A stretch of DNA of 64,000 bases from Acidobacteriaceae bacterium (lineage in GTDB: Bacteria > Acidobacteriota > Terriglobia > Terriglobales > Acidobacteriaceae). The DNA lies in the NCBI GenBank assembly GCA_003134655.1, contig PLBY01000063.1:401-64400 (forward strand), in the 5' to 3' direction. Below, in pieces: positions 1 through 64,000 of the stretch; the stretch's first letter is position 1; each line of letters begins with the position of its first letter. The notes beneath the pieces were generated by a model, which was given only the letters and a program-made list of their open reading frames with translations, did no database searches and was not told the DNA's origin. Position numbers and translations under genes: made by a program.

Positions 1-554
1 AGCCGCCTAGCTATTCGCTTTCGGCAGGAACAGCAAGTCCAGCTTCGGTCAGACCCGGCGGTACGTCCACGGCGCCGGTCACCGTGGCCTCTGCCAATAC
101 CTACGTGGGTAGCGTCACGCTTTCCTGTAGTATTTCACCGGTTGTCAGTCCCGCGCCGACCTGTTCCCTCGGAGGCACGAACCCGGTGGCAGTGACCAGT
201 GCCGGGGGTAGCGCGACGTTGACCTTCACCGCGATCGGGCCGTCGGCAGCGTTGTTCCGCCATTCTCCCAGCGCGCTCTATGCAGTGTGGCTGCCCATAC
301 CTGGACTGGCGCTGATTGGCCTGGGCCTCGGTTCCGGACCTTCGCGCCGGAAGAAGTGGTTGGGCTGCTTGGCTCTCTGGATGGTGCTGGCCAGTCTCAT
401 CGTTCTTCCCGCATGCGGTGCTGCCGGGAACGCCGGCGGAGGCGGTAACAGCGGAACTCCCGCCGGAACCTACACCATCACGATCACCGGTAAGGATAAG
501 AACAACCTGACTCAGTCCAACACGGCTCCCGCCGTGAGCGTCACCGTAAACTAG
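1..554 (+). CDS. C-terminal part of a large Ig-like surface protein (5' end outside window) ending in a composite PEP-CTERM-like / lipobox-like / beta-rich tail
   Basis: Frame 3 is open from nt 3 to TAG 552-554; the track ORF 84..554 is only the part after an internal GTG. Ser/Thr/Val-rich sequence. Tail is LYAVWLPIPGLALIGLGLGSGPSRRKK, then WLGCLALWMVLASLIVLPACG, then GTPAGTYTITITG. It aligns with the C-terminus of the 57726..61241 protein. Confidence 0.7.
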   Translation, partial: PPSYSLSAGTASPASVRPGGTSTAPVTVASANTYVGSVTLSCSISPVVSPAPTCSLGGTNPVAVTSAGGSATLTFTAIGPSAALFRHSPSALYAVWLPIPGLALIGLGLGSGPSRRKKWLGCLALWMVLASLIVLPACGAAGNAGGGGNSGTPAGTYTITITGKDKNNLTQSNTAPAVSVTVN

Positions 555-555
555 A

Positions 556-1608
556 ATGTCAAAGCACTGTATCGTGCGAACCTGGTGCTTGACGGTGCTG
601 CTGCTCGCGCTTCTCCTACCAGCGGCTTATGGTCAAGCGACGCCCAAAGGCAGCCCCGCGCCACGTTATCGGATTATCGAGCTGCCCCTCCGCCCTTTAT
701 CGATCAGCAACTCCGAGTGGGTGGCGGGCACGACTGATGATCAGCACGCGGCAACGTGGAATTCAAAAGCGGGGCTCTATCGGATTCCCCTGCCCCCTGA
801 GTTCAGCTTTTCTGAATGTGCCAGCATCAATTCTCGCGGCGAAGCGGTGGGTACGGCCTCCACCGCCGATTCCAGCCGCCGCGTTGCCTTCGTGCTCCGG
901 AAGAACAAAGTTGTGTTACTGCCCGGCGAGCAGTCACGAGCCAACGCTATCAACGAAGACGGCGGGATTGTGGGACAAACAATTCTTCCTGGCAGTAAAG
1001 CCGCGGGGCCAGTCCTTTGGAAGAACGGTTCGCTGATCGATCTCAACATTTGCTGTGCGGGCTCGGCGCGAAGTTTGAACGAACAAGGCGTGATCGTTGG
1101 CGACACATATGACAACGAAGGCCGCTACCACGCATTCCTCTGGGATGCCGTCCACGGCGCCCACCTCCTTGCTGTGCCCGGCGAAGAATATAGTTCTGCT
1201 CTGGCCCTCGATAGCCGCGGACAGGTCCTACTGAGAGCGAGTCCTGGCGGCCTATTCCTTCACTCAGGCAATAAATTGGACCCCATCGACATTCCGAAAG
1301 GCACGCCTCGTGCCATGAACAAGGAAGGGATCGTCGTGGGATCGTTTGGTCCGAACCCGGACGCTCAACGTGCCTTTGTCTGGGACAAAACGCACGGCAT
1401 GCAGGACCTGAACACGCTGATCCCGTCGACTTCCGGCTGGACACTTGAAGTCGCCAGCGGCGTCAACGATCGCGGAGAAATCGTAGGATGGGGCGATCAT
1501 GGCGGAGCAGAGAACGCCGGCTTCCTTCTTCGTCTGCCTGGAAACGGAAACAAATCTCGCCAACCCACAATCCGAGCCGGTCAGGACGACCACCGGGCCC
1601 AAAACTAG
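556..1608 (+). CDS. Secreted HAF-repeat protein
   Basis: N-terminal signal peptide (LLLALLLPAAYGQ). Repeats of the INxxGxxVG type (INSRGEAVGTA, INEDGGIVGQT, LNEQGVIVGDT, MNKEGIVVGSF, VNDRGEIVGWG) with HAFLW / RAFVW motifs, typical of the HAF extracellular repeat family. No PEP-CTERM tail. Confidence 0.8.
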   Translation: MSKHCIVRTWCLTVLLLALLLPAAYGQATPKGSPAPRYRIIELPLRPLSISNSEWVAGTTDDQHAATWNSKAGLYRIPLPPEFSFSECASINSRGEAVGTASTADSSRRVAFVLRKNKVVLLPGEQSRANAINEDGGIVGQTILPGSKAAGPVLWKNGSLIDLNICCAGSARSLNEQGVIVGDTYDNEGRYHAFLWDAVHGAHLLAVPGEEYSSALALDSRGQVLLRASPGGLFLHSGNKLDPIDIPKGTPRAMNKEGIVVGSFGPNPDAQRAFVWDKTHGMQDLNTLIPSTSGWTLEVASGVNDRGEIVGWGDHGGAENAGFLLRLPGNGNKSRQPTIRAGQDDHRAQN

Positions 1609-1767
1609 GCGCAGTCCTGTGACATGAACATCTTTCATTGTGCTGTGCTTCGGCGGAAAGCGGTTTGGAAGGCTGAAAGAGCGGGTGTTTTGGATCCGTG
1701 CACAGCATGGTGACCCGGAACGAATGAATCGTTCTGGTCAACGTGGTTTCTAGTACGCTTTGTAAGA

Positions 1768-3528
1768 ATGATTTGCATTCCGAACAATTACTTCCGCATT
1801 TCTTCTGTCGATCGCCCTCCTCTCCGGATAGGCCTGCTTCTGGATTCCCACGACGAAATTCCCGCCTTTTTTGCAAGGATCATCGAAGATATCAAGGCCA
1901 GCAATTTCGCAGGAATCGAGTTGCTGGTTGTCAGAAAAACTGCGGGAAACTCGGCGCCAGGCAGACCACCGAATTCACGGGCTCTGAGGTTTCTGCGGCA
2001 CATATCGGATCCAAAACTGAGAAAGCGCTTGCTTTACGATCTTTACCTTCGCCTCGACGCGCGATTGAAGCCCGCAAATGACCCGGTTGCCAAGGTCGAT
2101 TGCAGGGATCTGCTCTCCGGAATAGAGACGCTCGAGGTGGAACCGGTGGAAAAGAAGTTTGTTCATCGCTTCCCCGCAGACGCCTTGGAGAAAATTCGGG
2201 CCAAGGATCTTGATGTCCTTATTCGATTCGGATTTAATATCCTCCACGGCGACATCTTGAAAGCTGCCCGTTACGGTGTTTGGTCGTATCACCACGGAGA
2301 CAATGAGTTCTACCGTGGCGGCCCTTCCCATTTCTGGGAACTGCATGAAGGCTCTCCGCTGTCTGGCGTAGTTCTGCAGGTCCTCACCGAAGAACTCGAC
2401 GCTGGTCTGGTGCTTTGCAAGTCGCTGTTCGCGACCGAGCGCACTCTAAGTGTCTCCCGAAATCGATACACACCCTATTGGGGCTCCTCGGATCTGATCA
2501 TCCGGAAACTCAATGAGCTGCACCGGTTCGGTTGGGACTACGTGCTCGAAAGAACGATTCCCTTTGCTCCATACCAGGGGAAACGTAGCATCTACAGAAC
2601 CCCTTCCAACCGGGATATGCTCTCCTGGCTCGGGCCAATTCTTTTGAAGAACGCGATCCGCTATCCACTTCGCAAGGAAACTGTGCAGCATTGGAGAATT
2701 GCCAGCCGGGTCAACGGAAAACCTCTCCATAATTCCGACTCCGATGCTGATTTCTCCGGCTTTCTGTGGATTGATCCTCCTCAAGGTCACTTCTGGGCTG
2801 ATCCCTTTGCTTTTGAACACCAGGGCAAATGCTGGGCCTTTTTCGAAGACTATTCCTACAAAGAGAAGAAAGCAGGCATAGCATGTGCGGAAGTCTCACC
2901 GCACGGCGCATTGGGGCCGCCAGTGCTTTGTCTTGACCATCCCAGCCACCACTATTCCTATCCCCATATCTTCCGGGCTGGATCCGGGATTTACATGATT
3001 CCCGAGTCCTTCGATTCCAACTCCGTTGATCTTTTCCGATGCCACCAATTCTCCAACCAGTGAGTTCGCGAAGCGACTCTGTTGGAAGGCAAGTTTGTCG
3101 ACACCACAATCTGGGAGCATGAGGGACTATGGTGGTTCACAACCACCAGCGCCGAGCCAAGTTCGCGCGCTGGTTGTCTTTTGCTGTTCTATTCGACATC
3201 GCTCACCGGGGATTGGCATTTTCATCCGGCGAATCCCATTTCTACTGACATCCGAAGGAACCGCGGCGCCGGCCGTGTCTTTCGCAGTCACAATCGCCTG
3301 ATCAGGCCCAGCCAGAGCGGCGCTCCTTCCTACGGCTACAGCTTCGCTTTCAACGAGATCACTGAACTCTCCAGACAGCGGTATTCTGAACGGCCCCTCA
3401 AAACCATCACTCCCGAACATTGGGAAGGACTTTCGGGCATTCATACCTACAACTGGGCCGGCAATGTTGAATTGATCGACGGACGTACTCCTGTACCCCT
3501 GAAGCGCGTGCAGCTCCCGAACCGATAG
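1768..3528 (+). pseudogene. Formyltransferase-like N-domain fused to a GINT1-N-like / beta-propeller-like C-domain, interrupted by one in-frame TGA (3061-3063)
   Basis: Track ORFs 1768..3063 and 3082..3528 are in the same frame, separated only by TGA. Read-through gives ...DLFRCHQFSNQ*VREATLLEGKFVDTTIWEHEGLWWF. N-part has a formyltransferase-like core (VWSYHHGDNEFYRGGPSHFWEL). C-part has WADPFAFEHQGKCWAFFEDY. Confidence 0.6.
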
Positions 3529-3709
3529 CTTCACCGCCAGGCCTCGGATTGCTGTTCCCGCTTTGGTTGATTTTGGGCCCCCGATATTATGCGTCAGGTG
3601 GCAGTCGGTGGGCTGCCGTAAGCCTTGAGCGTACACATGAGCCAGACCATGAACATCACCGATTCAGGCTTCCAGATCGAGACGCCTCTCGCACTACCCG
3701 AAGACGGAA

Positions 3710-3904
3710 GTGCACCTCTGGCGAGTCGATCTGGAGGCCATACGTGCCGACGAATCCCGCTGGCAAGAGGTACTCTCTCCCGACGAAGCGACGCGCGCTT
3801 CCCGCTTTCATTTTCGCCGTGACCGTCAGCGCTTTGTAGCGTCACGAGCGCTGTTGAGGACAATCCTGGCCGGCTACCTACGGGCTGCGGTGCGCCCGCC
3901 GACG
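3710..3904 (+). pseudogene. N-terminal fragment of an Sfp-type 4'-phosphopantetheinyl transferase
   Basis: (V)HLWRVDLEAIRADESRWQEVLSPDEATRASRFHFRRDRQRFVASRALLRTILAGYL matches the usual PPTase N-terminus (VHLW...LS.dE..Ra.rF....Dr.rf...r.llR.lL). The catalytic core is absent. The reading frame runs straight into unrelated membrane sequence. Confidence 0.6.
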
Positions 3905-4261
3905 ATGAAGTCATTCGCCTGGATGTGGCTCATCGGCCTGGTGGCGGGCTTTCTGGTGGGCATTACCTCCGTCGGCTCCGGCAGCATTGTCATGATGATG
4001 CTTTTGCTGTTCTACAGCTTTCAGCCGAAGGTGATGGTGGGCACCGACATCGTGCACGCCCTGATCCTCACTGGCGTCACTAGTCTTCCCCATTTTCGTA
4101 TGCACAATGTCGATACCCACCTTGTCGGGGCGCTTTTGATCGGCTCGATTCCGGGTGGATTGTTCGGTTCGTACTTGAGTACGCGGGTCCCGGTTCCGTG
4201 GCTGAGGCGTATCCTGTGCGCTGTGCTGCTAGCGACGGGTGCGCACATGCCCATGGCTTGA
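3905..4261 (+). pseudogene. C-terminal half of a TSUP (TauE/SafE-type) anion exporter, possibly expressed as a truncated ORF from ATG 3905
   Basis: MKSFAWMWLIGLVAGFLVGITSVGSGSIV...IGSIPGGLFGSYLSTRVPVPWLRRILCAVLLATG is one 4-TM repeat of the 4+4 TM TSUP fold. It shares a frame with the PPTase fragment (chimeric track ORF 3710..4261). Confidence 0.55.
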
Positions 4262-4321
4262 TCGTCAAAAGAAGATCATCAAAGGAAGATCAGGAGATTA
4301 TGCACTCAAACTCTTACACTC

Positions 4322-4605
4322 AAATACTGGAACGAATTCACGCCGCGCTGGAAGCCTCTCGAGCAAGGCCTGCAGTGGCACACGATCCAACCAGGTCGAC
4401 CGATGGAGAATGGCTATGTAGAGAGTTTCAACGGGCGGTTTCGTGACGAGTGCCTGAACAGAACTGGTTCAGCGATCTGGTCGATGCGCGGGAGAAGATC
4501 GCGCAGGGGAAGCGGGACTACAACGAACCGCGTCCGCACAGCACTTTGCAGTACCGTACCCCAGTGGAGTTCGCAGCGCAGGCTGCGGGCTTCTACAGAG
4601 CTGAA
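4322..4605 (+). mobile_element. IS3-family transposase (OrfB, integrase-core C-terminus) remnant, frameshifted and truncated
   Basis: ...[25 protein letters not shown] in one frame, then [38 protein letters not shown] in another (about 1 nt indel near 4455). This is the conserved C-terminal block of IS3 OrfB. No N-terminal part and no IRs seen. Confidence 0.75.
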
Positions 4606-4663
4606 GTGGGGCGAACAAAAACCGGAGAAAGTCTCATTATCCCTGGACTAAAGAGGGGGGCAG

Positions 4664-5170
<507 letters not shown>

Positions 5171-5375
5171 TCCACGGCCGCAAGTGGCACCTGAAGGGCT
5201 GGCCTGGTCCGGCGGTAGACTGCCCCCTGGCCCTTCGCCCATGGTGACCCTGCACCTTCGTGTTCTGCAAGGTCACGGCCTTCGGTTATCTGTCGCAGTG
5301 TCTCCCTCTCTCCTTACAGTTGCCTTACGGACTTGAACCCTTGGTCCCCCAATTTCTGTTCCCGAGGGATGTCTA

Positions 5376-7724
5376 ATGTTGCGTATGAATGCGGCTTTCG
5401 TTTTCGAGAAAGTTGATCCGAAGCGAAGCAGCAAACTCGTACTGGCTCTGGCCTTGATGGCTTGTTCTCTCTTGTGGGAAGGCTGCGCTGGCCTTCCGCC
5501 GAGTTCTGCGGCTTCCTCTCAGTCGTCGACGCAACACATTTCCATCCAAACGAGCCTGCCCGGCTCAAGTGTTGGACGCAGCTATCGAGAGGTGCTGTCC
5601 GTCAGTGGAGGCTCAGCCCCCTACAGCTTCGATGTCAGTCAGGGCCAGTTGCCGCCGGGCCTGGTTCTCAACCCGTTGACCGGAAGCATCTCTGGAGTTC
5701 CGACCCAAGCAGGCACCTTCACATTCACGATCACCGTCACGTGCGAACCCCTCGGGTCTACGGCGCCGCGCACATATCCAGTTACCGGCGAATCCTTCGG
5801 ATCTACTGTGTCGCGCGCATATACGGTAACGATTGTTCCCTCTGTCAACACTGTCAACGTGCAGATTTCGCCCGCGGATCCGTCGGTTGTAGCGGGAGGA
5901 AAGGTACAGTTCGCCGCCGTCGTCAGCAATACTAGCAACACCGCAGTTACCTGGTCGGCCAGCGCGGGGAGCATCTCTGCCAGTGGATTGTTCACGGCCC
6001 CGGCCAAGTCCAGCGCAAAGTCGATCACGGTTACTGCCAGCAGTGCAGCCGAGCCGTCCGTACACGCCAGCGCGACTGCCACGATCACCAGCGCCGCATT
6101 CACCATTGCTACAAAGAGTGTGCCCGCCGCCGTGGAAGCGACGGCGTACTCGGCGTCGCTGACTGCAAGCGGCGGGCAACTTCCATATCAGTGGAGCATT
6201 GTCTCAGGCTCTCTGCCCGCGGGCTTGCAGCTTAATGCGAGCACTGGAACCTTGTCGGGAACGACCACCACAGCCGGAACCTTTACTTTCAGCGTGCAAG
6301 GAACGGATGCGACCTCCCACACCGCGCAGCAGAGCCTCTCTCTTCTAGTTTCAACTTCGGGGCGGACTTGCGGGCCCCCGACTTACGGCTGTTCCCGGAC
6401 CGACTTCGATATCGCTCAGGTACCGCTAGCCCCTCCCAGCGTCGGAAACCTTTCGGGCGCAAACACGATCGTCACCGATCCCGACTTTGGCAACCGTATC
6501 GTGCGGATCACGGACGCGAATACCAATCCCCAGGCGAACTTTAAGAACCGCACTTACATCTCAGCTGCCAGCGGAAGCGCGGACGAAAATCTCTGGAACA
6601 TCGACTCGACTCTTTTCATTGTGCAGGATAGCGGGGCGAACTCTTACCCCTTCACCTTCAATCCGAGCACGCTACAGGCGGCTCGAATGTATGTTTCAAG
6701 CTTTCCCACGACGAACGGGCTCAAGCTGTCGGACCCCGGCATCTGGAGCCACGTAAGCCAGAATGTTCTTTATACCTACAATGGAACTGCCATCAGCAAG
6801 TACGACTTTACCGACCGGACCATTCCTCCATCGCCGCAACTAGTCTACGATTTCACGAGCAGCCGCAATTGCCTTCCGGCGGGATTCACGAAGACATGGA
6901 GCACCAAGGGTGGTGTAAGCGACGATGACACTATCTTCGGCATGGCGTATTCCAATACTGGAAGCCAGGGAAGCGGCGTCTATGTAGTCGTCTACAAGGC
7001 TGGCAGCGGTTGCAGCGTGCTGAATACGCAGACCGGCCAGGTCGGGGGCGATTGGGGAAGCAAAGGCACGATCAACATCGCGGACCGCTGGACGATCCAC
7101 AACGTGAAGCTGTCGAAGGACGGGAACTGGATGGTCATCGTCTCCGAGGACTGCATGAGTTCCACTTGCGGAGTAAGCCCTTACTTCTGGCAGATCGGAA
7201 CCACGAACGTGAACTCATGCGGGGAAGGCGGCAAATGCAGCGGTCACTGGACCGAAGGCTACAGTCATTGGGTGAACAACAACGACTCGCCGCTGTCCGA
7301 CCATGTGATCCGCTCATTTTCTGAGCCGACTTCCGTTACCAACCTCATCAACAGTTTTCCTGCCGGCGTCACTACCGATTTTGACCAGCACCAGTCGTGG
7401 AATAATGTCGATCCGGCTGACACTCTGCCGTTCCTTTCCTCCACCTTTAGCACGACTAGCCCTTTCCCTGGGCCTTGGTACAACGAAATCATTGCGGTCG
7501 CGGCGGACGGCAGCGGGAAGACATGGCGCTTCGCTCACAGTTTCATCACCGCCCGCTCCCAAAGCTTTAGCACCCTGCACGCGATCGGCACGGTGTCGCA
7601 GGATGGCAAGTTCTTCGTCTTCTCTTCCGACTGGTTGGGGGAGCTCGGCTCGGAATCGGGAGCAACGACCTGCACCATCGGTAGCAACTGTCGCGGAGAC
7701 GTCTTTGTCGTCGAACTGAGGTAG
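5376..7724 (+). CDS. Lipoprotein with two putative-Ig (He_PIG-like) domains, a Big_2-like domain and a C-terminal ~450 aa uncharacterised beta-propeller-like domain
   Basis: Lipobox-like LALALMAC. SGGSAPYSFDVSQGQLPPGLVLNPLTGSISGVPTQAGTFTFTITV and ASGGQLPYQWSIVSGSLPAGLQLNASTGTLSGTTTTAGTFTFSV. Big_2-like VQISPADPSVVAGGKVQFAAVV. The C-domain is paralogous to 18175..19566. Confidence 0.85.
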   Translation: MLRMNAAFVFEKVDPKRSSKLVLALALMACSLLWEGCAGLPPSSAASSQSSTQHISIQTSLPGSSVGRSYREVLSVSGGSAPYSFDVSQGQLPPGLVLNPLTGSISGVPTQAGTFTFTITVTCEPLGSTAPRTYPVTGESFGSTVSRAYTVTIVPSVNTVNVQISPADPSVVAGGKVQFAAVVSNTSNTAVTWSASAGSISASGLFTAPAKSSAKSITVTASSAAEPSVHASATATITSAAFTIATKSVPAAVEATAYSASLTASGGQLPYQWSIVSGSLPAGLQLNASTGTLSGTTTTAGTFTFSVQGTDATSHTAQQSLSLLVSTSGRTCGPPTYGCSRTDFDIAQVPLAPPSVGNLSGANTIVTDPDFGNRIVRITDANTNPQANFKNRTYISAASGSADENLWNIDSTLFIVQDSGANSYPFTFNPSTLQAARMYVSSFPTTNGLKLSDPGIWSHVSQNVLYTYNGTAISKYDFTDRTIPPSPQLVYDFTSSRNCLPAGFTKTWSTKGGVSDDDTIFGMAYSNTGSQGSGVYVVVYKAGSGCSVLNTQTGQVGGDWGSKGTINIADRWTIHNVKLSKDGNWMVIVSEDCMSSTCGVSPYFWQIGTTNVNSCGEGGKCSGHWTEGYSHWVNNNDSPLSDHVIRSFSEPTSVTNLINSFPAGVTTDFDQHQSWNNVDPADTLPFLSSTFSTTSPFPGPWYNEIIAVAADGSGKTWRFAHSFITARSQSFSTLHAIGTVSQDGKFFVFSSDWLGELGSESGATTCTIGSNCRGDVFVVELR

Positions 7725-7769
7725 ATGAGCGCGGGCCGCATCGGCATGGCGTTCAAGGCAATTGCGCGC

Positions 7770-8576
7770 TCAGGTAGCCCGCGCCAGCGGCTTCCTCAGC
7801 CTGCAGCGCACAATCGCGGTCAAGAACTCGCGGGTAACTCGGTTGTGCAGCGGCTTCAGTCGCCGGATCGGGACGAGCTCCAATTGCTCGACCACAAATG
7901 GGCTTCTCTTGAGAATCTCTTCGAACCGGCGAATCGTCATTTGGTTCAGCCCCCCTTCGACTTCACCGAACTTCCTGGCTCCGTCGGTCTTGAACTGAGC
8001 CCGCCAACGAATGAGCGCCTGTTCCCTCAGCAGAATATGAGCCCAGGGAAAAACGGAAAACAGGTGGCCCCCAAGCGGGTGATACCAAGTGGGACCAAAG
8101 CTGACAAAGACGCGGCCACCTGGTGCAACCACCGAATACATCGTGCGCAGAACGGCGTCCGGTTCCGCAAAATGTTCGAAGGAGTCGATGGAAACTATGA
8201 CTTCTACGGGATTGGCAACCGAGGTAACGAACTCGCACTTGGCGGCGACTCCGGCCTTCTCTGCCTGCTCCTGCGCAAAGTGCAACCACCTCTCCGAGAT
8301 GTCGAGGCCGATCACGCGTTTGGCCCCGAGCAGGGCCATCTCCTTCACTTCCGCGCCTGGGCCGCACCCAAAATCAAGGACGACCCTGTCTTTGATCTCA
8401 GCTTCGATCCCGGGCAACAGAATTCGCAGCTTACTTTTTCCTGCGTAAGCTTCGCCGCCCATTGTGGCAGGAAGCCGGGGAGCAATCAGGCGCAGGAAGC
8501 GATACTCAAGCGCGGCCATCATATGGGGAGTTATGATACAGGCAAGGAGGTTTGGATGTCGATGAAAACGCGGCAT
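7770..8576 (-). CDS. Class I SAM-dependent methyltransferase
   Basis: Motif I VLDFGCGPG, then LGAKRVIGLDIS and VSIDSFEHF in the usual order. 268 aa ORF. The overlapping + strand ORF 7725..8627 is antisense noise. Confidence 0.85.
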   Translation of the reverse strand: MPRFHRHPNLLACIITPHMMAALEYRFLRLIAPRLPATMGGEAYAGKSKLRILLPGIEAEIKDRVVLDFGCGPGAEVKEMALLGAKRVIGLDISERWLHFAQEQAEKAGVAAKCEFVTSVANPVEVIVSIDSFEHFAEPDAVLRTMYSVVAPGGRVFVSFGPTWYHPLGGHLFSVFPWAHILLREQALIRWRAQFKTDGARKFGEVEGGLNQMTIRRFEEILKRSPFVVEQLELVPIRRLKPLHNRVTREFLTAIVRCRLRKPLARAT

Positions 8577-8594
8577 TACGAGATGGCAAGCGAC

Positions 8595-9447
8595 TTACAT
8601 GGTAAAATGCGCGGAGTCTTTGTCTAATCGAAGAATGAGCCTGTGGGCGAGCCTGAACGGTGGCGGAGGAAAGCTCATTATCTGGATTGGACTCTGAGAG
8701 AGTCTAGCTACCGCCTGGGCGGTGGTAGACGCCTTTGGCCCCCGGCTGATCGCCTTGATGGACGGTGTGGACGCGCAAATAGCCAGGCTGGCCTTGGGGA
8801 TCGGGCCTCCGCCGTTCTCCAATGGCCACGGTATTGGGCCGGGTGTCTTGACGCAGTGGAGATGCCGTTCGCGATAGCGCGGCTGTTGGCGCAGATTGTA
8901 CAGGTGCGAGACACCGAGATCGAGGCTAGCCGTTAGTACTCCCGCTTGCCGTACTGCCGATACTTGCGCTCTAAAAGTGTGTCTCGTGGCCAGCCCGCGC
9001 AAGGTCTAATGCCTCATCGACGCCGACCAGCAGCTCGATGTCAGCGCAGGTATATCGTTGCGGAAAGCGATGGCGCCGGTAACGAACGGGCTGGACCGCA
9101 CCGCTTTCGCGATTGCGTCGGATCAGCCGCGTCACTTGTGCCCGACTCAAGCCGGTCATCTTCGCCAGGTAGCGCCGCAGGAATCCCCGTGCTTGACCGC
9201 TTTGCTTGGAGTACTGCCGCAGGCACAGAGGCTGCTTGATCCAGCGGAAAACCTGCTCTTGGGTTTCGCCTTCGAACCGGATCCATTGGCTGACTTTAAG
9301 AAAAGCCTCGATCTGGACCGGCGTTTCTCCCGTGGCTACGGAAGGAGCACTTGGTCTCTGCGACCATCTGCGACGGCGGCCTCGCTGCGCGGCAGAGTGA
9401 GAGCCTATTGCTGCCGCGTTACATCGAACCATCACAATCGTACGCAA
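8595..9447 (-). pseudogene. DDE (rve-type) transposase remnant, frameshifted and C-terminally truncated
   Basis: HTH part LAKMTGLSRAQVTRLIRR...RHRFPQRYTCADIELLVGVDEA in ORF 8971..9447. Continuation GVSHLYNLRQQPRYRERHL... is in another frame (8595..9002). The catalytic core is largely missing. Confidence 0.65.
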
Positions 9448-9648
9448 CTCGAGTTCGATAGCTGGGTCACAGGAGGGGGGACCTGCTGGCGGTGCAGCGG
9501 ATAGCGGCCCAAAAGAATGTCCCAGGCCGCAATTAGCGGTGCGGTCAAGAGTATCAGCGCCGTGTCTTTCATGCTACGGCAGTTGACCAAAGGCTCTCCG
9601 TATCCAGATTCCTCAGATCGGAATCCTTTGGGACGAACCCGAATTAAG

Positions 9649-10986
9649 TCAATCCGGCTGCTGTTCTTGATGGCGACGCCGAAAAATTTTGGCGTATCCC
9701 CACCAAGCGAAACACCCCAGAAGTAAGTCTATCCCCACCCTGAAGCGGAGATCTGACCAGTAGAGGACAGCTGCTATGGACAGGAGATTCAGGATGACCA
9801 ACAGACCGAGCAGTAGACGCCCAAATTCGATCCGTTTGAGCGCTACAACCATCCCGACGAGTCCCGCAGGGAACACCAGCAGCCAGTACAGGAATAGTAC
9901 GATTCTTTCATGCAGACGCTGGCTTCCCCTTGGATCGTAGGGGAGCAAGGTCGTCCAGAATCTGCGGAACGTTAGTTTCGCATAAGCAGCCGGGTGGTCC
10001 GATACGAATTGTACAGCTAAGCGCCGGGAGAGGCGATCGCGACGCACCGCAGCAGGGACACGTGCATCAGCTGTTTCCACTTCATGCAGTGCTCGCCTTT
10101 GCTCGTCGACCCACGGACACGGACCTTCCGCCCAGTAGGGAATGAACACGCTCTCCGAAGCGACGCACAAGTTATTGCCCTCGACGAAATCCTCTCCCAC
10201 GATGCTAGCAACGGGCACCAAGATCCCAAACCGAACATAGTTGCGTATGGTCCACGGGACAACCACACAAACCGTAATTATCGCGATAATACCGTATCCC
10301 GTCCACGTTCTGAGCGTTCGCGGCGCTTCAATGAGCATAACTGCTCCCATAGCGACCAGCAAGAGCACACCACTCTCCCGCGTCAGCATGCAGAGACCAA
10401 TCATAGCCCCACAGAGGATGGCCCACCTCATTCGCTGCGTTTGGAACCAAATAAGAAACGCCCAGATAGCCGCAGCAAAGAAGAAAAAAAACAAGTCTTC
10501 GTTGTACGGCTGAGAGGCGGAATTCACAAGGATCGGGTGAGCCCCAGCCGCGACACCGGCGAACCATGCCGCACCCGGCCTTCGGAACACGTGCAAGGTG
10601 ATCAAACCCATAAGTCCGGTCAAGAGTCCGCCAAACAGCGCTTGGAGTGGAAAGAAGAGTTTGAATGAGAACCCCGAGATCGCGAACGTTCCAGCAAGAA
10701 AGAACTCGTATAAAGGAGCCTTGAATAATGCCTCTTGTCCTGCATAGCGGATGTTTCTTCCGGATGCAAGCGGAGTTTCATCTACGATGTAGCCCTTGCC
10801 CGATAGCAGAGCTCCCGCGATGAGAACGTGATATAGAGCGTCGGCATCCCATGCGTTGATGAAGGCGCGGCCCGAAAGATTGGTGAGAGCGTTTCGATAT
10901 CGAACTATGCCGTAGCCTATCCTGAGTCCGAAACCGAGGATCACCAGCATCACAAACAGGCGTCTTGGGGACGTGAATCGACTCAA
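9649..10986 (-). CDS. Polytopic membrane protein, GT-C fold glycosyltransferase-like (ArnT/PMT, GT39-like)
   Basis: 445 aa with at least 10 predicted hydrophobic helices and a soluble loop near the C-terminus. General resemblance to family-39 lipid-carrier-dependent glycosyltransferases. TTG start in track; assignment tentative. Confidence 0.55.
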   Translation of the reverse strand: MSRFTSPRRLFVMLVILGFGLRIGYGIVRYRNALTNLSGRAFINAWDADALYHVLIAGALLSGKGYIVDETPLASGRNIRYAGQEALFKAPLYEFFLAGTFAISGFSFKLFFPLQALFGGLLTGLMGLITLHVFRRPGAAWFAGVAAGAHPILVNSASQPYNEDLFFFFFAAAIWAFLIWFQTQRMRWAILCGAMIGLCMLTRESGVLLLVAMGAVMLIEAPRTLRTWTGYGIIAIITVCVVVPWTIRNYVRFGILVPVASIVGEDFVEGNNLCVASESVFIPYWAEGPCPWVDEQRRALHEVETADARVPAAVRRDRLSRRLAVQFVSDHPAAYAKLTFRRFWTTLLPYDPRGSQRLHERIVLFLYWLLVFPAGLVGMVVALKRIEFGRLLLGLLVILNLLSIAAVLYWSDLRFRVGIDLLLGCFAWWGYAKIFRRRHQEQQPD

Positions 10987-11384
10987 CCGGAATTTCCTTT
11001 TTTACCTGGGAAACGGCACCATTGTACACTTATCGTGCCTGCTCGTGACGTGGTTAAACGATTTTCATCTAAAGCGCGTGCAACGGTCTGCGATCCGCAC
11101 CGGCACTGCGCAAATTGCCGCAGCCGGTCCTTGCGTTCGACGTTCGAAGCCTCGCCATTAGGGGATGAGCCACTCATAAGTGGGAAATGGGGGTGGAGTA
11201 TGTGGTATTCACCCAGCTTATCCCACTCCGGCCGCAAATGATCAAGACTCTGGTGAACGCTTATTGTGGAATTCTGGTCCGAAGCCATCCCCTTGGTCTT
11301 CCTGCTGGTTGGTGCTTGTCAACAACTTGGACAACGGTCGAGATTCGCGCAGCACGGCCTGCCGGAGCCGGTCAGAAAATCCTA

Positions 11385-12011
11385 TCATCCTCCGAGCACC
11401 GACCAGGCCAACTTCGTAGCTTCCATGACCCAGACCTTCGCAGACTGGCGGTGGCGCCACCACGGCTGTTGGAACTCGGGATCCGCCACACTGTCGATCC
11501 AGATATGAACTTCTGGATTACGTTCCTTGAGCGTCCTTCTCCACAGAATCCCGGCGCGGCGAGTGTGATAATCCGACGTTACGATCGCAATCGCATGCCA
11601 GTGATGCTCCTGGATACAGGAGCTCACGGCTTGAGCCTCTTGGCGGGTCGAGTTCACCTCTGCGCCGGTTTCGCAAAAATCCACACGGGCAGCGGCATCA
11701 CTGCCGTAGTTCCGCTCGATGAAGGCATGGGCCAGAGGCGGTATCGATTGCCCCCAGTACGATTCCTTGGGAACGCTCAGTAGAACCCGGTCCGAGAGAC
11801 CTCGTTGTAAGAGGCCAACCGCCCCGGCGATTCGGACCTTCTCGGCAACGATCGAACCTTGCAATACGATTGCCGCATCCACGTGGTCTGGTGCCGGCTC
11901 GTTGACGATCAGCAGCTCACTGCCCCAGCACAGCAAACAAAGAACGAAGGCCGCAGACGCGGCTAGTAGCCGCCACAGCGCACGGAATGATCTTCTCGCC
12001 GGCGAGGACAT
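11385..12011 (-). CDS. YdcF/DUF218 (ElyC/SanA-like) family protein
   Basis: From internal ATG 12009-12011: signal anchor LLAASAAFVLCLLCW, then VDAAIVLQGS...AIAIVTSDYHTRRA, characteristic of DUF218. The 95 codons upstream in the track ORF look non-coding. Confidence 0.7.
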   Translation of the reverse strand: MSSPARRSFRALWRLLAASAAFVLCLLCWGSELLIVNEPAPDHVDAAIVLQGSIVAEKVRIAGAVGLLQRGLSDRVLLSVPKESYWGQSIPPLAHAFIERNYGSDAAARVDFCETGAEVNSTRQEAQAVSSCIQEHHWHAIAIVTSDYHTRRAGILWRRTLKERNPEVHIWIDSVADPEFQQPWWRHRQSAKVWVMEATKLAWSVLGG

Positions 12012-12456
12012 GAGGTGCTTCGCAAGACCGATGCTGGCCCGGCAATCTTCGCCGCCGCCCGTGAACCTTGGGTCAACGGGTTCGAGCCGGCCTTCTCGGC
12101 CACCGCTCCGGATTTCTTCCGGCGAACCCAAGAGTCTTGAGCGCACGATTCTAGCACGGCTCTGGCACAGCTCTATTTGTGGAATGACGTTTCTCCTTTT
12201 TTTTCTTAATGTTTCCTGCCCTCTCGGCTTGGGCTGGTAATCTAGACAGCGTCGGCACTTTGTGCCAACCTGAAAAATGGATCGATTGAACAGCATGGAT
12301 TCTCAGCGGCGTTTGGGATCGGAGACGAATCGCGATCCGCGTTTCTCGCTCCGGATTGAGCAGGTTTGTGCTTGGTCAAGTTCCCCGGAAGCGGTCAATA
12401 AGGTCTGGCGATTCAACCGTCTTTCGCGACTCCTGCCAGAAATCGGACCGAAGTGA

Positions 12457-13998
12457 ATGAGCCTCAAGATTCGAGCCCTCAAGAACGTCGCGTCGAGTTG
12501 GGCGGGATTGGCGGTGAATATTGCCGTCGGCTTCTTCCTATCACCTTTCATCTTGCATCACCTCGGGGACGAAGCCTTTGGCTTGTGGATTCTGATCTTC
12601 TCCTTGACCGGCTACTATGGCATCTTCGATTTCGGAATCCGGTCCTCCCTCATCCGCTATGTCTCAAAGTTCCAGGCCACCGGGGACAAAGATGAACTGG
12701 CGCGACTCATAAATACCAGCCTTTTCACCTACACCTTCGTCGGTCTAATCCTGGTGGTACCTACTGCGTTGGGCGGGATCTATGCGGACCGGCTATTCCA
12801 CATCCCGCCGGGGTTTCTTAAGGACGCACGAATTCTGTTTCTGATGGTGGGATATTCCCTGGCTCTTGGTTTTCCCTTGGGTATTTCGGGAGGCATTCTT
12901 GAGGGACTGCAAAGGTTCTATCTCCTGAACTGGACCAACATCGTCGCGACGCTGGTGCGGGCCGTTCTGATCATCTATGTCCTGCGGCACGGTTTCGGGC
13001 TTCTCAGCGTCGCTCTGATTACCGTGTCGTTGCCGTTAGTTGCATCGGCGGTTCGGGCAGTAATCGCGCATCGTTTGCTGCGAATTCCCTATGGATGGAA
13101 ATACGTGAGCAGAGGATCGCTCCGGCAGGTCGCCAACTATGGCTCGGTCACTTTTATGATCATTGTCGCCAGCCGCCTCCGGTTCAAGACAGACGCAGTC
13201 ATCATCGGATCGCTTCTTTCCGCCGGGGCCATCACCTATTTTTCCATCGGAGCACGCCTGGTTGACTATGCCGGAGAGGTCGTGAGCAGCTTGGCGCAGA
13301 TTTTCACCCCGATGTCCAGTCACTTTCATGCGACCGGGGACTACGCCCAACTCCGCAAGATCTTCATTTCCGGAAACCGGGCTTGCGCTCTCGTCATGTT
13401 CCCTTTGACCGTTACTCTGGTCGTCATGGGCAAATCGATAATCGAAGCCTGGGTAGGACCGCGTTATGTTTCGAGTTACACAGTCCTTCTGGTTCTTTTG
13501 ATTCCGTCCACTTTCTATATGGCGCAGTCGACTTCGAATCGGATCTTGTTCGGCATGAGCCTGCACAAATCCTTGGCCTATGTCGTACTCATGGAAGGCA
13601 TCGCGAACGTGATTCTCAGCATCGCGCTAGTTCGACCTCTGGGAATCGTCGGCGATGCGATTGGTACTGCTATTCCGCTGCTATGCACCTCATTGTTCTT
13701 TTTGCCACGACACCTGTGTCGCCATTTGGGTATTCCAGTGCGCAAATTCATCATGGAGGCCTACCTTTACCCCGTGGTCCTTTGCGTGCCTATGAGTTTT
13801 GTCCTGCTGCTGATGCAGCGCTCTTTCTATGCCCACCGCTATCCGCAACTCATTCTGAATCTGCTAGCGGGTATCGCGGCCTATGGTGTCGGCGTTCTCT
13901 GGTTTGTCCTGGCCCGGGAACCGCTCGGCATCCAATTCAAGGCTAGGATGTCCCGCTATTTCGGACGGACGGGGGAGTCCCAGTCGGGACCAGTCTGA
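12457..13998 (+). CDS. wzx: Oligosaccharide/polysaccharide flippase (Wzx, MOP superfamily)
   Basis: 513 aa, about 12-14 TM. N-terminus LKNVASSWAGLAVNIAVGFFLSPFILHHLGDEAFGLWILIFSLTGYYGIFDFGIRSSLIRYVS is typical of polysaccharide-biosynthesis flippases. Confidence 0.85.
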   Translation: MSLKIRALKNVASSWAGLAVNIAVGFFLSPFILHHLGDEAFGLWILIFSLTGYYGIFDFGIRSSLIRYVSKFQATGDKDELARLINTSLFTYTFVGLILVVPTALGGIYADRLFHIPPGFLKDARILFLMVGYSLALGFPLGISGGILEGLQRFYLLNWTNIVATLVRAVLIIYVLRHGFGLLSVALITVSLPLVASAVRAVIAHRLLRIPYGWKYVSRGSLRQVANYGSVTFMIIVASRLRFKTDAVIIGSLLSAGAITYFSIGARLVDYAGEVVSSLAQIFTPMSSHFHATGDYAQLRKIFISGNRACALVMFPLTVTLVVMGKSIIEAWVGPRYVSSYTVLLVLLIPSTFYMAQSTSNRILFGMSLHKSLAYVVLMEGIANVILSIALVRPLGIVGDAIGTAIPLLCTSLFFLPRHLCRHLGIPVRKFIMEAYLYPVVLCVPMSFVLLLMQRSFYAHRYPQLILNLLAGIAAYGVGVLWFVLAREPLGIQFKARMSRYFGRTGESQSGPV

Positions 13999-14002
13999 CG
14001 GC

Positions 14003-14045
14003 AATGTGAAAATGCTCTTGTCATTGTCGCAATTCTTTTCACATT
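14003..14045. repeat. Perfect 10-bp inverted repeat (AATGTGAAAA / TTTTCACATT) with a 23-nt spacer just after the wzx stop
   Basis: Read directly: aatgtgaaaa 14003-14012 and ttttcacatt 14036-14045. Could be a stem-loop/terminator or a protein-binding site. Confidence 0.5.
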
Positions 14046-14130
14046 CGGACGTGAAGGGATTCTGGACCGCCGCATGATTCAGCAGAGGATTTCTTTTCAC
14101 GCACTTACACGGAATAGCCTTCATTACTAA

Positions 14131-15273
14131 GGAACCTCTGAGCAACCATCAATTTTGAAGGCGACGGGAATTTCAGACCGGCACAGGCCACGAAATTCCC
14201 CGGTATTGCTTGCAACCTTGCCGGAACCGGCTATTCACGCGGCTTTCAGAGACACTACGCCCTCGCTACCGCCAGCCGCTTGAACAGGTTCACCAAAGCG
14301 AAGCTGGCGCACAGCCGATGATGGTTCTTCTTAATTCCGCGGTATCTCACCTTTTCGAAACCAAAAATGCGCTTCAGTATCCGGAACGGATGTTCCACCT
14401 TCGCTCGGACTCTGGCCTTCACCCGGTTCTTGGCCTTTTGTAACTCATCCACAAAGTTCTTGTAGTGGACTCTCCGGCTGGTCATATCTTGCGCTCGCGG
14501 AGCCGCTTGCCGGATCGCTTCCCCTTGTCCCTGATACCCTCCATCGCCCCACACCTTGCGCTCTTCCCCGTGCAACAGATCGGGCAGCATGTGCTTGTCT
14601 GCCACCGAAGCCGCCGACGTGCACACCGAATGCACATGACCTTGCTTGGAGTCCACTCCGATGTGCGCCTTCAGCCCGAAGTACCACTGCTTCCCCTTAC
14701 GCGTCTGATGCATCTCCGGATCGCGCTCTCCGCTCCGGTTCTTGGTCGACGAGGGCGCGTGAATATATGGTCGCGTCCACAATCGTCCCCGTGGTGATGC
14801 GGATGCCCCGGCTCTCCAGATATTGGTTCACCGCGTTCAGCATCGCCCCGCCCAGTTCGTGTTTCTCCAACAGGTGACGGAACTGAAGGATGGTGCTCTC
14901 GTCCGGCACCGGCGCGCGCCCCAGATCGATTCCCACAAAGCGCCGCAGCACCGGTGATTCATACAGCGCATCCTCCGCGCCCGGATCGCTCAGATTGAAC
15001 CACTGCTGCAGAAAGTACACCCGCAACATGATGCTTAGCCCCACCGGAGGCCGCCCGTTCTCCCCTTTCGGGTAATGCGGTTCGACCAACGCCTGTAACT
15101 CCGCCCACGGCACCACCTGCTCCATCTCCTCGAGAAACCGCTCCCGCTTCGTCTTCCGCCCGTACTTCTCGAAACCCGTCTGCGCCGCCAAAGTTTGCTG
15201 TCGCATCCGCCTTTTCCTCCGACTTACACCTTACCCGCTTCGCCTGTGAATCGGAGAGTTCTTCAGAGGTTCC
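14131..15273 (-). mobile_element. IS5-family insertion sequence with terminal inverted repeats and 4-bp CTAA target-site duplication
   Basis: Ends GGAACCTCTGAG (14131-) and CTTCAGAGGTTCC (-15273) are inverted copies (11/12 nt). Both are flanked by CTAA (14127-14130 and 14274.. corrected: 15274-15277). The interior encodes an InsH-like transposase. Confidence 0.9.
14255..15206 (-). pseudogene. IS5 (InsH-like) transposase with a single +1 nt frameshift
   Basis: ORF 14697..15206 (...PWAELQALVEPHYPKGENGRP...GTIVDATI) continues as HAPSSTKNRSGERDPEMHQTRKGKQWYFGLKAHIGVD... in ORF 14255..14782. Removing one T in the ATATATT run (about 14762-14768) restores GTIVDATIIHAPSSTKN. Confidence 0.85.
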
Positions 15274-15494
15274 CTAAGGCTTTCCAAATGCTCCACTTTT
15301 TCGTTATTCGCGATGAGCAAATCCGACTTTCTTACCGCTGCCCGGTAGTGTTACTCTATGAGGCAACGTTTCGGGGTTTCCTCCCCCTTGAGAATATGCA
15401 AACCGGTTTCGCCCGGCCCTGATGAAGTCTGGGAACCGATCCAGGCAAATACAATAAACGTAGTAGAGAAGCCGAACGTAAGGAGGCTTAGTAC

Positions 15495-15623
15495 TTGACA
15501 GCTTCGACCAGCCATCTCATTCCGCCGCACGGCGGAGAACTTGTTCAACTCATCGCGTGTTGTGGCAGGCGCCTTCGTAGTCGGCGCGTTTCACGGCCCG
15601 CAACGGAGAAGACCCGCCGGTGA
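15495..15623 (+). pseudogene. sat: Possible N-terminal stub of sulfate adenylyltransferase
   Basis: AGGAGG, 8 nt, then TTG. The ORF reads (M)[20 protein letters not shown]..., matching the characteristic Sat N-terminus (LI.PHGG.LV.L). Homology is lost after about 20 codons and the ORF stops at codon 43. Confidence 0.45.
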
Positions 15624-15948
15624 GCAGCAACTCAAGATCGCAGAGCTGGCGGCCAGTCAGGTCCCACGAGGACCACTCTTTTAAATTCGGCGATTCGCTC
15701 GGGTTGAGCCCTTACGTCGCAATAACAAGAATCCGCTACTCTCCGGCCTGCTGGCCTCAGGGCCACACTTGCGAGAAGAACTTCTTGCTACGGTTAGCGA
15801 GCATATCGAACCTGCGATTCGGAAGTCCGGTGGCGTGGCTGAGGATGTTTTCTCGTCGAATGGCTGTGCGTCACACCAGGACTCCAAAGGCAAGGACAGG
15901 CCGGTCAGCGAAACGAAGGGAAAGACTTCTGTCAATTGGAACTTGTCG

Positions 15949-16989
15949 ATGAATAGCTTCTACGTGTCTGGAGGTCGGCTGCGAAGGACGGTTTTCCGCA
16001 AGCTGGAAGAATGGCAATCGTGCGAGCAAGCTCTCCTAATCGAACTCGACCCGGTAAAGAATCAATTTCGCGCGTGTGTGGAGTACGTTTCCCCGCCTGA
16101 AGTTTGTCCGGATGTGTTGCCGGCCGTTCTGTTCAAGTCGGCCACGCTTCGGGGGAATAAGCTTTACACCTGTACATCCACCGAGGTGTTGGTCTACGAG
16201 CTTCCGAGTTTTCGGCTTCAGCACTACATTTCCCTGCCCTGCTTCAACGATCTCCATCATGTTTGCCCCACACAGCGGGGGACACTTCTGGTAGTAGTGA
16301 CCGGGCTTGATATGGTGGTAGAGATCACGATGACAGGAAGCCTGGTGAGGGAATGGAGTGTGTTAGGCGAAGATCCTTGGGCAAGATTCTCGCGGCAGAC
16401 GGACTATCGCAAGGTCTCCACGACCAAGCCCCACCTGTCGCACCCGAATCACGTGTTTGAGCTCGACCGGGAAGTCTGGGTCACGCGCTTCCATCAGCGC
16501 GATGCGATCTGCCTGACCACCCCCGGTCCCCGCATCGATATCGCGGTGCAGGCGCCTCACGATGGCTACATTGCCGGAGACAGAATCTATTTCACCACAG
16601 TCGATGGCCATGTCGTCATCGCCAACCGGAAAACCTTGCAGGTCGAAGAAACGGTGGACCTGAGCCAGATGAGCGGACCGTCCGGACAGGCTCTGGGCTG
16701 GTGCCGCGGCGTGCTTCCGCTTGACGAACGCTGGTTGTGGGTAGGCTTCTCGCGAGTCCGTCCCACCAAGTTCGTCGAGAATGTAGCGTGGGTCAGAAAC
16801 GGCTACTCCAATCGGCTCAAACCCTCCCACGTCGCGCTCTATGATCTTGAGCGCAAGACATGCGAACAGGAAATTGATCTGGAACCGTACGGGATCGGGG
16901 TTATATTCAGTCTGCTTCCAGTCTCTGCGGAGGAGGCCAGCTCAGTAGAACCAGCCTTGAAAGAGTCTGGCAAAACTACCGGCTTTTGA
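15949..16989 (+). CDS. Hypothetical protein, probably beta-propeller-like
   Basis: Long ORF with good coding look from ATG 15949 (MNSFYVSGG...). Repeated beta-strand-rich segments. No family confidently recognised. Confidence 0.55.
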   Translation: MNSFYVSGGRLRRTVFRKLEEWQSCEQALLIELDPVKNQFRACVEYVSPPEVCPDVLPAVLFKSATLRGNKLYTCTSTEVLVYELPSFRLQHYISLPCFNDLHHVCPTQRGTLLVVVTGLDMVVEITMTGSLVREWSVLGEDPWARFSRQTDYRKVSTTKPHLSHPNHVFELDREVWVTRFHQRDAICLTTPGPRIDIAVQAPHDGYIAGDRIYFTTVDGHVVIANRKTLQVEETVDLSQMSGPSGQALGWCRGVLPLDERWLWVGFSRVRPTKFVENVAWVRNGYSNRLKPSHVALYDLERKTCEQEIDLEPYGIGVIFSLLPVSAEEASSVEPALKESGKTTGF

Positions 16990-17011
16990 ATTTCGACAAA
17001 GCGATCGTTCG

Positions 17012-17788
17012 ATGCCCAAGCATTCCATCGTCTTTCTGATGTATCACGAGTTGGAGATCCCGGGACGGCGTCTGTGCCAGCCCGAACTGGGGTATGCTCG
17101 TTATGTCCTGCCGGAGCCCGATTTTCGCGCGCAAATGGATCACTTGGAGATGAATGGATGGCAAGGACTCAGCGTCGGCCAAGCTCTCTCATTTCCGGAG
17201 GGACGTAACGTGACCATCACATTCGACGATGGCTGCGAAACGGACCTCCTGGCAGCGGCTCCGATCCTGCGGCAATCCGGTTTCAACGCAACCTTCTTCA
17301 TCACTTGCGAGAGGTTGGGAAAGGCTGGCTATCTTTCGCCCGCGCAGCTCAAAGAACTCAGCGGGCAGGGTTTCGAAATCGGCTGTCACTCGATGACTCA
17401 CCCCTACCTCACCGATCTCGACGCGAGCGGCCTGCGGCACGAAATCTCCGACGCCAAGTCGCAACTGGAGCAGATAATCGGCCAGCCAGTGGACCACTTC
17501 TCTTGCCCTGGAGGACGCTGCGATCAGCGGGTTGTGACCGTGGCACGCGCCGCCGGCTACCGGACGGTCGCCACTAGCCGCATTCAGGAGAATACCAGAA
17601 GCACAGACGTTTTTGCGTTGGGCCGAGTAGCGATGTTGCGAGATATTCCCTTGAGCGCGTTTGCCGCGATCTGCGAGGGCAGGCCATTGTCCAGCATGCG
17701 CGCTCAGAGCGCGTTTCGCGAGGCTGCCAGGCAGATCCTGGGCAACTCCCTCTATGATCGTTTGCGAGCCACCTTACTGCATCGCTAA
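17012..17788 (+). CDS. Polysaccharide deacetylase (CE4 / NodB homology domain)
   Basis: ITFDDGCETD (TFDDG motif), GCHSMTHP (HSxxH motif) and a later CPGG segment, in the canonical NodB-domain order. Confidence 0.85.
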   Translation: MPKHSIVFLMYHELEIPGRRLCQPELGYARYVLPEPDFRAQMDHLEMNGWQGLSVGQALSFPEGRNVTITFDDGCETDLLAAAPILRQSGFNATFFITCERLGKAGYLSPAQLKELSGQGFEIGCHSMTHPYLTDLDASGLRHEISDAKSQLEQIIGQPVDHFSCPGGRCDQRVVTVARAAGYRTVATSRIQENTRSTDVFALGRVAMLRDIPLSAFAAICEGRPLSSMRAQSAFREAARQILGNSLYDRLRATLLHR

Positions 17789-17828
17789 GGCCCGCTCCGT
17801 TAGCCCGCTCCGCTAGATGGAGAGCCGT

Positions 17829-18077
17829 CTAACCGTAGGGAGAGAGAATTACGCGGATGCTACAATCGTCTTCAAGCATTAAGCTCATGACTGGAACGAT
17901 GATAACAGCACCTCCGCACAAGGCAGCAAGAAGCATGCGGAGACTCCCAATGTGTTTCTGATATGTGCGGTTCAGGCATGAGCGCGCAACTTGTGGGCTG
18001 TTGGCCCGATTCTTAAAATACCTCGCGGCACGGTCGATCACGGCATTGCACTGCGTTGGATCATCGGTAGCGATCAT
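17829..18077 (-). CDS. Small hypothetical protein with C-terminal TM segment
   Basis: Only ORF in a lower-GC gap. Has a hydrophobic stretch LLAALCGGAVIIVPVMSL. No homology recognised. Confidence 0.3.
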   Translation of the reverse strand: MIATDDPTQCNAVIDRAARYFKNRANSPQVARSCLNRTYQKHIGSLRMLLAALCGGAVIIVPVMSLMLEDDCSIRVILSPYG

Positions 18078-18174
18078 CGCTTCCCACTCTTATTCTATCT
18101 TTAACGGCGGACTTGTCGGTTAGAATGCCTTTACGTAGTAGGTCGACGGAACGCGGCGGTTATCAACCTTTGCA

Positions 18175-19566
18175 ATGAAACTCTTCCTTCCGTGGGTCAC
18201 GGTGCTGGGTTTGAGCGTAGCGGTCTGTGGGGCGGAGAGCTCTGCAAATACGCGCCATGACGCACCCCAGAGCACGTATGTGCCGCAGGAATATTGTGCA
18301 CGCACTGACCGGCGGGTCGAACCCTACCCGGAAAAACAGCCGGCAATCGGAGCAGCGGGATCAATCATCTACGATCCGAGTTTCGGATCGCGCATTCTGC
18401 GCGTCACCGACGGCAGATCGGATCCAAAGCAGGTCGGCCGTCCGCTCTTCACACCGTCTTCCGCGGAGCAGAATTCGTGGAACAAGAACTCCACGATGTT
18501 CTACGTGACTACTTCTGGGGGCTCGTTTCTGCTCTACGATTTCGATCCCGCGACCATGACGGCACGACCGGCCAGGAACCCGAATCTAAACTGGGGGGGG
18601 GAACCACAGTTCAGCTTCCGCCAGGTCAACATCCTCTATGGCATGAATCGCCGGGAACCGATCTTTGAGCAATACGACACATCGAGCGGGCGGGTAGCTG
18701 AAGTAAACGACCTCTCCAAATGCGTCAAACTCGAATCTCGTGACTCGGGACATAATGTTACGGTTAGCGCCGACGACAGCCGGTTCATGACCGTATTGGG
18801 GCCGCAGCAGGACATAAATTACATGGTCTACATCTACGACCGAACGCAGGGGTGCCGCTGGTACAATACGAAGACCGGTGAAATTGGCGGCCAGTGGGGA
18901 CCCAAAGGTACGATTTCGGTTCCTGATCACTTTCTCCTTCATAACGCCCGCATGGCGAAATCTGGGAAGTTCGTTTATATGGTGCGCGGTGGCGGCAGTG
19001 GCAGTGGCATCGGCCATGGCTGGGTGGTTTGGGAGATCGACGGTATGAATATCAGCGTCTGTCCCCGAGGGTGTGGTGGACACCACGCGCTGGGCTACTC
19101 CCACATCGTTGGTCCTTCCGAGATGTCCCATCCCTTGGACGTGTGGGTGAGACCGCTGAACCATCTGGACGCCTACACTCCGATTATCAGCGGATTGGGG
19201 CCTGCCAAAGGATTTTGGTTCGACTCTCATTTCTCGTGGAACAATGTGGATCCGAATGATTCCGCCCCGGTCTGCTTTTCGACCTACCAACCAGCCAGTC
19301 AGGATACGCCCGGAACGGCGCCACCCGTGACCGCACCATGGGAGAATGAAATCGACTGTGCGGAGACGGATGGGAAGGCTTCCAAGGTTTGGCGGTTTGC
19401 CCACACGTACAGCACCGCCAGAAACGGCTTCTGGTCGAAACCGCGAGGAAATGTTTCGCAGGACGGACACTTCTTCATGTTCACCTCCGATTGGGAAGAC
19501 CAGCTTGGAAAAACACCGAACGGCGACAAATACCGGACTGATGTTTTTATCGTCGAGCTGAAATAA
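18175..19566 (+). CDS. Secreted protein made of the same uncharacterised ~440 aa domain as the C-terminus of 5376..7724
   Basis: Signal peptide MKLFLPWVTVLGLSVAVCGA. Colinear blocks with 5376..7724, e.g. IIYDPSFGSRILRVTD, TGEIGGQWGPKGTI, CGGHHALGYSH, FSWNNVDPND, KVWRFAHTYS, VSQDGHFFMFTSDW, TDVFIVELK. Confidence 0.8.
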   Translation: MKLFLPWVTVLGLSVAVCGAESSANTRHDAPQSTYVPQEYCARTDRRVEPYPEKQPAIGAAGSIIYDPSFGSRILRVTDGRSDPKQVGRPLFTPSSAEQNSWNKNSTMFYVTTSGGSFLLYDFDPATMTARPARNPNLNWGGEPQFSFRQVNILYGMNRREPIFEQYDTSSGRVAEVNDLSKCVKLESRDSGHNVTVSADDSRFMTVLGPQQDINYMVYIYDRTQGCRWYNTKTGEIGGQWGPKGTISVPDHFLLHNARMAKSGKFVYMVRGGGSGSGIGHGWVVWEIDGMNISVCPRGCGGHHALGYSHIVGPSEMSHPLDVWVRPLNHLDAYTPIISGLGPAKGFWFDSHFSWNNVDPNDSAPVCFSTYQPASQDTPGTAPPVTAPWENEIDCAETDGKASKVWRFAHTYSTARNGFWSKPRGNVSQDGHFFMFTSDWEDQLGKTPNGDKYRTDVFIVELK

Positions 19567-19610
19567 TGCACTGGACACAAGAGTCTTTTGCGGTGGGGAG
19601 CCCAGCCTAG

Positions 19611-20066
19611 ATGGAATCTTCCGTGGGTGCAGTCACCCTCTCCCTGGGCACGTTTCATCACATCGGCTTTGTGGTCGCGTCTATTCCAACCTCCGTACAA
19701 GGATTCCTGGACTCGCTGCAGGCGGAGTGGGATGGGACAATTTTTCATGATCCCAATCAAGCCGTGCGCGTGACTTTCCTGCGTGTCAAGCCCGCTGCCA
19801 ATCCTTTGTTCGAACTGGTGGAACCGGCTGGCGAGAATTCGCCGGTGATTCCATTCTTGAAGCGCGGTGGGGGGTTGCACCACCTGTGCTATGAGATCGA
19901 CAATCTGGAGGATCAATTGACTTTGAGCCGCGCCCAAGGTGGACTCGTGGTCAGGCCACCGCTCCCTGCCGTAGCCTTTGAAGGGCGTCGCATCGCCTGG
20001 GTCTACACCAAGAACAAGCTTCTTCTGGAGTATCTGGAGCGCCAAAGAAGGCCCGCTCAGGAATGA
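19611..20066 (+). CDS. VOC-family protein (glyoxalase / methylmalonyl-CoA epimerase-like)
   Basis: FHHIGFVV near the N-terminus and GGGLHHLCYEIDNLE later match the paired metal-binding beta-alpha-beta-beta-beta modules of VOC/epimerase proteins. The stop overlaps the next start (ATGA). Confidence 0.75.
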   Translation: MESSVGAVTLSLGTFHHIGFVVASIPTSVQGFLDSLQAEWDGTIFHDPNQAVRVTFLRVKPAANPLFELVEPAGENSPVIPFLKRGGGLHHLCYEIDNLEDQLTLSRAQGGLVVRPPLPAVAFEGRRIAWVYTKNKLLLEYLERQRRPAQE

Positions 20067-21955
20067 TCTTGGATCCTCAACCTCTGGACCTGCGCAGCGA
20101 AGCCGACCGTCTGATTTCGGGAGGGTCGGCGGAGCTAGCCTCTCTGTGCCTTGCAAACCTCTGGCGCAAAGAAGCAGGCTCTGTCGCCGCAGCTTTCCTG
20201 GTGTCGCGCTTCGAACAACTGCGCGGCAAACTGCCTCTGGTGCCTTATCGCCTCGCGGTTCTACGCTCCTTCACCGTGGAGCCGGCCATTCCTTTGCTCC
20301 GCGCTGAGGCCTTTGTACGTGCCATCGATTTGATCGCGCAGTTGGGAGACTTCAACGCCTACGCGCAGGAAATCCTCGACCCGAATTCTTCTCTTTACCG
20401 TTTTGCCCCCGACGCTGTGGTTCTTGCGGCACAGACTGCGGATGTCGTGCCCGACCTGTGGCATCAGTATGCGGATCTCGCGCCGGAAGCAGTCTCCGCG
20501 GCCATACAGCGCGTCTCCAACAGCTTCGGCCAGTGGATCCGGGCATTTCGGGAGCGCAGTTCCGCCGCGCTGGTCGTGCATTCCTTTGAACTCCCCGCAC
20601 GTCCGAACATGGGACTTCTGGATGCACAGCAAGAGACCGGCCAATCCGCTGCGATCCAGCAGATCAACCAGGCACTCCGGCAGATCGCCGGGGAACATCG
20701 CGGCGTTTATGTGCTCGATTACGATCGACTCGTTGCCCGCCATGGCCGCTTGCGTTGGCATGACGAACGAAAATGGCTCATTGCCAGAATGCCCATTGCC
20801 GCCGATCACCTCGTTTACCTCTCTCGCGAATGGCTGCGTTTCCTGGTTCCGCTTTCCGGGAAAACTGCAAAAGTGCTGGTGGCCGACCTCGATAATACGC
20901 TGTGGGGAGGCGTAATCGGCGAAGATGGTATGACCGGAATCAAACTCGGCCCGGAGTACCCCGGCGCAGCCTATCAGAATGTGCAGCGGGCAATGCTGGA
21001 CCTGACGCGGCGAGGAATCCTGCTGGCCATTTGCAGCAAGAATAATCTCGAAGACGCCATCGAAGCACTGGAGAATCACCCGGGAATGTTGCTGCGGCCA
21101 AAGGATTTCGCCGCTGTGCGCATCAATTGGAGTGACAAGGCGCAGAACCTGCGCGAAATCGCCTCTGAATTAAACGTTGGAACCGATGCCCTCGCTTTTC
21201 TTGACGACAACCCCGTGGAGCGGGAACAGATTCGCAGTGCGCTCCCAGAGGTCACGATTGTCGATCTGCCCGAAGATCCGCTTGCCTACGCGGCCGCAGT
21301 CCGGGATTGCCCGGTATTCGAACGGCTTGCGCTTTCCAGCGAAGATCAACAGCGCACCACCCTGTATGCGGCGCAGCGTGAGCGCTCCCATGCGGAACAG
21401 AGCTTCCAAAGCAAGGAAGACTTCTTTCGTTACCTTGATCAGGAAGCCGAAGTCGTCCCGGTGTCACCGGCTACCCTGGCCCGGGTTGCGCAACTCACGC
21501 AAAAAACCAATCAATTCAACCTGACCACCCGGCGTTACACTGAGCAACAGATCGCCGACTTGGCCGCTCGTCCGGGATGGCAGGTCCTCTCCATCAAGGT
21601 ACGCGACCGGTTTGGCGACCACGGTTTGGTGGGTGTGGCCATTTCCCGCGACGAAGCCGAAACCTGCGAGATTGAAACCTTCCTGCTTAGTTGCCGCGTC
21701 ATTGGCAGAGCCGTGGAAACCGCGCTTCTTTCGCATCTCGCTCGGACCGCCGCGGCTCGCGGCCGCCAGCGGATCCTCGGACGATTCTTGCCCACTAAAA
21801 AGAATGCTCCGGCTCGCGAGTTCTACGCCCTGCACGGGTTTCAGCTTCTCGAGGAGAATCGGGACGGCTCAGTTTGGAGCTTGCCGTTGCAGCATCATAC
21901 AATCGCCACTCCGGATTGGATCCGGTTGAAAACTACCGAGGGAGAGCACAATTGA
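20063..21955 (+). CDS. FkbH-like HAD-IIIC phosphatase/ACP-loading enzyme with C-terminal GNAT-like domain
   Basis: KVLVADLDNTLWGGVIGEDG (HAD motif I DxDxT), ICSKNN, INWSDKAQNLREIA, FLDDNPVERE. The C-terminal LLSCRVIGR block is typical of the FkbH domain family. Confidence 0.85.
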   Translation: MILDPQPLDLRSEADRLISGGSAELASLCLANLWRKEAGSVAAAFLVSRFEQLRGKLPLVPYRLAVLRSFTVEPAIPLLRAEAFVRAIDLIAQLGDFNAYAQEILDPNSSLYRFAPDAVVLAAQTADVVPDLWHQYADLAPEAVSAAIQRVSNSFGQWIRAFRERSSAALVVHSFELPARPNMGLLDAQQETGQSAAIQQINQALRQIAGEHRGVYVLDYDRLVARHGRLRWHDERKWLIARMPIAADHLVYLSREWLRFLVPLSGKTAKVLVADLDNTLWGGVIGEDGMTGIKLGPEYPGAAYQNVQRAMLDLTRRGILLAICSKNNLEDAIEALENHPGMLLRPKDFAAVRINWSDKAQNLREIASELNVGTDALAFLDDNPVEREQIRSALPEVTIVDLPEDPLAYAAAVRDCPVFERLALSSEDQQRTTLYAAQRERSHAEQSFQSKEDFFRYLDQEAEVVPVSPATLARVAQLTQKTNQFNLTTRRYTEQQIADLAARPGWQVLSIKVRDRFGDHGLVGVAISRDEAETCEIETFLLSCRVIGRAVETALLSHLARTAAARGRQRILGRFLPTKKNAPAREFYALHGFQLLEENRDGSVWSLPLQHHTIATPDWIRLKTTEGEHN

Positions 21956-22200
21956 CGTTAACCATTCTCGAGCAGGTTCGAGGCGTAGCATCCGATCTTT
22001 TCAATGTCCCCGTGGATCGAATCAAGGCTGAGTCTTCGCCGGAAACGATCGAGGCCTGGGATTCCACTCAGCACCTCAACTTCGTCCTTGCGTTAGAAGA
22101 GAAGTTCGGCCTTCAATTGTCTCCGGAAGAAATGGAGCAGATGCGGAATGTTGACGAAGCCGCGAGGCTGGTCGAGAGCAAGCTGCAAAGTCCGCGCTAG
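21952..22200 (+). CDS. Acyl carrier protein
   Basis: 82 aa from TTG 21952, overlapping the FkbH stop (TTGA). Phosphopantetheine-site context EAWDSTQHLNFVLALEEKFG (DS motif followed by helix II). Confidence 0.75.
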   Translation: MTLTILEQVRGVASDLFNVPVDRIKAESSPETIEAWDSTQHLNFVLALEEKFGLQLSPEEMEQMRNVDEAARLVESKLQSPR

Positions 22201-22250
22201 CCGGGACGTGTCCATCTCTCGCAACGTGTTGGCCGGTTGTCACGCCCGCC

Positions 22251-23372
22251 ATGCCTATCGTCATCCAGCCATATCGTGAAGAGCATCAGCCGGCGGTGCA
22301 GGAGTTCAATCAGCGCTTGCAGTCCGGCGGCGCAGACCCTGACCTCGTATTTTTTACTTTCGCCCAGCCGCGTTGGTTGCCCCACGCTGACGGCGCAAGC
22401 CTGTACCAGGAGTATTTCGTCGCGCTGGAAAATGGCACAGTCCGTGGCGGCTACGCCCTCAAACGGCAGAACTTCTTCTTCGCCGATGGCGTCACTCGCA
22501 ACGTGGCCTACTACCACCATCCCCTTTCGGAGGGCATCGTCAACAAATCCTATGCGGCAGTAGGGAGCATGTTGCTGAAAGATGCCATGAGCCGGTCTCC
22601 CCTGCTCTACTGCCTCGGCATGGGCGGGTATGATCGCCCATTGCCCAAGATGCTCATCCGCCTGGGCTGGGCCCACTTTGCGGTCCCTTTCTATTTCAAT
22701 GTTGTGCGTCCCAATCGTTTCTTCCGGGAGATACAGGCGCTGCGAAAGTCTCCTTTCCGCAGGTTGATCCTGAATCTGGCTGCCTGGACCGGGACGGGCT
22801 GGGCTGGAGTCAAGACGATCCAGGGTCTTCGAAAGTTACGCGCACCGAAGGTGGGCTCGTTCACCGCCGAGCGAGTCGAGGGTTTTTCAGATTGGGTCGA
22901 TCCGCTGTGGGAGCAAGCAAAGAATCACTATGCGATGACCGCCGTACGAGATTGTCAGACTATGCGCACCCTGTATCCCGCAAGCGACACGCATTTTACC
23001 CGCCTGCGAGTGCGCCGGGGCGGGCAAGATATTGGCTGGGCTGTGGTCGGAGAGCGCCGGAAAGATGAAAAATACGGCGCGATGCGCGTGGGTTCGATCG
23101 TGGATTGCTGGGCTGCGCCGGAAAACGTCTTACCCGTGCTTCAAGGGGCTTCAACAACGCTGGTGGATCTGGGAGCGGATCTGATCGTCTCCAACCAAAG
23201 CCATCATCTCTGGGCTCACGCTCTTGAGCATGCCGGCTTCTTGAACTCGCCGTCCAATTTCATTTTTGCCGCCGGGAAGAGTCTAAGTGCGCTGCTGCAA
23301 CCCATTGCAGAGAGCCAATCTCGTCTCCACTTCACCCGCGCGGACGGCGACGGATTACCCCGCAACTTCTAA
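22251..23372 (+). CDS. Putative acyl/acetyltransferase (GNAT-like), assignment tentative
   Basis: 373 aa ORF directly downstream of the ACP. N-terminus IVIQPYREEHQPAVQEFNQRL resembles GNAT-type proteins found in EPS loci. No catalytic motif confidently identified. Confidence 0.45.
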   Translation: MPIVIQPYREEHQPAVQEFNQRLQSGGADPDLVFFTFAQPRWLPHADGASLYQEYFVALENGTVRGGYALKRQNFFFADGVTRNVAYYHHPLSEGIVNKSYAAVGSMLLKDAMSRSPLLYCLGMGGYDRPLPKMLIRLGWAHFAVPFYFNVVRPNRFFREIQALRKSPFRRLILNLAAWTGTGWAGVKTIQGLRKLRAPKVGSFTAERVEGFSDWVDPLWEQAKNHYAMTAVRDCQTMRTLYPASDTHFTRLRVRRGGQDIGWAVVGERRKDEKYGAMRVGSIVDCWAAPENVLPVLQGASTTLVDLGADLIVSNQSHHLWAHALEHAGFLNSPSNFIFAAGKSLSALLQPIAESQSRLHFTRADGDGLPRNF

Positions 23373-23392
23373 GTCATATCTCAAACCTTCCT

Positions 23393-24256
23393 CTACTTCT
23401 CCTGGTGGGAACTTTCTGCGGTTGGGTCGAGACCTGGCGTCGCGAGTTCGTACCCAAGGTCCCGCATCAGATGACCCCAATGCGTCTCGATATGTGCAAC
23501 GGTTTTTTCGGGTAGCACCGTTTTCCAGCCGCCAGAGGTTGCATTGCGGACAAAAGGCTTGTCCTGGCGCGTGAGCGTGGTCGCAACCCACTTTCCACTT
23601 TCTTTGCTTTCCAGCTTTCTCATATTTTCGGCGGAACTCAGCTCGACAGCCCGGGCTAGACGCTCCGGCGTGGCCTCTATCCCCAGAAACTCCGCGACGC
23701 GCGCAAGTTCCTGCTGAGGGTTGTTCTTCAGGTCTTCATAGCGCAACAGCAGGAAACCCTCATGCCCCTGCCGCGTGGCCAACCAACTGCTTACGTGATC
23801 TCCCCAGGAACCGATGCGAGGCCAGAATTGCGGGGCCATCCAGCGCGGCACGAACTCATCAATCGGGTATCCCTCTTTTACAGATCGCAGCTTGAGTTCC
23901 CAGTGATAGTTCGACACCGCGACATCCCGCGGGTCGCGCACAATGTAGATGACCTTCCGGTATCGCGGATCGAAGCATTCATGGCTCTTCATGGTGCGCG
24001 GCCGCGGAAGGTTGCGGAGCACCCGGTCGGAATGCTTGTACATGTCCGGAACCAACCGTTCCACGCTGAGGAACGTGACCTCGTCGTTCTGATGAACCAG
24101 ATTTCCAATCAAAAAGCGCGTCCATGTATTACCCGAGCGTGGATAAGAGGTAAGAAACACGTCATCCGGAAAGATTGTGATGTCCCGCTCAACTCTGAGC
24201 TTGCGAAAAAGTACGTCGCTGACACGCGAAAGGTGCTTGAGTCCCCTTTTCAGCAT
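23393..24256 (-). CDS. PAPS-dependent sulfotransferase
   Basis: 5'-PSB motif SYPRSGNTW and 3'-PB motif RDPRDVAVSNYH. Start taken at ATG 24254-24256 (MLKRGLKH); the longer track ORF would overlap the upstream gene. Confidence 0.85.
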   Translation of the reverse strand: MLKRGLKHLSRVSDVLFRKLRVERDITIFPDDVFLTSYPRSGNTWTRFLIGNLVHQNDEVTFLSVERLVPDMYKHSDRVLRNLPRPRTMKSHECFDPRYRKVIYIVRDPRDVAVSNYHWELKLRSVKEGYPIDEFVPRWMAPQFWPRIGSWGDHVSSWLATRQGHEGFLLLRYEDLKNNPQQELARVAEFLGIEATPERLARAVELSSAENMRKLESKESGKWVATTLTRQDKPFVRNATSGGWKTVLPEKTVAHIETHWGHLMRDLGYELATPGLDPTAESSHQEK

Positions 24257-24470
24257 TTCTTTGCCTCGGATTTTGGAGCCGCTCTCATGAATCGTTCGAT
24301 CCTGCTGGCGCAGGCGTGACTTTTTGATTTTAACAAGGGATGTGAAGGGGGTATCGTCACACTTATAGTTACCAAAGATTGCGTCTGGATCCCACTGCAA
24401 GGAGAGACAAGGGGCTCGCCGCGCCAATCCGGCATGAATCAATGGCAATTCCGGGCCGCTGCAGCTAATT

Positions 24471-25511
24471 CTAGGATTCCCCTGAGCCGGTTCCATCGCT
24501 CCCCGGGGATTTTCGGCGGCTCTGCAACCACCCTTGCAACCGTTGTTTTCTCGCGAACATGGCCTTGGCTTGTCCCCGCAGCGTCGAGATGAAGCCAAAG
24601 CGCGACTTGGTGAACCAGGGCACGCGGTGTGGAACACATCCGTATTTCTCTTTGTAGGTGCCTTCCCCGCCCCAATCGTAGATTTCGGCCCCGCGGTGTT
24701 TCCAGTACTTCATGGCGTACCAGTGAATGGCCTCGTTCGGGCGCAAGCTCTGGCCGGAACGAAAACTTGCATTGCCCCAGAATTCAGCAATCTTGTTGAA
24801 GCCGGGAAAGATTCCCGTGGCTATGCACTTCCCTTCGGTGTCGCGCGCTCGCACCAGCAAGACGCGGCCGGCGGGTTCGAGATTTCTAACCAGTGCCCGA
24901 ACCCGCTCGACGCTATAGGTGGGAACCAAACCTTGCTTCGCGAATACGTCCTTCAATTGTTCGTAGTATTCGTCCGCGAAATCGAGATCGTGCGCCTCCT
25001 CGATGGCGACGCCGCTCTTCTCCGCCTTGCGCACACAGCGGCGACAGGCGCTATCCATTTTGCTGAACAGTTTGTCTTCCGTTTCGGTAAGATCGCTGCG
25101 ATACGAGGCGTAGGATTCACACGTAAACCCAATTTCCTTGCCGTCGTCGACGGAAAAGAACGGATCGGACACCTCCATGTGCAGGCACTTCAACGTGTCC
25201 CATGCCGTCCGCTCGATGGCCGCCAAAGCAGCCTTGCGCGAGGCTCCCGGCACGAGATTAAATCCCATATAGGGCGTAGTCCACCCCGGAAACGAACTCC
25301 CAAGAATCCGTACCCCGAAGCGAGAAAATACGAGTCCGCTGAAATAGCCAACGGTTTCCCCGCCCTCGGCCAATTCGCAGAGGACGACCTTCGCGCGCTG
25401 GGTTTCGCGCACAAAATGAAGCCATTCACGGGTCTGGAAAATTGTGCGGTCCGCAAAACCGTCCAATCGGGCCCAGTCGGCCACTTCCGGATCGATGATC
25501 TTCGCTTTCAT
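24471..25511 (-). CDS. FemAB-family / GNAT-fold protein of the kind associated with PEP-CTERM EPS loci
   Basis: About 346 aa from MKAKIIDPEVADWARLDGFADRTIFQTREWLHFV. Overall FemAB-like layout (two GNAT-like lobes). Start could also be 25571. Confidence 0.6.
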   Translation of the reverse strand: MKAKIIDPEVADWARLDGFADRTIFQTREWLHFVRETQRAKVVLCELAEGGETVGYFSGLVFSRFGVRILGSSFPGWTTPYMGFNLVPGASRKAALAAIERTAWDTLKCLHMEVSDPFFSVDDGKEIGFTCESYASYRSDLTETEDKLFSKMDSACRRCVRKAEKSGVAIEEAHDLDFADEYYEQLKDVFAKQGLVPTYSVERVRALVRNLEPAGRVLLVRARDTEGKCIATGIFPGFNKIAEFWGNASFRSGQSLRPNEAIHWYAMKYWKHRGAEIYDWGGEGTYKEKYGCVPHRVPWFTKSRFGFISTLRGQAKAMFARKQRLQGWLQSRRKSPGSDGTGSGES

Positions 25512-25599
25512 TCCCAAGGATTCCAGATGGTGATCATTTGCGAATCGCTGTTGATTAGTTGCACTAAACAACCGTCGGATACGTACGCGGAAATCATGC

Positions 25600-26922
25600 C
25601 TACCAGCAAATCCCCTGATAGGAGGCCGCCGAACCGGGGCGGGAAGCCGAGGCCAGATTGATGAGATCGATTACGATCTGGTCGCGACCCAGGCAACGGG
25701 CAAGTTGGTCTTTATCGACCTTGGTGGCGATCACGACGACCTCACCGCTTCGAACCACATCTTCAAGGTCGGCGGACAGCAAGGAACCAATGTGGGGAAT
25801 GACTTCCTCAATATACTGGCGGTTCGAGCCAGCCAGCCGCCCGAGCGACACGTCTCGATCCCACACTCGCACCTGGCTGCCTTCCCCGAGCAGCCGTTTA
25901 ATCATCTGCACTTGCGGACTCTCTCTCAGATCGTCGGTCCCGGGCTTGAAGCTTAACCCCAGAAACGAAATCTTCTTCTTGTTTGTTCGCAAAACGGCGT
26001 CAACCGCACGATCGATATGCTGCGCGTTGCTGGGCAAAACCGACTCCAGAAGTGGCAGCCCCAGATCGAGCTCTTTCGCGCGATGACCCAACGCACGCAA
26101 GTCTTTCGGCAGGCACGATCCGCCAAACGCGAAGCCCGGCGAGAGATAGGCCGGGGAAATATTCAGTTTTGTATCAGAGGTGTAGATCTTCGTGACCGCT
26201 TCAGCGTCGACTCCAAGACTCTTGCACAGCGTCCCCATCTCGTTCGCAAAGCCGATTTTCACCGCATGGAATGCGTTACATACGTACTTCACCATCTCCG
26301 CCACGGGGATGCTGGTCTCGAAGACCGGACTGGGGATGGTGCTGTACAGTTGCCGCACCACGGCAAGATGTTTCGGGTCCTGAGCGCCTAGCACGGTGTA
26401 AGGGGGCTGAAGAAAATCAGCCACCGCGCTGCCTTCGCGCATGAATTCGGGGTTGTAGCACACAGCGAAGTCCGCGCCCGACCGGCGCCCGCTGGCCTTC
26501 TCCAACGTCGGAATGACCAACGACTCCGTAGTACCGGGCAAAACTGTACTGCGCAATACGATCACGTGATAGGAATTCTTCTGCTTGAGGGCGGAGCCAA
26601 TTTCATGGACCACCCGCTCCACGTAACCCAGATCGAGCTTCCCGCTGCGCAAACTGGGAGTACCGACACAGACGAAGGAGATCTCTGAATTGCGAACCGC
26701 GTTCACAGCATCTGTAGTGGCGTGAAGCATCCCGGCCCGATGCCCCTCTTCCACCAGTTCGCTCATGCGGGCTTCGATGATAGGACTGCGCCCCGCAGCC
26801 ATCATCTCCACTTTGGCCGGGCTAACGTCCACCCCGGTTACCTTGTGGCCCACGTGAGCGAAGCATGCGGCGGTGACTGAACCCACATAGCCCATGCCAA
26901 ACACACTAATCGACGGACCCAT
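25600..26922 (-). CDS. Nucleotide-sugar 6-dehydrogenase (UDP-glucose/GDP-mannose dehydrogenase family, AlgD-like)
   Basis: ISVFGMGYVGSVTAACFAHVGHKVTGVDV (Rossmann GxGxxG). Catalytic Cys context GFAFGGSCLPKD. ATG 26920-26922 is preceded by GAGGAG. Confidence 0.9.
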   Translation of the reverse strand: MGPSISVFGMGYVGSVTAACFAHVGHKVTGVDVSPAKVEMMAAGRSPIIEARMSELVEEGHRAGMLHATTDAVNAVRNSEISFVCVGTPSLRSGKLDLGYVERVVHEIGSALKQKNSYHVIVLRSTVLPGTTESLVIPTLEKASGRRSGADFAVCYNPEFMREGSAVADFLQPPYTVLGAQDPKHLAVVRQLYSTIPSPVFETSIPVAEMVKYVCNAFHAVKIGFANEMGTLCKSLGVDAEAVTKIYTSDTKLNISPAYLSPGFAFGGSCLPKDLRALGHRAKELDLGLPLLESVLPSNAQHIDRAVDAVLRTNKKKISFLGLSFKPGTDDLRESPQVQMIKRLLGEGSQVRVWDRDVSLGRLAGSNRQYIEEVIPHIGSLLSADLEDVVRSGEVVVIATKVDKDQLARCLGRDQIVIDLINLASASRPGSAASYQGICW

Positions 26923-27070
26923 TTTCCCGCTCCTCAATGCGCCTTATGAATGCAAGTTTCTAGTATGCCAGTTCTTCAGTAGCTTCGAAAGTGACCTAAG
27001 TTTTCGCTTCTGAACAGTCTTCTTCCACGCAGATTGGAGTATACCGGGAACTTGAGGGTAAAATCTGGAT

Positions 27071-29467
27071 GTGCCCCTCGCCGGACGAAGCCTCTGGTCT
27101 CGTTTGTCCAACATGAGTTGGGACGAACTCGAGACTCGCGTGTGCCAGGAAGTTTCCAAGCGGCTCGATGTCACCCTCTGCGGGATCGGACTGCAGCCGG
27201 GCCGGAACGGACTTCGTCTCTCCTCCAGATCTCCAGGAAATTTCTTCTTTTCAACGGATCAACTTCCCAACCGCGTTGCGCTCCTGCGGGAACATCTGCC
27301 TCGCGAGGCGGCGGAGATCGTTTCGGAAGCAAACGACATTTGCCGCCATCGTTTCCGGCTCTTGGGGTACCGGGACCTCGCATACGGCGCCGAAATCGAC
27401 TGGCATCTTGACGCGGTACACGGCTTGCGATCAACGCTGATACCGTGGTTTAAGATCAACTTTCTCGATTTTGCCCAAGTCGGCGATCACAAGATTACGT
27501 GGGAGTTGAGCCGTCATCAGCACCTGGTCATTCTCGCAAAGGCTTGGCTGCTTACCGGCGAAGAAGGCTACGCGCGGGAAATCTTCGCGCAATGGTATTC
27601 CTGGCAACGGGCCAATCCTTATCCGCTGGGAGCGAACTGGGCCAGCAGCCTCGAAGTTGCATTCCGCAGTCTGTCTTGGATTTGGCTGCAACACTTGCTT
27701 ACGGAGTGTCCTGTCGTGCCCCCCGGTTTCCAGAACGATCTTCTGCATGCGTTGGCGTTGAACGGCCGCCACATTGAGCGCTATCTTTCCACTTATTTTT
27801 CTCCCAACACGCACCTGCTGGGGGAGGCGGTCGTACTTTTCTGTATCGGAACGCTTTGTCCTCAAATTTCGTCTGCCGAAGACTGGAAGAAGAACGGCTG
27901 GGAAATCGTTCAGGAAGAAACCCTGCGGCAGGTGCGGCCCGACGGCGTATATTTCGAGCAATCGCTGTATTACCACGTCTACGCCCTCGATTTTTTCCTG
28001 TACGCTCGCTTGCTCGCATCGCGAAATGGCGTGGAGATCCCATCCGGATTCGATCTTGTCCTCCGAAAGATGCTGGCGGTGATTCAGGCTCTTGCTCAAG
28101 CCGGTCCGCCTGACGGCTTCGGCGATGATGATGGCGGAAGAGTCTTCAATTCCATACGCAATCGCGCCGAACACATGACCGATCCGCTGGCGATCGGAGC
28201 CGCGCTTTTCCACGATGACAGCCTCCGGGCCAGCGCCACCTTGACCGAGGAAGCGATCTGGTTGTTCGGCGACGAGGCGCTGTCTTCCACCACTGAACCA
28301 ACGCACTCGCGCCCCGCGATCAAATCTCAGTCCTTCCCAGATGGTGGACTCTACATTGTGGAAAGCTCCGAGCCGTTTTCTCAACAGATGGTCATTGACG
28401 CTGGGCCTCAGGGCATTGGACGGAGCGGGCATGGCCACGCCGACGCATTGAGCGTGATACTGGCCTTCGGCGGCCGCCGCTGGCTGGTCGACTCAGGAAC
28501 CTGCTGCTACATCGGTCCCGGCGGTGAGCGGGATACATTTCGCGGCACACGCGCCCACAATACGCTGGCGGTTGACGGCCTCGATCAGGCAGAGCCCGAA
28601 GGACCCTTCGCCTGGAGTTCGATTCCAAACACGCAGGCAGACTTGTGGATCCCGGGCGCCACTTTCACCCTGTTTGCCGGATCACATTCCGGATACGAAC
28701 GGCTCCCTGAATCAGTGCGGCACCGGCGTTTTGTGTTTCACATGAACGGCAGCTTCTGGCTGATCCGCGATGTCGCCGGAGGAAACGGTTCGCATCTTCT
28801 CGAAACCTTCTGGCACTTTGCCCCGAACGTCGAGGTCTCCAATTGTGGAAACGGTTTTGTCGCCGTTCCTGCACCAGGCCAAGCAGCCAATCCTGAGGGA
28901 TCGAATCATCTAACCCTACTTCCGGTCGACGATCCGCGATGGAAATCCGAACTGCTCTCGGAGCATGTTTCGCCAGCTTACGGTGAAAAGCTGAGTGCAC
29001 CCGTGGTGCGTTGCAGTGCTCGGGTCGGACTTCCGGCAGAACATAGTGTGCTGCTGATCGCCACGGTTGGCACGCTTGGCGGGATGGAAGAATCCGGTAA
29101 GTTCTTCCGCGAAGAACACCAGCACGGCGAAGGCGGCGTACCGGAAGCGGCCTACCGGTACGAGCACAGCGATGCCACGCACTGGATGATTTTTCGTCAA
29201 GTGCAGCCAGCGGTATGGAATTTTGGCCCATGGACGAGTGACGCTCGATTCCTCTATTTTCGTGTGAAGGATCGGCGAGTGGACCATGTAGTGCTTTGCG
29301 AGGGAGGTTACGCACAACTCCGCGGTGAGTCTCTCATCTCGCACGATGGCACTCTACAATGGCTGGAGTGGTCGAACCGCGAGGGCCAGCAGCAACTCGC
29401 CTGCTCCGATGAGACCGCCGGCCGTTCTTTTCGCGGGAGTGTCCTCGGCTCAGACATCGTGATTTGA
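27071..29467 (+). CDS. Heparinase II/III-like (alginate-lyase-fold N-domain + heparinase II/III C-domain) protein
   Basis: KITWELSRHQHL, NWASSLEVAFRSLSWIW (N-domain) and GRSGHGHADALS (C-domain), in the order typical for this family. Confidence 0.8.
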   Translation: MPLAGRSLWSRLSNMSWDELETRVCQEVSKRLDVTLCGIGLQPGRNGLRLSSRSPGNFFFSTDQLPNRVALLREHLPREAAEIVSEANDICRHRFRLLGYRDLAYGAEIDWHLDAVHGLRSTLIPWFKINFLDFAQVGDHKITWELSRHQHLVILAKAWLLTGEEGYAREIFAQWYSWQRANPYPLGANWASSLEVAFRSLSWIWLQHLLTECPVVPPGFQNDLLHALALNGRHIERYLSTYFSPNTHLLGEAVVLFCIGTLCPQISSAEDWKKNGWEIVQEETLRQVRPDGVYFEQSLYYHVYALDFFLYARLLASRNGVEIPSGFDLVLRKMLAVIQALAQAGPPDGFGDDDGGRVFNSIRNRAEHMTDPLAIGAALFHDDSLRASATLTEEAIWLFGDEALSSTTEPTHSRPAIKSQSFPDGGLYIVESSEPFSQQMVIDAGPQGIGRSGHGHADALSVILAFGGRRWLVDSGTCCYIGPGGERDTFRGTRAHNTLAVDGLDQAEPEGPFAWSSIPNTQADLWIPGATFTLFAGSHSGYERLPESVRHRRFVFHMNGSFWLIRDVAGGNGSHLLETFWHFAPNVEVSNCGNGFVAVPAPGQAANPEGSNHLTLLPVDDPRWKSELLSEHVSPAYGEKLSAPVVRCSARVGLPAEHSVLLIATVGTLGGMEESGKFFREEHQHGEGGVPEAAYRYEHSDATHWMIFRQVQPAVWNFGPWTSDARFLYFRVKDRRVDHVVLCEGGYAQLRGESLISHDGTLQWLEWSNREGQQQLACSDETAGRSFRGSVLGSDIVI

Positions 29468-29514
29468 AGCGTGTGACGGGCCGAATTTCGACGAAATAAA
29501 GGAAGCACAAGCAC

Positions 29515-31449
29515 ATGTGCGGCATCACTGGTGTCATGCAATTTCGGGGCGGAGCGAGGGTTGAGCCTGAGACTCTCCGGCAGATGTGTGCTGCCATGGT
29601 CCATCGTGGGCCAGACGACGAGGGAATTTACACCGATGGTTCCGTCGGGATCGGCATGCGGCGCCTTAGCATCGTGGATCTCGCAACCGGACACCAGCCC
29701 CTCAGCAACGAAGACGGTACGGTCTGGATTGTTTTCAACGGTGAAATCTACAACCATGCCGCCTTGCGCGAGCAGTTGCAGGCCCGTGGTCACCAGTACC
29801 GCACCCACAGCGACACGGAAACCATTATTCATCTGTACGAAGAATACGGGCCAGACTGCGTGCAACAGCTGCGCGGCATGTTTGCCTTCGCCATCTGGGA
29901 CGCCCGCCGCAAACGTCTCTTCATCGCGCGCGACCGGCTGGGCATCAAGCCCCTTTACTACCAGCTGACCTCCCAACAAATGGTTTGGGGCTCAGAGATC
30001 AAAGTGATTCTCGCCTGCCCCGGAACTGGCGCGCAGCTTGATCGCACGGTCCTTCCCGAATATCTGGCGTTCGGATATCTCGCCGGGGAGCAAACCTTCT
30101 ATAGCGGGATTCGCAAGCTGATGCCGGGTCACTGGATGGAGGTTGACCCAAGCGGACAAGTCAGGATTGAGCGCTACTGGGATCTGCCCGTAACGCCAAG
30201 CGAGCGCTCACGCCCCGAGAGTTACTACGTCCAGACCTTCCGGGAAATGCTGGAGCAAGCGGTGAGCAGTCACTTGATGAGTGATGTGCCGCTCGGCGTC
30301 TTTCTCAGTGGCGGTGTCGATTCCAGCGCGGTTGCCGCGTTGATGACCAAGATTCGTCGCGCCCCGGTCGAGACTTTCTCTGTCGGCTATGCCGAGGACG
30401 CATACAGCGAACTGCCATTCGCCCAGGTTGTCGCCAAGCATCTGAATTCGCTTCACCATGAAGTTCTCGTCAGCCAGCAGGATTTCTTCGATACCCTGCC
30501 GCATCTGATCTGGCACGAGGACGAGCCCATCGTTTGGCCCTCCAGCATCCCTCTCTACTTCGTGGCTCAACTGGCGCACGAGCGGGTGAAGGTCGTGCTG
30601 ACCGGCGAAGGAGCCGACGAAACCCTCGCCGGCTATACCCGATATGCATTCACTCTCAAGAATGCGGCCTGGGATCGCATTTATCGCCACATAATCCCCG
30701 GCGCAATCCGCAGCGGAATCCGCAGCTCGATCGCTGATTCAACCTGGATCAGCGCCACCATTCGGCGCAAGCTCTCTCACACCTTCCTGGCCCGCAACGG
30801 CAACTCCTGGGCCTCTTTCTATTTCGATAACTTCTTCTCCGCATTCAGCGAGAGCGATCAAGCCGGCTTACTCACCAACGAGATCCTCAAGGAAGGCACG
30901 GCCGGAACGGCTTATCAGAACGTGCTGGAATACTGGGAACATTCATCGGGCGAGATGCTGCAGCGTCTGCTCTACACCGACATCAAAACTTATCTGGTTG
31001 AACTGCTGATGAAGCAGGACAACATGAGTATGGCCGCCTCGATCGAGAGCCGAGTTCCGTTCCTGGACCATCTCCTGGTGGAGTTTGCCACGAACATCCC
31101 GCAGAATCTTCAGCTAGGAGGATTCGCGGGCAAACGCATTTTGAAAAAAGCCGTCGAAGATCTGCTCCCGCACTCCATCCTTTATCGCCCCAAACTGGGC
31201 TTCCCCACGCCTTGGAGCCGCTGGCTGGCTGGACCGCAGTTGGACGTGATCCGCAAGCTGCTTCTCGAACCGAGGAGCATGGAGCGGGAGCTGTTCCAGC
31301 GTTCCTCCGTGGAGCGGTTATTCGAGGAGCACCGTTCAGCGTATCGCGATCATAGCGACCGCATCTGGCGCCTGCTGAATCTGGAGTTGTGGCACAGAGT
31401 CTGCCTGGAAAAGGAAGATCACCAGCCAATTGCCGCGACAGCGGACTAA
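29515..31449 (+). CDS. Asparagine synthase (glutamine-hydrolysing) family amidotransferase, EPS-locus type
   Basis: MCGI N-terminal nucleophile, FNGEIYN, PP-loop FLSGGVDSS. 644 aa. Confidence 0.9.
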   Translation: MCGITGVMQFRGGARVEPETLRQMCAAMVHRGPDDEGIYTDGSVGIGMRRLSIVDLATGHQPLSNEDGTVWIVFNGEIYNHAALREQLQARGHQYRTHSDTETIIHLYEEYGPDCVQQLRGMFAFAIWDARRKRLFIARDRLGIKPLYYQLTSQQMVWGSEIKVILACPGTGAQLDRTVLPEYLAFGYLAGEQTFYSGIRKLMPGHWMEVDPSGQVRIERYWDLPVTPSERSRPESYYVQTFREMLEQAVSSHLMSDVPLGVFLSGGVDSSAVAALMTKIRRAPVETFSVGYAEDAYSELPFAQVVAKHLNSLHHEVLVSQQDFFDTLPHLIWHEDEPIVWPSSIPLYFVAQLAHERVKVVLTGEGADETLAGYTRYAFTLKNAAWDRIYRHIIPGAIRSGIRSSIADSTWISATIRRKLSHTFLARNGNSWASFYFDNFFSAFSESDQAGLLTNEILKEGTAGTAYQNVLEYWEHSSGEMLQRLLYTDIKTYLVELLMKQDNMSMAASIESRVPFLDHLLVEFATNIPQNLQLGGFAGKRILKKAVEDLLPHSILYRPKLGFPTPWSRWLAGPQLDVIRKLLLEPRSMERELFQRSSVERLFEEHRSAYRDHSDRIWRLLNLELWHRVCLEKEDHQPIAATAD

Positions 31450-33812
31450 CATCCAGAGAAATCCATGCCGCCGTCACCAATCTCCAAAGCCGCTTTCGTT
31501 TCGCCCGACGCCAAGGTTCGATAAACCTCCAACCACTGTTCCCGCACCACGGGCCAGGAGTAGCGTTGGAACTCTTGCTGGGCGTTCGAAACCAGGCAGT
31601 CGGCCAACGCGGAATCATGCAGAACCCGGATTACATTCTGCGCCAGTGCTGCCCAGTCTCCCGGCGGCGAAAGCAAGCCCGTTCGTTCATGCTCAACCAA
31701 GTAGCGCATCCCTTCCGGCTCAGTGGTGACCACAGGCATTCCTGAAGCGAACGCTTCTAAAACGGAAACCGGCATGTTGTCGAGGCGGGAGCCATTGATG
31801 AAGATGTCAGCCTCGTCGTAAAAGCGGCCAATCTCATTGCGCGCGGCAATGCCCTTGAAGTCGACTCCCGTGAGCTTCATTTCCCGCACGAGACTTCGAA
31901 TGTCTCTCTCGAGTGGCCCGCCGCCGACCAGGTCGAGCCGCGCGTCCGGGAATGCTTTTTGTACTTCAGCAAACGCCCGCACTACCACGTCAACGCAGTA
32001 GTACGGATGAAAGCCTCGCGTACACACCAGGTGAGGATGCAGCGGCCGCCGCACTCGAAACGAGAACTGCGATCCATCCACGATGTTTGCGATCGCTTGG
32101 GACGCCAGCCCGAACTCCCCAAGAACGTCGACCAGGTACTCGGAAGGAACCACGAGCCGATCGGTTCCTTTGAGCACCCGGCGCGCAGTGTAGGACCGGC
32201 CCAGATGGTCCCGGCACTCTCCGCTGTGATAGTTGATCAGTGTCTTCTTCCCCCGTAGACGCGCCATCAGCCACGCAGGAAGCGGCGCCAGCAGAAAAGA
32301 TGAATATGAAGCCGAATAGATGTGGGCAACATCCGTGTCTTTCAACTTGCCCCAAAGGGTCAGAGCATACAACGGTTCGCGGATAAGCGTGCGCAAAAGC
32401 GGCACCCGCTCGATCCAGCCCAGCCCGCAAGGAAAACGCGGATCCACAGGCACGAAACGAGCCTCTACATCCGGATCATCCTTCCAATTTTGCATGAGCA
32501 AATCAGCCTGTACCGACTGGCCGCCAACGTAGCGCAAACTGGGAGCAACAAAGGCCACACGAATGCGGAAACCGGAGACGCGATCCGACTGGGACTTGCG
32601 TCCCGAACCGCTGCGCTCACTCCGGCTGGCGAGCACGTCGGAATAAAGCTCACAGTATTGCTCGCGGATTCGCTCAACGCTGAAGTTCTTCTGCGCGAAC
32701 TGACGCGCCCGGTACGACATTTCCCTCCGGAGTTCTTCGTCCGTGAGCACACGCTCTAATCCCTGGGCGAGAGCCTCTTCGTCATTCGGAGAAACCAGCA
32801 GCGCCCGCCCGTCGCCACCGAGTTCATTGTTCCCCCCCACACTGGTCGACACGACCGGTACTCCCGCGGCCATGGATTCCAGAAATACATTCGACAGGCT
32901 TTCCGACGCAGACGGCACCACCGACACATCGAGGCTGGCCAGGATCGCGGGTATATCGCGGCGATCGCCGAGAAAGCGAACCCGGTTCTGCAAGCCGATC
33001 TCGGCGGCTTCCCGCTCCAGTTCCGCGCGCAGCGGACCGTCCCCCACTAGCAGGAATTCCACATTGGAGAATCTCCGCCCCAGGCGCGCCGCCGCTCGCA
33101 GAAAACCGCCCTGGTTCTTGTAACCCGCATTCATCCGGGCAATCATCCCTACCCGAAGAACCCCCTCGCGACGTTCGAAAGCGGCAGTGTTCGCTGCAAA
33201 CGCCTCTGGCGGCAAGCCATTGCCAATTACAATTAGCTTTTTCCCCGGTAGGCCCGCTTGCAAAAGGCGGTCTGCGGCCGCCCTGGAGTTGCACACCACC
33301 CGGTCACACCAGCGGAACATCTCTAGCTGGGCGCGGAACTGCGCGGGCGTCAGGAGATCCCCCAGTTGACGCTGACTGCCGATCACAACCGGAACGCGGG
33401 CCAGCTTTGCGGCTGGAATCATCGTTAAATTCGCGTAAAAGTCGAAGGCGTGAGCTGCCGCGATCTCTGATTTCCGCAGATGCCGCATCAACCGCCAGCG
33501 GCTTCGAATGGATTGCAGTCCATAGAGGCTGCCTCCCAGGCCGAACTGATGCAACTCGCCCAACCCAGCCAGGCCAGGGCCATCGAGAAAAGGCCCTTTC
33601 TTTTGTATGCAACCTAGATCCACCGAACAGCCGCCGCTCTTCAACGAGCGCGCCAGTTCGACGAACTGACGCTCTGTGCCGCCCGTCTCCAGGCTGTTAA
33701 TCATGAGAAAGATGGCACGCGGGAAACCGAGCGAAAGCCGGGAACCGTTTGATTGCGGGGATGAAGGCTGCGTCAGCTCAGCCTTGGATTGATTCTGCGT
33801 GGGCGAACTCAT
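31446..33812 (-). CDS. Tandem double GT4 glycosyltransferase (two complete GT-B modules in one polypeptide)
   Basis: Module 1 SLETGGTERQ...SASESLSNVFLESMAAGVPVV; module 2 VAPSLRYVGGQS...SRLDNMPVSVLEAFASGMPVV (two EX7E-type motifs). ATG 33810-33812 overlaps the upstream stop (ATGA). Confidence 0.85.
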   Translation of the reverse strand: MSSPTQNQSKAELTQPSSPQSNGSRLSLGFPRAIFLMINSLETGGTERQFVELARSLKSGGCSVDLGCIQKKGPFLDGPGLAGLGELHQFGLGGSLYGLQSIRSRWRLMRHLRKSEIAAAHAFDFYANLTMIPAAKLARVPVVIGSQRQLGDLLTPAQFRAQLEMFRWCDRVVCNSRAAADRLLQAGLPGKKLIVIGNGLPPEAFAANTAAFERREGVLRVGMIARMNAGYKNQGGFLRAAARLGRRFSNVEFLLVGDGPLRAELEREAAEIGLQNRVRFLGDRRDIPAILASLDVSVVPSASESLSNVFLESMAAGVPVVSTSVGGNNELGGDGRALLVSPNDEEALAQGLERVLTDEELRREMSYRARQFAQKNFSVERIREQYCELYSDVLASRSERSGSGRKSQSDRVSGFRIRVAFVAPSLRYVGGQSVQADLLMQNWKDDPDVEARFVPVDPRFPCGLGWIERVPLLRTLIREPLYALTLWGKLKDTDVAHIYSASYSSFLLAPLPAWLMARLRGKKTLINYHSGECRDHLGRSYTARRVLKGTDRLVVPSEYLVDVLGEFGLASQAIANIVDGSQFSFRVRRPLHPHLVCTRGFHPYYCVDVVVRAFAEVQKAFPDARLDLVGGGPLERDIRSLVREMKLTGVDFKGIAARNEIGRFYDEADIFINGSRLDNMPVSVLEAFASGMPVVTTEPEGMRYLVEHERTGLLSPPGDWAALAQNVIRVLHDSALADCLVSNAQQEFQRYSWPVVREQWLEVYRTLASGETKAALEIGDGGMDFSGC

Positions 33813-35749
33813 CCGAGGTTCCCCGACGCGCTGGTAACGCCGTACGGCTCGGCACCCCAATCCGTCGTCCGGATTCTCTCCAGAAAGTTGCGGTGCCATA
33901 GTTCAAGGATCAGCAATCGCCAAATTCCGCCGGAGTGGTCGCGGTGTCCCCGAAAGTGCTCGTCCAGCAACCGCCTTACGCCCTCTGGATTGAAGTATCC
34001 CCGTTGCAGAGTGCGAGGCTCCAGCAGAACCGACAGAATCAGGTCCTTCAATTCATGCCGAATCCAGTGCACCAGCGGCAGGGCGAAGCCCTGCTTCGGC
34101 CGGTAAAGCGCCTCGTGCGGTACTCCAACTCGATCCGCCAGCTTGCGCAGAATGTATTTCTGCTGCCCGCCGCGCAGCTTCCACTCCGCTGGCAGTCCCG
34201 TAGCCCATTCCACAAACAAGTGATCGAGTATGGGAACGCGTACCTCCAGCGAGGTTGCCATACTCATTCGATCGACCTTGGTCAGGATGTCGCCAACCAT
34301 GTAGGCTTTCGTATCGACGTACAACATTTGGTCGACCGGGTCCTTCGCCGGAGCCTGATCGAAATACCGGTACATCACGTTCTCCGGATTACCGCCCGTC
34401 CGCAGAATCTCCCGGAACTCGTTGGACAAGAGTGGAATGTCTCTCTCAAACAAAGGAAGGAACGAAATACTGTCCACATAGCGCTCCCGCCAAGGCAGAG
34501 AAACGTTGTACGACAGCCTTCGCCCACGCATGTTCTTTGGCAACCATGGATAAACCCGCTCACGGTACCAACGCCCCGCCCAGCGCGGGACTCGCCCGAA
34601 CACATTTCGGCGAAGATTGATCCCATAGCGATCATATCCCGCGAATATCTCGTCGCCTCCGTCGCCCGACAAGACCACGGTCACGTGCTTCCGGGCCATG
34701 CAGGAAACGTAATAGGTCGGCAACATCGAGGAATCCCCAAACGGTTCCTCCAGCGAGCTGGTCAGCGTCTCGACCGTTTCCAGAATGTTCGGTTCCAGCA
34801 CCAATTCGTGGTGCTCCGTGCCGAAGTGTTTCGCGACAATTCGCGCGTAACGAGCTTCATTGAAATCGTCATGGCCGAACCCAATCGAGAAAGTCTTCAC
34901 CGGTTTGGAGCTTGCCCGTGCCATCAAGGCGACTACCGTGGAGGAGTCGGTTCCTCCGCTCAGCAAAGCGCCAAGAGGAACATCAGATATTAACCGGATC
35001 CGCACCGCTTCGGCGAGCCGCCACTCCATCTCCTCCAGACATTCCTCTTCACTGCGAGGCGGGTGTGTGCCGTATTCCGGCAAGTCCCAATACTGACGAA
35101 CGCGAACCTGGCCTGCTTCGAGCTCAAGCAAGTGTCCGGGAGGCAGCTTTTGAATGGGCAGAAAGGCGGTAATGGGATCGGGAATGTACCCGAAATACAT
35201 GTATTGCAGAAGCGCTTCGTTGTTCACCCTGGCGAGTTCCGGAGCCACCGCAAGAATGGACTTGATCTCGGAGCCAAACAGGAACCGGTTGCCCGCGAGG
35301 GCATAGTGTAACGGCTTCTTCCCGAGACGATCGCGCGCCATCAACAGCTTGCCGCAGCGCTCGTCGTACAAAGCAAACGCAAACATTCCTCGCAGCTTGT
35401 TGATACAGCCGGCACCCAGATCCTCATACAGATGGACGATCACTTCCGTATCGGTGTGGGTGTAAAAGCGGTGGCCGCGTTTTTCGAGTTCGCCACGCAG
35501 CTCGAGAAAATTGTAGATTTCTCCGTTGAAAACAATCCAGATCGTGTTGTCTTCGTTGAAGACCGGCTGGTGCCCACCCGCCAGGTCAATGATGCTGAGC
35601 CGGCGCATGCCCAGTCCGACGCCAGTCTTCACGAAGATCCCCTCGTCGTCGGGACCACGGTGCACGATGGCCTCACACATCCGGTGAATGGTGGCGTTAT
35701 CCACCGCTCCGTCCGAATGAGTTTGAACCATTCCGGCTATGCCGCACAT
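33809..35749 (-). CDS. Asparagine synthase (glutamine-hydrolysing) family amidotransferase, second paralog
   Basis: MCGIAG..., FNGEIYN, PP-loop LLSGGTDSS. 646 aa, colinear with 29515..31449. Confidence 0.9.
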   Translation of the reverse strand: MCGIAGMVQTHSDGAVDNATIHRMCEAIVHRGPDDEGIFVKTGVGLGMRRLSIIDLAGGHQPVFNEDNTIWIVFNGEIYNFLELRGELEKRGHRFYTHTDTEVIVHLYEDLGAGCINKLRGMFAFALYDERCGKLLMARDRLGKKPLHYALAGNRFLFGSEIKSILAVAPELARVNNEALLQYMYFGYIPDPITAFLPIQKLPPGHLLELEAGQVRVRQYWDLPEYGTHPPRSEEECLEEMEWRLAEAVRIRLISDVPLGALLSGGTDSSTVVALMARASSKPVKTFSIGFGHDDFNEARYARIVAKHFGTEHHELVLEPNILETVETLTSSLEEPFGDSSMLPTYYVSCMARKHVTVVLSGDGGDEIFAGYDRYGINLRRNVFGRVPRWAGRWYRERVYPWLPKNMRGRRLSYNVSLPWRERYVDSISFLPLFERDIPLLSNEFREILRTGGNPENVMYRYFDQAPAKDPVDQMLYVDTKAYMVGDILTKVDRMSMATSLEVRVPILDHLFVEWATGLPAEWKLRGGQQKYILRKLADRVGVPHEALYRPKQGFALPLVHWIRHELKDLILSVLLEPRTLQRGYFNPEGVRRLLDEHFRGHRDHSGGIWRLLILELWHRNFLERIRTTDWGAEPYGVTSASGNLG

Positions 35750-35811
35750 GCACTATCCTTTCACAATCGCTTCGGATGCCCCGTCACGTCGGAAATCAGC
35801 AGCGGGCGGAG

Positions 35812-37209
35812 TCATCGCTGGTTCTTGAGCAGAGCGGCAGGTATTCTGGATCGCTCAGCCGGGCCCCCGCGAACCGACGCCAACTCACCTGCCCGGGCCT
35901 GCGCTCTCGACCATCGTCGGGGCCGGTTCGACAAATCGGGCGGGGGATCTTCTGAGTGCTGCTCTTTTTCCTTGGCGATCGCCAACATCACGGAAGTGTA
36001 GGCCACCGCAAAATAAGGAAAGTACTGGTACGCCTCGGGCGCAAACAGTGCCCCCACGATGAATCCGGTCAGAGTCGCGTACAAGGCTCCTGAAAACAGT
36101 TCAATCTCAGGGTCGGAGCTGGGAATTCGGCGCAACCGCCTCAGATTACCGAAGCCACGAGCGAAGAAGAGCAGGTAGAGCACCAAGGAGACAATCCCGC
36201 CCTCCACCGCGATCTGGAGATAGGCGACGTGAACTTCTCGCCACATGCCAGAATACGTCTCGAAATTCCCCGCTCCAATCCCGAGGGGATAGTGCGCAAT
36301 TCCCTGGAGACTCTCGACGATTAGAAGCCGGCGTTGTTCGTAAGAGCCGTAGGCTTTCTGGTCAACCTCGTTTTCAAGATTGTCCCCGGATACGGCAAGG
36401 AAGCGATCTTTTACCTGTCCACCAGCCGCCAGCCCAACCACCAACGTCGCCACTACGGCAGCCGCAATAAGGTGAATCCGTTTCCCTTTGATGCCGAAAA
36501 CCCACAAGCAGACCGCACCCGTGACCAGAAGGTCGATAAATCCACTGCGCGAGGAGGTCATGAACAAGGCCGTGCACATCACCAGCATTGACGCTGCCCA
36601 TGCGGCTTTGCGCGGAATGCTGCGAGTACTCAACAGAAAAGCGAAGCAGAATGGCAGGGAAAGCACGATCGCGAACGCCAGGTCATTGGGATTGGAGTAG
36701 ATTCCTCCAATCACACCTTCCAGCCGGGGATGGGACCGTCCTTTCAGCACGGACACAACGGCAATCACCGCGACCGACGCCGACTGGATAAAAATGATTC
36801 GCCGCAATCTCGCGAAGGTCGTGATCACCAAGAAAGTCAGCACCCACGCGACCAGAGCCTTGGCAAATGCCAGCGTGTTGAAAAACGCCCCCCCCCTCCA
36901 CACCGGAGAGAGCAGCGCGGAAACGAACAGCATACAGATGATTCCGAAAAAATAGATCGCCTCCCTGGGCAGGTCGCGAAACCCTCGCTTGGTTCTCCCC
37001 GCGCTCATCAAAAGCCCCAGCAATGCGAAAATGCCTGAGATCTTTGCCAGAGGGATGTACTTGAGTAAGGGAATCCAGTCCTCTGGCCGGGCACAATAAA
37101 CCAGGTAAAACGCGCTCAGCCAGAAGAACGCCCCCGCCAGCGGCTCGCGTTTCAGTGCGAACCTCTGTGTCCAGCGGGCGCTCGGGCCGTCCTTCTCAAG
37201 AACTGCCAT
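35812..37209 (-). CDS. O-antigen ligase/polymerase-like (Wzy-type) membrane protein
   Basis: 465 aa, about 10-12 TM with a larger periplasmic loop. Position inside the EPS operon fits the PEP-CTERM-locus putative polymerase. Confidence 0.7.
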   Translation of the reverse strand: MAVLEKDGPSARWTQRFALKREPLAGAFFWLSAFYLVYCARPEDWIPLLKYIPLAKISGIFALLGLLMSAGRTKRGFRDLPREAIYFFGIICMLFVSALLSPVWRGGAFFNTLAFAKALVAWVLTFLVITTFARLRRIIFIQSASVAVIAVVSVLKGRSHPRLEGVIGGIYSNPNDLAFAIVLSLPFCFAFLLSTRSIPRKAAWAASMLVMCTALFMTSSRSGFIDLLVTGAVCLWVFGIKGKRIHLIAAAVVATLVVGLAAGGQVKDRFLAVSGDNLENEVDQKAYGSYEQRRLLIVESLQGIAHYPLGIGAGNFETYSGMWREVHVAYLQIAVEGGIVSLVLYLLFFARGFGNLRRLRRIPSSDPEIELFSGALYATLTGFIVGALFAPEAYQYFPYFAVAYTSVMLAIAKEKEQHSEDPPPDLSNRPRRWSRAQARAGELASVRGGPAERSRIPAALLKNQR

Positions 37210-37236
37210 CTGAATGCCTCTCCCCTTTACGACAAC

Positions 37237-38472
37237 TTACGCTTGCTTTAACGTGGCTTGAATCTTCCTTGAGGAATCGCCAATCACTCCCCGCAGGATC
37301 TGCCCAAATTTTGCTCCGATGCGCGGCCAGCCGTACGTTGCCGCGAGTTCGGTAGCTGCCTGCCCCAACCGGCGGCGAGCTTCCGCATCATGCATCAGCG
37401 CAGCGACAGATTTCGCGAAATCTTCCGGCGTGTCGGAAAGAACAATGTCTTTGCCGGAATGAACATCCAGTCCCTCGGCTCCCACCGTGGTTGAGACAAC
37501 TGCCTTGCCCACCGCCATCGCTTCGTAAATCTTGATGCGAGTTCCGCCGCCGATCCTCAGGGGTACCACCACTACCGACGCCTCCCGCAAATGCTCCACG
37601 ACCGACGGAACCCGGCCGGTCACTTCTACCGAAGAACTCGCCAGGGCTTTGACTCTTCGATCGGGATTCCGCCCAACAATTTTGAAGCGCGCTCCCGGAA
37701 TCTTCGCCAGCACCAGTGGCCAAATCTCCGCACAGAAGTGCTTCACCGCATCAACATTCGGTTCCCAGTCCATCGCGCCCACAAACACAACGAGCGATTT
37801 TTCCTGGCCCGGTTGCTGGGCGGGGCAAAACTGTTCGATATCCACACCAGTCGGCACAACGCTCACTCGCTCTGGTGCGACCCATGCAGTCATGATCTCT
37901 TTGTCGTGCTCTGAAACAGCGATGACATGGTCAAACCGCCTGACCGTCTTCTCTTCGTAGCGCCACATCTTGGAGAATTCCATCTTGTACATCAGCTTTT
38001 TCGCAACGCCCGATCCATTCGTCGCGTGGCGTCGCCATATCTCGCTCTCCACATTATGCTGAAACAGCACCGACGGAATGGCGAGGTCGGTGGGAAAATT
38101 AACAGCTGCATCGAGAAAATCGCAGACCACGACATCGGACGACTGCTGCGACAGACAACGATTCAACTGTTGCCGGACCTTGTCCGAGGTGAACCGGCTC
38201 ACCGCATAGGGAGCCGCGTTGGGCAGTCGCCACAAGTAATCTGCGCCGCGGGCCATCATCGAAGCCTGCCGCCGTCCCGTGCTTACGCAAACTGAACCCG
38301 GCAACTGCTCTTGTAGTTTCTCTTCATATTCCGCATCGGCGGGTTCGTCGTAGTACGAAAGGAAAGTCACTTCTTCATGCAAAGCCAACTGGCGGAGGAT
38401 GTTGAATGAACGCAAGTCTCCTCCGCTATGTACTGGGAGAATCTTATTGGCCTTGACCCACAGAATCCTCAT
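37237..38472 (-). CDS. GT4 glycosyltransferase
   Basis: From MRILWVKANKILPVHSGGDLRSFN. C-terminal VPLRIGGGTRIKIYEAMAVGKAVVST (EX7E region). ATG shares one nt with the upstream TGA (TGATG). Confidence 0.85.
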   Translation of the reverse strand: MRILWVKANKILPVHSGGDLRSFNILRQLALHEEVTFLSYYDEPADAEYEEKLQEQLPGSVCVSTGRRQASMMARGADYLWRLPNAAPYAVSRFTSDKVRQQLNRCLSQQSSDVVVCDFLDAAVNFPTDLAIPSVLFQHNVESEIWRRHATNGSGVAKKLMYKMEFSKMWRYEEKTVRRFDHVIAVSEHDKEIMTAWVAPERVSVVPTGVDIEQFCPAQQPGQEKSLVVFVGAMDWEPNVDAVKHFCAEIWPLVLAKIPGARFKIVGRNPDRRVKALASSSVEVTGRVPSVVEHLREASVVVVPLRIGGGTRIKIYEAMAVGKAVVSTTVGAEGLDVHSGKDIVLSDTPEDFAKSVAALMHDAEARRRLGQAATELAATYGWPRIGAKFGQILRGVIGDSSRKIQATLKQA

Positions 38473-39620
38473 CAGAGCTGAATCTCCTTGCGGAGCGGAG
38501 CATGGATCCAGACAGTCTTGTGTCCTGTGACGAAATTCACAAATGCCATCAGCGCGGCCATATTCAACACGGCAAACGTGTAAGCAACTTCGACGATTCT
38601 TGACACCGGACCGAGCTTCCATCCGGTCCATCCCAACACGCTCAAGCAGTAGAACCCCAGCTGCACCCAAAATGCAGCACGGTAAAACGGGCCCGGCAGA
38701 AACGCCGCCGAGATCAATGTAGCAACCAACGCAAAGGGGACCGCCAGCCTCATCAACTTGTGGCTAATGAAGTCGAACCTCAGCGGGTTTTCTCCACGCA
38801 GCAACCAGGGCGCCAGTTGCAGGAGTTGGTAGTTGCCAGTTAACGTGCGCACCTTCCTTCGGAATTCGCGCTCCGCACCGAGGTCGGGACTATCCCAGGC
38901 TCTCGCCCGCTCGTCGAACAAAACCCGGAATCCCTGCCTCGCCACGTTCATCGGAATGAATACGTCATCCAGAATCGTTTCGGCTGGCACTTCGACTACC
39001 AGATCCCGTCGCACCGCGTACAGTGCACCCGTCGCACCGACCACCGACCCAGTGAGCGCTTCCAGTTCCCGCACGCGCTTCTCGATCCGCCAGTACAATC
39101 CCATTCCGCGACCGGTTTCCCCGTTCGTCGGATCTCCCAGCATGAGTTCCCCGCTGACTGCTCCCACTTCAGGGTCGGCAAAATTCTCCATCAGCAGGCG
39201 GACGGCCCCCGGTTCAATCTTCTGCCGCGCATCCGTGAACACGACAATGTCTCCCTGCGCCAGCTTCAGGCCGTCATTCAGTCCCACAGCCTTCCCGCCA
39301 GTCAACTGGTTGAGCACTACCTGCACTTGCGGGTTCTGCGCGTGCTCTCTCAGAATCGCTTCCGTCCCGTCCGTCGATCCATCGGAAATCACCACGATCT
39401 GATAGAGCTCCGCCGGATAATCCAACTCCAGCAGGTTGCGCATCTTCCCCGGCAGAGCGGCTTCTTCGTTGTGAACCACCATGACCACCGAAACCAGCGG
39501 CTCCCCAGCGCCACGCATCGCAGGTCGCGGACGCCACTGCGCGCGCAGCCACAACCAGGCAACGTATCCCGCGTAGGCATAGGCGGTCACAGCGACCGCC
39601 AGCCAGAACACCCACGTCAC
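38472..39620 (-). CDS. GT2 glycosyltransferase with N- and C-terminal TM segments
   Basis: VSVVMVVHNEE, ISDGSTDGT, VVFTDARQ (DxD-like) in GT-A order. GTG start overlaps the upstream stop (GTGA). Confidence 0.85.
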   Translation of the reverse strand: MTWVFWLAVAVTAYAYAGYVAWLWLRAQWRPRPAMRGAGEPLVSVVMVVHNEEAALPGKMRNLLELDYPAELYQIVVISDGSTDGTEAILREHAQNPQVQVVLNQLTGGKAVGLNDGLKLAQGDIVVFTDARQKIEPGAVRLLMENFADPEVGAVSGELMLGDPTNGETGRGMGLYWRIEKRVRELEALTGSVVGATGALYAVRRDLVVEVPAETILDDVFIPMNVARQGFRVLFDERARAWDSPDLGAEREFRRKVRTLTGNYQLLQLAPWLLRGENPLRFDFISHKLMRLAVPFALVATLISAAFLPGPFYRAAFWVQLGFYCLSVLGWTGWKLGPVSRIVEVAYTFAVLNMAALMAFVNFVTGHKTVWIHAPLRKEIQL

Positions 39621-40999
39621 TTTGCCCCCCGGCCCAGCAGGACAATTTTGATGGTCTGGAAAAGGATCACCAGGTCCAGCCCCACCGAAGCGTTCTTGAT
39701 GTAAAAAAGGTCGTACTGGAGTTTCTCGCGCGCATCTTCCAGCGTGTTGCCGTACTTGTACTGGACCTGCGCCCAGCCGGTGATTCCCGGCCGCACCGTG
39801 TGGCGAACGCCATAATAGGGGATCTCTTTACTCAGCCATTCCACAAATTCAGGACGCTCCGGACGCGGGCCTACAAAATGCATGTCGCCCTTCAGTACAC
39901 ACCACAACTGCGGAATCTCATCCAGGCGCGCCATGCGCAAAATCTTTCCGCCGCGGGTGATGCGCGGATCATCATCCGCAGCCCACGTTGCGCCAGTATC
40001 CGCTTCCGCATCCTGACGCATGGTGCGGAACTTATAGCAATAGAACGTCACACCACCCCGGCCCACCCGTTTCTGCCGGTACAGCACCGGACCGGGAGAA
40101 TCCAGCTTCACCGCCAACCAGATGAAAGGCAGCAGTGGAAGCGACACCGCCAGCCCAAGCAGCGCGACCGAGAAGTTCAATCCCCGTCGTATCAGCCGGA
40201 AGAAGCTACTGAAGCGGAAGCCCTCCGCGAAAATGAGCCAGCTCGGATTCAGGTTTTCCACTTCGATTCGTCCGTTGATCTTCTCCAGCCACGAGGTCGC
40301 TTCTTCCACCTTCACGCCCTCCAGCCGCAGCTCGAGCAATTCGTCCACGGGAAGCGTCCCACGGCGGTCTGGCATTGCAACGATCACCCGGTGCACCCCG
40401 TTCTCTCGCGCCAACCCGACCAGATGCGTCGCCACCGTCTCCCGCGTCAGCTCGCCGTCGATATTCCCCGTCCATCCCACAACCTCGATCCCGAGCTCGG
40501 AACGCTTACGCAATCCGTCCAGCAAGCGCTCCGCCCGCTCTCCCGTGCCCAGCACATATACCCGCTCGCGAAAATAAGACTGCTGCACAATCCAGGAATA
40601 AGCCCCCCGCCAGCCTAGAAGCATCACGGCCAACACGAGCAGTCCCCACTTCACCCCCGGGAGAAAGATGCGACCTGGGAGGAAGTGGTCGTAAACAAAA
40701 TCCACACCCGCTAAGGAAAATGCCACCAGACCCAACACCAGGAATAATCGGAAAACCTGATCCCACATGGCTCCCAACCTGGCCGAGTCGTAAAGATCCA
40801 GCCCGTGAGAAAGCAGCAGCACGATGGCCGTAACGCCGAGGATTTTTAGGTACCCGCCCTCGACATTGAGCAGGATCCAGTTCGTCTCCGGGTTTAGCCA
40901 CCAGGTCGCCAGTAGAAAAGAAGACCCCACGACCAGGGCCTCCACTACCAGAAGCACCAGCGTTCGTACCGGGTAATAAACGTTGAAGAGCCGGATCAC
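39617..40999 (-). CDS. Priming polyprenyl-phosphate sugar-phosphate transferase (bacterial sugar transferase, PEP-CTERM-locus type)
   Basis: N-terminal TM bundle, central Rossmann-like region. C-terminal YKFRTM...DPRIT..GKILR..LDEIPQLWCVLKGDMHFVGPRP...PGITGWAQV. Confidence 0.9.
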   Translation of the reverse strand: MIRLFNVYYPVRTLVLLVVEALVVGSSFLLATWWLNPETNWILLNVEGGYLKILGVTAIVLLLSHGLDLYDSARLGAMWDQVFRLFLVLGLVAFSLAGVDFVYDHFLPGRIFLPGVKWGLLVLAVMLLGWRGAYSWIVQQSYFRERVYVLGTGERAERLLDGLRKRSELGIEVVGWTGNIDGELTRETVATHLVGLARENGVHRVIVAMPDRRGTLPVDELLELRLEGVKVEEATSWLEKINGRIEVENLNPSWLIFAEGFRFSSFFRLIRRGLNFSVALLGLAVSLPLLPFIWLAVKLDSPGPVLYRQKRVGRGGVTFYCYKFRTMRQDAEADTGATWAADDDPRITRGGKILRMARLDEIPQLWCVLKGDMHFVGPRPERPEFVEWLSKEIPYYGVRHTVRPGITGWAQVQYKYGNTLEDAREKLQYDLFYIKNASVGLDLVILFQTIKIVLLGRGAK

Positions 41000-41014
41000 G
41001 TTCTGGACTTCTCC

Positions 41015-41956
41015 CTAGGCTTTGGCCGTGGTCGGTTTCTTCTGGTAAGACTCGTAGTAGTAGCGGTCGTAGGGCAGCGCCTCCTCGCGCGTGCCGTTCA
41101 ACACCACTCCCACCAGAGTCTGATCCGGAAATTCCTGGCGAGCCTTGCGGGCTTTTTCGAACGGCGTCGAATTTGATTTCACGACCATCAACACGCCGTC
41201 GCATGCTTTCGCCAGAACGCTCGCATCCGAGAACCACACCGCCGGTGGCGAGTCAATGATGATCCAGTCAAACAACGGCTCGACGCGTTGTAACAGGAGC
41301 TTGAGGCGTCCATTGCCAACCAGTTCCGCCGGATCCGCCGCCTTGGTGCCGCTCGCGATGAAGAAAAGATTCTCCAGAGGGCCCCGCTGCATGATGGAAA
41401 ACTCGTCGTTCTTTCCCAGCAGGTAGTCGGAGAGCCCCGGATCGGATGTCGTACCCAACATTGTGTCCAGACGCGGATTTCGCAGATCGGCATCGATCAA
41501 CAGCGCTCGGCGCCCGTGCTGCCGCACCATGACTTGCGCCAGGTTTGAGGACGTGAACGACTTGCCTTCCTTGGGCTCTGCGCTGGTGATCAACAGCTTC
41601 TTCAACGGCATCTTCTCGCGCAGGTGATACAGGCGCGAACGCAGGGTGCGGAATTCTTCTGTGCCGCGCGCACCGTCGTCGCCGTTCAGGAAAAGCATTG
41701 TCGTCGGATCCGGTGGTTTCCATTCCAGCTGCGCGCAGCGGGCCAGCAAGGTATCGGTATTGAACGGGCTGGCGAAAGCCGGCATCCCCGGACGTGCCGT
41801 CGCAGGGGACGCTGTCGCCCCCTCTTCGGACGGGTTTTCCGCGAAGACCGGAGGTTCGGCCACCGGAGTCGTGGCGAAGTTGGGCTGCACCGCGCCTCCC
41901 TGGGTCGCTGCCCGCTCCTGCTCCGCTTTTTTCAACGCTTCATGAATTCGGCTCAT
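41015..41956 (-). CDS. BY-kinase-type tyrosine autokinase (CpsD/CapB-like ATPase subunit)
   Basis: Walker A ITSAEPKEGKS, A' LLIDADLRNP, B IIIDSPP. C-terminal Tyr cluster PYDRYYYESY. Confidence 0.85.
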   Translation of the reverse strand: MSRIHEALKKAEQERAATQGGAVQPNFATTPVAEPPVFAENPSEEGATASPATARPGMPAFASPFNTDTLLARCAQLEWKPPDPTTMLFLNGDDGARGTEEFRTLRSRLYHLREKMPLKKLLITSAEPKEGKSFTSSNLAQVMVRQHGRRALLIDADLRNPRLDTMLGTTSDPGLSDYLLGKNDEFSIMQRGPLENLFFIASGTKAADPAELVGNGRLKLLLQRVEPLFDWIIIDSPPAVWFSDASVLAKACDGVLMVVKSNSTPFEKARKARQEFPDQTLVGVVLNGTREEALPYDRYYYESYQKKPTTAKA

Positions 41957-42915
41957 AGTTTCCTTTCGTCGGGGAGGTCCTTTTCTTCCTGCTTCAAGCG
42001 ATCGGCCAGCGTGGCCAGCGACCGCAGTGCATCCACCAGATCAAATTTTTCGCCACTCGCATTCGGCGCAGGTGCCGGCGTAACGAGTGCACCCGAGGTC
42101 GTGTTGTCGCCCAGATCGAAATCCCGTGCGACGCCATCGACCACGCCGGGTCCAATGATTTTCTGCTGATCGACAAACGCACTCACCAGGCAGTGTTCGC
42201 AGAGCAGGTTGATCACGCGCGGAATTCCCGATGCATAGCGGTGGATCGACACGAGCGCTTCGGGTTCAAAAATCTGCTGTCCATTCGATCCCGCGATGCG
42301 CAACCTCTGCTGCACGTAGGCTTTGGTCTCGTCGAGGGTGAGTGCATGCGTCTTAGCCCGCAGCGTGAGCCGCTGCCGCAACTGCCGCAACTGCGGCTGC
42401 TTCAGCTTTTGTTCCAGTTCCGGCTGTCCCACCAGGACGATCTGGAGCAGCTTTTCCGTGAACGTCTCCAGATTGGTCAACATGCGGATCTCTTCCAGAA
42501 CTTCGTCCGAAAGGTTCTGCGCCTCGTCGACGATGAGCACGGCCGTCTCGCCCGCCCGGTAACGATCAAGCAGCCAGTTGTACAGCCGCAGCAGGATCTG
42601 GCTCTTCGCCTTCGAATCACAGGGGATGCCGAAGTCGGCCATCATGTAATCCAGAAACTGCGGTGTGTTCAGTCGCGAGTTGAAAATGAATGCCGTGGCC
42701 ACCTGCTGCAGACGCAGCCATTCCAGCAGCTTGTTGATGAGTGTGGTCTTGCCCGTCCCCACTTCCCCGGTGAGCAGCACAAAACCCTTGCGGCTCTGGA
42801 TTCCATAGGTCAGGCATGCCAGCGCCTCCTCCGTGTGCCGCGTCAAGAACAGATAACGCGGGTCCGGATTAACGTTGAACGGGTTTGCCCGTAGTCCGTA
42901 GAAATCTTTGTACAT
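41953..42915 (-). CDS. ExeA-like AAA ATPase (PEP-CTERM-system-associated ATPase type)
   Basis: MYKDFYGLRANPFNVNPDPRYLFLTRHTEEAL... and Walker A LTGEVGTGKT are typical of GspA/ExeA-like proteins. Confidence 0.85.
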   Translation of the reverse strand: MYKDFYGLRANPFNVNPDPRYLFLTRHTEEALACLTYGIQSRKGFVLLTGEVGTGKTTLINKLLEWLRLQQVATAFIFNSRLNTPQFLDYMMADFGIPCDSKAKSQILLRLYNWLLDRYRAGETAVLIVDEAQNLSDEVLEEIRMLTNLETFTEKLLQIVLVGQPELEQKLKQPQLRQLRQRLTLRAKTHALTLDETKAYVQQRLRIAGSNGQQIFEPEALVSIHRYASGIPRVINLLCEHCLVSAFVDQQKIIGPGVVDGVARDFDLGDNTTSGALVTPAPAPNASGEKFDLVDALRSLATLADRLKQEEKDLPDERKL

Positions 42916-42937
42916 AAGTGGTCCCTAAGCGTTTCGC

Positions 42938-44509
42938 TTAAACTCCAACCGTGTCTTTATGCTCGTCCGGACTCTTGTCCCGGTTCCAGAACTTCAGCTT
43001 GCTGTTTCCGTTTTCCGGGACCACGACGCCCACCCACGGAACCGCCGCCAACAAGGGCAGGTCCAGAGCTGCTTCGGCATCGGCTTCGGTGCGGATCGAT
43101 TGGTCACGCAACTCGAACCACATCGCCAGACCGATTCCCAGAGCCAGCCCGGCACCGACGCCAACACCAAGGAAGATCCAGATATTCGGGAAGCTCGGAG
43201 AGTCCGGCAGGCTCGCCGGTTGGATCTCACTCATGCGCTCGCCCTGGGCCTGATTGGTCATATTCGACGTAAGATCGGCGGTGCTTTTCTTGGAAAGCAT
43301 ATCCTGATAATTCTTGTTCGCGCTGTCGTAGTCGTTCTTGAGCCTGCTGTAGGTTTCCTCTAGTCCCGGGCTCAGGTTCAAGTGTTGCTGGTACTGCGCG
43401 ATGAGTGGTTGCAGCCTCTTCCGCTCGCGCGTAGCCTCTGCAATTGCGTCCTCATCGTGGTGAAGTTGCTGCCGCAATTGCCGTATCTCGGGCGGTTCCA
43501 TCGCCGAGGCCTTCTCGTTGCTTGCTTCCGGCGCGTCCTCCGATGCCTTGTTGATTTCCGCAAGTTTCCTTCTCACTTCGGCGATGTTGGCCTTGGCCTT
43601 CATCACATCCGGATGGTCATCCGTATAGCGCGTCTGCAGGTCGATCAATTGAGTCTGCAAGTCGGATAACTGCTTTTGCAGCGTCTGCGGATTCGTCGAG
43701 GATTGTGTCGATTTCCACGCCGCCAACTGCTGCGCGAGCGCCGCCTGGTTAAAAGACTTGTCCTGTTCCGCCAGATTCAGGTTTTGGGTGTTACGGTCAT
43801 CCTGCTGGTTCAACCCCTGCAATATTTTCAGGTTGTTGTCTTGGTCCGTGGGAAGCTGCCCAAGGTGGGCGTTCTTGAAATCCGCCAGATCGCGGCCCAC
43901 AGCGTCGAGTTTGGCCTTCGCGTCCTCCAGCCCTTGCTTCAGCACATCGACGGTTCCCTTAGCGTTCTCTTGGATGAACTTCATGTTCTTGTCGATGATC
44001 TTCGAGGTCAGCGCCTCACAAACTCGTTGGGCGTCCCTCGGGTTCGAGGCCATGTAAGACACCATGAATCCGGGTGATTGGCTCTGCCCAGGTTTCTTCC
44101 TCAACGTTGAACCTGTGATCTGAGAGAGATCGGAGAACGGAGCACCCACCAGCGCCGGTTGGTTGCGCATATCATCTAAAGTGCCATCTATTTGTTGCGG
44201 GGTTCTATTCGGAAATAGCTGCGTCAGCATCGGCCGCATTTCGCTATCACTGGTCGCCAGCGCTCTCAGCATGCCGATGCGTGTCTGCAAATCGTCCGAA
44301 ACCACCGGTTGCACCATGCTCTCCGGCACCTTCTGACTCTCAATCAGCACCAGGGACGTCGAGGTGTACTTGGCGTAGTACCGGTTCACGACCAGGTAGG
44401 CAAGAAATCCCAGCAACGTCGCACCCACCACCGGAATAAGGATCACCTTCGCTCGCCGGCGCAGCATCGCCAGATAATCGTCCATCGTCAATTCGCGATT
44501 CTGAATCAT
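42938..44509 (-). CDS. Polysaccharide chain-length determinant (Wzz/PCP, PEP-CTERM-locus type)
   Basis: From MIQNRELTMDDYLAMLRRRAKVILIPVV (N-terminal TM). Long coiled-coil periplasmic region. C-terminal TM WIFLGVGVGAGLALGIGLAMW. Confidence 0.8.
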   Translation of the reverse strand: MIQNRELTMDDYLAMLRRRAKVILIPVVGATLLGFLAYLVVNRYYAKYTSTSLVLIESQKVPESMVQPVVSDDLQTRIGMLRALATSDSEMRPMLTQLFPNRTPQQIDGTLDDMRNQPALVGAPFSDLSQITGSTLRKKPGQSQSPGFMVSYMASNPRDAQRVCEALTSKIIDKNMKFIQENAKGTVDVLKQGLEDAKAKLDAVGRDLADFKNAHLGQLPTDQDNNLKILQGLNQQDDRNTQNLNLAEQDKSFNQAALAQQLAAWKSTQSSTNPQTLQKQLSDLQTQLIDLQTRYTDDHPDVMKAKANIAEVRRKLAEINKASEDAPEASNEKASAMEPPEIRQLRQQLHHDEDAIAEATRERKRLQPLIAQYQQHLNLSPGLEETYSRLKNDYDSANKNYQDMLSKKSTADLTSNMTNQAQGERMSEIQPASLPDSPSFPNIWIFLGVGVGAGLALGIGLAMWFELRDQSIRTEADAEAALDLPLLAAVPWVGVVVPENGNSKLKFWNRDKSPDEHKDTVGV

Positions 44510-44579
44510 CCTCGTATTCCTTCTGGCGGTTTCCCTCAACCTTGCAAGGCAAGGACGAAAACTCGCCGTCCTTTGAAAA

Positions 44580-46157
44580 TCAGTCAATCCGGATCGGCCG
44601 GGGGGTCCAATCCAATCCAAAAGTCACCAATTGCCGGTTCGAAATCCGGTTGCACAGAGTATTGGGCAAGCAGTACGACTGGTCGAACGCCAACTCGTTA
44701 AACTGGTAGCTGACAAATGCGTGGAAGTCCCGCCCAAACGCGCGGTGCAACCCACCCCCGATGAAGCCATACTGATTGCTGGTGGCGTCGTTGGCAGGAC
44801 AAGCGTTTTGGGAAGTCGACGTCTGCGAACTTGTGCATTCGATCACCTGCTGCTCAGTCAGGGGCTGCAACCGGCTGTTGTACGCATACCCGATGTCGGT
44901 GAATGCGTTCCAAACTCGCGTTAGAGGTCGGGTCGCGGTCAACCGCACGATGTTATTCTGCGTCCCCGCAAACACGCCCGACCCGCTGGTTTCGTAACGT
45001 TGAAAACTCAGATCCAACGATGTTTTCGTAAACTTGTAGCGCAACCGGGCCTGCGCCGCCACTCCGAGCTTCGTGTTCTTGAGGGTCGCGGAACCTAAGG
45101 AATCTCCTACGGCAGTACAGAGAAGGAGGGGAACCGTAGGATCACTGCACACGGCACTCTGGGTATCGATGAAGGTAAACTGCGGTCCCGCCCCCAGCAG
45201 CAAGTCCATCCGCCCTGAAATCCGGTGCCCGTACATCCCTTGGATAACGTGGGTATGAAACGCCGTCCCCTCGACTGAGAAATCGAACCCCTGATACCCA
45301 TAAACCAGCGCGATCTGAGTATGCGACGTGAGTATGCGGTTGTATCCCACCTGTGCCGAGGTCTGCGAGCTGCCGATAAATGCAGAGCCCGTCGATGCGT
45401 CGTTTCCGTAAAAATGCGTGAAGGCATATCCGCCGGCCGCCGTGATGGCTGACTTGGGTGTGAGGTTCTCGGAAATATCCCCGACGCTCACGTTCATGAT
45501 GCGCGGAGTCAGACCCAGGGTTCCCATGGCGGTGCCGCTCCAGAAACTGGAGAAGGCGGTGCCGCCGAGCGATCCAATCCCCTGCGACCCCTGCGAACCG
45601 TAGGCTCCCCCGAAATTGCCTTCAGGCAGATAGCTGAAGCTGTCACGCAGTGACAATTCTCCCCGCTTCCAGGTGATCTTCTGGTCGAGATCCATTTGTT
45701 GCAGTAACTTGCCGCCCTGTCCCTGCGAGGAGTAATACCCGCCGCCGCCCATATAGTCGAGAGCCAGATCGTAGTTACTCCACAACCGTTTCAACGTCAC
45801 GCTTCCCAGCGCGCGGGTAATGGAACTGACCCCGGATCCTCCTGCGACGTTGCCCGCGTTGGTCTGCGCCGACTCGCTGAATGTCGCTCCCGGTTGCACA
45901 TAACTCAGCGGCGCCGCATGCGGCTCCAGAGAGGGCAGATCCAATCCAGACAGCGGCGGATTCTCGCTCACGGGAGGCGGCGCATTCTCCTGTCCATAGG
46001 CCGGTATCGGCTCCTGCGGATTGTTCTGCGGCGCAGGCTCCTGCTGGCCGCTCGGCGCCGGCTCAGTCGACGGCGGCGTGGAACTGTCTTGGGCCCATGC
46101 TCCACTCAGCGCAAAAACCAGCATGCCCAGGATCCAGATGCTCTGAAGTTTTCTCAT
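44580..46157 (-). CDS. Outer-membrane beta-barrel protein of the EPS export module
   Basis: Signal peptide MRKLQSIWILGMLVFALSGAWAQ. Pro/Gln-rich linker, then alternating beta-strand pattern with many aromatic-Gly motifs. No family name confidently assigned. Confidence 0.65.
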   Translation of the reverse strand: MRKLQSIWILGMLVFALSGAWAQDSSTPPSTEPAPSGQQEPAPQNNPQEPIPAYGQENAPPPVSENPPLSGLDLPSLEPHAAPLSYVQPGATFSESAQTNAGNVAGGSGVSSITRALGSVTLKRLWSNYDLALDYMGGGGYYSSQGQGGKLLQQMDLDQKITWKRGELSLRDSFSYLPEGNFGGAYGSQGSQGIGSLGGTAFSSFWSGTAMGTLGLTPRIMNVSVGDISENLTPKSAITAAGGYAFTHFYGNDASTGSAFIGSSQTSAQVGYNRILTSHTQIALVYGYQGFDFSVEGTAFHTHVIQGMYGHRISGRMDLLLGAGPQFTFIDTQSAVCSDPTVPLLLCTAVGDSLGSATLKNTKLGVAAQARLRYKFTKTSLDLSFQRYETSGSGVFAGTQNNIVRLTATRPLTRVWNAFTDIGYAYNSRLQPLTEQQVIECTSSQTSTSQNACPANDATSNQYGFIGGGLHRAFGRDFHAFVSYQFNELAFDQSYCLPNTLCNRISNRQLVTFGLDWTPRPIRID

Positions 46158-46165
46158 CGCTTTCC

Positions 46166-46795
46166 TTACGGAACCACCACCGTGTCGCCCGGTTTCAGTT
46201 GGATGTTCTGTTCGGGGTGATTTCCTTTGATCACTTCCTTGTAGTTGAACGGCAATTTCTCCTGTTTGCCGTTCTCCGTGCGCAGCAGGTAAATCCCTTT
46301 GACATTGGCAAATTGCGTGAAACCCGCCTGCGACAGCGCTTGCAACATCGTCATGTGCGGCAGCAAAGCCATCGGCCCGGTGTGTACAACTTCTCCGGTC
46401 ACAAAAATGCGCCGGCTGTTCATCGCCATCACCACCACGGTCACCCGCGGATCCGCGATGAATTTCTTCAGTTTTTCGGTAATCGAATCCTTCAGCTGCA
46501 ACGGAGTCAGGCCCGCCGCTGGAATATCGTTCAGCAGCGGCATTGAGATCTTTCCGTCCGGGCGTACTGGCAGGGTTTCCGAAAGATCCGGTTCCTTCCA
46601 GACCGTAATGCGCAGCTGGTCGTCGGCTCCAATCGAATAATCGGAATCAGAAGATGCCTCTGACCCCTGCACAGTTGCTGCCGGCTTCGCATTCTTGTCT
46701 GCCTCGGTCTTCTCTGCACCGCTGGTCTGCGCCAGCAGTCCCGCTGCCAGTAAACCCATCCCCATCAACACTGCCAGTTTCATCGCTTTCGTCAT
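46166..46795 (-). CDS. Polysaccharide export protein (Wza-like; Poly_export + SLBB)
   Basis: YSIGADDQLRITVWKEPDLSETLPVRPDGKISMPLLNDIPAAGLTPLQLKDSI and C-terminal LKPGDTVVVP. Confidence 0.85.
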   Translation of the reverse strand: MTKAMKLAVLMGMGLLAAGLLAQTSGAEKTEADKNAKPAATVQGSEASSDSDYSIGADDQLRITVWKEPDLSETLPVRPDGKISMPLLNDIPAAGLTPLQLKDSITEKLKKFIADPRVTVVVMAMNSRRIFVTGEVVHTGPMALLPHMTMLQALSQAGFTQFANVKGIYLLRTENGKQEKLPFNYKEVIKGNHPEQNIQLKPGDTVVVP

Positions 46796-47793
46796 ACGGT
46801 CTCCGCGGAGTTAGGACGCTCCGTTCCTTCAAATCCAATTTGCTTCAACTTGTAGAGCAAAGCCTTGTAGCTGATCTGCAGTTCCTCCGCGGCCCGCCGC
46901 CGGTTCCAGCGGGTGCGCGTCAATGTGTTCAGGATCAGCTCCCTTTCCGCCTCGCGCGAGGCCGCCCGCGACGCTGCCTTCAGAGAAATTCCTCCTCCGT
47001 TGACGCCCGCCTCGGGCTTGCGCAACAAAGCGCGCAGACCGCCCAGGGCCACCTGCTCATCTCCCAGCGCCACCAGCACCCGGGCCGCGTCTTCCAGTTC
47101 CCGCAAGTTCCCTGGCCACGAATAATCGAGAAACAGGCGCAGGGTCTCGGCGCTCAGGTCAGGAACCGTACGACAGAAATCCCGCGCATACTTGCGCAGA
47201 AAGTGCCCCATCAAAAACGCAATGTCTTCTTTCCTCTGGCGCAATGGAGGCAGCCGCAGACACACACCGCTGATGCGGTAATAGAGATCCTCGCGCAACC
47301 GCCCCCGCTTGACTTCCACTTCCAGATCACGGGCGCTTCCACAAATCAGCCGGGTGCGATGGCTTGCGGCCACGCGTTTCCCATGCGATTGCGGTAACGC
47401 CTCCAGCAGGCGGGTCTGGCACTCCTGACTCAAGTCGGCCAACTCTTGCAGATAGATCGTTCCGGTGCTTGGCTGCGCGCCGTCGTCTTCTTGTTCCCGC
47501 AGAATCTCCAGGTCTTCTGGCTCGAGTCCTAGACACTGAAACCAACGGAAGGGCTGCGCGCTGCGTTGCGACATTTGATGGATGCGCTGCGCCGTGGCGT
47601 GCTTGCCCGCTCCCGGCTCAGCGAGCACGAGGACGGGAACATCGCTCTGCGCCAGTTCCCGGATCACTGCTTCCACCGGCCGCATGCTCGCGCTCACACC
47701 TTCCACGAACGCAAGTCCGGCCGGCTCGGCCGCCGAGCCTTCTCCGCTTTTCGCACGAGTTGGCAAGAAGTTGCCCATTTTTACCTTTTCCAC
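46792..47793 (-). CDS. EBP-like (sigma54-activator-fold AAA+ plus Fis-type HTH) regulator with degenerate ATPase and no GAFTGA loop
   Basis: Colinear with NtrC-type central domains (LREDLYYRISGVCLRLPPLRQRKEDI, WPGNLRELE, HTH RWNRRRAAEELQISYKALLYKLK). Walker A is AEPGAGKH, Walker B is IYLQEL, and GAFTGA is absent. Possible alternative start ATG 47778. Confidence 0.8.
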   Translation of the reverse strand: MEKVKMGNFLPTRAKSGEGSAAEPAGLAFVEGVSASMRPVEAVIRELAQSDVPVLVLAEPGAGKHATAQRIHQMSQRSAQPFRWFQCLGLEPEDLEILREQEDDGAQPSTGTIYLQELADLSQECQTRLLEALPQSHGKRVAASHRTRLICGSARDLEVEVKRGRLREDLYYRISGVCLRLPPLRQRKEDIAFLMGHFLRKYARDFCRTVPDLSAETLRLFLDYSWPGNLRELEDAARVLVALGDEQVALGGLRALLRKPEAGVNGGGISLKAASRAASREAERELILNTLTRTRWNRRRAAEELQISYKALLYKLKQIGFEGTERPNSAETV

Positions 47794-47841
47794 TTTATGC
47801 AGGGGACGGCCGATGCCCCCACGATTCGCTGTAGTTCTCAG

Positions 47842-47857
47842 AGCACGAGGATTGCCA
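47842..47857 (-). promoter_or_regulatory. Candidate sigma54 (-24/-12) promoter for the EPS operon
   Basis: Minus strand reads TGGCAATCCTCGTGCT (GG-N10-GC spacing correct), about 35-50 nt upstream of the regulator start. Confidence 0.4.
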
Positions 47858-48250
47858 CTGCGGTGAGTTCTGCCGACAAAGACAGAGATTCTATTGCACC
47901 TATTGTTTTCAATAACTTAGGACAAAAAGACTGAACCGGCGGGGGATGTTCCAGGATCTGGTCAGAATTCCGTTGCCCTGTGACTAGGGGATTTGTGGGA
48001 AAAACTTTTCTCACTTTGGGTGGCTCACTCTGCCACAGCTGCCACCCACTTTTTCACAAGTCGAGCGCCTTGAATTGAATTCTGCGGGGGCAACCTAAGG
48101 CCCATCCATCAAGCATAGTGGCCCGTACCGACCTCCGAAAGTTACCCCAGTAAGCCACCTCGGTACCGGAGTTTGCATTGCGCACCCGCGCTGTTTCGCT
48201 TATTCTCGAAGTTCCCCACCGCACAAATTCCGGTTCCCGTGGTCCAATAG

Positions 48251-49849
48251 GTGCAAACCGAGCAAGTGCATACCGAGCCCGAGCAAAGCGAGTCGTCAAC
48301 CGCCCGCCCGGCGTCAGCTGTCCTCAGAGCCGTTCCACTCTGGCAAGTGGGCATCCTGGCGGCGCTTTTGGTCTGGCTTTATTGGCCGACTCTCGTACGC
48401 CTGGTCCATCAGTGGCGGACCGATGACAATACCTCACACGGGTTCATCGTCCCTTTGTTCTCCGCCTTCGTGATCTGGCAGCAGCGCGATCGCCTCGCTC
48501 GGATCCTCACTCGGCCATCCTGGTCCGGCCTGGCCGCTCTGGTGGCCGGCCTGGGAGTTCTCATCTTAGGCCGCATGGGCGCGGAACTCTTCCTCGAGCG
48601 CTCTTCGGTGCTGCTGGTTCTGGCCGGGCTGGTAATCCTTCTTATCGGATGGAATTTTTTCCGCGCTGTGTTGTTCCCCTGGGCATTCCTGCTGATGATG
48701 ATCCCCATTCCCACCATCGTTCTGAATCAGATCACCTTCCCGCTACAACTGCTCGCCTCGCAGGTCGCTGCCACAGTGCTCCCCGTGTTCGGAGTTCCGG
48801 TCCTGCGCGAGGGCAACGTAATCAATCTGGCTGCCATGCCTCTCGAAGTGGCCGAGGCCTGCAGCGGCATTCGCTCTCTCATGTCTCTGGTGGCGCTCGC
48901 GATCATCTACGGATATCTGCTGGAAAAGCGCCTCTGGGTGCGCTGGTTGCTCGCTCTCGCCGCCGTGCCCATCACGGTTTTCGCCAACGATGTCCGCATT
49001 GTCGGCACCGGATTGCTCGTCCAGTATTGGGGTCCCGAGGCAGCCGAGGGCTATTTCCACGCTTCCTGGGGATTGATCACCTTCGCCATTTCTCTGCTCA
49101 TGTTCTACGGTCTGCACTCACTCATCCGCTTCTTTTTCCCCGAGAAGGGCGATGAGTCGCTCACAGCGGGCACTCCGGCAAGAATGACGGTGTTCCCGGT
49201 TGTGAAGAGCTCCACCACAAGTTTCGTCCTGGCCACTCTGCTGATCGCCAGCGCGGCCGTGCTCCTTCACGCACGCGCAGGCAGCGAAGTCTTTCCGCCA
49301 CGTCTTGAGCTGAAGGAGTTCCCCACGCAATTAGGCGACTGGACCGATGAGGATCGGGCAATCGAACAGGGGTCCCTCGATGTACTCAAGCCGAGTGATT
49401 ATCTTCTGCGGGTCTACTGGAACCCGGAAAAAACTCGGTACATCGATCTGTTCATCCCTTTTTACCGCAGCCAGCGTGTCGGAGAGTCCCCCCACTCGCC
49501 ACAGCACTGCCTCCCCGGATCAGGCTGGAGCCCGCTGGAAAACGAGCGCATCACTCTCACCATCCCAGGTCACGAACCGTTTCCCGTTAACCGCTATCTG
49601 ATTGCGAAAGGCGACTCCCGGCAACTCGTTCTTTACTGGTTCTGGGCGCATAATCGCGGAGTCGCCAGCGAGTACTGGGTCAAATACTACTTGGTGAAAG
49701 ATTCCATCAAGATGAACCGCAGCGACGGTTCCCTGGTACGCGTTACGACCCCGCTCTATCCCGGCGAGACAGCCGATGCCGCGCAGCAGCGCCTTCTTCC
49801 GTTCGTAGAGAAAGTTGTGCCTCTGCTGGACAGTTACGTTCCGCGCTAA
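48251..49849 (+). CDS. Exosortase (EpsH/Xrt family) fused to a C-terminal EpsI-family domain
   Basis: WRTDDNTSHGFIVP, MMIPIP, EVAEACSGIRSL (catalytic Cys context), FANDVRIVGTG, then an extra TM and an EpsI-like periplasmic domain (FPTQLGDW..., SPHSPQHCLPGSGW, LVLYWFW). Confidence 0.9.
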   Translation: MQTEQVHTEPEQSESSTARPASAVLRAVPLWQVGILAALLVWLYWPTLVRLVHQWRTDDNTSHGFIVPLFSAFVIWQQRDRLARILTRPSWSGLAALVAGLGVLILGRMGAELFLERSSVLLVLAGLVILLIGWNFFRAVLFPWAFLLMMIPIPTIVLNQITFPLQLLASQVAATVLPVFGVPVLREGNVINLAAMPLEVAEACSGIRSLMSLVALAIIYGYLLEKRLWVRWLLALAAVPITVFANDVRIVGTGLLVQYWGPEAAEGYFHASWGLITFAISLLMFYGLHSLIRFFFPEKGDESLTAGTPARMTVFPVVKSSTTSFVLATLLIASAAVLLHARAGSEVFPPRLELKEFPTQLGDWTDEDRAIEQGSLDVLKPSDYLLRVYWNPEKTRYIDLFIPFYRSQRVGESPHSPQHCLPGSGWSPLENERITLTIPGHEPFPVNRYLIAKGDSRQLVLYWFWAHNRGVASEYWVKYYLVKDSIKMNRSDGSLVRVTTPLYPGETADAAQQRLLPFVEKVVPLLDSYVPR

Positions 49850-49981
49850 CGAGATTCCTTCAATCGCGATCAAAGTATGACTCCAGTAACTGTTTTCCTC
49901 GGTTACCTTGCAGTATCATGAGGCGTTGTGCGGAGGAATGCCCTCGTGTGCCTTCCGCATCCGCAGTTGGAGAATCCCAAT

Positions 49982-52297
49982 ATGAGTCGCTCCGTGTCCG
50001 TCCGTTTGCTTCTGGCCTGCTCCCTTCTGCTTGTTGCGTTTACCGGCTGCTCCCGTGACCCCAACGTGCGCAAGCAGAAATATTTCGAAAGCGGCGAAAA
50101 ATATTTTGCGGAGGGCAAGTACCGCGAGGCGGAAATCCAGTATCGCAATGCCATCCAGGTTGATTCCCGCTTCGCCCAGGCCCACTACCAACTCAGCCAG
50201 GCCTACCTCAAGCTGGGCGACAGCAACCGCGCCTTCCAGGAATTGAACCGTGCCGTTGAACTTGCTCCCGATAACTATCGTGCCCATACTGATCTCGCGA
50301 ACCTTCTCGTCACGGTAAGAAATCCCGACGGCAGTACGGTTCCGGACACTCTCAAGCAGGCAAAGGTCCACCTCGATATCCTCCGCGACAAGCAGCCCAA
50401 CAGCCCCGAAACCCACGAGGCCTGGGCCAACTATTACGGGGCGCAAAGCAATATTGCCGCTGCCATGCAAGAGATGCAGCAGGCCATCGCCGCCGACCCC
50501 AACCGCTCCGAGTCCTATCTGTTGCTTGCCCTGTTCCAACTCCGCTCCAACCTGCCCGACCAGGCCGAGTCCAATTTCAAGAAGGCAGCCGAAACCGATC
50601 CTAAAGCCATCAACGCTCAATTGGCTCTGGGCGGCTTCTACCAGTCGCGGAACCGCTTGCCTGAAGCCGAAGCGCAGTATAAACACGCCATCGGAGTTGC
50701 CCCGAAAAACCCGGCGCCGCGCGCTGCCCTGGTCCGGTTGCTGATGCAAGAAGGCAAGAAGGACGAGACTGAATCCTTCCTGCGGCAAACCAAGAAGGAT
50801 CTTTCCGATAATCCCGAAGGCTATCGCATGCTCGGCGACTTCTACGCGACTTTCGATATCGACAAAGCCACTGCCGAATACAGTTCGCTTTATAACGAGC
50901 ACCCAAAAGATATTCAGGTCAAGAAGAACTACATCCAACTCCTGATCCTGAAGAACCGCCTCGACGAAGCCACCAAACTCGACAACGAGATCCTGAAGGC
51001 CAACGCCCACGACGTGGAAGGCCTCGTGTTCAGGGCCCAGGTCCAGCTTCGCCAGAATGACGCCAACGGCGCCGTGGACTCGCTGCAGAGCGCGCTCCGC
51101 AACGATCCTGACAACGCAGTCGCCCACTACCAGTTGGGAAATGCTTTCGCCCTGCAGCACAATGACAGCCGCGCAGAATCGGAGTGGCGTGAGGCAGTCA
51201 GACTCCGTCCGGACCTGACCGATGCGCTGCGCTCCCTGGCGGCCCTGGAATTGCGCCGGGGCGATATCGATGCCCTGCTCCAGACCGCGCAGCAGATCAT
51301 CACCGCCCAGCCGTATTCACCGGACGGCTTTATCTTCAAAGGCATTGCGGATCTCGCCCGCCTGAAATACAACGACGCTCAGCAGGACGCCGAACACGCC
51401 ATGCAGCGGGCACCCCAGATTCCTGCTCCCTACGTCCAGATGGGCACCATTCAGCTTGCGCAGAAGCATTACCCTGAGGCGGAGAAGTTCTACCAGCAGG
51501 CGCTCGATAAGGATCCTTCTTCCGCCGAGGGCCTCAGCGGCCTGATGAACACTTATTTCGCGCAGAAGGAATACGACAAGGCGATCGTAGCGGCCAACAC
51601 TCAAATCGCCAAGTCTCCCAACAACGCCAATTTCTACGACCTGCTCGGCACCGCGCTCTTCAACGGCAAGAAAGATCTGCCCGGCGCCGAAGCCGCCCTG
51701 CACAAAGCCATCGAGCTCGACAAGAACAACTCCGATGCCATCGAAAAACTCGGCAAAGTGCAAGTGCAGGAGGGCGCCGCTGACAAGGCTCTCGCTCTCT
51801 ACCAGCAATCCATTAAAGACAATCCGCGGGAAGTCACCTTTTATATTCTTTCCGGTGAATTGTATGAAGCGAAAAAGGACTGGGATCACGCCAAAGGCAT
51901 GTACCAGCAGGCGCTCAGCATTTCCCCCGATCATCCTCTCGCTTCCAACAATCTCGCCTACGTGATTCTCGAGCAGGGCGGCAACGTAGATGTCGCGATG
52001 GGCCTGGCGCAGACGGCGCGCCGCGGCATGCCCGACTCGCCCAACGCCGCCGATACGCTTGGCTGGGCCTACTATCAGAAGGGCGTCTACCAGTCCGCGA
52101 TCGGTCAGTTTCAGGCAGCCTTGCGGCTGGCCGAAAAGCGTGGCGATCCCGACGACGCCGACTTCCACTACCACCTCGGCGTCGCGTATCAGAAAGCCAA
52201 CCAGGACGCGCAGGCCCGCCAGCAATTGGAGAAGGCTGTAAGGCTAAGTCCCAACCACACCGACGCCAAGAAAGCCTTGTCGGAACTCCACGGCTAG
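49982..52297 (+). CDS. prsT: PEP-CTERM-system TPR-repeat lipoprotein (PrsT-like)
   Basis: Lipoprotein signal LLLACSLLLVAFTGC from ATG 49982. About 770 aa of consecutive TPR units (YRNAIQVDSRFAQAHYQLSQAYLKLGD...). Adjacent to the exosortase. Confidence 0.8.
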   Translation: MSRSVSVRLLLACSLLLVAFTGCSRDPNVRKQKYFESGEKYFAEGKYREAEIQYRNAIQVDSRFAQAHYQLSQAYLKLGDSNRAFQELNRAVELAPDNYRAHTDLANLLVTVRNPDGSTVPDTLKQAKVHLDILRDKQPNSPETHEAWANYYGAQSNIAAAMQEMQQAIAADPNRSESYLLLALFQLRSNLPDQAESNFKKAAETDPKAINAQLALGGFYQSRNRLPEAEAQYKHAIGVAPKNPAPRAALVRLLMQEGKKDETESFLRQTKKDLSDNPEGYRMLGDFYATFDIDKATAEYSSLYNEHPKDIQVKKNYIQLLILKNRLDEATKLDNEILKANAHDVEGLVFRAQVQLRQNDANGAVDSLQSALRNDPDNAVAHYQLGNAFALQHNDSRAESEWREAVRLRPDLTDALRSLAALELRRGDIDALLQTAQQIITAQPYSPDGFIFKGIADLARLKYNDAQQDAEHAMQRAPQIPAPYVQMGTIQLAQKHYPEAEKFYQQALDKDPSSAEGLSGLMNTYFAQKEYDKAIVAANTQIAKSPNNANFYDLLGTALFNGKKDLPGAEAALHKAIELDKNNSDAIEKLGKVQVQEGAADKALALYQQSIKDNPREVTFYILSGELYEAKKDWDHAKGMYQQALSISPDHPLASNNLAYVILEQGGNVDVAMGLAQTARRGMPDSPNAADTLGWAYYQKGVYQSAIGQFQAALRLAEKRGDPDDADFHYHLGVAYQKANQDAQARQQLEKAVRLSPNHTDAKKALSELHG

Positions 52298-52336
52298 AGC
52301 CCGCTCGATATTCCGACTCAAGGACCAAAACAAAAA

Positions 52337-52354
52337 CCCCGCCTCGCGGCGGGG
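52337..52354. terminator. Bidirectional rho-independent terminator between convergent prsT-like and PEP-CTERM genes
   Basis: CCCCGCC-tcgc-GGCGGGG stem-loop flanked by an A-run (caaaaacaaaaa) on the left and TTCTGTTT on the right. Confidence 0.7.
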
Positions 52355-52383
52355 TTCTGTTTCATGAAGTGCAAAAAACTGCT

Positions 52384-52992
52384 TTAGCCCTTCAGCTTGC
52401 GACGAACCAGTCCAGCCAGACCGATCAACCCAGTTCCCAACAGGCTCAACGAGCCCGGTTCCGGAACTACGATGTTCGTGTCACCGCTCGAAATGGTCGT
52501 GCTGCCGTTGAAGTAGCCTCTGCCGGTGTTGATCGTCAACTGCACGGTCACACCTACGGTCGCCGCTCCGGAGCCGGTCCAGCCCGTTAGGGCGCCGGTC
52601 AGAGTGTAGTTATGCGTTCCGTTGGCCAGAGTCACCAGCGTCCAGGTCACAGGACCGTCAAACGTTCCCGTAAACAGGGTTCCGTTCGGAACTCCGCTGG
52701 TGCCGTTTCCAGTGATGGTGAACCATCCACCACCCGCGAATGTGCCGCCCATTTGCAACGAACCGCTCGTGAGGGCACCGGTTGAGAAGCCGACGCTGCC
52801 CAGGTTGTTCCCTGTGATCAGCCCGCCTCCATTGAGCCCATTAACGGCAATCAAGACGGATCCGCTCAGCGAAAGTCCCGCGCTCGAACCCGACAAGGTA
52901 CCGCCACTATTGGTGTAGTCTACGCTGCTGCCGGCAAACATCGCCGTTGGCAGGGCCAGTGCCAGTACAGCAAGCAAGAGGATTTTCTTCAT
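52384..52992 (-). CDS. PEP-CTERM sorting-domain protein (Gly/Ser/Thr-rich secreted protein)
   Basis: Signal peptide MKKILLLAVLALALPTAMFA. Canonical C-terminus VPEPGSLSLLGTGLIGLAGLVRRKLKG (PEP motif, TM, basic cluster). AGGAG RBS. Confidence 0.9.
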   Translation of the reverse strand: MKKILLLAVLALALPTAMFAGSSVDYTNSGGTLSGSSAGLSLSGSVLIAVNGLNGGGLITGNNLGSVGFSTGALTSGSLQMGGTFAGGGWFTITGNGTSGVPNGTLFTGTFDGPVTWTLVTLANGTHNYTLTGALTGWTGSGAATVGVTVQLTINTGRGYFNGSTTISSGDTNIVVPEPGSLSLLGTGLIGLAGLVRRKLKG

Positions 52993-53090
52993 TGTACTTT
53001 CTCCTAGGAGTTATTCCGCCTGGGTCTTCAAATCTCCGACGACCTGTGGCTCATACCTTATGAGATAGGCTAAGGTACTGCCCCTTAATA

Positions 53091-53106
53091 TGCACCTCGA
53101 GTACCA
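53091..53106 (-). promoter_or_regulatory. Candidate sigma54 (-24/-12) promoter of the PEP-CTERM protein gene
   Basis: Minus strand reads TGGTACTCGAGGTGCA, against consensus TGGCAC-N5-TTGCW. The GG and GC invariants are at the correct spacing, about 100 nt upstream of the ATG. Confidence 0.55.
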
Positions 53107-53245
53107 AAGTGCGCAGTTCTGTAAGCCACCGGCTGAGAAGGACTTATGGGATATTCCAGACTTGCGCGTGGGGTGGAAAGTGAAAACGAATGCGCAACAT
53201 CGCAAAAATACGGGAGAAGCCGCGCCTGGGGCGGCAAGTGGGGGA

Positions 53246-53284
53246 ATGAAGTCGCAGGATGAAGTCGCAGGATGAAGTCGAAGT
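53246..53284. repeat. Three tandem 13-bp repeats ATGAAGTCGCAGG / ATGAAGTCGCAGG / ATGAAGTCGAAGT
   Basis: Read directly from the sequence. Located between the EBP stop (53303) and the sigma54-like promoter at 53091-53106. Confidence 0.9.
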
Positions 53285-53302
53285 TGCGAGATGCTACCGT
53301 GC

Positions 53303-54364
53303 TCAGTCCGCTGCTATGTCCTGCTTGGGGCTATCCGCGTCCCGCCGCTTGACCACCCGGTTCGAGGGCAGTCCGGCTTCGCGGATCTTGTAGAGCAAGG
53401 CGCGATAGCTGATGCTCAACGCCCGCGCCGTCTGCTTTCGGTTCCAATGACAATTCTGCAGAACCTTCAGGATGACTTTCCGCTCTAACTCGCGTACTGC
53501 CTGGCGGGTCAGCTTCTTCAGCGAAATCTGCCCGTCGACTGGGATTTCCGCGTTGAAGAAGTCGGTGGCCCGCGGCGCCAGATCGGACGAAATCACTTCT
53601 TCGTTGCCCAGAATCACGTAGCGCTTCACCAGGTTTTCCAACTCGCGGATGTTGCCCGGCCAGTGATATTTGCGCAACTCTGACATCAATTCGCTGGAGA
53701 GAGCGCGCGCCCGGCAGTTGTACTTCCGGTTGTGATACTCGAGAAAATACGCGACCAGTTCAGGAATGTCGCTCGCCCGTTCGCGCAGCGGAGGCAGGTG
53801 CAGATTCACCACATTGATCCGGTAAAACAGGTCCGATCGGAACGTGCCGTTTTCAATCTCCTGTTCCAGTTTGCGGTTGGTCGCGCACACCACCCGCACT
53901 TCTACTTTCTTGTCTTCCTGCGCGCCGATGCGGCAGAACTGCCCGTCCTGCAGGAGTTGCAGCAACTTCGACTGCAACGACATATCCAACTCGGAGATTT
54001 CGTCCAGAAACAGCGTGCCCCGGTGCGCCATCTCCACGCGCCCCGGCTTCATTCCGTAAGCGCCCGTGAACGCGCCCTTTTCGTAGCCGAACAATTCGCT
54101 CTCGAGCAGCGTGCCCGGAATCGCCGGACAATTCACTTTCACCCACGGGCCAGTGCGCCAGGGCGAAGTCGCATGAATCATGCGTGCGATGATGTCTTTG
54201 CCCGTTCCGCTCTCGCCCTGGATCAGAACCGGGACGTTGGCACTCGCCAGTTTGGTCAGGCGGTCGCGCACCGCCCGCATGCCCTCGGTGCGCCCGAAAA
54301 CAATCGCGTCGGGCGGCATTTCCCCCAAAGGCTGGACGAGTGAATTCACACTACTGGTTGTCAT
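53303..54364 (-). CDS. Sigma54-dependent activator (EBP) lacking any N-terminal sensory/receiver domain
   Basis: AAA+ core starts at about residue 25. Walker A GESGTGKD, ESELFGYEKGAFTGA, Walker B LFLDEI, C-terminal Fis-type HTH (HWNRKQTARALSISYRALLYKIRE). Confidence 0.9.
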   Translation of the reverse strand: MTTSSVNSLVQPLGEMPPDAIVFGRTEGMRAVRDRLTKLASANVPVLIQGESGTGKDIIARMIHATSPWRTGPWVKVNCPAIPGTLLESELFGYEKGAFTGAYGMKPGRVEMAHRGTLFLDEISELDMSLQSKLLQLLQDGQFCRIGAQEDKKVEVRVVCATNRKLEQEIENGTFRSDLFYRINVVNLHLPPLRERASDIPELVAYFLEYHNRKYNCRARALSSELMSELRKYHWPGNIRELENLVKRYVILGNEEVISSDLAPRATDFFNAEIPVDGQISLKKLTRQAVRELERKVILKVLQNCHWNRKQTARALSISYRALLYKIREAGLPSNRVVKRRDADSPKQDIAAD

Positions 54365-54401
54365 GGCTGGTTTCTACCAATTGGGGGGAGAGACACTACC
54401 C

Positions 54402-54417
54402 TGCACCCGGAGAGCCA
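54402..54417 (-). promoter_or_regulatory. Candidate sigma54 (-24/-12) promoter of the domain-less EBP gene
   Basis: Minus strand reads TGGCTCTCCGGGTGCA, 38 nt upstream of the ATG. GG-N10-GC spacing correct. Confidence 0.45.
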
Positions 54418-54564
54418 AAGGCACCCCGGCACACGACCGACCACCCAACTCTAACTTATGTAGTTGAAGAGTATCAACTTACCAAAGAGCAGGATGGGCA
54501 TACCCCGGTAATCAGGGATTGGTCCCAAGGGTAACACTCTGGAAGGCAGGATGCGCAAACATTT

Positions 54565-54942
54565 TCACACCGCAGAAGCGATTTTCCGCCGTCGGCCATT
54601 TGGACTGCCAGGCAGAAGCAACGGACGCGCGAACTTCAGGCCGAGCAAGTAGTACCCTTCGGCCGGAGTGCTGCGCAGAGCCTTGGCACGCAGGGTCCGG
54701 GACGCATTTGGCAATAACGCTAGCGCCGCCACCGGCGCACTGGGGATTTCCAGCCGGATCTGAGCAATCGCGGGCAAAGCCCGCCGAATTGCGACCAACA
54801 TCCCGCCCGCGCTCACGTTCAAGGCGGTCGCAAACTCAAGAAAGTCCTTGCCCTTCCCATCACGGCTGCGAACGAAAACGGGGACAGCCAGCGGCAACCT
54901 TGCCCACTTCCGCCGCTCATTTCCCGCTTTTCCGCCGTTCAT
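54565..54942 (-). CDS. Single-domain PilZ protein (c-di-GMP receptor type)
   Basis: ERRKWARLPL (RRxxxR) followed by ALNVSAGGMLV ((D/N)xSxxG) at the canonical spacing. 125 aa. Confidence 0.75.
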   Translation of the reverse strand: MNGGKAGNERRKWARLPLAVPVFVRSRDGKGKDFLEFATALNVSAGGMLVAIRRALPAIAQIRLEIPSAPVAALALLPNASRTLRAKALRSTPAEGYYLLGLKFARPLLLPGSPNGRRRKIASAV

Positions 54943-55171
54943 GCAGACTTCTCCATCGCTCTAAGCCCCCACGTCGGGAGCACCTGAGGGGCCAAATCCC
55001 GGCCAAATTCCGTGCAGAACCGGGCTGGAACACTGAACTCCGCCCGTCTCGGACTGCAAAACCAGTAAAGGAGCGGCAGTTTTCCGCACTTATATTCGCT
55101 TTCTGTTCGATTCTCATAAGTCCAGCCGTCAGCCCCATAGGTCATCAAAAGTGCAACCTTTTGCTACACTT

Positions 55172-55187
55172 GGGTAATTCTCGTGCA
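55172..55187 (+). promoter_or_regulatory. Weaker candidate sigma54 promoter upstream of the kinase/regulator pair
   Basis: GGGTAATTCTCGTGCA shares the GG-N3-T-N4-GTGC layout of the three minus-strand candidates. About 110 nt upstream of ATG 55299. Confidence 0.3.
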
Positions 55188-55298
55188 TTTTCCGTTGACA
55201 ACAAATTGCGCCTGACATACGATTTTGTTACTGGCACTCGTGCTTCAAATGTCGGGTGCGGTTTCCCCTCTCCCCGTGTAAACCTGTGGTATTCCGTC

Positions 55299-56222
55299 AT
55301 GGCCAGTGTCCAAAAGAACACGTGTGTTTCTGACGCGGGAGGAATCCCGGAATCTATGCCAGTTGCTGCTACCCGACCTGACGGCGATGTACCCAGTCCG
55401 GAAAACTTGCTCCAGGAGTACAAGGAACTGCGCGAGCGTTTCCAGCGCACCACCAACGCCCTGGGCTCTGCCGCCCACGATCTCAAGACGCCGCTGTCGA
55501 TTCTGAACGGCTACGTGGATTTGCTGCAGAGCGAGAAGCTGGGCCCAATCAGCGACCGACAGCGTGAAGTCTTGCGCGACATGCAGGCCAGCGGACAGCG
55601 CCTGCAACAGTTTATTCAGGATTTCTTAACTTACAGTGCTCTCGAAACTGGGGGCCTGCGCATGCAGTTCGCGCCAGGCAACATCAACGATTGTCTGGCC
55701 GACGTATGCCGCTTGTGGTCGAATCGCTTTCAGGAACGAGGGTTGGCTCTCTATTTTCTCGCCAACGACAAACTGCCGGTTTTCCCCGTCGATTCCCCAA
55801 AACTGGAGCGCGTGATCTCGAATCTGCTGGAGAATTCCTTCAAGTTCACACCTCAGAGCGGGACGGTGTGGCTGCACGCCGAGCCCTACATGTGGGAACG
55901 CCGCGCCGCCGCTGGGCCTTCGCCTTCGGAGCGCCGCCGTCAGAGCGTCACTCAGCCCAACTCGGTCAAGGTCAGCGTGTCTGATACCGGGCCCGGAATT
56001 CCCCCGGAGTTTCATCAGGAAGTTTTTGACGATTTTTTCCGCCTTCCCAGCACCGAAGCCCAGGAGGGCACGGGATTGGGTCTCGCCATCGCGCGCCGCT
56101 TGGTGCACGGCATGGGCGGCAAGATCTGGGTCGAGAGTGATCCCGGCGCAGGCTGCAAATTTTCTTTCCTGATCCCGTTCAAACCAGCCGTGGCCGCCGC
56201 CAGCAAAGGGAAAAACCGATGA
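55299..56222 (+). CDS. Soluble histidine kinase (HisKA + HATPase_c only)
   Basis: From MASVQKNT. H-box SAAHDLKTPLS, N-box LLENSFKFT, G1 DTGPGI, G2 GTGLGLAI. No TM or sensor domain. The upstream 260 codons of the track ORF look non-coding. Stop overlaps the next start (ATGA). Confidence 0.85.
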   Translation: MASVQKNTCVSDAGGIPESMPVAATRPDGDVPSPENLLQEYKELRERFQRTTNALGSAAHDLKTPLSILNGYVDLLQSEKLGPISDRQREVLRDMQASGQRLQQFIQDFLTYSALETGGLRMQFAPGNINDCLADVCRLWSNRFQERGLALYFLANDKLPVFPVDSPKLERVISNLLENSFKFTPQSGTVWLHAEPYMWERRAAAGPSPSERRRQSVTQPNSVKVSVSDTGPGIPPEFHQEVFDDFFRLPSTEAQEGTGLGLAIARRLVHGMGGKIWVESDPGAGCKFSFLIPFKPAVAAASKGKNR

Positions 56223-57625
56223 AGCCAACCGCCAAGATTCTGCTGGTCGACGACGAACCCGGCATGCTCCGCTACATCAAAACGCTGCTGGAGGTGGACG
56301 ACTACAAAGTCGAAACCGCAACCACCGGCGAAGAAGCCCTGCAACAAGTAGAAAAGGGCCTGCAGCCCGACCTGGTGCTGCTCGACGTGCTCATGCCCGG
56401 CATCGACGGTCTGCAGACTCTCGAACAGCTGCGCCAGGTCCAACCCGGCATCAAGGTCGTGATGCTGTCCTGCGTCAACGACACGCGCAAGGTCGTACAC
56501 GCGATGAAGCTGGGCGCCCTCGACTACCTCACCAAGCCGTTTCAAAAAGCAGAACTGGATGCAGTCATCGATCTCAGCCTCGGTCAGGGCAAACAGACTT
56601 ACAGCGGAGAAATCGAGGAACTCTCCGAAGACGTCTTCTTCATCGCCGCTAGCCCCCAGATGCGCAAGATCCGCTCGCAAGCCGCGCTGGTCGCCAATGT
56701 AGACATCCCCGTGTTGCTGCTCGGCGAGAGCGGCACCGGCAAGGAAGTCCTCGGACGCCTGATCCACAAGCTTTCGCCGCGCGCCCATCGCATATTCCTC
56801 AAGGTGAATTGCGCCGCGGTTCCGGCCGACCTGCTTGAGAGCGAGTTGTTCGGCTACGAGCAGGGTGCGTTCACCGGCGCAACCCATGCCAAACCCGGCA
56901 AGTTCGAGCTGTGCAATCGCGGAACGATTCTGCTCGACGAAATCGGCGAAATGCCGCCGCTTCTGCAGGCCAAACTCCTGCACGTGTTGCAGGATCAGCA
57001 ATTCTCGCGCCTGGGCAGCCGTTCCGTCATCAAGGTCGATGTCCGCATCCTGGCCGCGACCAACATCAACATTCCCGAAGCTCTCGCCAACAAGCGCCTG
57101 CGCGAGGATCTCTACTACCGCCTCAACGCCTTCACCATGCAGATTCCGCCGTTGCGCGAGCGCAAAGAAGAGATTCCCATCCTGCTCAAGCACTCCATGT
57201 CGCGCATGGCCGAGCGTTACGCGCGCGCGCCGCTTCCGCTCTCACCGGCGCTGCTGCAGGCCTGCCAGAATCATTCCTGGCCCGGCAATCTTCGTGAGTT
57301 GAATAACTTCCTGAAGCGCTACTTGATTCTTGGAGACGAGAACCTGGCAGTCAGCGAACTGCTTCCCCGCAACGACGGCACTGGCGGAGGTCCCGGCGAT
57401 TCCTCTGCCCGCGGAGCTGAGCCGGGTGGCTTGAAATCTCTGGCGCGCACGGCCAAAGATGAAGCCGAAGCACAGGCCATCACGCAAGCTTTGGAACAGA
57501 CCAACTGGAACCGCAAACAGGCTGCCGCGATCCTGCAGATCAGTTACAAAGCCCTGCTCTATAAGATCCGGCAGTACGGCATTGCCGAAGCCAAAGGGCA
57601 CCACAAACTGTCTGCCGGAGCGTAG
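56219..57625 (+). CDS. NtrC-family response regulator / sigma54 activator (PrsR-like: REC + AAA+ + Fis HTH)
   Basis: REC with LVLLDVLMPGIDG, Walker A GESGTGKE, YEQGAFTGA, LLDEIGE, HTH NWNRKQAAAILQISYKALLYKIRQ. Confidence 0.9.
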   Translation: MKPTAKILLVDDEPGMLRYIKTLLEVDDYKVETATTGEEALQQVEKGLQPDLVLLDVLMPGIDGLQTLEQLRQVQPGIKVVMLSCVNDTRKVVHAMKLGALDYLTKPFQKAELDAVIDLSLGQGKQTYSGEIEELSEDVFFIAASPQMRKIRSQAALVANVDIPVLLLGESGTGKEVLGRLIHKLSPRAHRIFLKVNCAAVPADLLESELFGYEQGAFTGATHAKPGKFELCNRGTILLDEIGEMPPLLQAKLLHVLQDQQFSRLGSRSVIKVDVRILAATNINIPEALANKRLREDLYYRLNAFTMQIPPLRERKEEIPILLKHSMSRMAERYARAPLPLSPALLQACQNHSWPGNLRELNNFLKRYLILGDENLAVSELLPRNDGTGGGPGDSSARGAEPGGLKSLARTAKDEAEAQAITQALEQTNWNRKQAAAILQISYKALLYKIRQYGIAEAKGHHKLSAGA

Positions 57626-57665
57626 TTCTTTCTGGCCGAAGCCCTTTTCTGTTGACCAAAACATC

Positions 57666-57696
57666 GAAGCCCATGGACGAGACGTCCGTGGGCTTC
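57666..57696. terminator. Bidirectional terminator-like hairpin between convergent regulator and SBBP-protein genes
   Basis: GAAGCCCATGGACG-aga-CGTCCGTGGGCTTC (14-bp stem with one G-U pair), followed by CCCTTCTT. Confidence 0.65.
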
Positions 57697-57725
57697 CCTT
57701 CTTGCAGTCGTCTCGCGCGTTGAAC

Positions 57726-60700
57726 CTACGGGACCGACAGCGTGATGGAACTGCTCTTGCTGTCGCTACCCGACGTCCCCGTGACGGTGATCGTGTAGAT
57801 TCCCGGAGGCGTTCCGCTGACCGGCGCTTGCGTCGACGTCCCACCGCAAGCCGGCTGCAGCAGAAGCAGCGCAAACAGAGCGCACAACATGAAAATTCCC
57901 AGGATACGCCGGCGGCGCCTGTCGCCTCCGACTCCCACACCCAGCAGCGTCAATCCCGGAACCGCCAGCCAGAGCCCATAAAGGCTCCGCAGACTCGCCG
58001 CGGGCGTGACCACTGGCCTCGCCGTCGTCACCAAGTTGAGCGTGGAAGACCCTGGACCCCCTACCAGCTTGACCGATTGGGTCGTGAAGTTGCAGCTAGA
58101 CGCAGTGGGTAAGCCGCTACACGCCAGCGAGATGCTGCTGGAGTAAGCGGTATGCGGTGACAACTGCACTTCGTAGACAGCCGTATCACCAGCCCGCGCC
58201 ACACTGCCGTTCGGAGGACTGACGGAGATGCTGAAATCGGACGTCTGCGCGGCGACCGAGGTCTGCGCCAGAACCACATTGCCCGGCCCTATCGCCTGCA
58301 CCGACCCGCCGTTGAAGGAAGAAGGGCTCCCGCTGCTATTCGCCGCAGGCGTTGCCGTTATGACGACCGTTGCGGTCGAGCCAGCCTGCAGGGGTGGAAG
58401 GGTACAACTCACGTTGGTATTGGTCGAGCCTCCCCCGCAAGTCCCTGAACTGACGCTCGCACTAATATTACTAAGCGGCACACCCGTGACCGACGGGCTC
58501 ACGTTGTCCAGAACTGTGATGCTGCTGGCCACGTCTGGGCCGTTGTTCGTCACCGTATAAGTGAACGTTGCCGGATTCCCCGCATCCACGAAAGACTGGT
58601 TCGTCCCCGATGACAGCACTCCCGTGATCGACAAACTCAACGCTGGTCCCAGTTGGGTCACAAAGGCGTCGTACCCCCCAGGGTTGCTGTTGTTGGTCGC
58701 CTGCAATGGCTTATTGACCTGCAAGTCGACCGAATTCGTGTCTCCAGCGAAGTAGGCGTTCTGGTTGACGTCGAGCGTGACCCCGGTCCCTTCCGTGAAC
58801 ACCGTATTCGAGTCAGCGCTGCTGCCCCCGAAGTAATTAACCCAGGAGCCCGCCGTCGTCTGCCCCAGCACCGCGGTGGTGTTCAGTCGGGCTGTAAACG
58901 CATCCTGGAAGCCGGTCAGAGAACTCGTACCGACGGGAAAAACAGGGAAATCAGATGATTGGGTCCATCCCGTGATCACGGCCCCCGCGGCGGAGTCCAC
59001 TGTGATCGCCAGGCCGGCTTCGTCGTTGGCCCCTCCCAGATAGGAGAAGTAGTTCAGCGCCACGTTCACCGCAGTACCCGTGGTCGTGGTCGGGTTGGTC
59101 AGCCGTGCCACGAAGGCATCGTTGGGGGGAGTCGTAGTGAATGTGGGGCACGGCGTGCCCGCTGGCGGATTGATTGCTGTGTCCAGGCAGATTTGATATG
59201 GAGCGGCCGTATTCAGAGTCGTTACAATGGCAAATGGGGAGGAGTTCGTGGTTCCGACAACGTAGACGTTGGCCGCTCCAGTATCAACGGCGACGCCCGC
59301 GCCAGAGTCCGTCCCGCCGCCTCCCAGGTAAGTCGACCATACCAGCTGTTGTCCCTGCGCTGCAGTGGGATTCAAATTGAGCTTTGCCACGAAGGCGTCC
59401 GGCTCCGTCGTAGTCGTATCGGTCGTGCACGACGGAGGATTGGTGATCTGGGTCGGAGGGGGCACACCCAGACACGGCTGGTACGCGTTCAGGATGGGAA
59501 AGTCGCTGCCGCCGCAACCCGCGCATCCCGAGAACAAGTAGTTCGTCGTGCCCGTGAAATAGACGTTGCCGCTCGTGTCGACGGCAATGCCGCCGCCTAC
59601 AGCGACCGCGGTCGGAGTGTTAAAGCTGGCCCCGCCAAAAAAGGTCGAGTACGCGATACTCGCCTGCCTCGGTGCGCTCGTATTGACCTTGGTCACGAAA
59701 AACTGGGGCTGACCCGGGGAGCGCGAAATGCTCTGGAATGGCACTCCCTGTGGCAGATTGCTGGCTGGGAACTGGATCAGACCGCTGGAGGCATCAGTTG
59801 ATGTCGTGGTGCCGGTCACATAAATGTAGCCCGACGCGTCGAGCGTCATCCCGCTGGCGATGTCGGTGCCGTTGCCCGAAAGGTACGAGGAATACTTCAA
59901 CGCCGTGGCGTCGTTCTGCAGCCAGGTCACGAAGGCGTGAGTGCCCGCGACCTCGGGCGCATTTTGATAGGCACTCAGCGTCGTCGGGAAATTAGCCGAG
60001 GTCGTCGTGCCCGCAACGTAGGCTTCGCCGCCGCCGTTGACGCTGATGCCAACCGGGTAGTCGCTGCCGGAGCCACCCAGATACGTCACATAGTCAAGAG
60101 CAGCCACAATCGATCCCAAGGGCGGAGTGATCTTGGCGACATAAACGTTCTGTGTAGCTCCAGCGCCCAGCGCTGGCTGAAAAATCCCAGCAACCGTCGG
60201 GAGATTCGGAGACGTTGTCGAACCTGTGATGTAGATATTGAAACTTCCATCCACCGCCACCGAAGTCGCCTTCTCGTCGCCGCTGCCGCCAAAGTAGGTG
60301 GAGAACGTCAGAATGGGGTCGATGATCAATTCGCGCGAGTGATCGTAAGAGCCGATCGCGAATCCCGCGCGGTTCGCCCCACGCAGAACAAAACGGCCTT
60401 CAACCGGTTGCTGGCGGCCCGCGATCTCCTGGTACACTCGCGGAGCATCGAGCCGCACGCTCCCGCCCCCGCTCTGGATTACCAAGGCGCCGTCCTTCAA
60501 CTCCAACTGCTTCGCGCCATTGAATTCCAGTTCGGCCTGCTTCGGATCCGACCCAGGCGCCACCTGGAAATCGTATTCCAGATGTCCCTGATTCCCGTAG
60601 AAAACCAGATTGATTCCGGGATAAACGTCTTCATACCGCACCCGCGCAAACTGCGGAACACCACGGTGCCACTTCGCCGGATCATTGCCCAGAAAATAGT

Positions 60701-61241
60701 TGCTCTTGCCCGGCAGCAAGTCCGCGCCAGAAACGTGGGCATTCGGATTCGCGCCCGCCAGCTTCATCTGCAGCGAGTCCACACGGGTCAGCGACGCATC
60801 CTGCTTCGACTTGGACTGCTCGCGAGACACGAGGCTCAGAATCGCTCCCTCGGAGCCCAAGAACAGACTGTATCCGGAGCCGCGGGTCACGAACTTCGCG
60901 CGCTGGTCGGCCGGGTCCAAGTTCCCCTGTCCCTGGTTCGGCTCAAAGATGAGCGGCAGTCCTGCGAAGAGCGAGCGCGCCCGCGACTGCGCGTCTCCGC
61001 TGGCTCCCGCGGAACCAGCCTGCGACGGCGCCAAAAGGCCCGGTACAGCCGTTGCCGGCGCTTCGATCGCTGGAAGGTGGGCCGCGGCGTTCGCGGCGGT
61101 TTGGCGTGAGCGGGAACCCCACCCGAGGACTGCGCATCCTGCCCCTAGCAGCACCAGCCCAGCGGCCAGAACACGAACTCGTACCACGGATGTTCCCAAC
61201 CAACGGCGCTCTACGTTCACTCGTTCCTCCGATGCAGTCAA
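57726..61241 (-). CDS. Large surface protein: N-terminal anchor, seven SBBP-type beta-propeller repeats, DUF11-like/Ig-like domains and the composite C-terminal module
   Basis: Repeats of the form (S/T)YLGGSG.D...gi.vD..GN.YV.G.T.S..FP, seven times. TYTVTNNGPDVASSITVLDNV (DUF11-like). Tail LYGLWLAVPGLTLLGVGVGGDRRRRRILGIFMLCALFALLLLQPACGG...GTPPGIYTITVTG. Confidence 0.85.
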   Translation of the reverse strand: MTASEERVNVERRWLGTSVVRVRVLAAGLVLLGAGCAVLGWGSRSRQTAANAAAHLPAIEAPATAVPGLLAPSQAGSAGASGDAQSRARSLFAGLPLIFEPNQGQGNLDPADQRAKFVTRGSGYSLFLGSEGAILSLVSREQSKSKQDASLTRVDSLQMKLAGANPNAHVSGADLLPGKSNYFLGNDPAKWHRGVPQFARVRYEDVYPGINLVFYGNQGHLEYDFQVAPGSDPKQAELEFNGAKQLELKDGALVIQSGGGSVRLDAPRVYQEIAGRQQPVEGRFVLRGANRAGFAIGSYDHSRELIIDPILTFSTYFGGSGDEKATSVAVDGSFNIYITGSTTSPNLPTVAGIFQPALGAGATQNVYVAKITPPLGSIVAALDYVTYLGGSGSDYPVGISVNGGGEAYVAGTTTSANFPTTLSAYQNAPEVAGTHAFVTWLQNDATALKYSSYLSGNGTDIASGMTLDASGYIYVTGTTTSTDASSGLIQFPASNLPQGVPFQSISRSPGQPQFFVTKVNTSAPRQASIAYSTFFGGASFNTPTAVAVGGGIAVDTSGNVYFTGTTNYLFSGCAGCGGSDFPILNAYQPCLGVPPPTQITNPPSCTTDTTTTEPDAFVAKLNLNPTAAQGQQLVWSTYLGGGGTDSGAGVAVDTGAANVYVVGTTNSSPFAIVTTLNTAAPYQICLDTAINPPAGTPCPTFTTTPPNDAFVARLTNPTTTTGTAVNVALNYFSYLGGANDEAGLAITVDSAAGAVITGWTQSSDFPVFPVGTSSLTGFQDAFTARLNTTAVLGQTTAGSWVNYFGGSSADSNTVFTEGTGVTLDVNQNAYFAGDTNSVDLQVNKPLQATNNSNPGGYDAFVTQLGPALSLSITGVLSSGTNQSFVDAGNPATFTYTVTNNGPDVASSITVLDNVSPSVTGVPLSNISASVSSGTCGGGSTNTNVSCTLPPLQAGSTATVVITATPAANSSGSPSSFNGGSVQAIGPGNVVLAQTSVAAQTSDFSISVSPPNGSVARAGDTAVYEVQLSPHTAYSSSISLACSGLPTASSCNFTTQSVKLVGGPGSSTLNLVTTARPVVTPAASLRSLYGLWLAVPGLTLLGVGVGGDRRRRRILGIFMLCALFALLLLQPACGGTSTQAPVSGTPPGIYTITVTGTSGSDSKSSSITLSVP

Positions 61242-61958
61242 ACCAGTATTCTTTCGATCGTGCTTATCCCGATCGTTCTTGCGATCATTCTTCGCTCAGA
61301 TCAGTGGAGAGATTTGGGACGGCGCACAAATCCATCGAGCGTCGCGCCGGCGAACCTGACCGCGGCTTGCTTGTCACTGGAACTGGCGGAAAAATTAAAT
61401 AACTACTTAAACATCTACCGGATAGACAAGTCAAGCGAACCTCCGGCCTGCCGGGGCTCCAAGATTCGTCAGATGCGCTCGAGGCCGTCGAAAGATGCCG
61501 CGCTCTGGCACAAAAGTGGCGTGAAGAGAGTTGCACCCTCCTCGTTTCCAGATCCCCGCTGTGGAAAAGCGCTGCAGAAAGAAAGATCCTCTTTCCGCAA
61601 CCAATTGCACCAGTCCACGGTCATTCCGGTGGAGCGCATCTGCAACCCCCTCATTCTTCGCTCAAAGCTGGCTGCTCCCCACGAATCGCGATGGCAGAGG
61701 GATTGCTATCAACCCCCCTGAGCCATGCGCATTCGTGCGTCCTCCCGCGGCTCGCGGAACAAGGAGTCTGTTCCGAATTCCGAACAGATTACCGAATCAG
61801 TTCCGATTCGCATTTTCCTGTTGCAAACTGCTGATGTTTCTATACATTGAAGGGCTACAGGGCCGCACACAGTTCAAATTCAGGCCTTGAGCCTCTTGGG
61901 CATTAGCCGTCTGCTCTGCTTTTCTGGTAGTACGCGCTCTTGGCGGAGCGCTCTGGCC

Positions 61959-62333
61959 ATGCAACCGAATTCACAGGATCGGCGGATGATGCGGCGCTTT
62001 GACATGCGCCTGCCCGCCATTGTCCGGCTCCAGGGCGAGAGTGAGTTCCACACCGAGACCCAGAACGTCAGCGCCCGCGGCGTCTTTTTTTACCTCGACC
62101 GCGCCGTCGAGGCCGGAACCAAGCTCGAAGTCACCCTCACCTTCCCGCCCCACGTCACCCTCACCGACGCCGTCCGCGTCCGTTTCACCGCTCGCGTCAT
62201 TCGGGTGGAAAATCCCCTGCCGTCCGCCCGCATCGGCACCGCCGCCTTGATCGAAGACTACGAATTCCTCCGCTCCAACGGCAGCCCCGACTTCCTCGCC
62301 GCCCTGCAGAAGGAATGGAAAGCCAGCAACTGA
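61959..62333 (+). CDS. Single-domain PilZ protein
   Basis: From ATG 61959: QDRRMMRRFDMRLP (RRxxxR) and TQNVSARGVFF ((D/N)xSxxG). 124 aa. Confidence 0.7.
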   Translation: MQPNSQDRRMMRRFDMRLPAIVRLQGESEFHTETQNVSARGVFFYLDRAVEAGTKLEVTLTFPPHVTLTDAVRVRFTARVIRVENPLPSARIGTAALIEDYEFLRSNGSPDFLAALQKEWKASN

Positions 62334-62628
62334 GTTGAAAGGCTTTCAGCTTCGTGTCCCTCCGCGTCGAAGCTCGATGGCCGTGAAGGCAGCAGAAAGT
62401 CGTCGGACTGACCGCGAGCAATGAGTCTGTGGGAGGACGCTGGGACAAGCTCTGCCAGACTCAAGCCGCGAAGCGGCGGCATGTGAAAGCCCGGCACGGA
62501 AGTGCCGGGTGAAAATAGAGAAAATCAACGAGTCCCGAAGGGACGGCACTCTGTTTGACGGACTCTCTCACTGAGGCTCCGCCGCTGTCGAAAATCGGGA
62601 GCCGGGAGCCAAGAGCCCGGAAGCCCGC

Positions 62629-62757
62629 CTACTTCTTCCCCAACTCCTTCAACTGCTGCCTCAACCGACTAAATCTCCGAACCAAGCTTCCCAGATAAAC
62701 CCCGTGGATCACCCACGTCGCAATGTAAGCGGCAAACAGAAACTTAATAGCATTCAT
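62629..62757 (-). CDS. ccmD: Heme exporter protein D (CcmD), 42 aa, below the ORF-track length cutoff
   Basis: Minus-strand translation is MNAIKFLFAAYIATWVIHGVYLGSLVRRFSRLRQQLKELGKK: a single TM plus basic tail, as in CcmD. Its ATG overlaps the ccmC stop (ATGA). Confidence 0.6.
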   Translation of the reverse strand: MNAIKFLFAAYIATWVIHGVYLGSLVRRFSRLRQQLKELGKK

Positions 62758-63659
62758 CGCGAACTCCGACCGAGCGGAAGGCTGGCCTTGGCCGCCACAC
62801 CCGCTCCCACCAAAGACTCCATCGCGTGCGCTTCCTCAATCTCCCGGTGCAACAGCTCCAACCGGAACCGCGACCAGCACACCAGAAAAGCGAAGAAAAG
62901 AAATGCCGTCCAGCTGACTACAAGCACGTGCAACATCCGCGGATCCATCGACCCACCTCCGCCAATCACTGGCTGCGGATGCTGCGTGCGGAAAAACCAG
63001 ATCGAGAAATAAACCAGCGGCACATCGAGCGCCCCGAACACGGCCAGCGCCGCCGCCATCATTTGCGTCTGCGCGCTATTCGAAAAGCGCCGCAGCACCA
63101 GATAACTCACATAAATCAGCCACAATACCAGCGTCGAAGTCAGTCGGATGTCCCCCGGCGCCCACCATATTCCCCATACCGGCCGCGCCCAGATCGGTCC
63201 CGTGACCAGCACAATCGTGCAAAACACCACGCCCACTTCGGCCGTCGTCACCGCCAGCACGTCGAGACTCTGACCCGGGAACAACTTCCCGATCAAGAAA
63301 TAGAAAATCGGAATCAACAACACCGTCGTCGCCACCGCACTCGGACGCATGCCCTTCGGTATCAACTGCTGCACCGGCGGCAGAAAACACGCAATCACCC
63401 CGATGACTCCAATCGCGAGCACAATCCACTTTGCCGCACTCTGCGTCGAAGGCTTCCGGTTGGCCAGGTACTGAATCGATGCGATGAAATTAATGAAGAA
63501 CAGAAGAAACGCTGTCCACGCCGAAGGCACGTGGTAATAAATGATGCGGTACACATCGCCCTGCTGCGCGTCCGTAGGCGCCACCACGAGTGCCTGATAC
63601 AAGGCATACGCCAGCAGAACCGCGGTGACGATCGAAAGAATGGGGAAGATCCGTTTCAT
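62754..63659 (-). CDS. ccmC: Heme exporter protein C (CcmC)
   Basis: From MKRIFPILS. YYHVPSAW and the Trp-rich motif WARPVWGIWWAPGDIRLTS (WGxxWxWDxRLT-like). ATG overlaps the ccmB stop (ATGA). Confidence 0.85.
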   Translation of the reverse strand: MKRIFPILSIVTAVLLAYALYQALVVAPTDAQQGDVYRIIYYHVPSAWTAFLLFFINFIASIQYLANRKPSTQSAAKWIVLAIGVIGVIACFLPPVQQLIPKGMRPSAVATTVLLIPIFYFLIGKLFPGQSLDVLAVTTAEVGVVFCTIVLVTGPIWARPVWGIWWAPGDIRLTSTLVLWLIYVSYLVLRRFSNSAQTQMMAAALAVFGALDVPLVYFSIWFFRTQHPQPVIGGGGSMDPRMLHVLVVSWTAFLFFAFLVCWSRFRLELLHREIEEAHAMESLVGAGVAAKASLPLGRSSR

Positions 63660-64000
63660 TCTACGTGCAGAATCATTCCAAACATTGCCAGACAAGCTGT
63701 AGTAAACACCACATCGTAGGTGAGAAGCAACACGATCCAAAAGTGCGCCGACTCTTCACCGGTCAGAATCGATGTCGTCCCCGCCACCATGCCCAGCACG
63801 GCCGGAATCGAAATCGGAAACAGCAGCAGCGGCAGCATGATCTCGCGGCTGCGCGTCCGCAATGACATTGCCGCGAAGAATGTCCCATTCACCACCAGCG
63901 CCCACGTTCCGAGCACGGCAATCGGAATCAACTGCCACGCCGGACCCAGCACCCGCAGGTTGTAAAAAATCACGAACAACGGCGTCATCAGCGCTTCCAG
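63656..64000 (-). CDS. ccmB: Heme exporter protein B (CcmB), C-terminal part; 5' end beyond the window
   Basis: The reading frame is open to the window edge. Hydrophobic ...IMLPLLLFPISIPAVLGMVAGTT... Position immediately upstream of ccmC-ccmD. Confidence 0.65.
   Translation of the reverse strand: MEALMTPLFVIFYNLRVLGPAWQLIPIAVLGTWALVVNGTFFAAMSLRTRSREIMLPLLLFPISIPAVLGMVAGTTSILTGEESAHFWIVLLLTYDVVFTTACLAMFGMILHVE

Follow-up and report, generated by a model that had tools for sequence, protein, structure and literature searches.

An interrupted Ig-like domain in the lipo-invert tail of two acidobacterial surface proteins

Two surface proteins encoded in the window (the whole 64-kb stretch of DNA that was analysed) end in similar tails, which raises the question of what this tail is and how it might hold the proteins at the cell envelope. 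In the first-pass annotation, the tail was described as a three-part module, composed of a PEP-CTERM-like segment, a lipoprotein-type signal placed at the wrong end of the protein and a small Ig-strand motif, and was thought to be an arrangement without a name.

Two copies of a named C-terminal tail

The gene carrying the first copy, an ORF defined with its translation, Pfam and NF058595 at 57726..61241 on the minus strand, encodes an exported protein of 1171 aa. Its N-terminal transmembrane (TM) segment or signal anchor, which is conserved in the orthologs, is followed by DUF7948 (219 bits in Pfam), six SBBP beta-propeller repeats (107 bits), DUF11 (39.5 bits) and a terminal split Ig-like domain with the lipo-invert cassette; the C-terminal end of the protein reads SLYGLWLAVPGLTLLGVGVGGDRRRRRILGIFMLCALFALLLLQPACGGTSTQAPVSGTPPGIYTITVTGTSGSDSKSSSITLSVP. 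The second ORF enters from before the start of the window, has its stop at 554 on the plus strand and ends in ALYAVWLPIPGLALIGLGLGSGPSRRKKWLGCLALWMVLASLIVLPACGAAGNAGGGGNSGTPAGTYTITITGKDKNNLTQSNTAPAVSVTVN. The tails of the two proteins are homologous, with 33 of 78 residues identical (42%, BLASTP E 2e-9), and each contains two hydrophobic peaks on the Kyte-Doolittle scale with an Arg/Lys cluster between them. The observation of a tail shared by two surface proteins is thus confirmed: both quoted tails exist and align, and the range first given, 57729..57986, is exactly the last 86 codons of the ORF 57726..61241 on the minus strand. A search of all six frames with the family HMM finds exactly two copies of the module in the 64-kb window, and both run to the stop codon.

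The tail already has a name. The NCBIfam model NF058595.1, 'invert_tail', has 113 positions and a whole-protein cutoff of 37 bits, and stands for a lipo-invert putative C-terminal anchoring domain. It matches the copy 1 protein (57726..61241) with 87.8 bits (profile positions 2-112, aa 1065-1170, E 6e-25), the copy 2 protein (stop at 554) with 77.5 bits (profile positions 2-107, E 9e-22) and the excised 100-aa tail with 89.7 bits. The window tails score 2.1-2.4 times the curated cutoff, and nine of ten diverse relatives are also above it. As both tails match one curated HMM at such E values, their similarity represents homology and not chance. The order of the elements, the C-terminal position and the lineage are all alike in NF058595 and in the window copies, and nothing sets the copies apart. 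Judged by these matches, both tails belong to the curated family, and as the NCBI annotation pipeline already names the tail, it defines no new sorting domain. The statement that the tail is not a named sorting domain has therefore been abandoned, on a result that the first-pass annotation had itself foreseen, namely that NF058595 matches both copies well above the cutoff. The finding as first written is a rediscovery of an already named tail. Literature searches found no publication or experiment on the lipo-invert or NF058595 module.

When a profile of the module was compared with 1.84e9 representatives, 9324 matches at E<=1e-3 and 1158 clusters at E<=1e-10 were obtained, most of the matches covering positions 1-103 and lying at the extreme C-terminus. 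The family is almost confined to Terriglobia (Acidobacteriota). In all 93 modules from 84 related loci and the window, 0-4 aa lie between the end of the module and the stop, and this distance is within 6 aa in 84 of 88 diverse representatives. The passengers are diverse and exported, with N-terminal signals or anchors and with domains of extracytoplasmic type such as SBBP, FG-GAP, TIG, Big_1, Big_3_5 and pro-kumamolisin, and the record names of the family members are passenger names or 'hypothetical protein' only. The module is thus present in more than 1000 protein clusters of soil Terriglobia, where its proposed role is to keep passengers of the adhesin-like, propeller, FG-GAP and protease kinds at the envelope.

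The residues G, S, T, L and A abound in the tails, and both copies lie in one 64-kb window, features that would fit a similarity arising from chance, low-complexity composition or a local duplication of a 3' end. This explanation is refuted by the curated HMM, which matches both copies at E of about 1e-22 to 1e-25, by the size of the family and the many different passengers on which its 1158 clusters are found, and by the conservation of the ordered motifs in 92 distinct modules; its probability is negligible. The check for further carriers of the ordered module, proposed at the outset, by itself leads to rejection of local duplication as the sole cause.

The interrupted Ig-like domain

The third part of the tail was originally described as a free-standing mini Ig-strand motif. 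It instead comprises the last two strands of a complete Ig-like repeat of ~100 aa, the other strands of which precede the first part. The cassette, ~60-70 aa in length, interrupts the terminal Ig-like domain after the third-last strand and before the final pair of strands. The shared unit also takes in the first strands of the split Ig-like domain, and its start therefore lies about 75-85 aa further upstream than was first proposed, at 58241 for copy 1 and no later than base 3 for copy 2.

The following observations establish the insertion. An HMM of 107 positions was built on the alignment after removal of the hairpin columns. This spliced model covers 107 contiguous internal repeats from one end to the other, with model positions 2-106 and a best i-E of 6.6e-18, and it matches the N-terminal part of copy 1 with positions 2-83; that part is homologous to the first ~75 positions of the intact internal repeats. 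One relative (P0153) has an intact repeat at residues 300-399 directly before a split one, in which model positions 3-75 are found at 404-482 and positions 78-106 at 552-580. In another relative (P0093), the intact and the spliced domain are similar with E 4e-11 (BLASTP without composition correction). The first Ig-like part lies directly upstream of the cassette in 85 of the 88 diverse representatives, and giant Ig-repeat proteins contain as many as 41 occurrences of the F-G hairpin motif. The acidobacterial repeat of ~100 aa has no Pfam name and shows a weak similarity to He_PIG and Y_Y_Y.

In copy 1, bases 58020..58241 on the minus strand encode the N-terminal part of the split domain, as delineated by AF2 strands and the spliced-domain HMM. 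This part, aa 1001-1074, comprises strands A-E and contains the Cys pair C1041/C1050; the strands are within model residues 3-72 at pLDDT of about 89. The last two strands, the F-G hairpin GTPPGIYTITVTGTSGSDSKSSSITLSVP, correspond to 57729..57815 on the minus strand and are modelled at residues 147-157 and 160-170 with pLDDT 85-94. In copy 2, the gene of which extends upstream of the window, the N-terminal part at 3..233 on the plus strand aligns with that of copy 1 and has AF2 strands at 4-76 (pLDDT about 90). The stretch 417..554 on the same strand contains the Gly-rich tether (GAAGNAGGGGNS, pLDDT <50), the F-G hairpin GTPAGTYTITITG...AVSVTVN with strands at 155-165 and 177-182 (pLDDT about 90), and the stop codon. 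Columns T, P, G, Y and T of the F-G hairpin are conserved in 87-92 of 92 distinct modules.

The AlphaFold check suggested in the first-pass annotation has been run, and the AF2 models of both copies agree with a split Ig-like domain. Foldseek alignments to single Ig/Fn3-like domains cover the whole query, for example that to 2r39 (109 aa, TMt 0.73, 175 alignment columns). The matches are weak, with best E of 8.6e-4 for copy 1 and 6e-3 for copy 2, and in this search they are to generic Ig/Fn3-like sandwiches only, with no informative specific homolog. The pLDDT values and the spans of the Foldseek alignments agree with a packing in which the last two strands would complete the first Ig part.

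The NF058595 model begins at the third-last strand, so that the upstream part of the interrupted Ig-like domain is outside the model and is not described by it. The redrawn boundary, with the cassette inside the last Ig-like domain, is the new point over NF058595. Annotators should thus reckon with a functional unit of about 170 aa instead of about 100 aa.

Anatomy of the cassette and related signals

The three-part anatomy reported earlier, with a Pro/Gly-containing TM helix and basic cluster, a signal-peptide-like helix ending in xAC-G, and beta strands, holds. The cassette, with a range of 52-78 aa, consists, in this order, of a Gly/Pro-rich TM1, a run of 4-5 Arg/Lys residues, a very hydrophobic TM2 ending in [LQM][PA][AGS]C, and a Gly/Ser tether. 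On the minus strand of copy 1, the linker RPVVTPAASLRS leads from strand E to TM1 (57984..58019, low pLDDT of 57-71). TM1 itself, LYGLWLAVPGLTLLGVGVGG, is a conserved putative stop-transfer helix at 57924..57983, with a Kyte-Doolittle peak and AF2 helix 85-102. Its motif is Y-A-x-W-L-x-x-P-G-L...G-x-G-x-G, and in the 92 distinct modules the Y is kept in 81, the W in 72, the L in 77 and the G in 80. The basic loop DRRRRR follows at 57906..57923; four consecutive R/K columns are retained in 74-85 of the 92 modules, and by the positive-inside rule the Arg loop is predicted to be cytoplasmic. The signal-peptide-like TM2, ILGIFMLCALFALLLLQPA, occupies 57849..57905 (AF2 helix 108-127), gives the strongest hydrophobic peak of copy 1 (KD up to 3.0) and carries the box Q-P-A before the Cys. 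The invariant Cys, aa 1132 at 57846..57848, is by its conservation a candidate site of diacylglyceryl modification and cleavage. The tether GGTSTQAPVS after it (57816..57845) falls in G/S/T-rich columns and has low pLDDT. In copy 2, on the plus strand, the linker, TM1 (LYAVWLPIPGLALIGLGLGSG) and the basic loop PSRRKK are located at 234..356 (KD peak, AF2 helices 89-108), and TM2, WLGCLALWMVLASLIVLPA, together with the invariant Cys (414..416) at 357..416 (KD peak 2.5, AF2 helix 115-134).

The sequence of TM2 is poorly conserved apart from the Cys box. The Cys is present in 92/92 distinct modules and is invariant in all three alignments (A1-A3). It is preceded at -1 by a small residue (A, G or S) in 91 of the 92 modules, at -2 by Pro in 63, including both window copies, and at -3 by L in 35, Q in 33 and M in 12 (Q in copy 1, L in copy 2). 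No partner Cys is conserved after the invariant Cys in these modules. The tether, columns 63-74, is G/S/T-rich and variable in length. In one relative, an FN3 domain is inserted after the Cys.

Lipoprotein signal peptides have 16-26 residues, a lipobox [LV][ASTVI][GAS]C and a disordered tether (PMC8689077). The cassette resembles them in having a basic n-region, an h-region and a Cys, which in copy 1 span 25 residues, counted from the first Arg, within the 16-26 range (PMC8689077), as well as a small residue at -1 of the invariant Cys and a Gly/Ser tether that is predicted to be disordered (pLDDT <50 in copy 2). Unlike them, it is internal (aa 1108-1132 of 1171), about 40-55 residues from the C-terminus and after a stop-transfer helix, and its Pro at -2 and frequent Gln at -3 depart from the lipobox consensus (PMC8689077). 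In the same lineages, a regex survey of the loci gave N-terminal lipoprotein candidates in seven cases only, with the boxes LAAC, LAGC or FTGC, too small a sample to judge whether Pro at -2 is tolerated there.

The PEP-CTERM protein to which the first part of the tail had been likened is present at 52384..52992 on the minus strand, and serves here for comparison only; it is a canonical substrate, scoring 23.7 bits with TIGR02595 (cutoff 16) and 26.2 bits with PF07589 (cutoff 20.7). The resemblance is one of layout only: a short Pro-containing motif, a Gly-rich TM helix and an Arg/Lys cluster, with an exosortase locus in the same window. Neither TIGR02595 nor PF07589 matches either tail at E<=1, although both match 52384..52992. 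The motif of the tail, W-L-x-x-P-G, lies inside the helix, whereas P-E-P precedes it, and the basic cluster is followed not by the stop but by TM2, the Cys, the tether and two strands, some 60-70 residues in all (59-65 in the window copies). No other C-terminal sorting model of NCBIfam matches the tails at E<=1 except CoaP_CTERM, with 12.8 bits against a cutoff of 35. C-terminal tripartite signals of the MYXO-CTERM kind, which belong to other sorting domains that contain a Cys or attach a lipid, occur on diverse exported passengers, by a 'choice-of-anchor' logic, and some leave a lipid near the C-terminus. The module is likewise C-terminal and found on diverse exported passengers. MYXO-CTERM, GlyGly-CTERM/rhombosortase and PGF-CTERM/archaeosortase signals have a single TM helix, are terminal, and each has a dedicated sorting enzyme; to our knowledge, none of them interrupts a folded domain or has another helix that resembles a signal peptide.

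Proposed anchoring of the C-terminal end

The following process can be proposed for the module. The passenger would be exported by its N-terminal signal. TM1 would stop the transfer, leaving the Arg cluster in the cytoplasm, and TM2 would re-export the chain like a signal peptide. Both Ig parts would therefore be located on the outer face of the cytoplasmic membrane; as the cassette interrupts the last Ig-like repeat, the two flanks would fold together there, and the C-terminal end of the protein would be held at the membrane. Less certainly, the invariant Cys at the outer end of TM2 might be diacylglyceryl-modified by Lgt. LspA may then cut before the Cys to give a lipidated two-strand peptide of ~40 aa, which would be held in the Ig fold by strand complementation, and the outcome of the cut would be a lipid anchor at the C-terminal, not the N-terminal, end of the protein. 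We hold with moderate confidence that the lipo-invert cassette in the split Ig domain is a membrane hairpin with a Cys that is likely lipidated by Lgt and perhaps cut at by LspA. The earlier idea of a hairpin anchor, or of a lipoprotein-type signal at the wrong end, survives as what the curated name 'lipo-invert' expresses, and that name is itself given as 'putative'. The interrupted last Ig-like repeat provides a concrete model of how a lipoprotein-type signal might anchor the C-terminal end of a protein.

Pilin and chaperone structures are among the Foldseek matches, which brings to mind donor-strand complementation (Caf1, Saf, AggA). In chaperone-usher pilins, the Ig-like fold is completed by a strand from a separate chain. 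A cut by LspA would make a two-chain sandwich of the terminal Ig domain here too, although by analogy only: both Ig parts are made as one chain and the cleavage is only proposed. A tail encoded by a separate gene would have supported the two-chain state. Many of the matches are small 'proteins' of 95-175 aa that start with MSDF... or MTF.... In L003 and L004, the contigs begin 25-40 nt upstream; in the nanopore contigs, the ORF is frameshifted and continues upstream (L001); and the apparent stand-alone tail gene P0076 is the tail of a frameshifted gene of 608 aa (L085). The examined cases are contig starts or frameshifts, and so the tail is not a separate gene.

Some features speak against a lipid. 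The hairpin already anchors the protein, so that a lipid looks redundant unless cleavage follows, and after a cut by LspA, TM1-TM2 would continue to tie the passenger to the inner membrane. Two TM helices are enough to anchor a protein, and the module might thus be a plain helical hairpin that is neither lipidated nor cleaved, its Cys serving for a disulfide, a metal, a thioether contact or helix capping, and its likeness to a lipobox being superficial. The box is indeed non-canonical by the published consensus (PMC8689077), with its Pro in 63/92 and Gln in 33/92 modules, whereas the candidate N-terminal lipoproteins of the same lineages, seven cases only, have canonical boxes. A plain hairpin does not readily account for a Cys kept in every module exactly at the outer end of a signal-peptide-like helix that is otherwise poorly conserved, for the small residue before it in 91/92, for the lipoprotein-typical Gly/Ser tether after it or for the lack of a conserved partner Cys further on. 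This explanation is possible, but on balance we think it rather unlikely.

The conservation of TM1 (Y 81/92, W 72/92, L 77/92, G 80/92 and G-x-G-x-G) is far greater than a generic anchor requires. It might be explained if the module were a distinct class of substrate for an exosortase or another sorting enzyme, in which TM1 and the basic cluster are cut, the hairpin is removed, and the passenger is kept via the lipidated two-strand peptide or ligated to it. The motif, TM helix and basic cluster fit the general PEP-CTERM layout, and an exosortase with a fused EpsI domain (XrtD-type) is encoded 8 kb from copy 1, at 48251..49849 on the plus strand (TIGR04152 442 bits, cutoff 400; TIGR02914 EpsI 134 bits); this gene is context only, and an action on the module is not indicated. 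The exosortase, PrsT, PEP-CTERM protein, HK and RR of the window were compared by phmmer with the 84 related loci, which are mostly orthologs of the SBBP gene with flanks of 6 kb only, and the neighbouring ORFs were clustered. Genes homologous to PrsT (26 loci) and to the 202-aa PEP-CTERM protein (15 loci) are often neighbours of the SBBP orthologs, but this conserved neighbourhood belongs to one ortholog group and not to the module family, and no exosortase homolog was found by phmmer within +-6 kb in 84/84 loci, a flank too short to decide. None of the C-terminal sorting HMMs, PEP-CTERM and VPLPA-CTERM included, recognizes the tails, the conserved P-G is inside the helix and not before it, and the signal is not terminal. 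Exosortases are widespread, whereas the family is almost confined to Terriglobia. We consider a role as such a substrate quite improbable.

The lipidated hairpin that we favor could also be a removable insert. After Lgt and LspA, a second enzyme recognizing the TM1 motif (an exosortase, a rhomboid, or an S2P- or CPBP-type protease) would free or re-ligate the passenger, and Lol could carry the product to the outer membrane. The geometry of the split Ig domain makes such a removal physically plausible, and yet we consider it unlikely. If true, it would represent a new route of C-terminal lipid anchoring in diderm bacteria, via a non-covalent or spliced lipopeptide.

The shared tail and its family

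Two surface proteins encoded in the window share a C-terminal tail, as the first-pass annotation had claimed. Both ORFs are present, and their tails are 42% identical over 78 residues (BLASTP, E 2e-9). Copy 1 closes the SBBP gene at 57726..61241 (-), an ORF of 1171 aa in which Pfam recognizes DUF7948, six SBBP beta-propeller repeats and DUF11. The tail as originally delimited, 57729..57986 (-), is exactly the last 86 codons and reads SLYGLWLAVPGLTLLGVGVGGDRRRRRILGIFMLCALFALLLLQPACGG...GTPPGIYTITVTG...LSVP. Copy 2 closes an ORF on the forward strand that extends from the window's first bases to a stop at 554, and its end is the second of the two sequences originally compared. A family HMM searched against all six frames finds exactly two copies of the module in the 64 kb.

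The arrangement had been taken for something other than a named sorting domain, and this view cannot be kept. When NCBIfam release 20.0 was scanned, NF058595.1 ("invert_tail", a 113-position profile with a curated cutoff of 37 bits), which describes the putative C-terminal anchoring domain lipo-invert, matched copy 1 with 87.8 bits (E 5.9e-25, profile positions 2-112 of 113) and copy 2 with 77.5 bits (E 9.4e-22). Pfam has no model for the shared tail. The module is already catalogued and the finding is a rediscovery; the original interpretation is in essence that of the curators. A literature search found no paper on the lipo-invert/NF058595 family, and public records name its members by their passenger domains or as "hypothetical protein". 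Prior knowledge of the family is the curated model and its name.

The supposed likeness to PEP-CTERM was over-read. TIGR02595 and PF07589 both detect the true substrate at 52384..52992 (-), yet neither they nor any other C-terminal sorting model matches the tails at E<=1, with the sole exception of CoaP_CTERM at a sub-threshold 12.8 bits. These HMM results argue against the tail being a variant of PEP-CTERM. A merely local duplication is likewise rejected by the 1158 profile matches at E<=1e-10, the variety of passengers and the retention of the motifs across 92 distinct modules.

The family is real and large. Word-based searches with the two tails gave 46 and 43 close relatives, all from metagenome fragments. 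A profile built from 18 tails (A1) and searched against 1.84 billion cluster representatives gave 9324 matches at E<=1e-3, among them those at the stricter threshold; the best mostly span profile positions 1-103 and lie at the extreme C-terminus of proteins 90 to 1340 aa long. Nine of ten diverse relatives exceed the NF058595 cutoff, the exception being P0083, a relative of copy 2. The passengers include SBBP/DUF7948, FG-GAP, IPT/TIG, Big_1 and Big_3_5 domains and a pro-kumamolisin protease, and the proteins bear N-terminal signal peptides or anchors; the passengers are exported. The position is strictly C-terminal, the module ending 0-4 residues from the stop codon in 93/93 modules of the related loci and the window.

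Almost all of the 80 loci from a genome scan belong to Terriglobia (Acidobacteriaceae, Ca. Sulfotelmatobacter, Terriglobales, Acidoferrum). Two lie outside Acidobacteriota, in bins labelled Candidatus Eisenbacteria and Verrucomicrobiia (L017 and L080, one each), which could reflect mis-binning or horizontal transfer. The passenger in P0105 matches NF058597, "choice-of-anchor Z repeating domain", at residues 340-419. This accession is adjacent to NF058595, which suggests that both models come from one curation effort, in which lipo-invert counts as one among several anchors that can replace each other.

A terminal Ig-like repeat and its insert

The three parts into which the tail had been divided (a PEP-CTERM-like segment, a lipobox-like segment and a beta-rich end) do exist, but the third is the end of a split Ig-like repeat. 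In the large A1 search, giant repeat proteins match the post-Cys part of the profile alone, up to 41 times per protein, so this part is a segment of a common repeat and recurs with it. Ordinary Ig-like repeats of ~100 aa stand immediately upstream of the tail in two relatives, P0093 and P0153. A spliced HMM of 107 positions was made from the A2 family alignment (last ~170 residues) by removing all columns that lie between "TTARP" and "SGTP". It matched 107 contiguous internal repeats over model positions 2 to 106 (best i-E 6.6e-18). P0153 has both forms in succession, an intact repeat (300-399) and then a split one, in which model positions 3-75 correspond to residues 404-482 and 78-106 to 552-580, with 69 cassette residues between the two parts. 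The first Ig part directly precedes the first membrane helix (TM1) in 85 of the 88 diverse representatives with room upstream, and the insert separating the two parts has 52-78 residues (median 62).

AlphaFold2 models of both copies, built with the family alignments, place upstream strands at residues 3-72 of copy 1 (pLDDT ~89) and 4-76 of copy 2 (~90), helices at 85-102 and 108-127 or at 89-108 and 115-134, respectively, and the last two strands at 147-170 (85-94) and 155-182 (~90). The Gly tether has low confidence in copy 1 and pLDDT <50 in copy 2. Foldseek returns generic single Ig/Fn3-like sandwiches aligned from end to end of the query, for example 2r39 (109 residues, TMt 0.73, 175 alignment columns). 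Such a span would be the expected outcome of a terminal hairpin that closes the upstream sandwich, the helices being looped out as an insertion. The structural evidence on this point is indirect; that from sequence is stronger.

The boundary at 57986 was therefore drawn too tightly. As the split Ig domain begins further upstream, the functional unit extends from near 58241 in copy 1 and, in copy 2, from base 3 or earlier. The value that remains beyond the catalogue entry lies in the splitting of the last Ig-like repeat by the cassette and in its putative mechanism.

Metagenome contigs from short reads that carry copy-1 orthologs start, time and again, 25-40 nt before a conserved Met-Ser-Asp-Phe with which the last Ig-like repeat opens (L003 1..40, L004 1..26, and many 171-175 aa matches of the copy-1 tail search). 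Assembly seems to break at the repeat boundary, and gene callers consequently give artefactual "proteins" of 171-175 aa.

Membrane topology and the invariant cysteine

The cassette consists of TM1, an Arg/Lys cluster, a second helix (TM2), a Cys box and a Gly/Ser tether. Among 92 distinct modules the Cys is invariant (92/92), preceded at -1 by A, G or S in 91, at -2 by Pro in 63 or Ala in 17, and at -3 by Leu in 35, Gln in 33 or Met in 12. In the TM1 motif F-Y-A-x-W-L-x-x-P-G-L-x-L-x-G-x-G-x-G, Y is kept in 81, W in 72, L in 77 and G in 80. The run separating TM1 and TM2 has four conserved R/K columns, and G, T, P, G, Y, T and T of the terminal motif G-T-P-x-G-x-Y-T-x-T are each found in 87-92. 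One of the two Ig parts has a conserved Cys pair.

We infer with good confidence that the cassette forms an out-in-out hairpin. TM1 would stop the transfer, the Arg/Lys run is predicted from the positive-inside rule to stay in the cytoplasm, and TM2 would re-export the chain, so that both Ig parts would come together at the outer surface of the cytoplasmic membrane. P0083, which at 20.2 bits falls under the NF058595 cutoff, carries an additional FN3 domain after the lipobox Cys and its Gly tether and before the two final strands (…LPACGGGSNSGGGGGC-[FN3]-TPSGTYTITITG…). The tether behind the Cys can thus accommodate an entire folded extracytoplasmic domain, which fits an extracytoplasmic location of this segment.

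The Cys is, with moderate confidence, a candidate site for Lgt. The basic n-region, h-region and Cys occupy 25 residues, the -1 residue is small and the Gly/Ser tether is disordered, as in the published description of lipoprotein precursors (PMC8689077). However, Pro at -2 and Gln at -3 fall outside the lipobox consensus [LV][ASTVI][GAS]C (PMC8689077), and the N-terminal lipoprotein candidates of these lineages, only seven in number, have canonical boxes; both points count against an Lgt site. More speculatively, a cut by LspA would make the terminal Ig domain a sandwich of two chains, the passenger being held through strand complementation by a lipidated peptide of ~40 aa, and TM1, whose conservation is unusually high, could serve a second, hairpin-removing enzyme as its recognition site. 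Anchoring by such a lipopeptide, combined with hairpin removal, is considered rather unlikely.

Surroundings of the two copies

The window holds a large exosortase-associated exopolysaccharide locus (23393..33899 and 41953..52297). It includes an XrtD-type exosortase fused to EpsI (48251..49849; 442 bits, cutoff 400), PrsT, XrtA-system ATPase, chain-length and export genes, a sulfotransferase (23393..24637), a heparinase II/III-like protein (27071..29467), an asparagine synthase, and glycosyltransferases including a double GT4. This gene content suggests that the product is a sulfated polysaccharide. Copy 1 lies 8 kb from the exosortase and adjoins a sigma-54 response regulator and kinase. None of the related loci, the majority of which represent orthologs of this single SBBP gene, has an exosortase within 6 kb. 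The pairing with the regulator and kinase is kept in 44-51 of them, PrsT homologs are found in 26 and homologs of the small PEP-CTERM protein in 15.

The N-terminus of the SBBP protein (61100..61241, -) carries the motif EERVNVDRRW and then a single TM helix with basic residues on either side (VLAAGLVLLGAGCAVLGWGSRSR). Motif and helix are common to the orthologs, the Cys inside the helix is not conserved, and the protein may, judging from this conserved helix, be membrane-tethered at both ends.

The gene at 556..1608, which encodes a protein with a signal peptide and weak similarity to DUF3466, begins 2 nt past the copy-2 stop, and this short gap suggests an operon with translational coupling. 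A truncated TauE/SafE-like ORF (3710..4261, profile matched over its C-terminal half only) and, after it, an integrase core domain (rve_3) fragment (4450..4953) are possible mobile-element remnants between the copy-2 gene cluster and the exopolysaccharide genes.

Elsewhere, a family member is frameshifted within the first part of the last Ig repeat (L085, 3512..5338 and 4887..5321; also L086-L088), and its 106-aa tail ORF (P0076) recurs unchanged in several samples, on at least 24 contigs in all. The L085 member may be a pseudogene or carry a fixed frameshift. A gene for Lnt (apolipoprotein N-acyltransferase) lies ~4 kb upstream of it, probably by coincidence.
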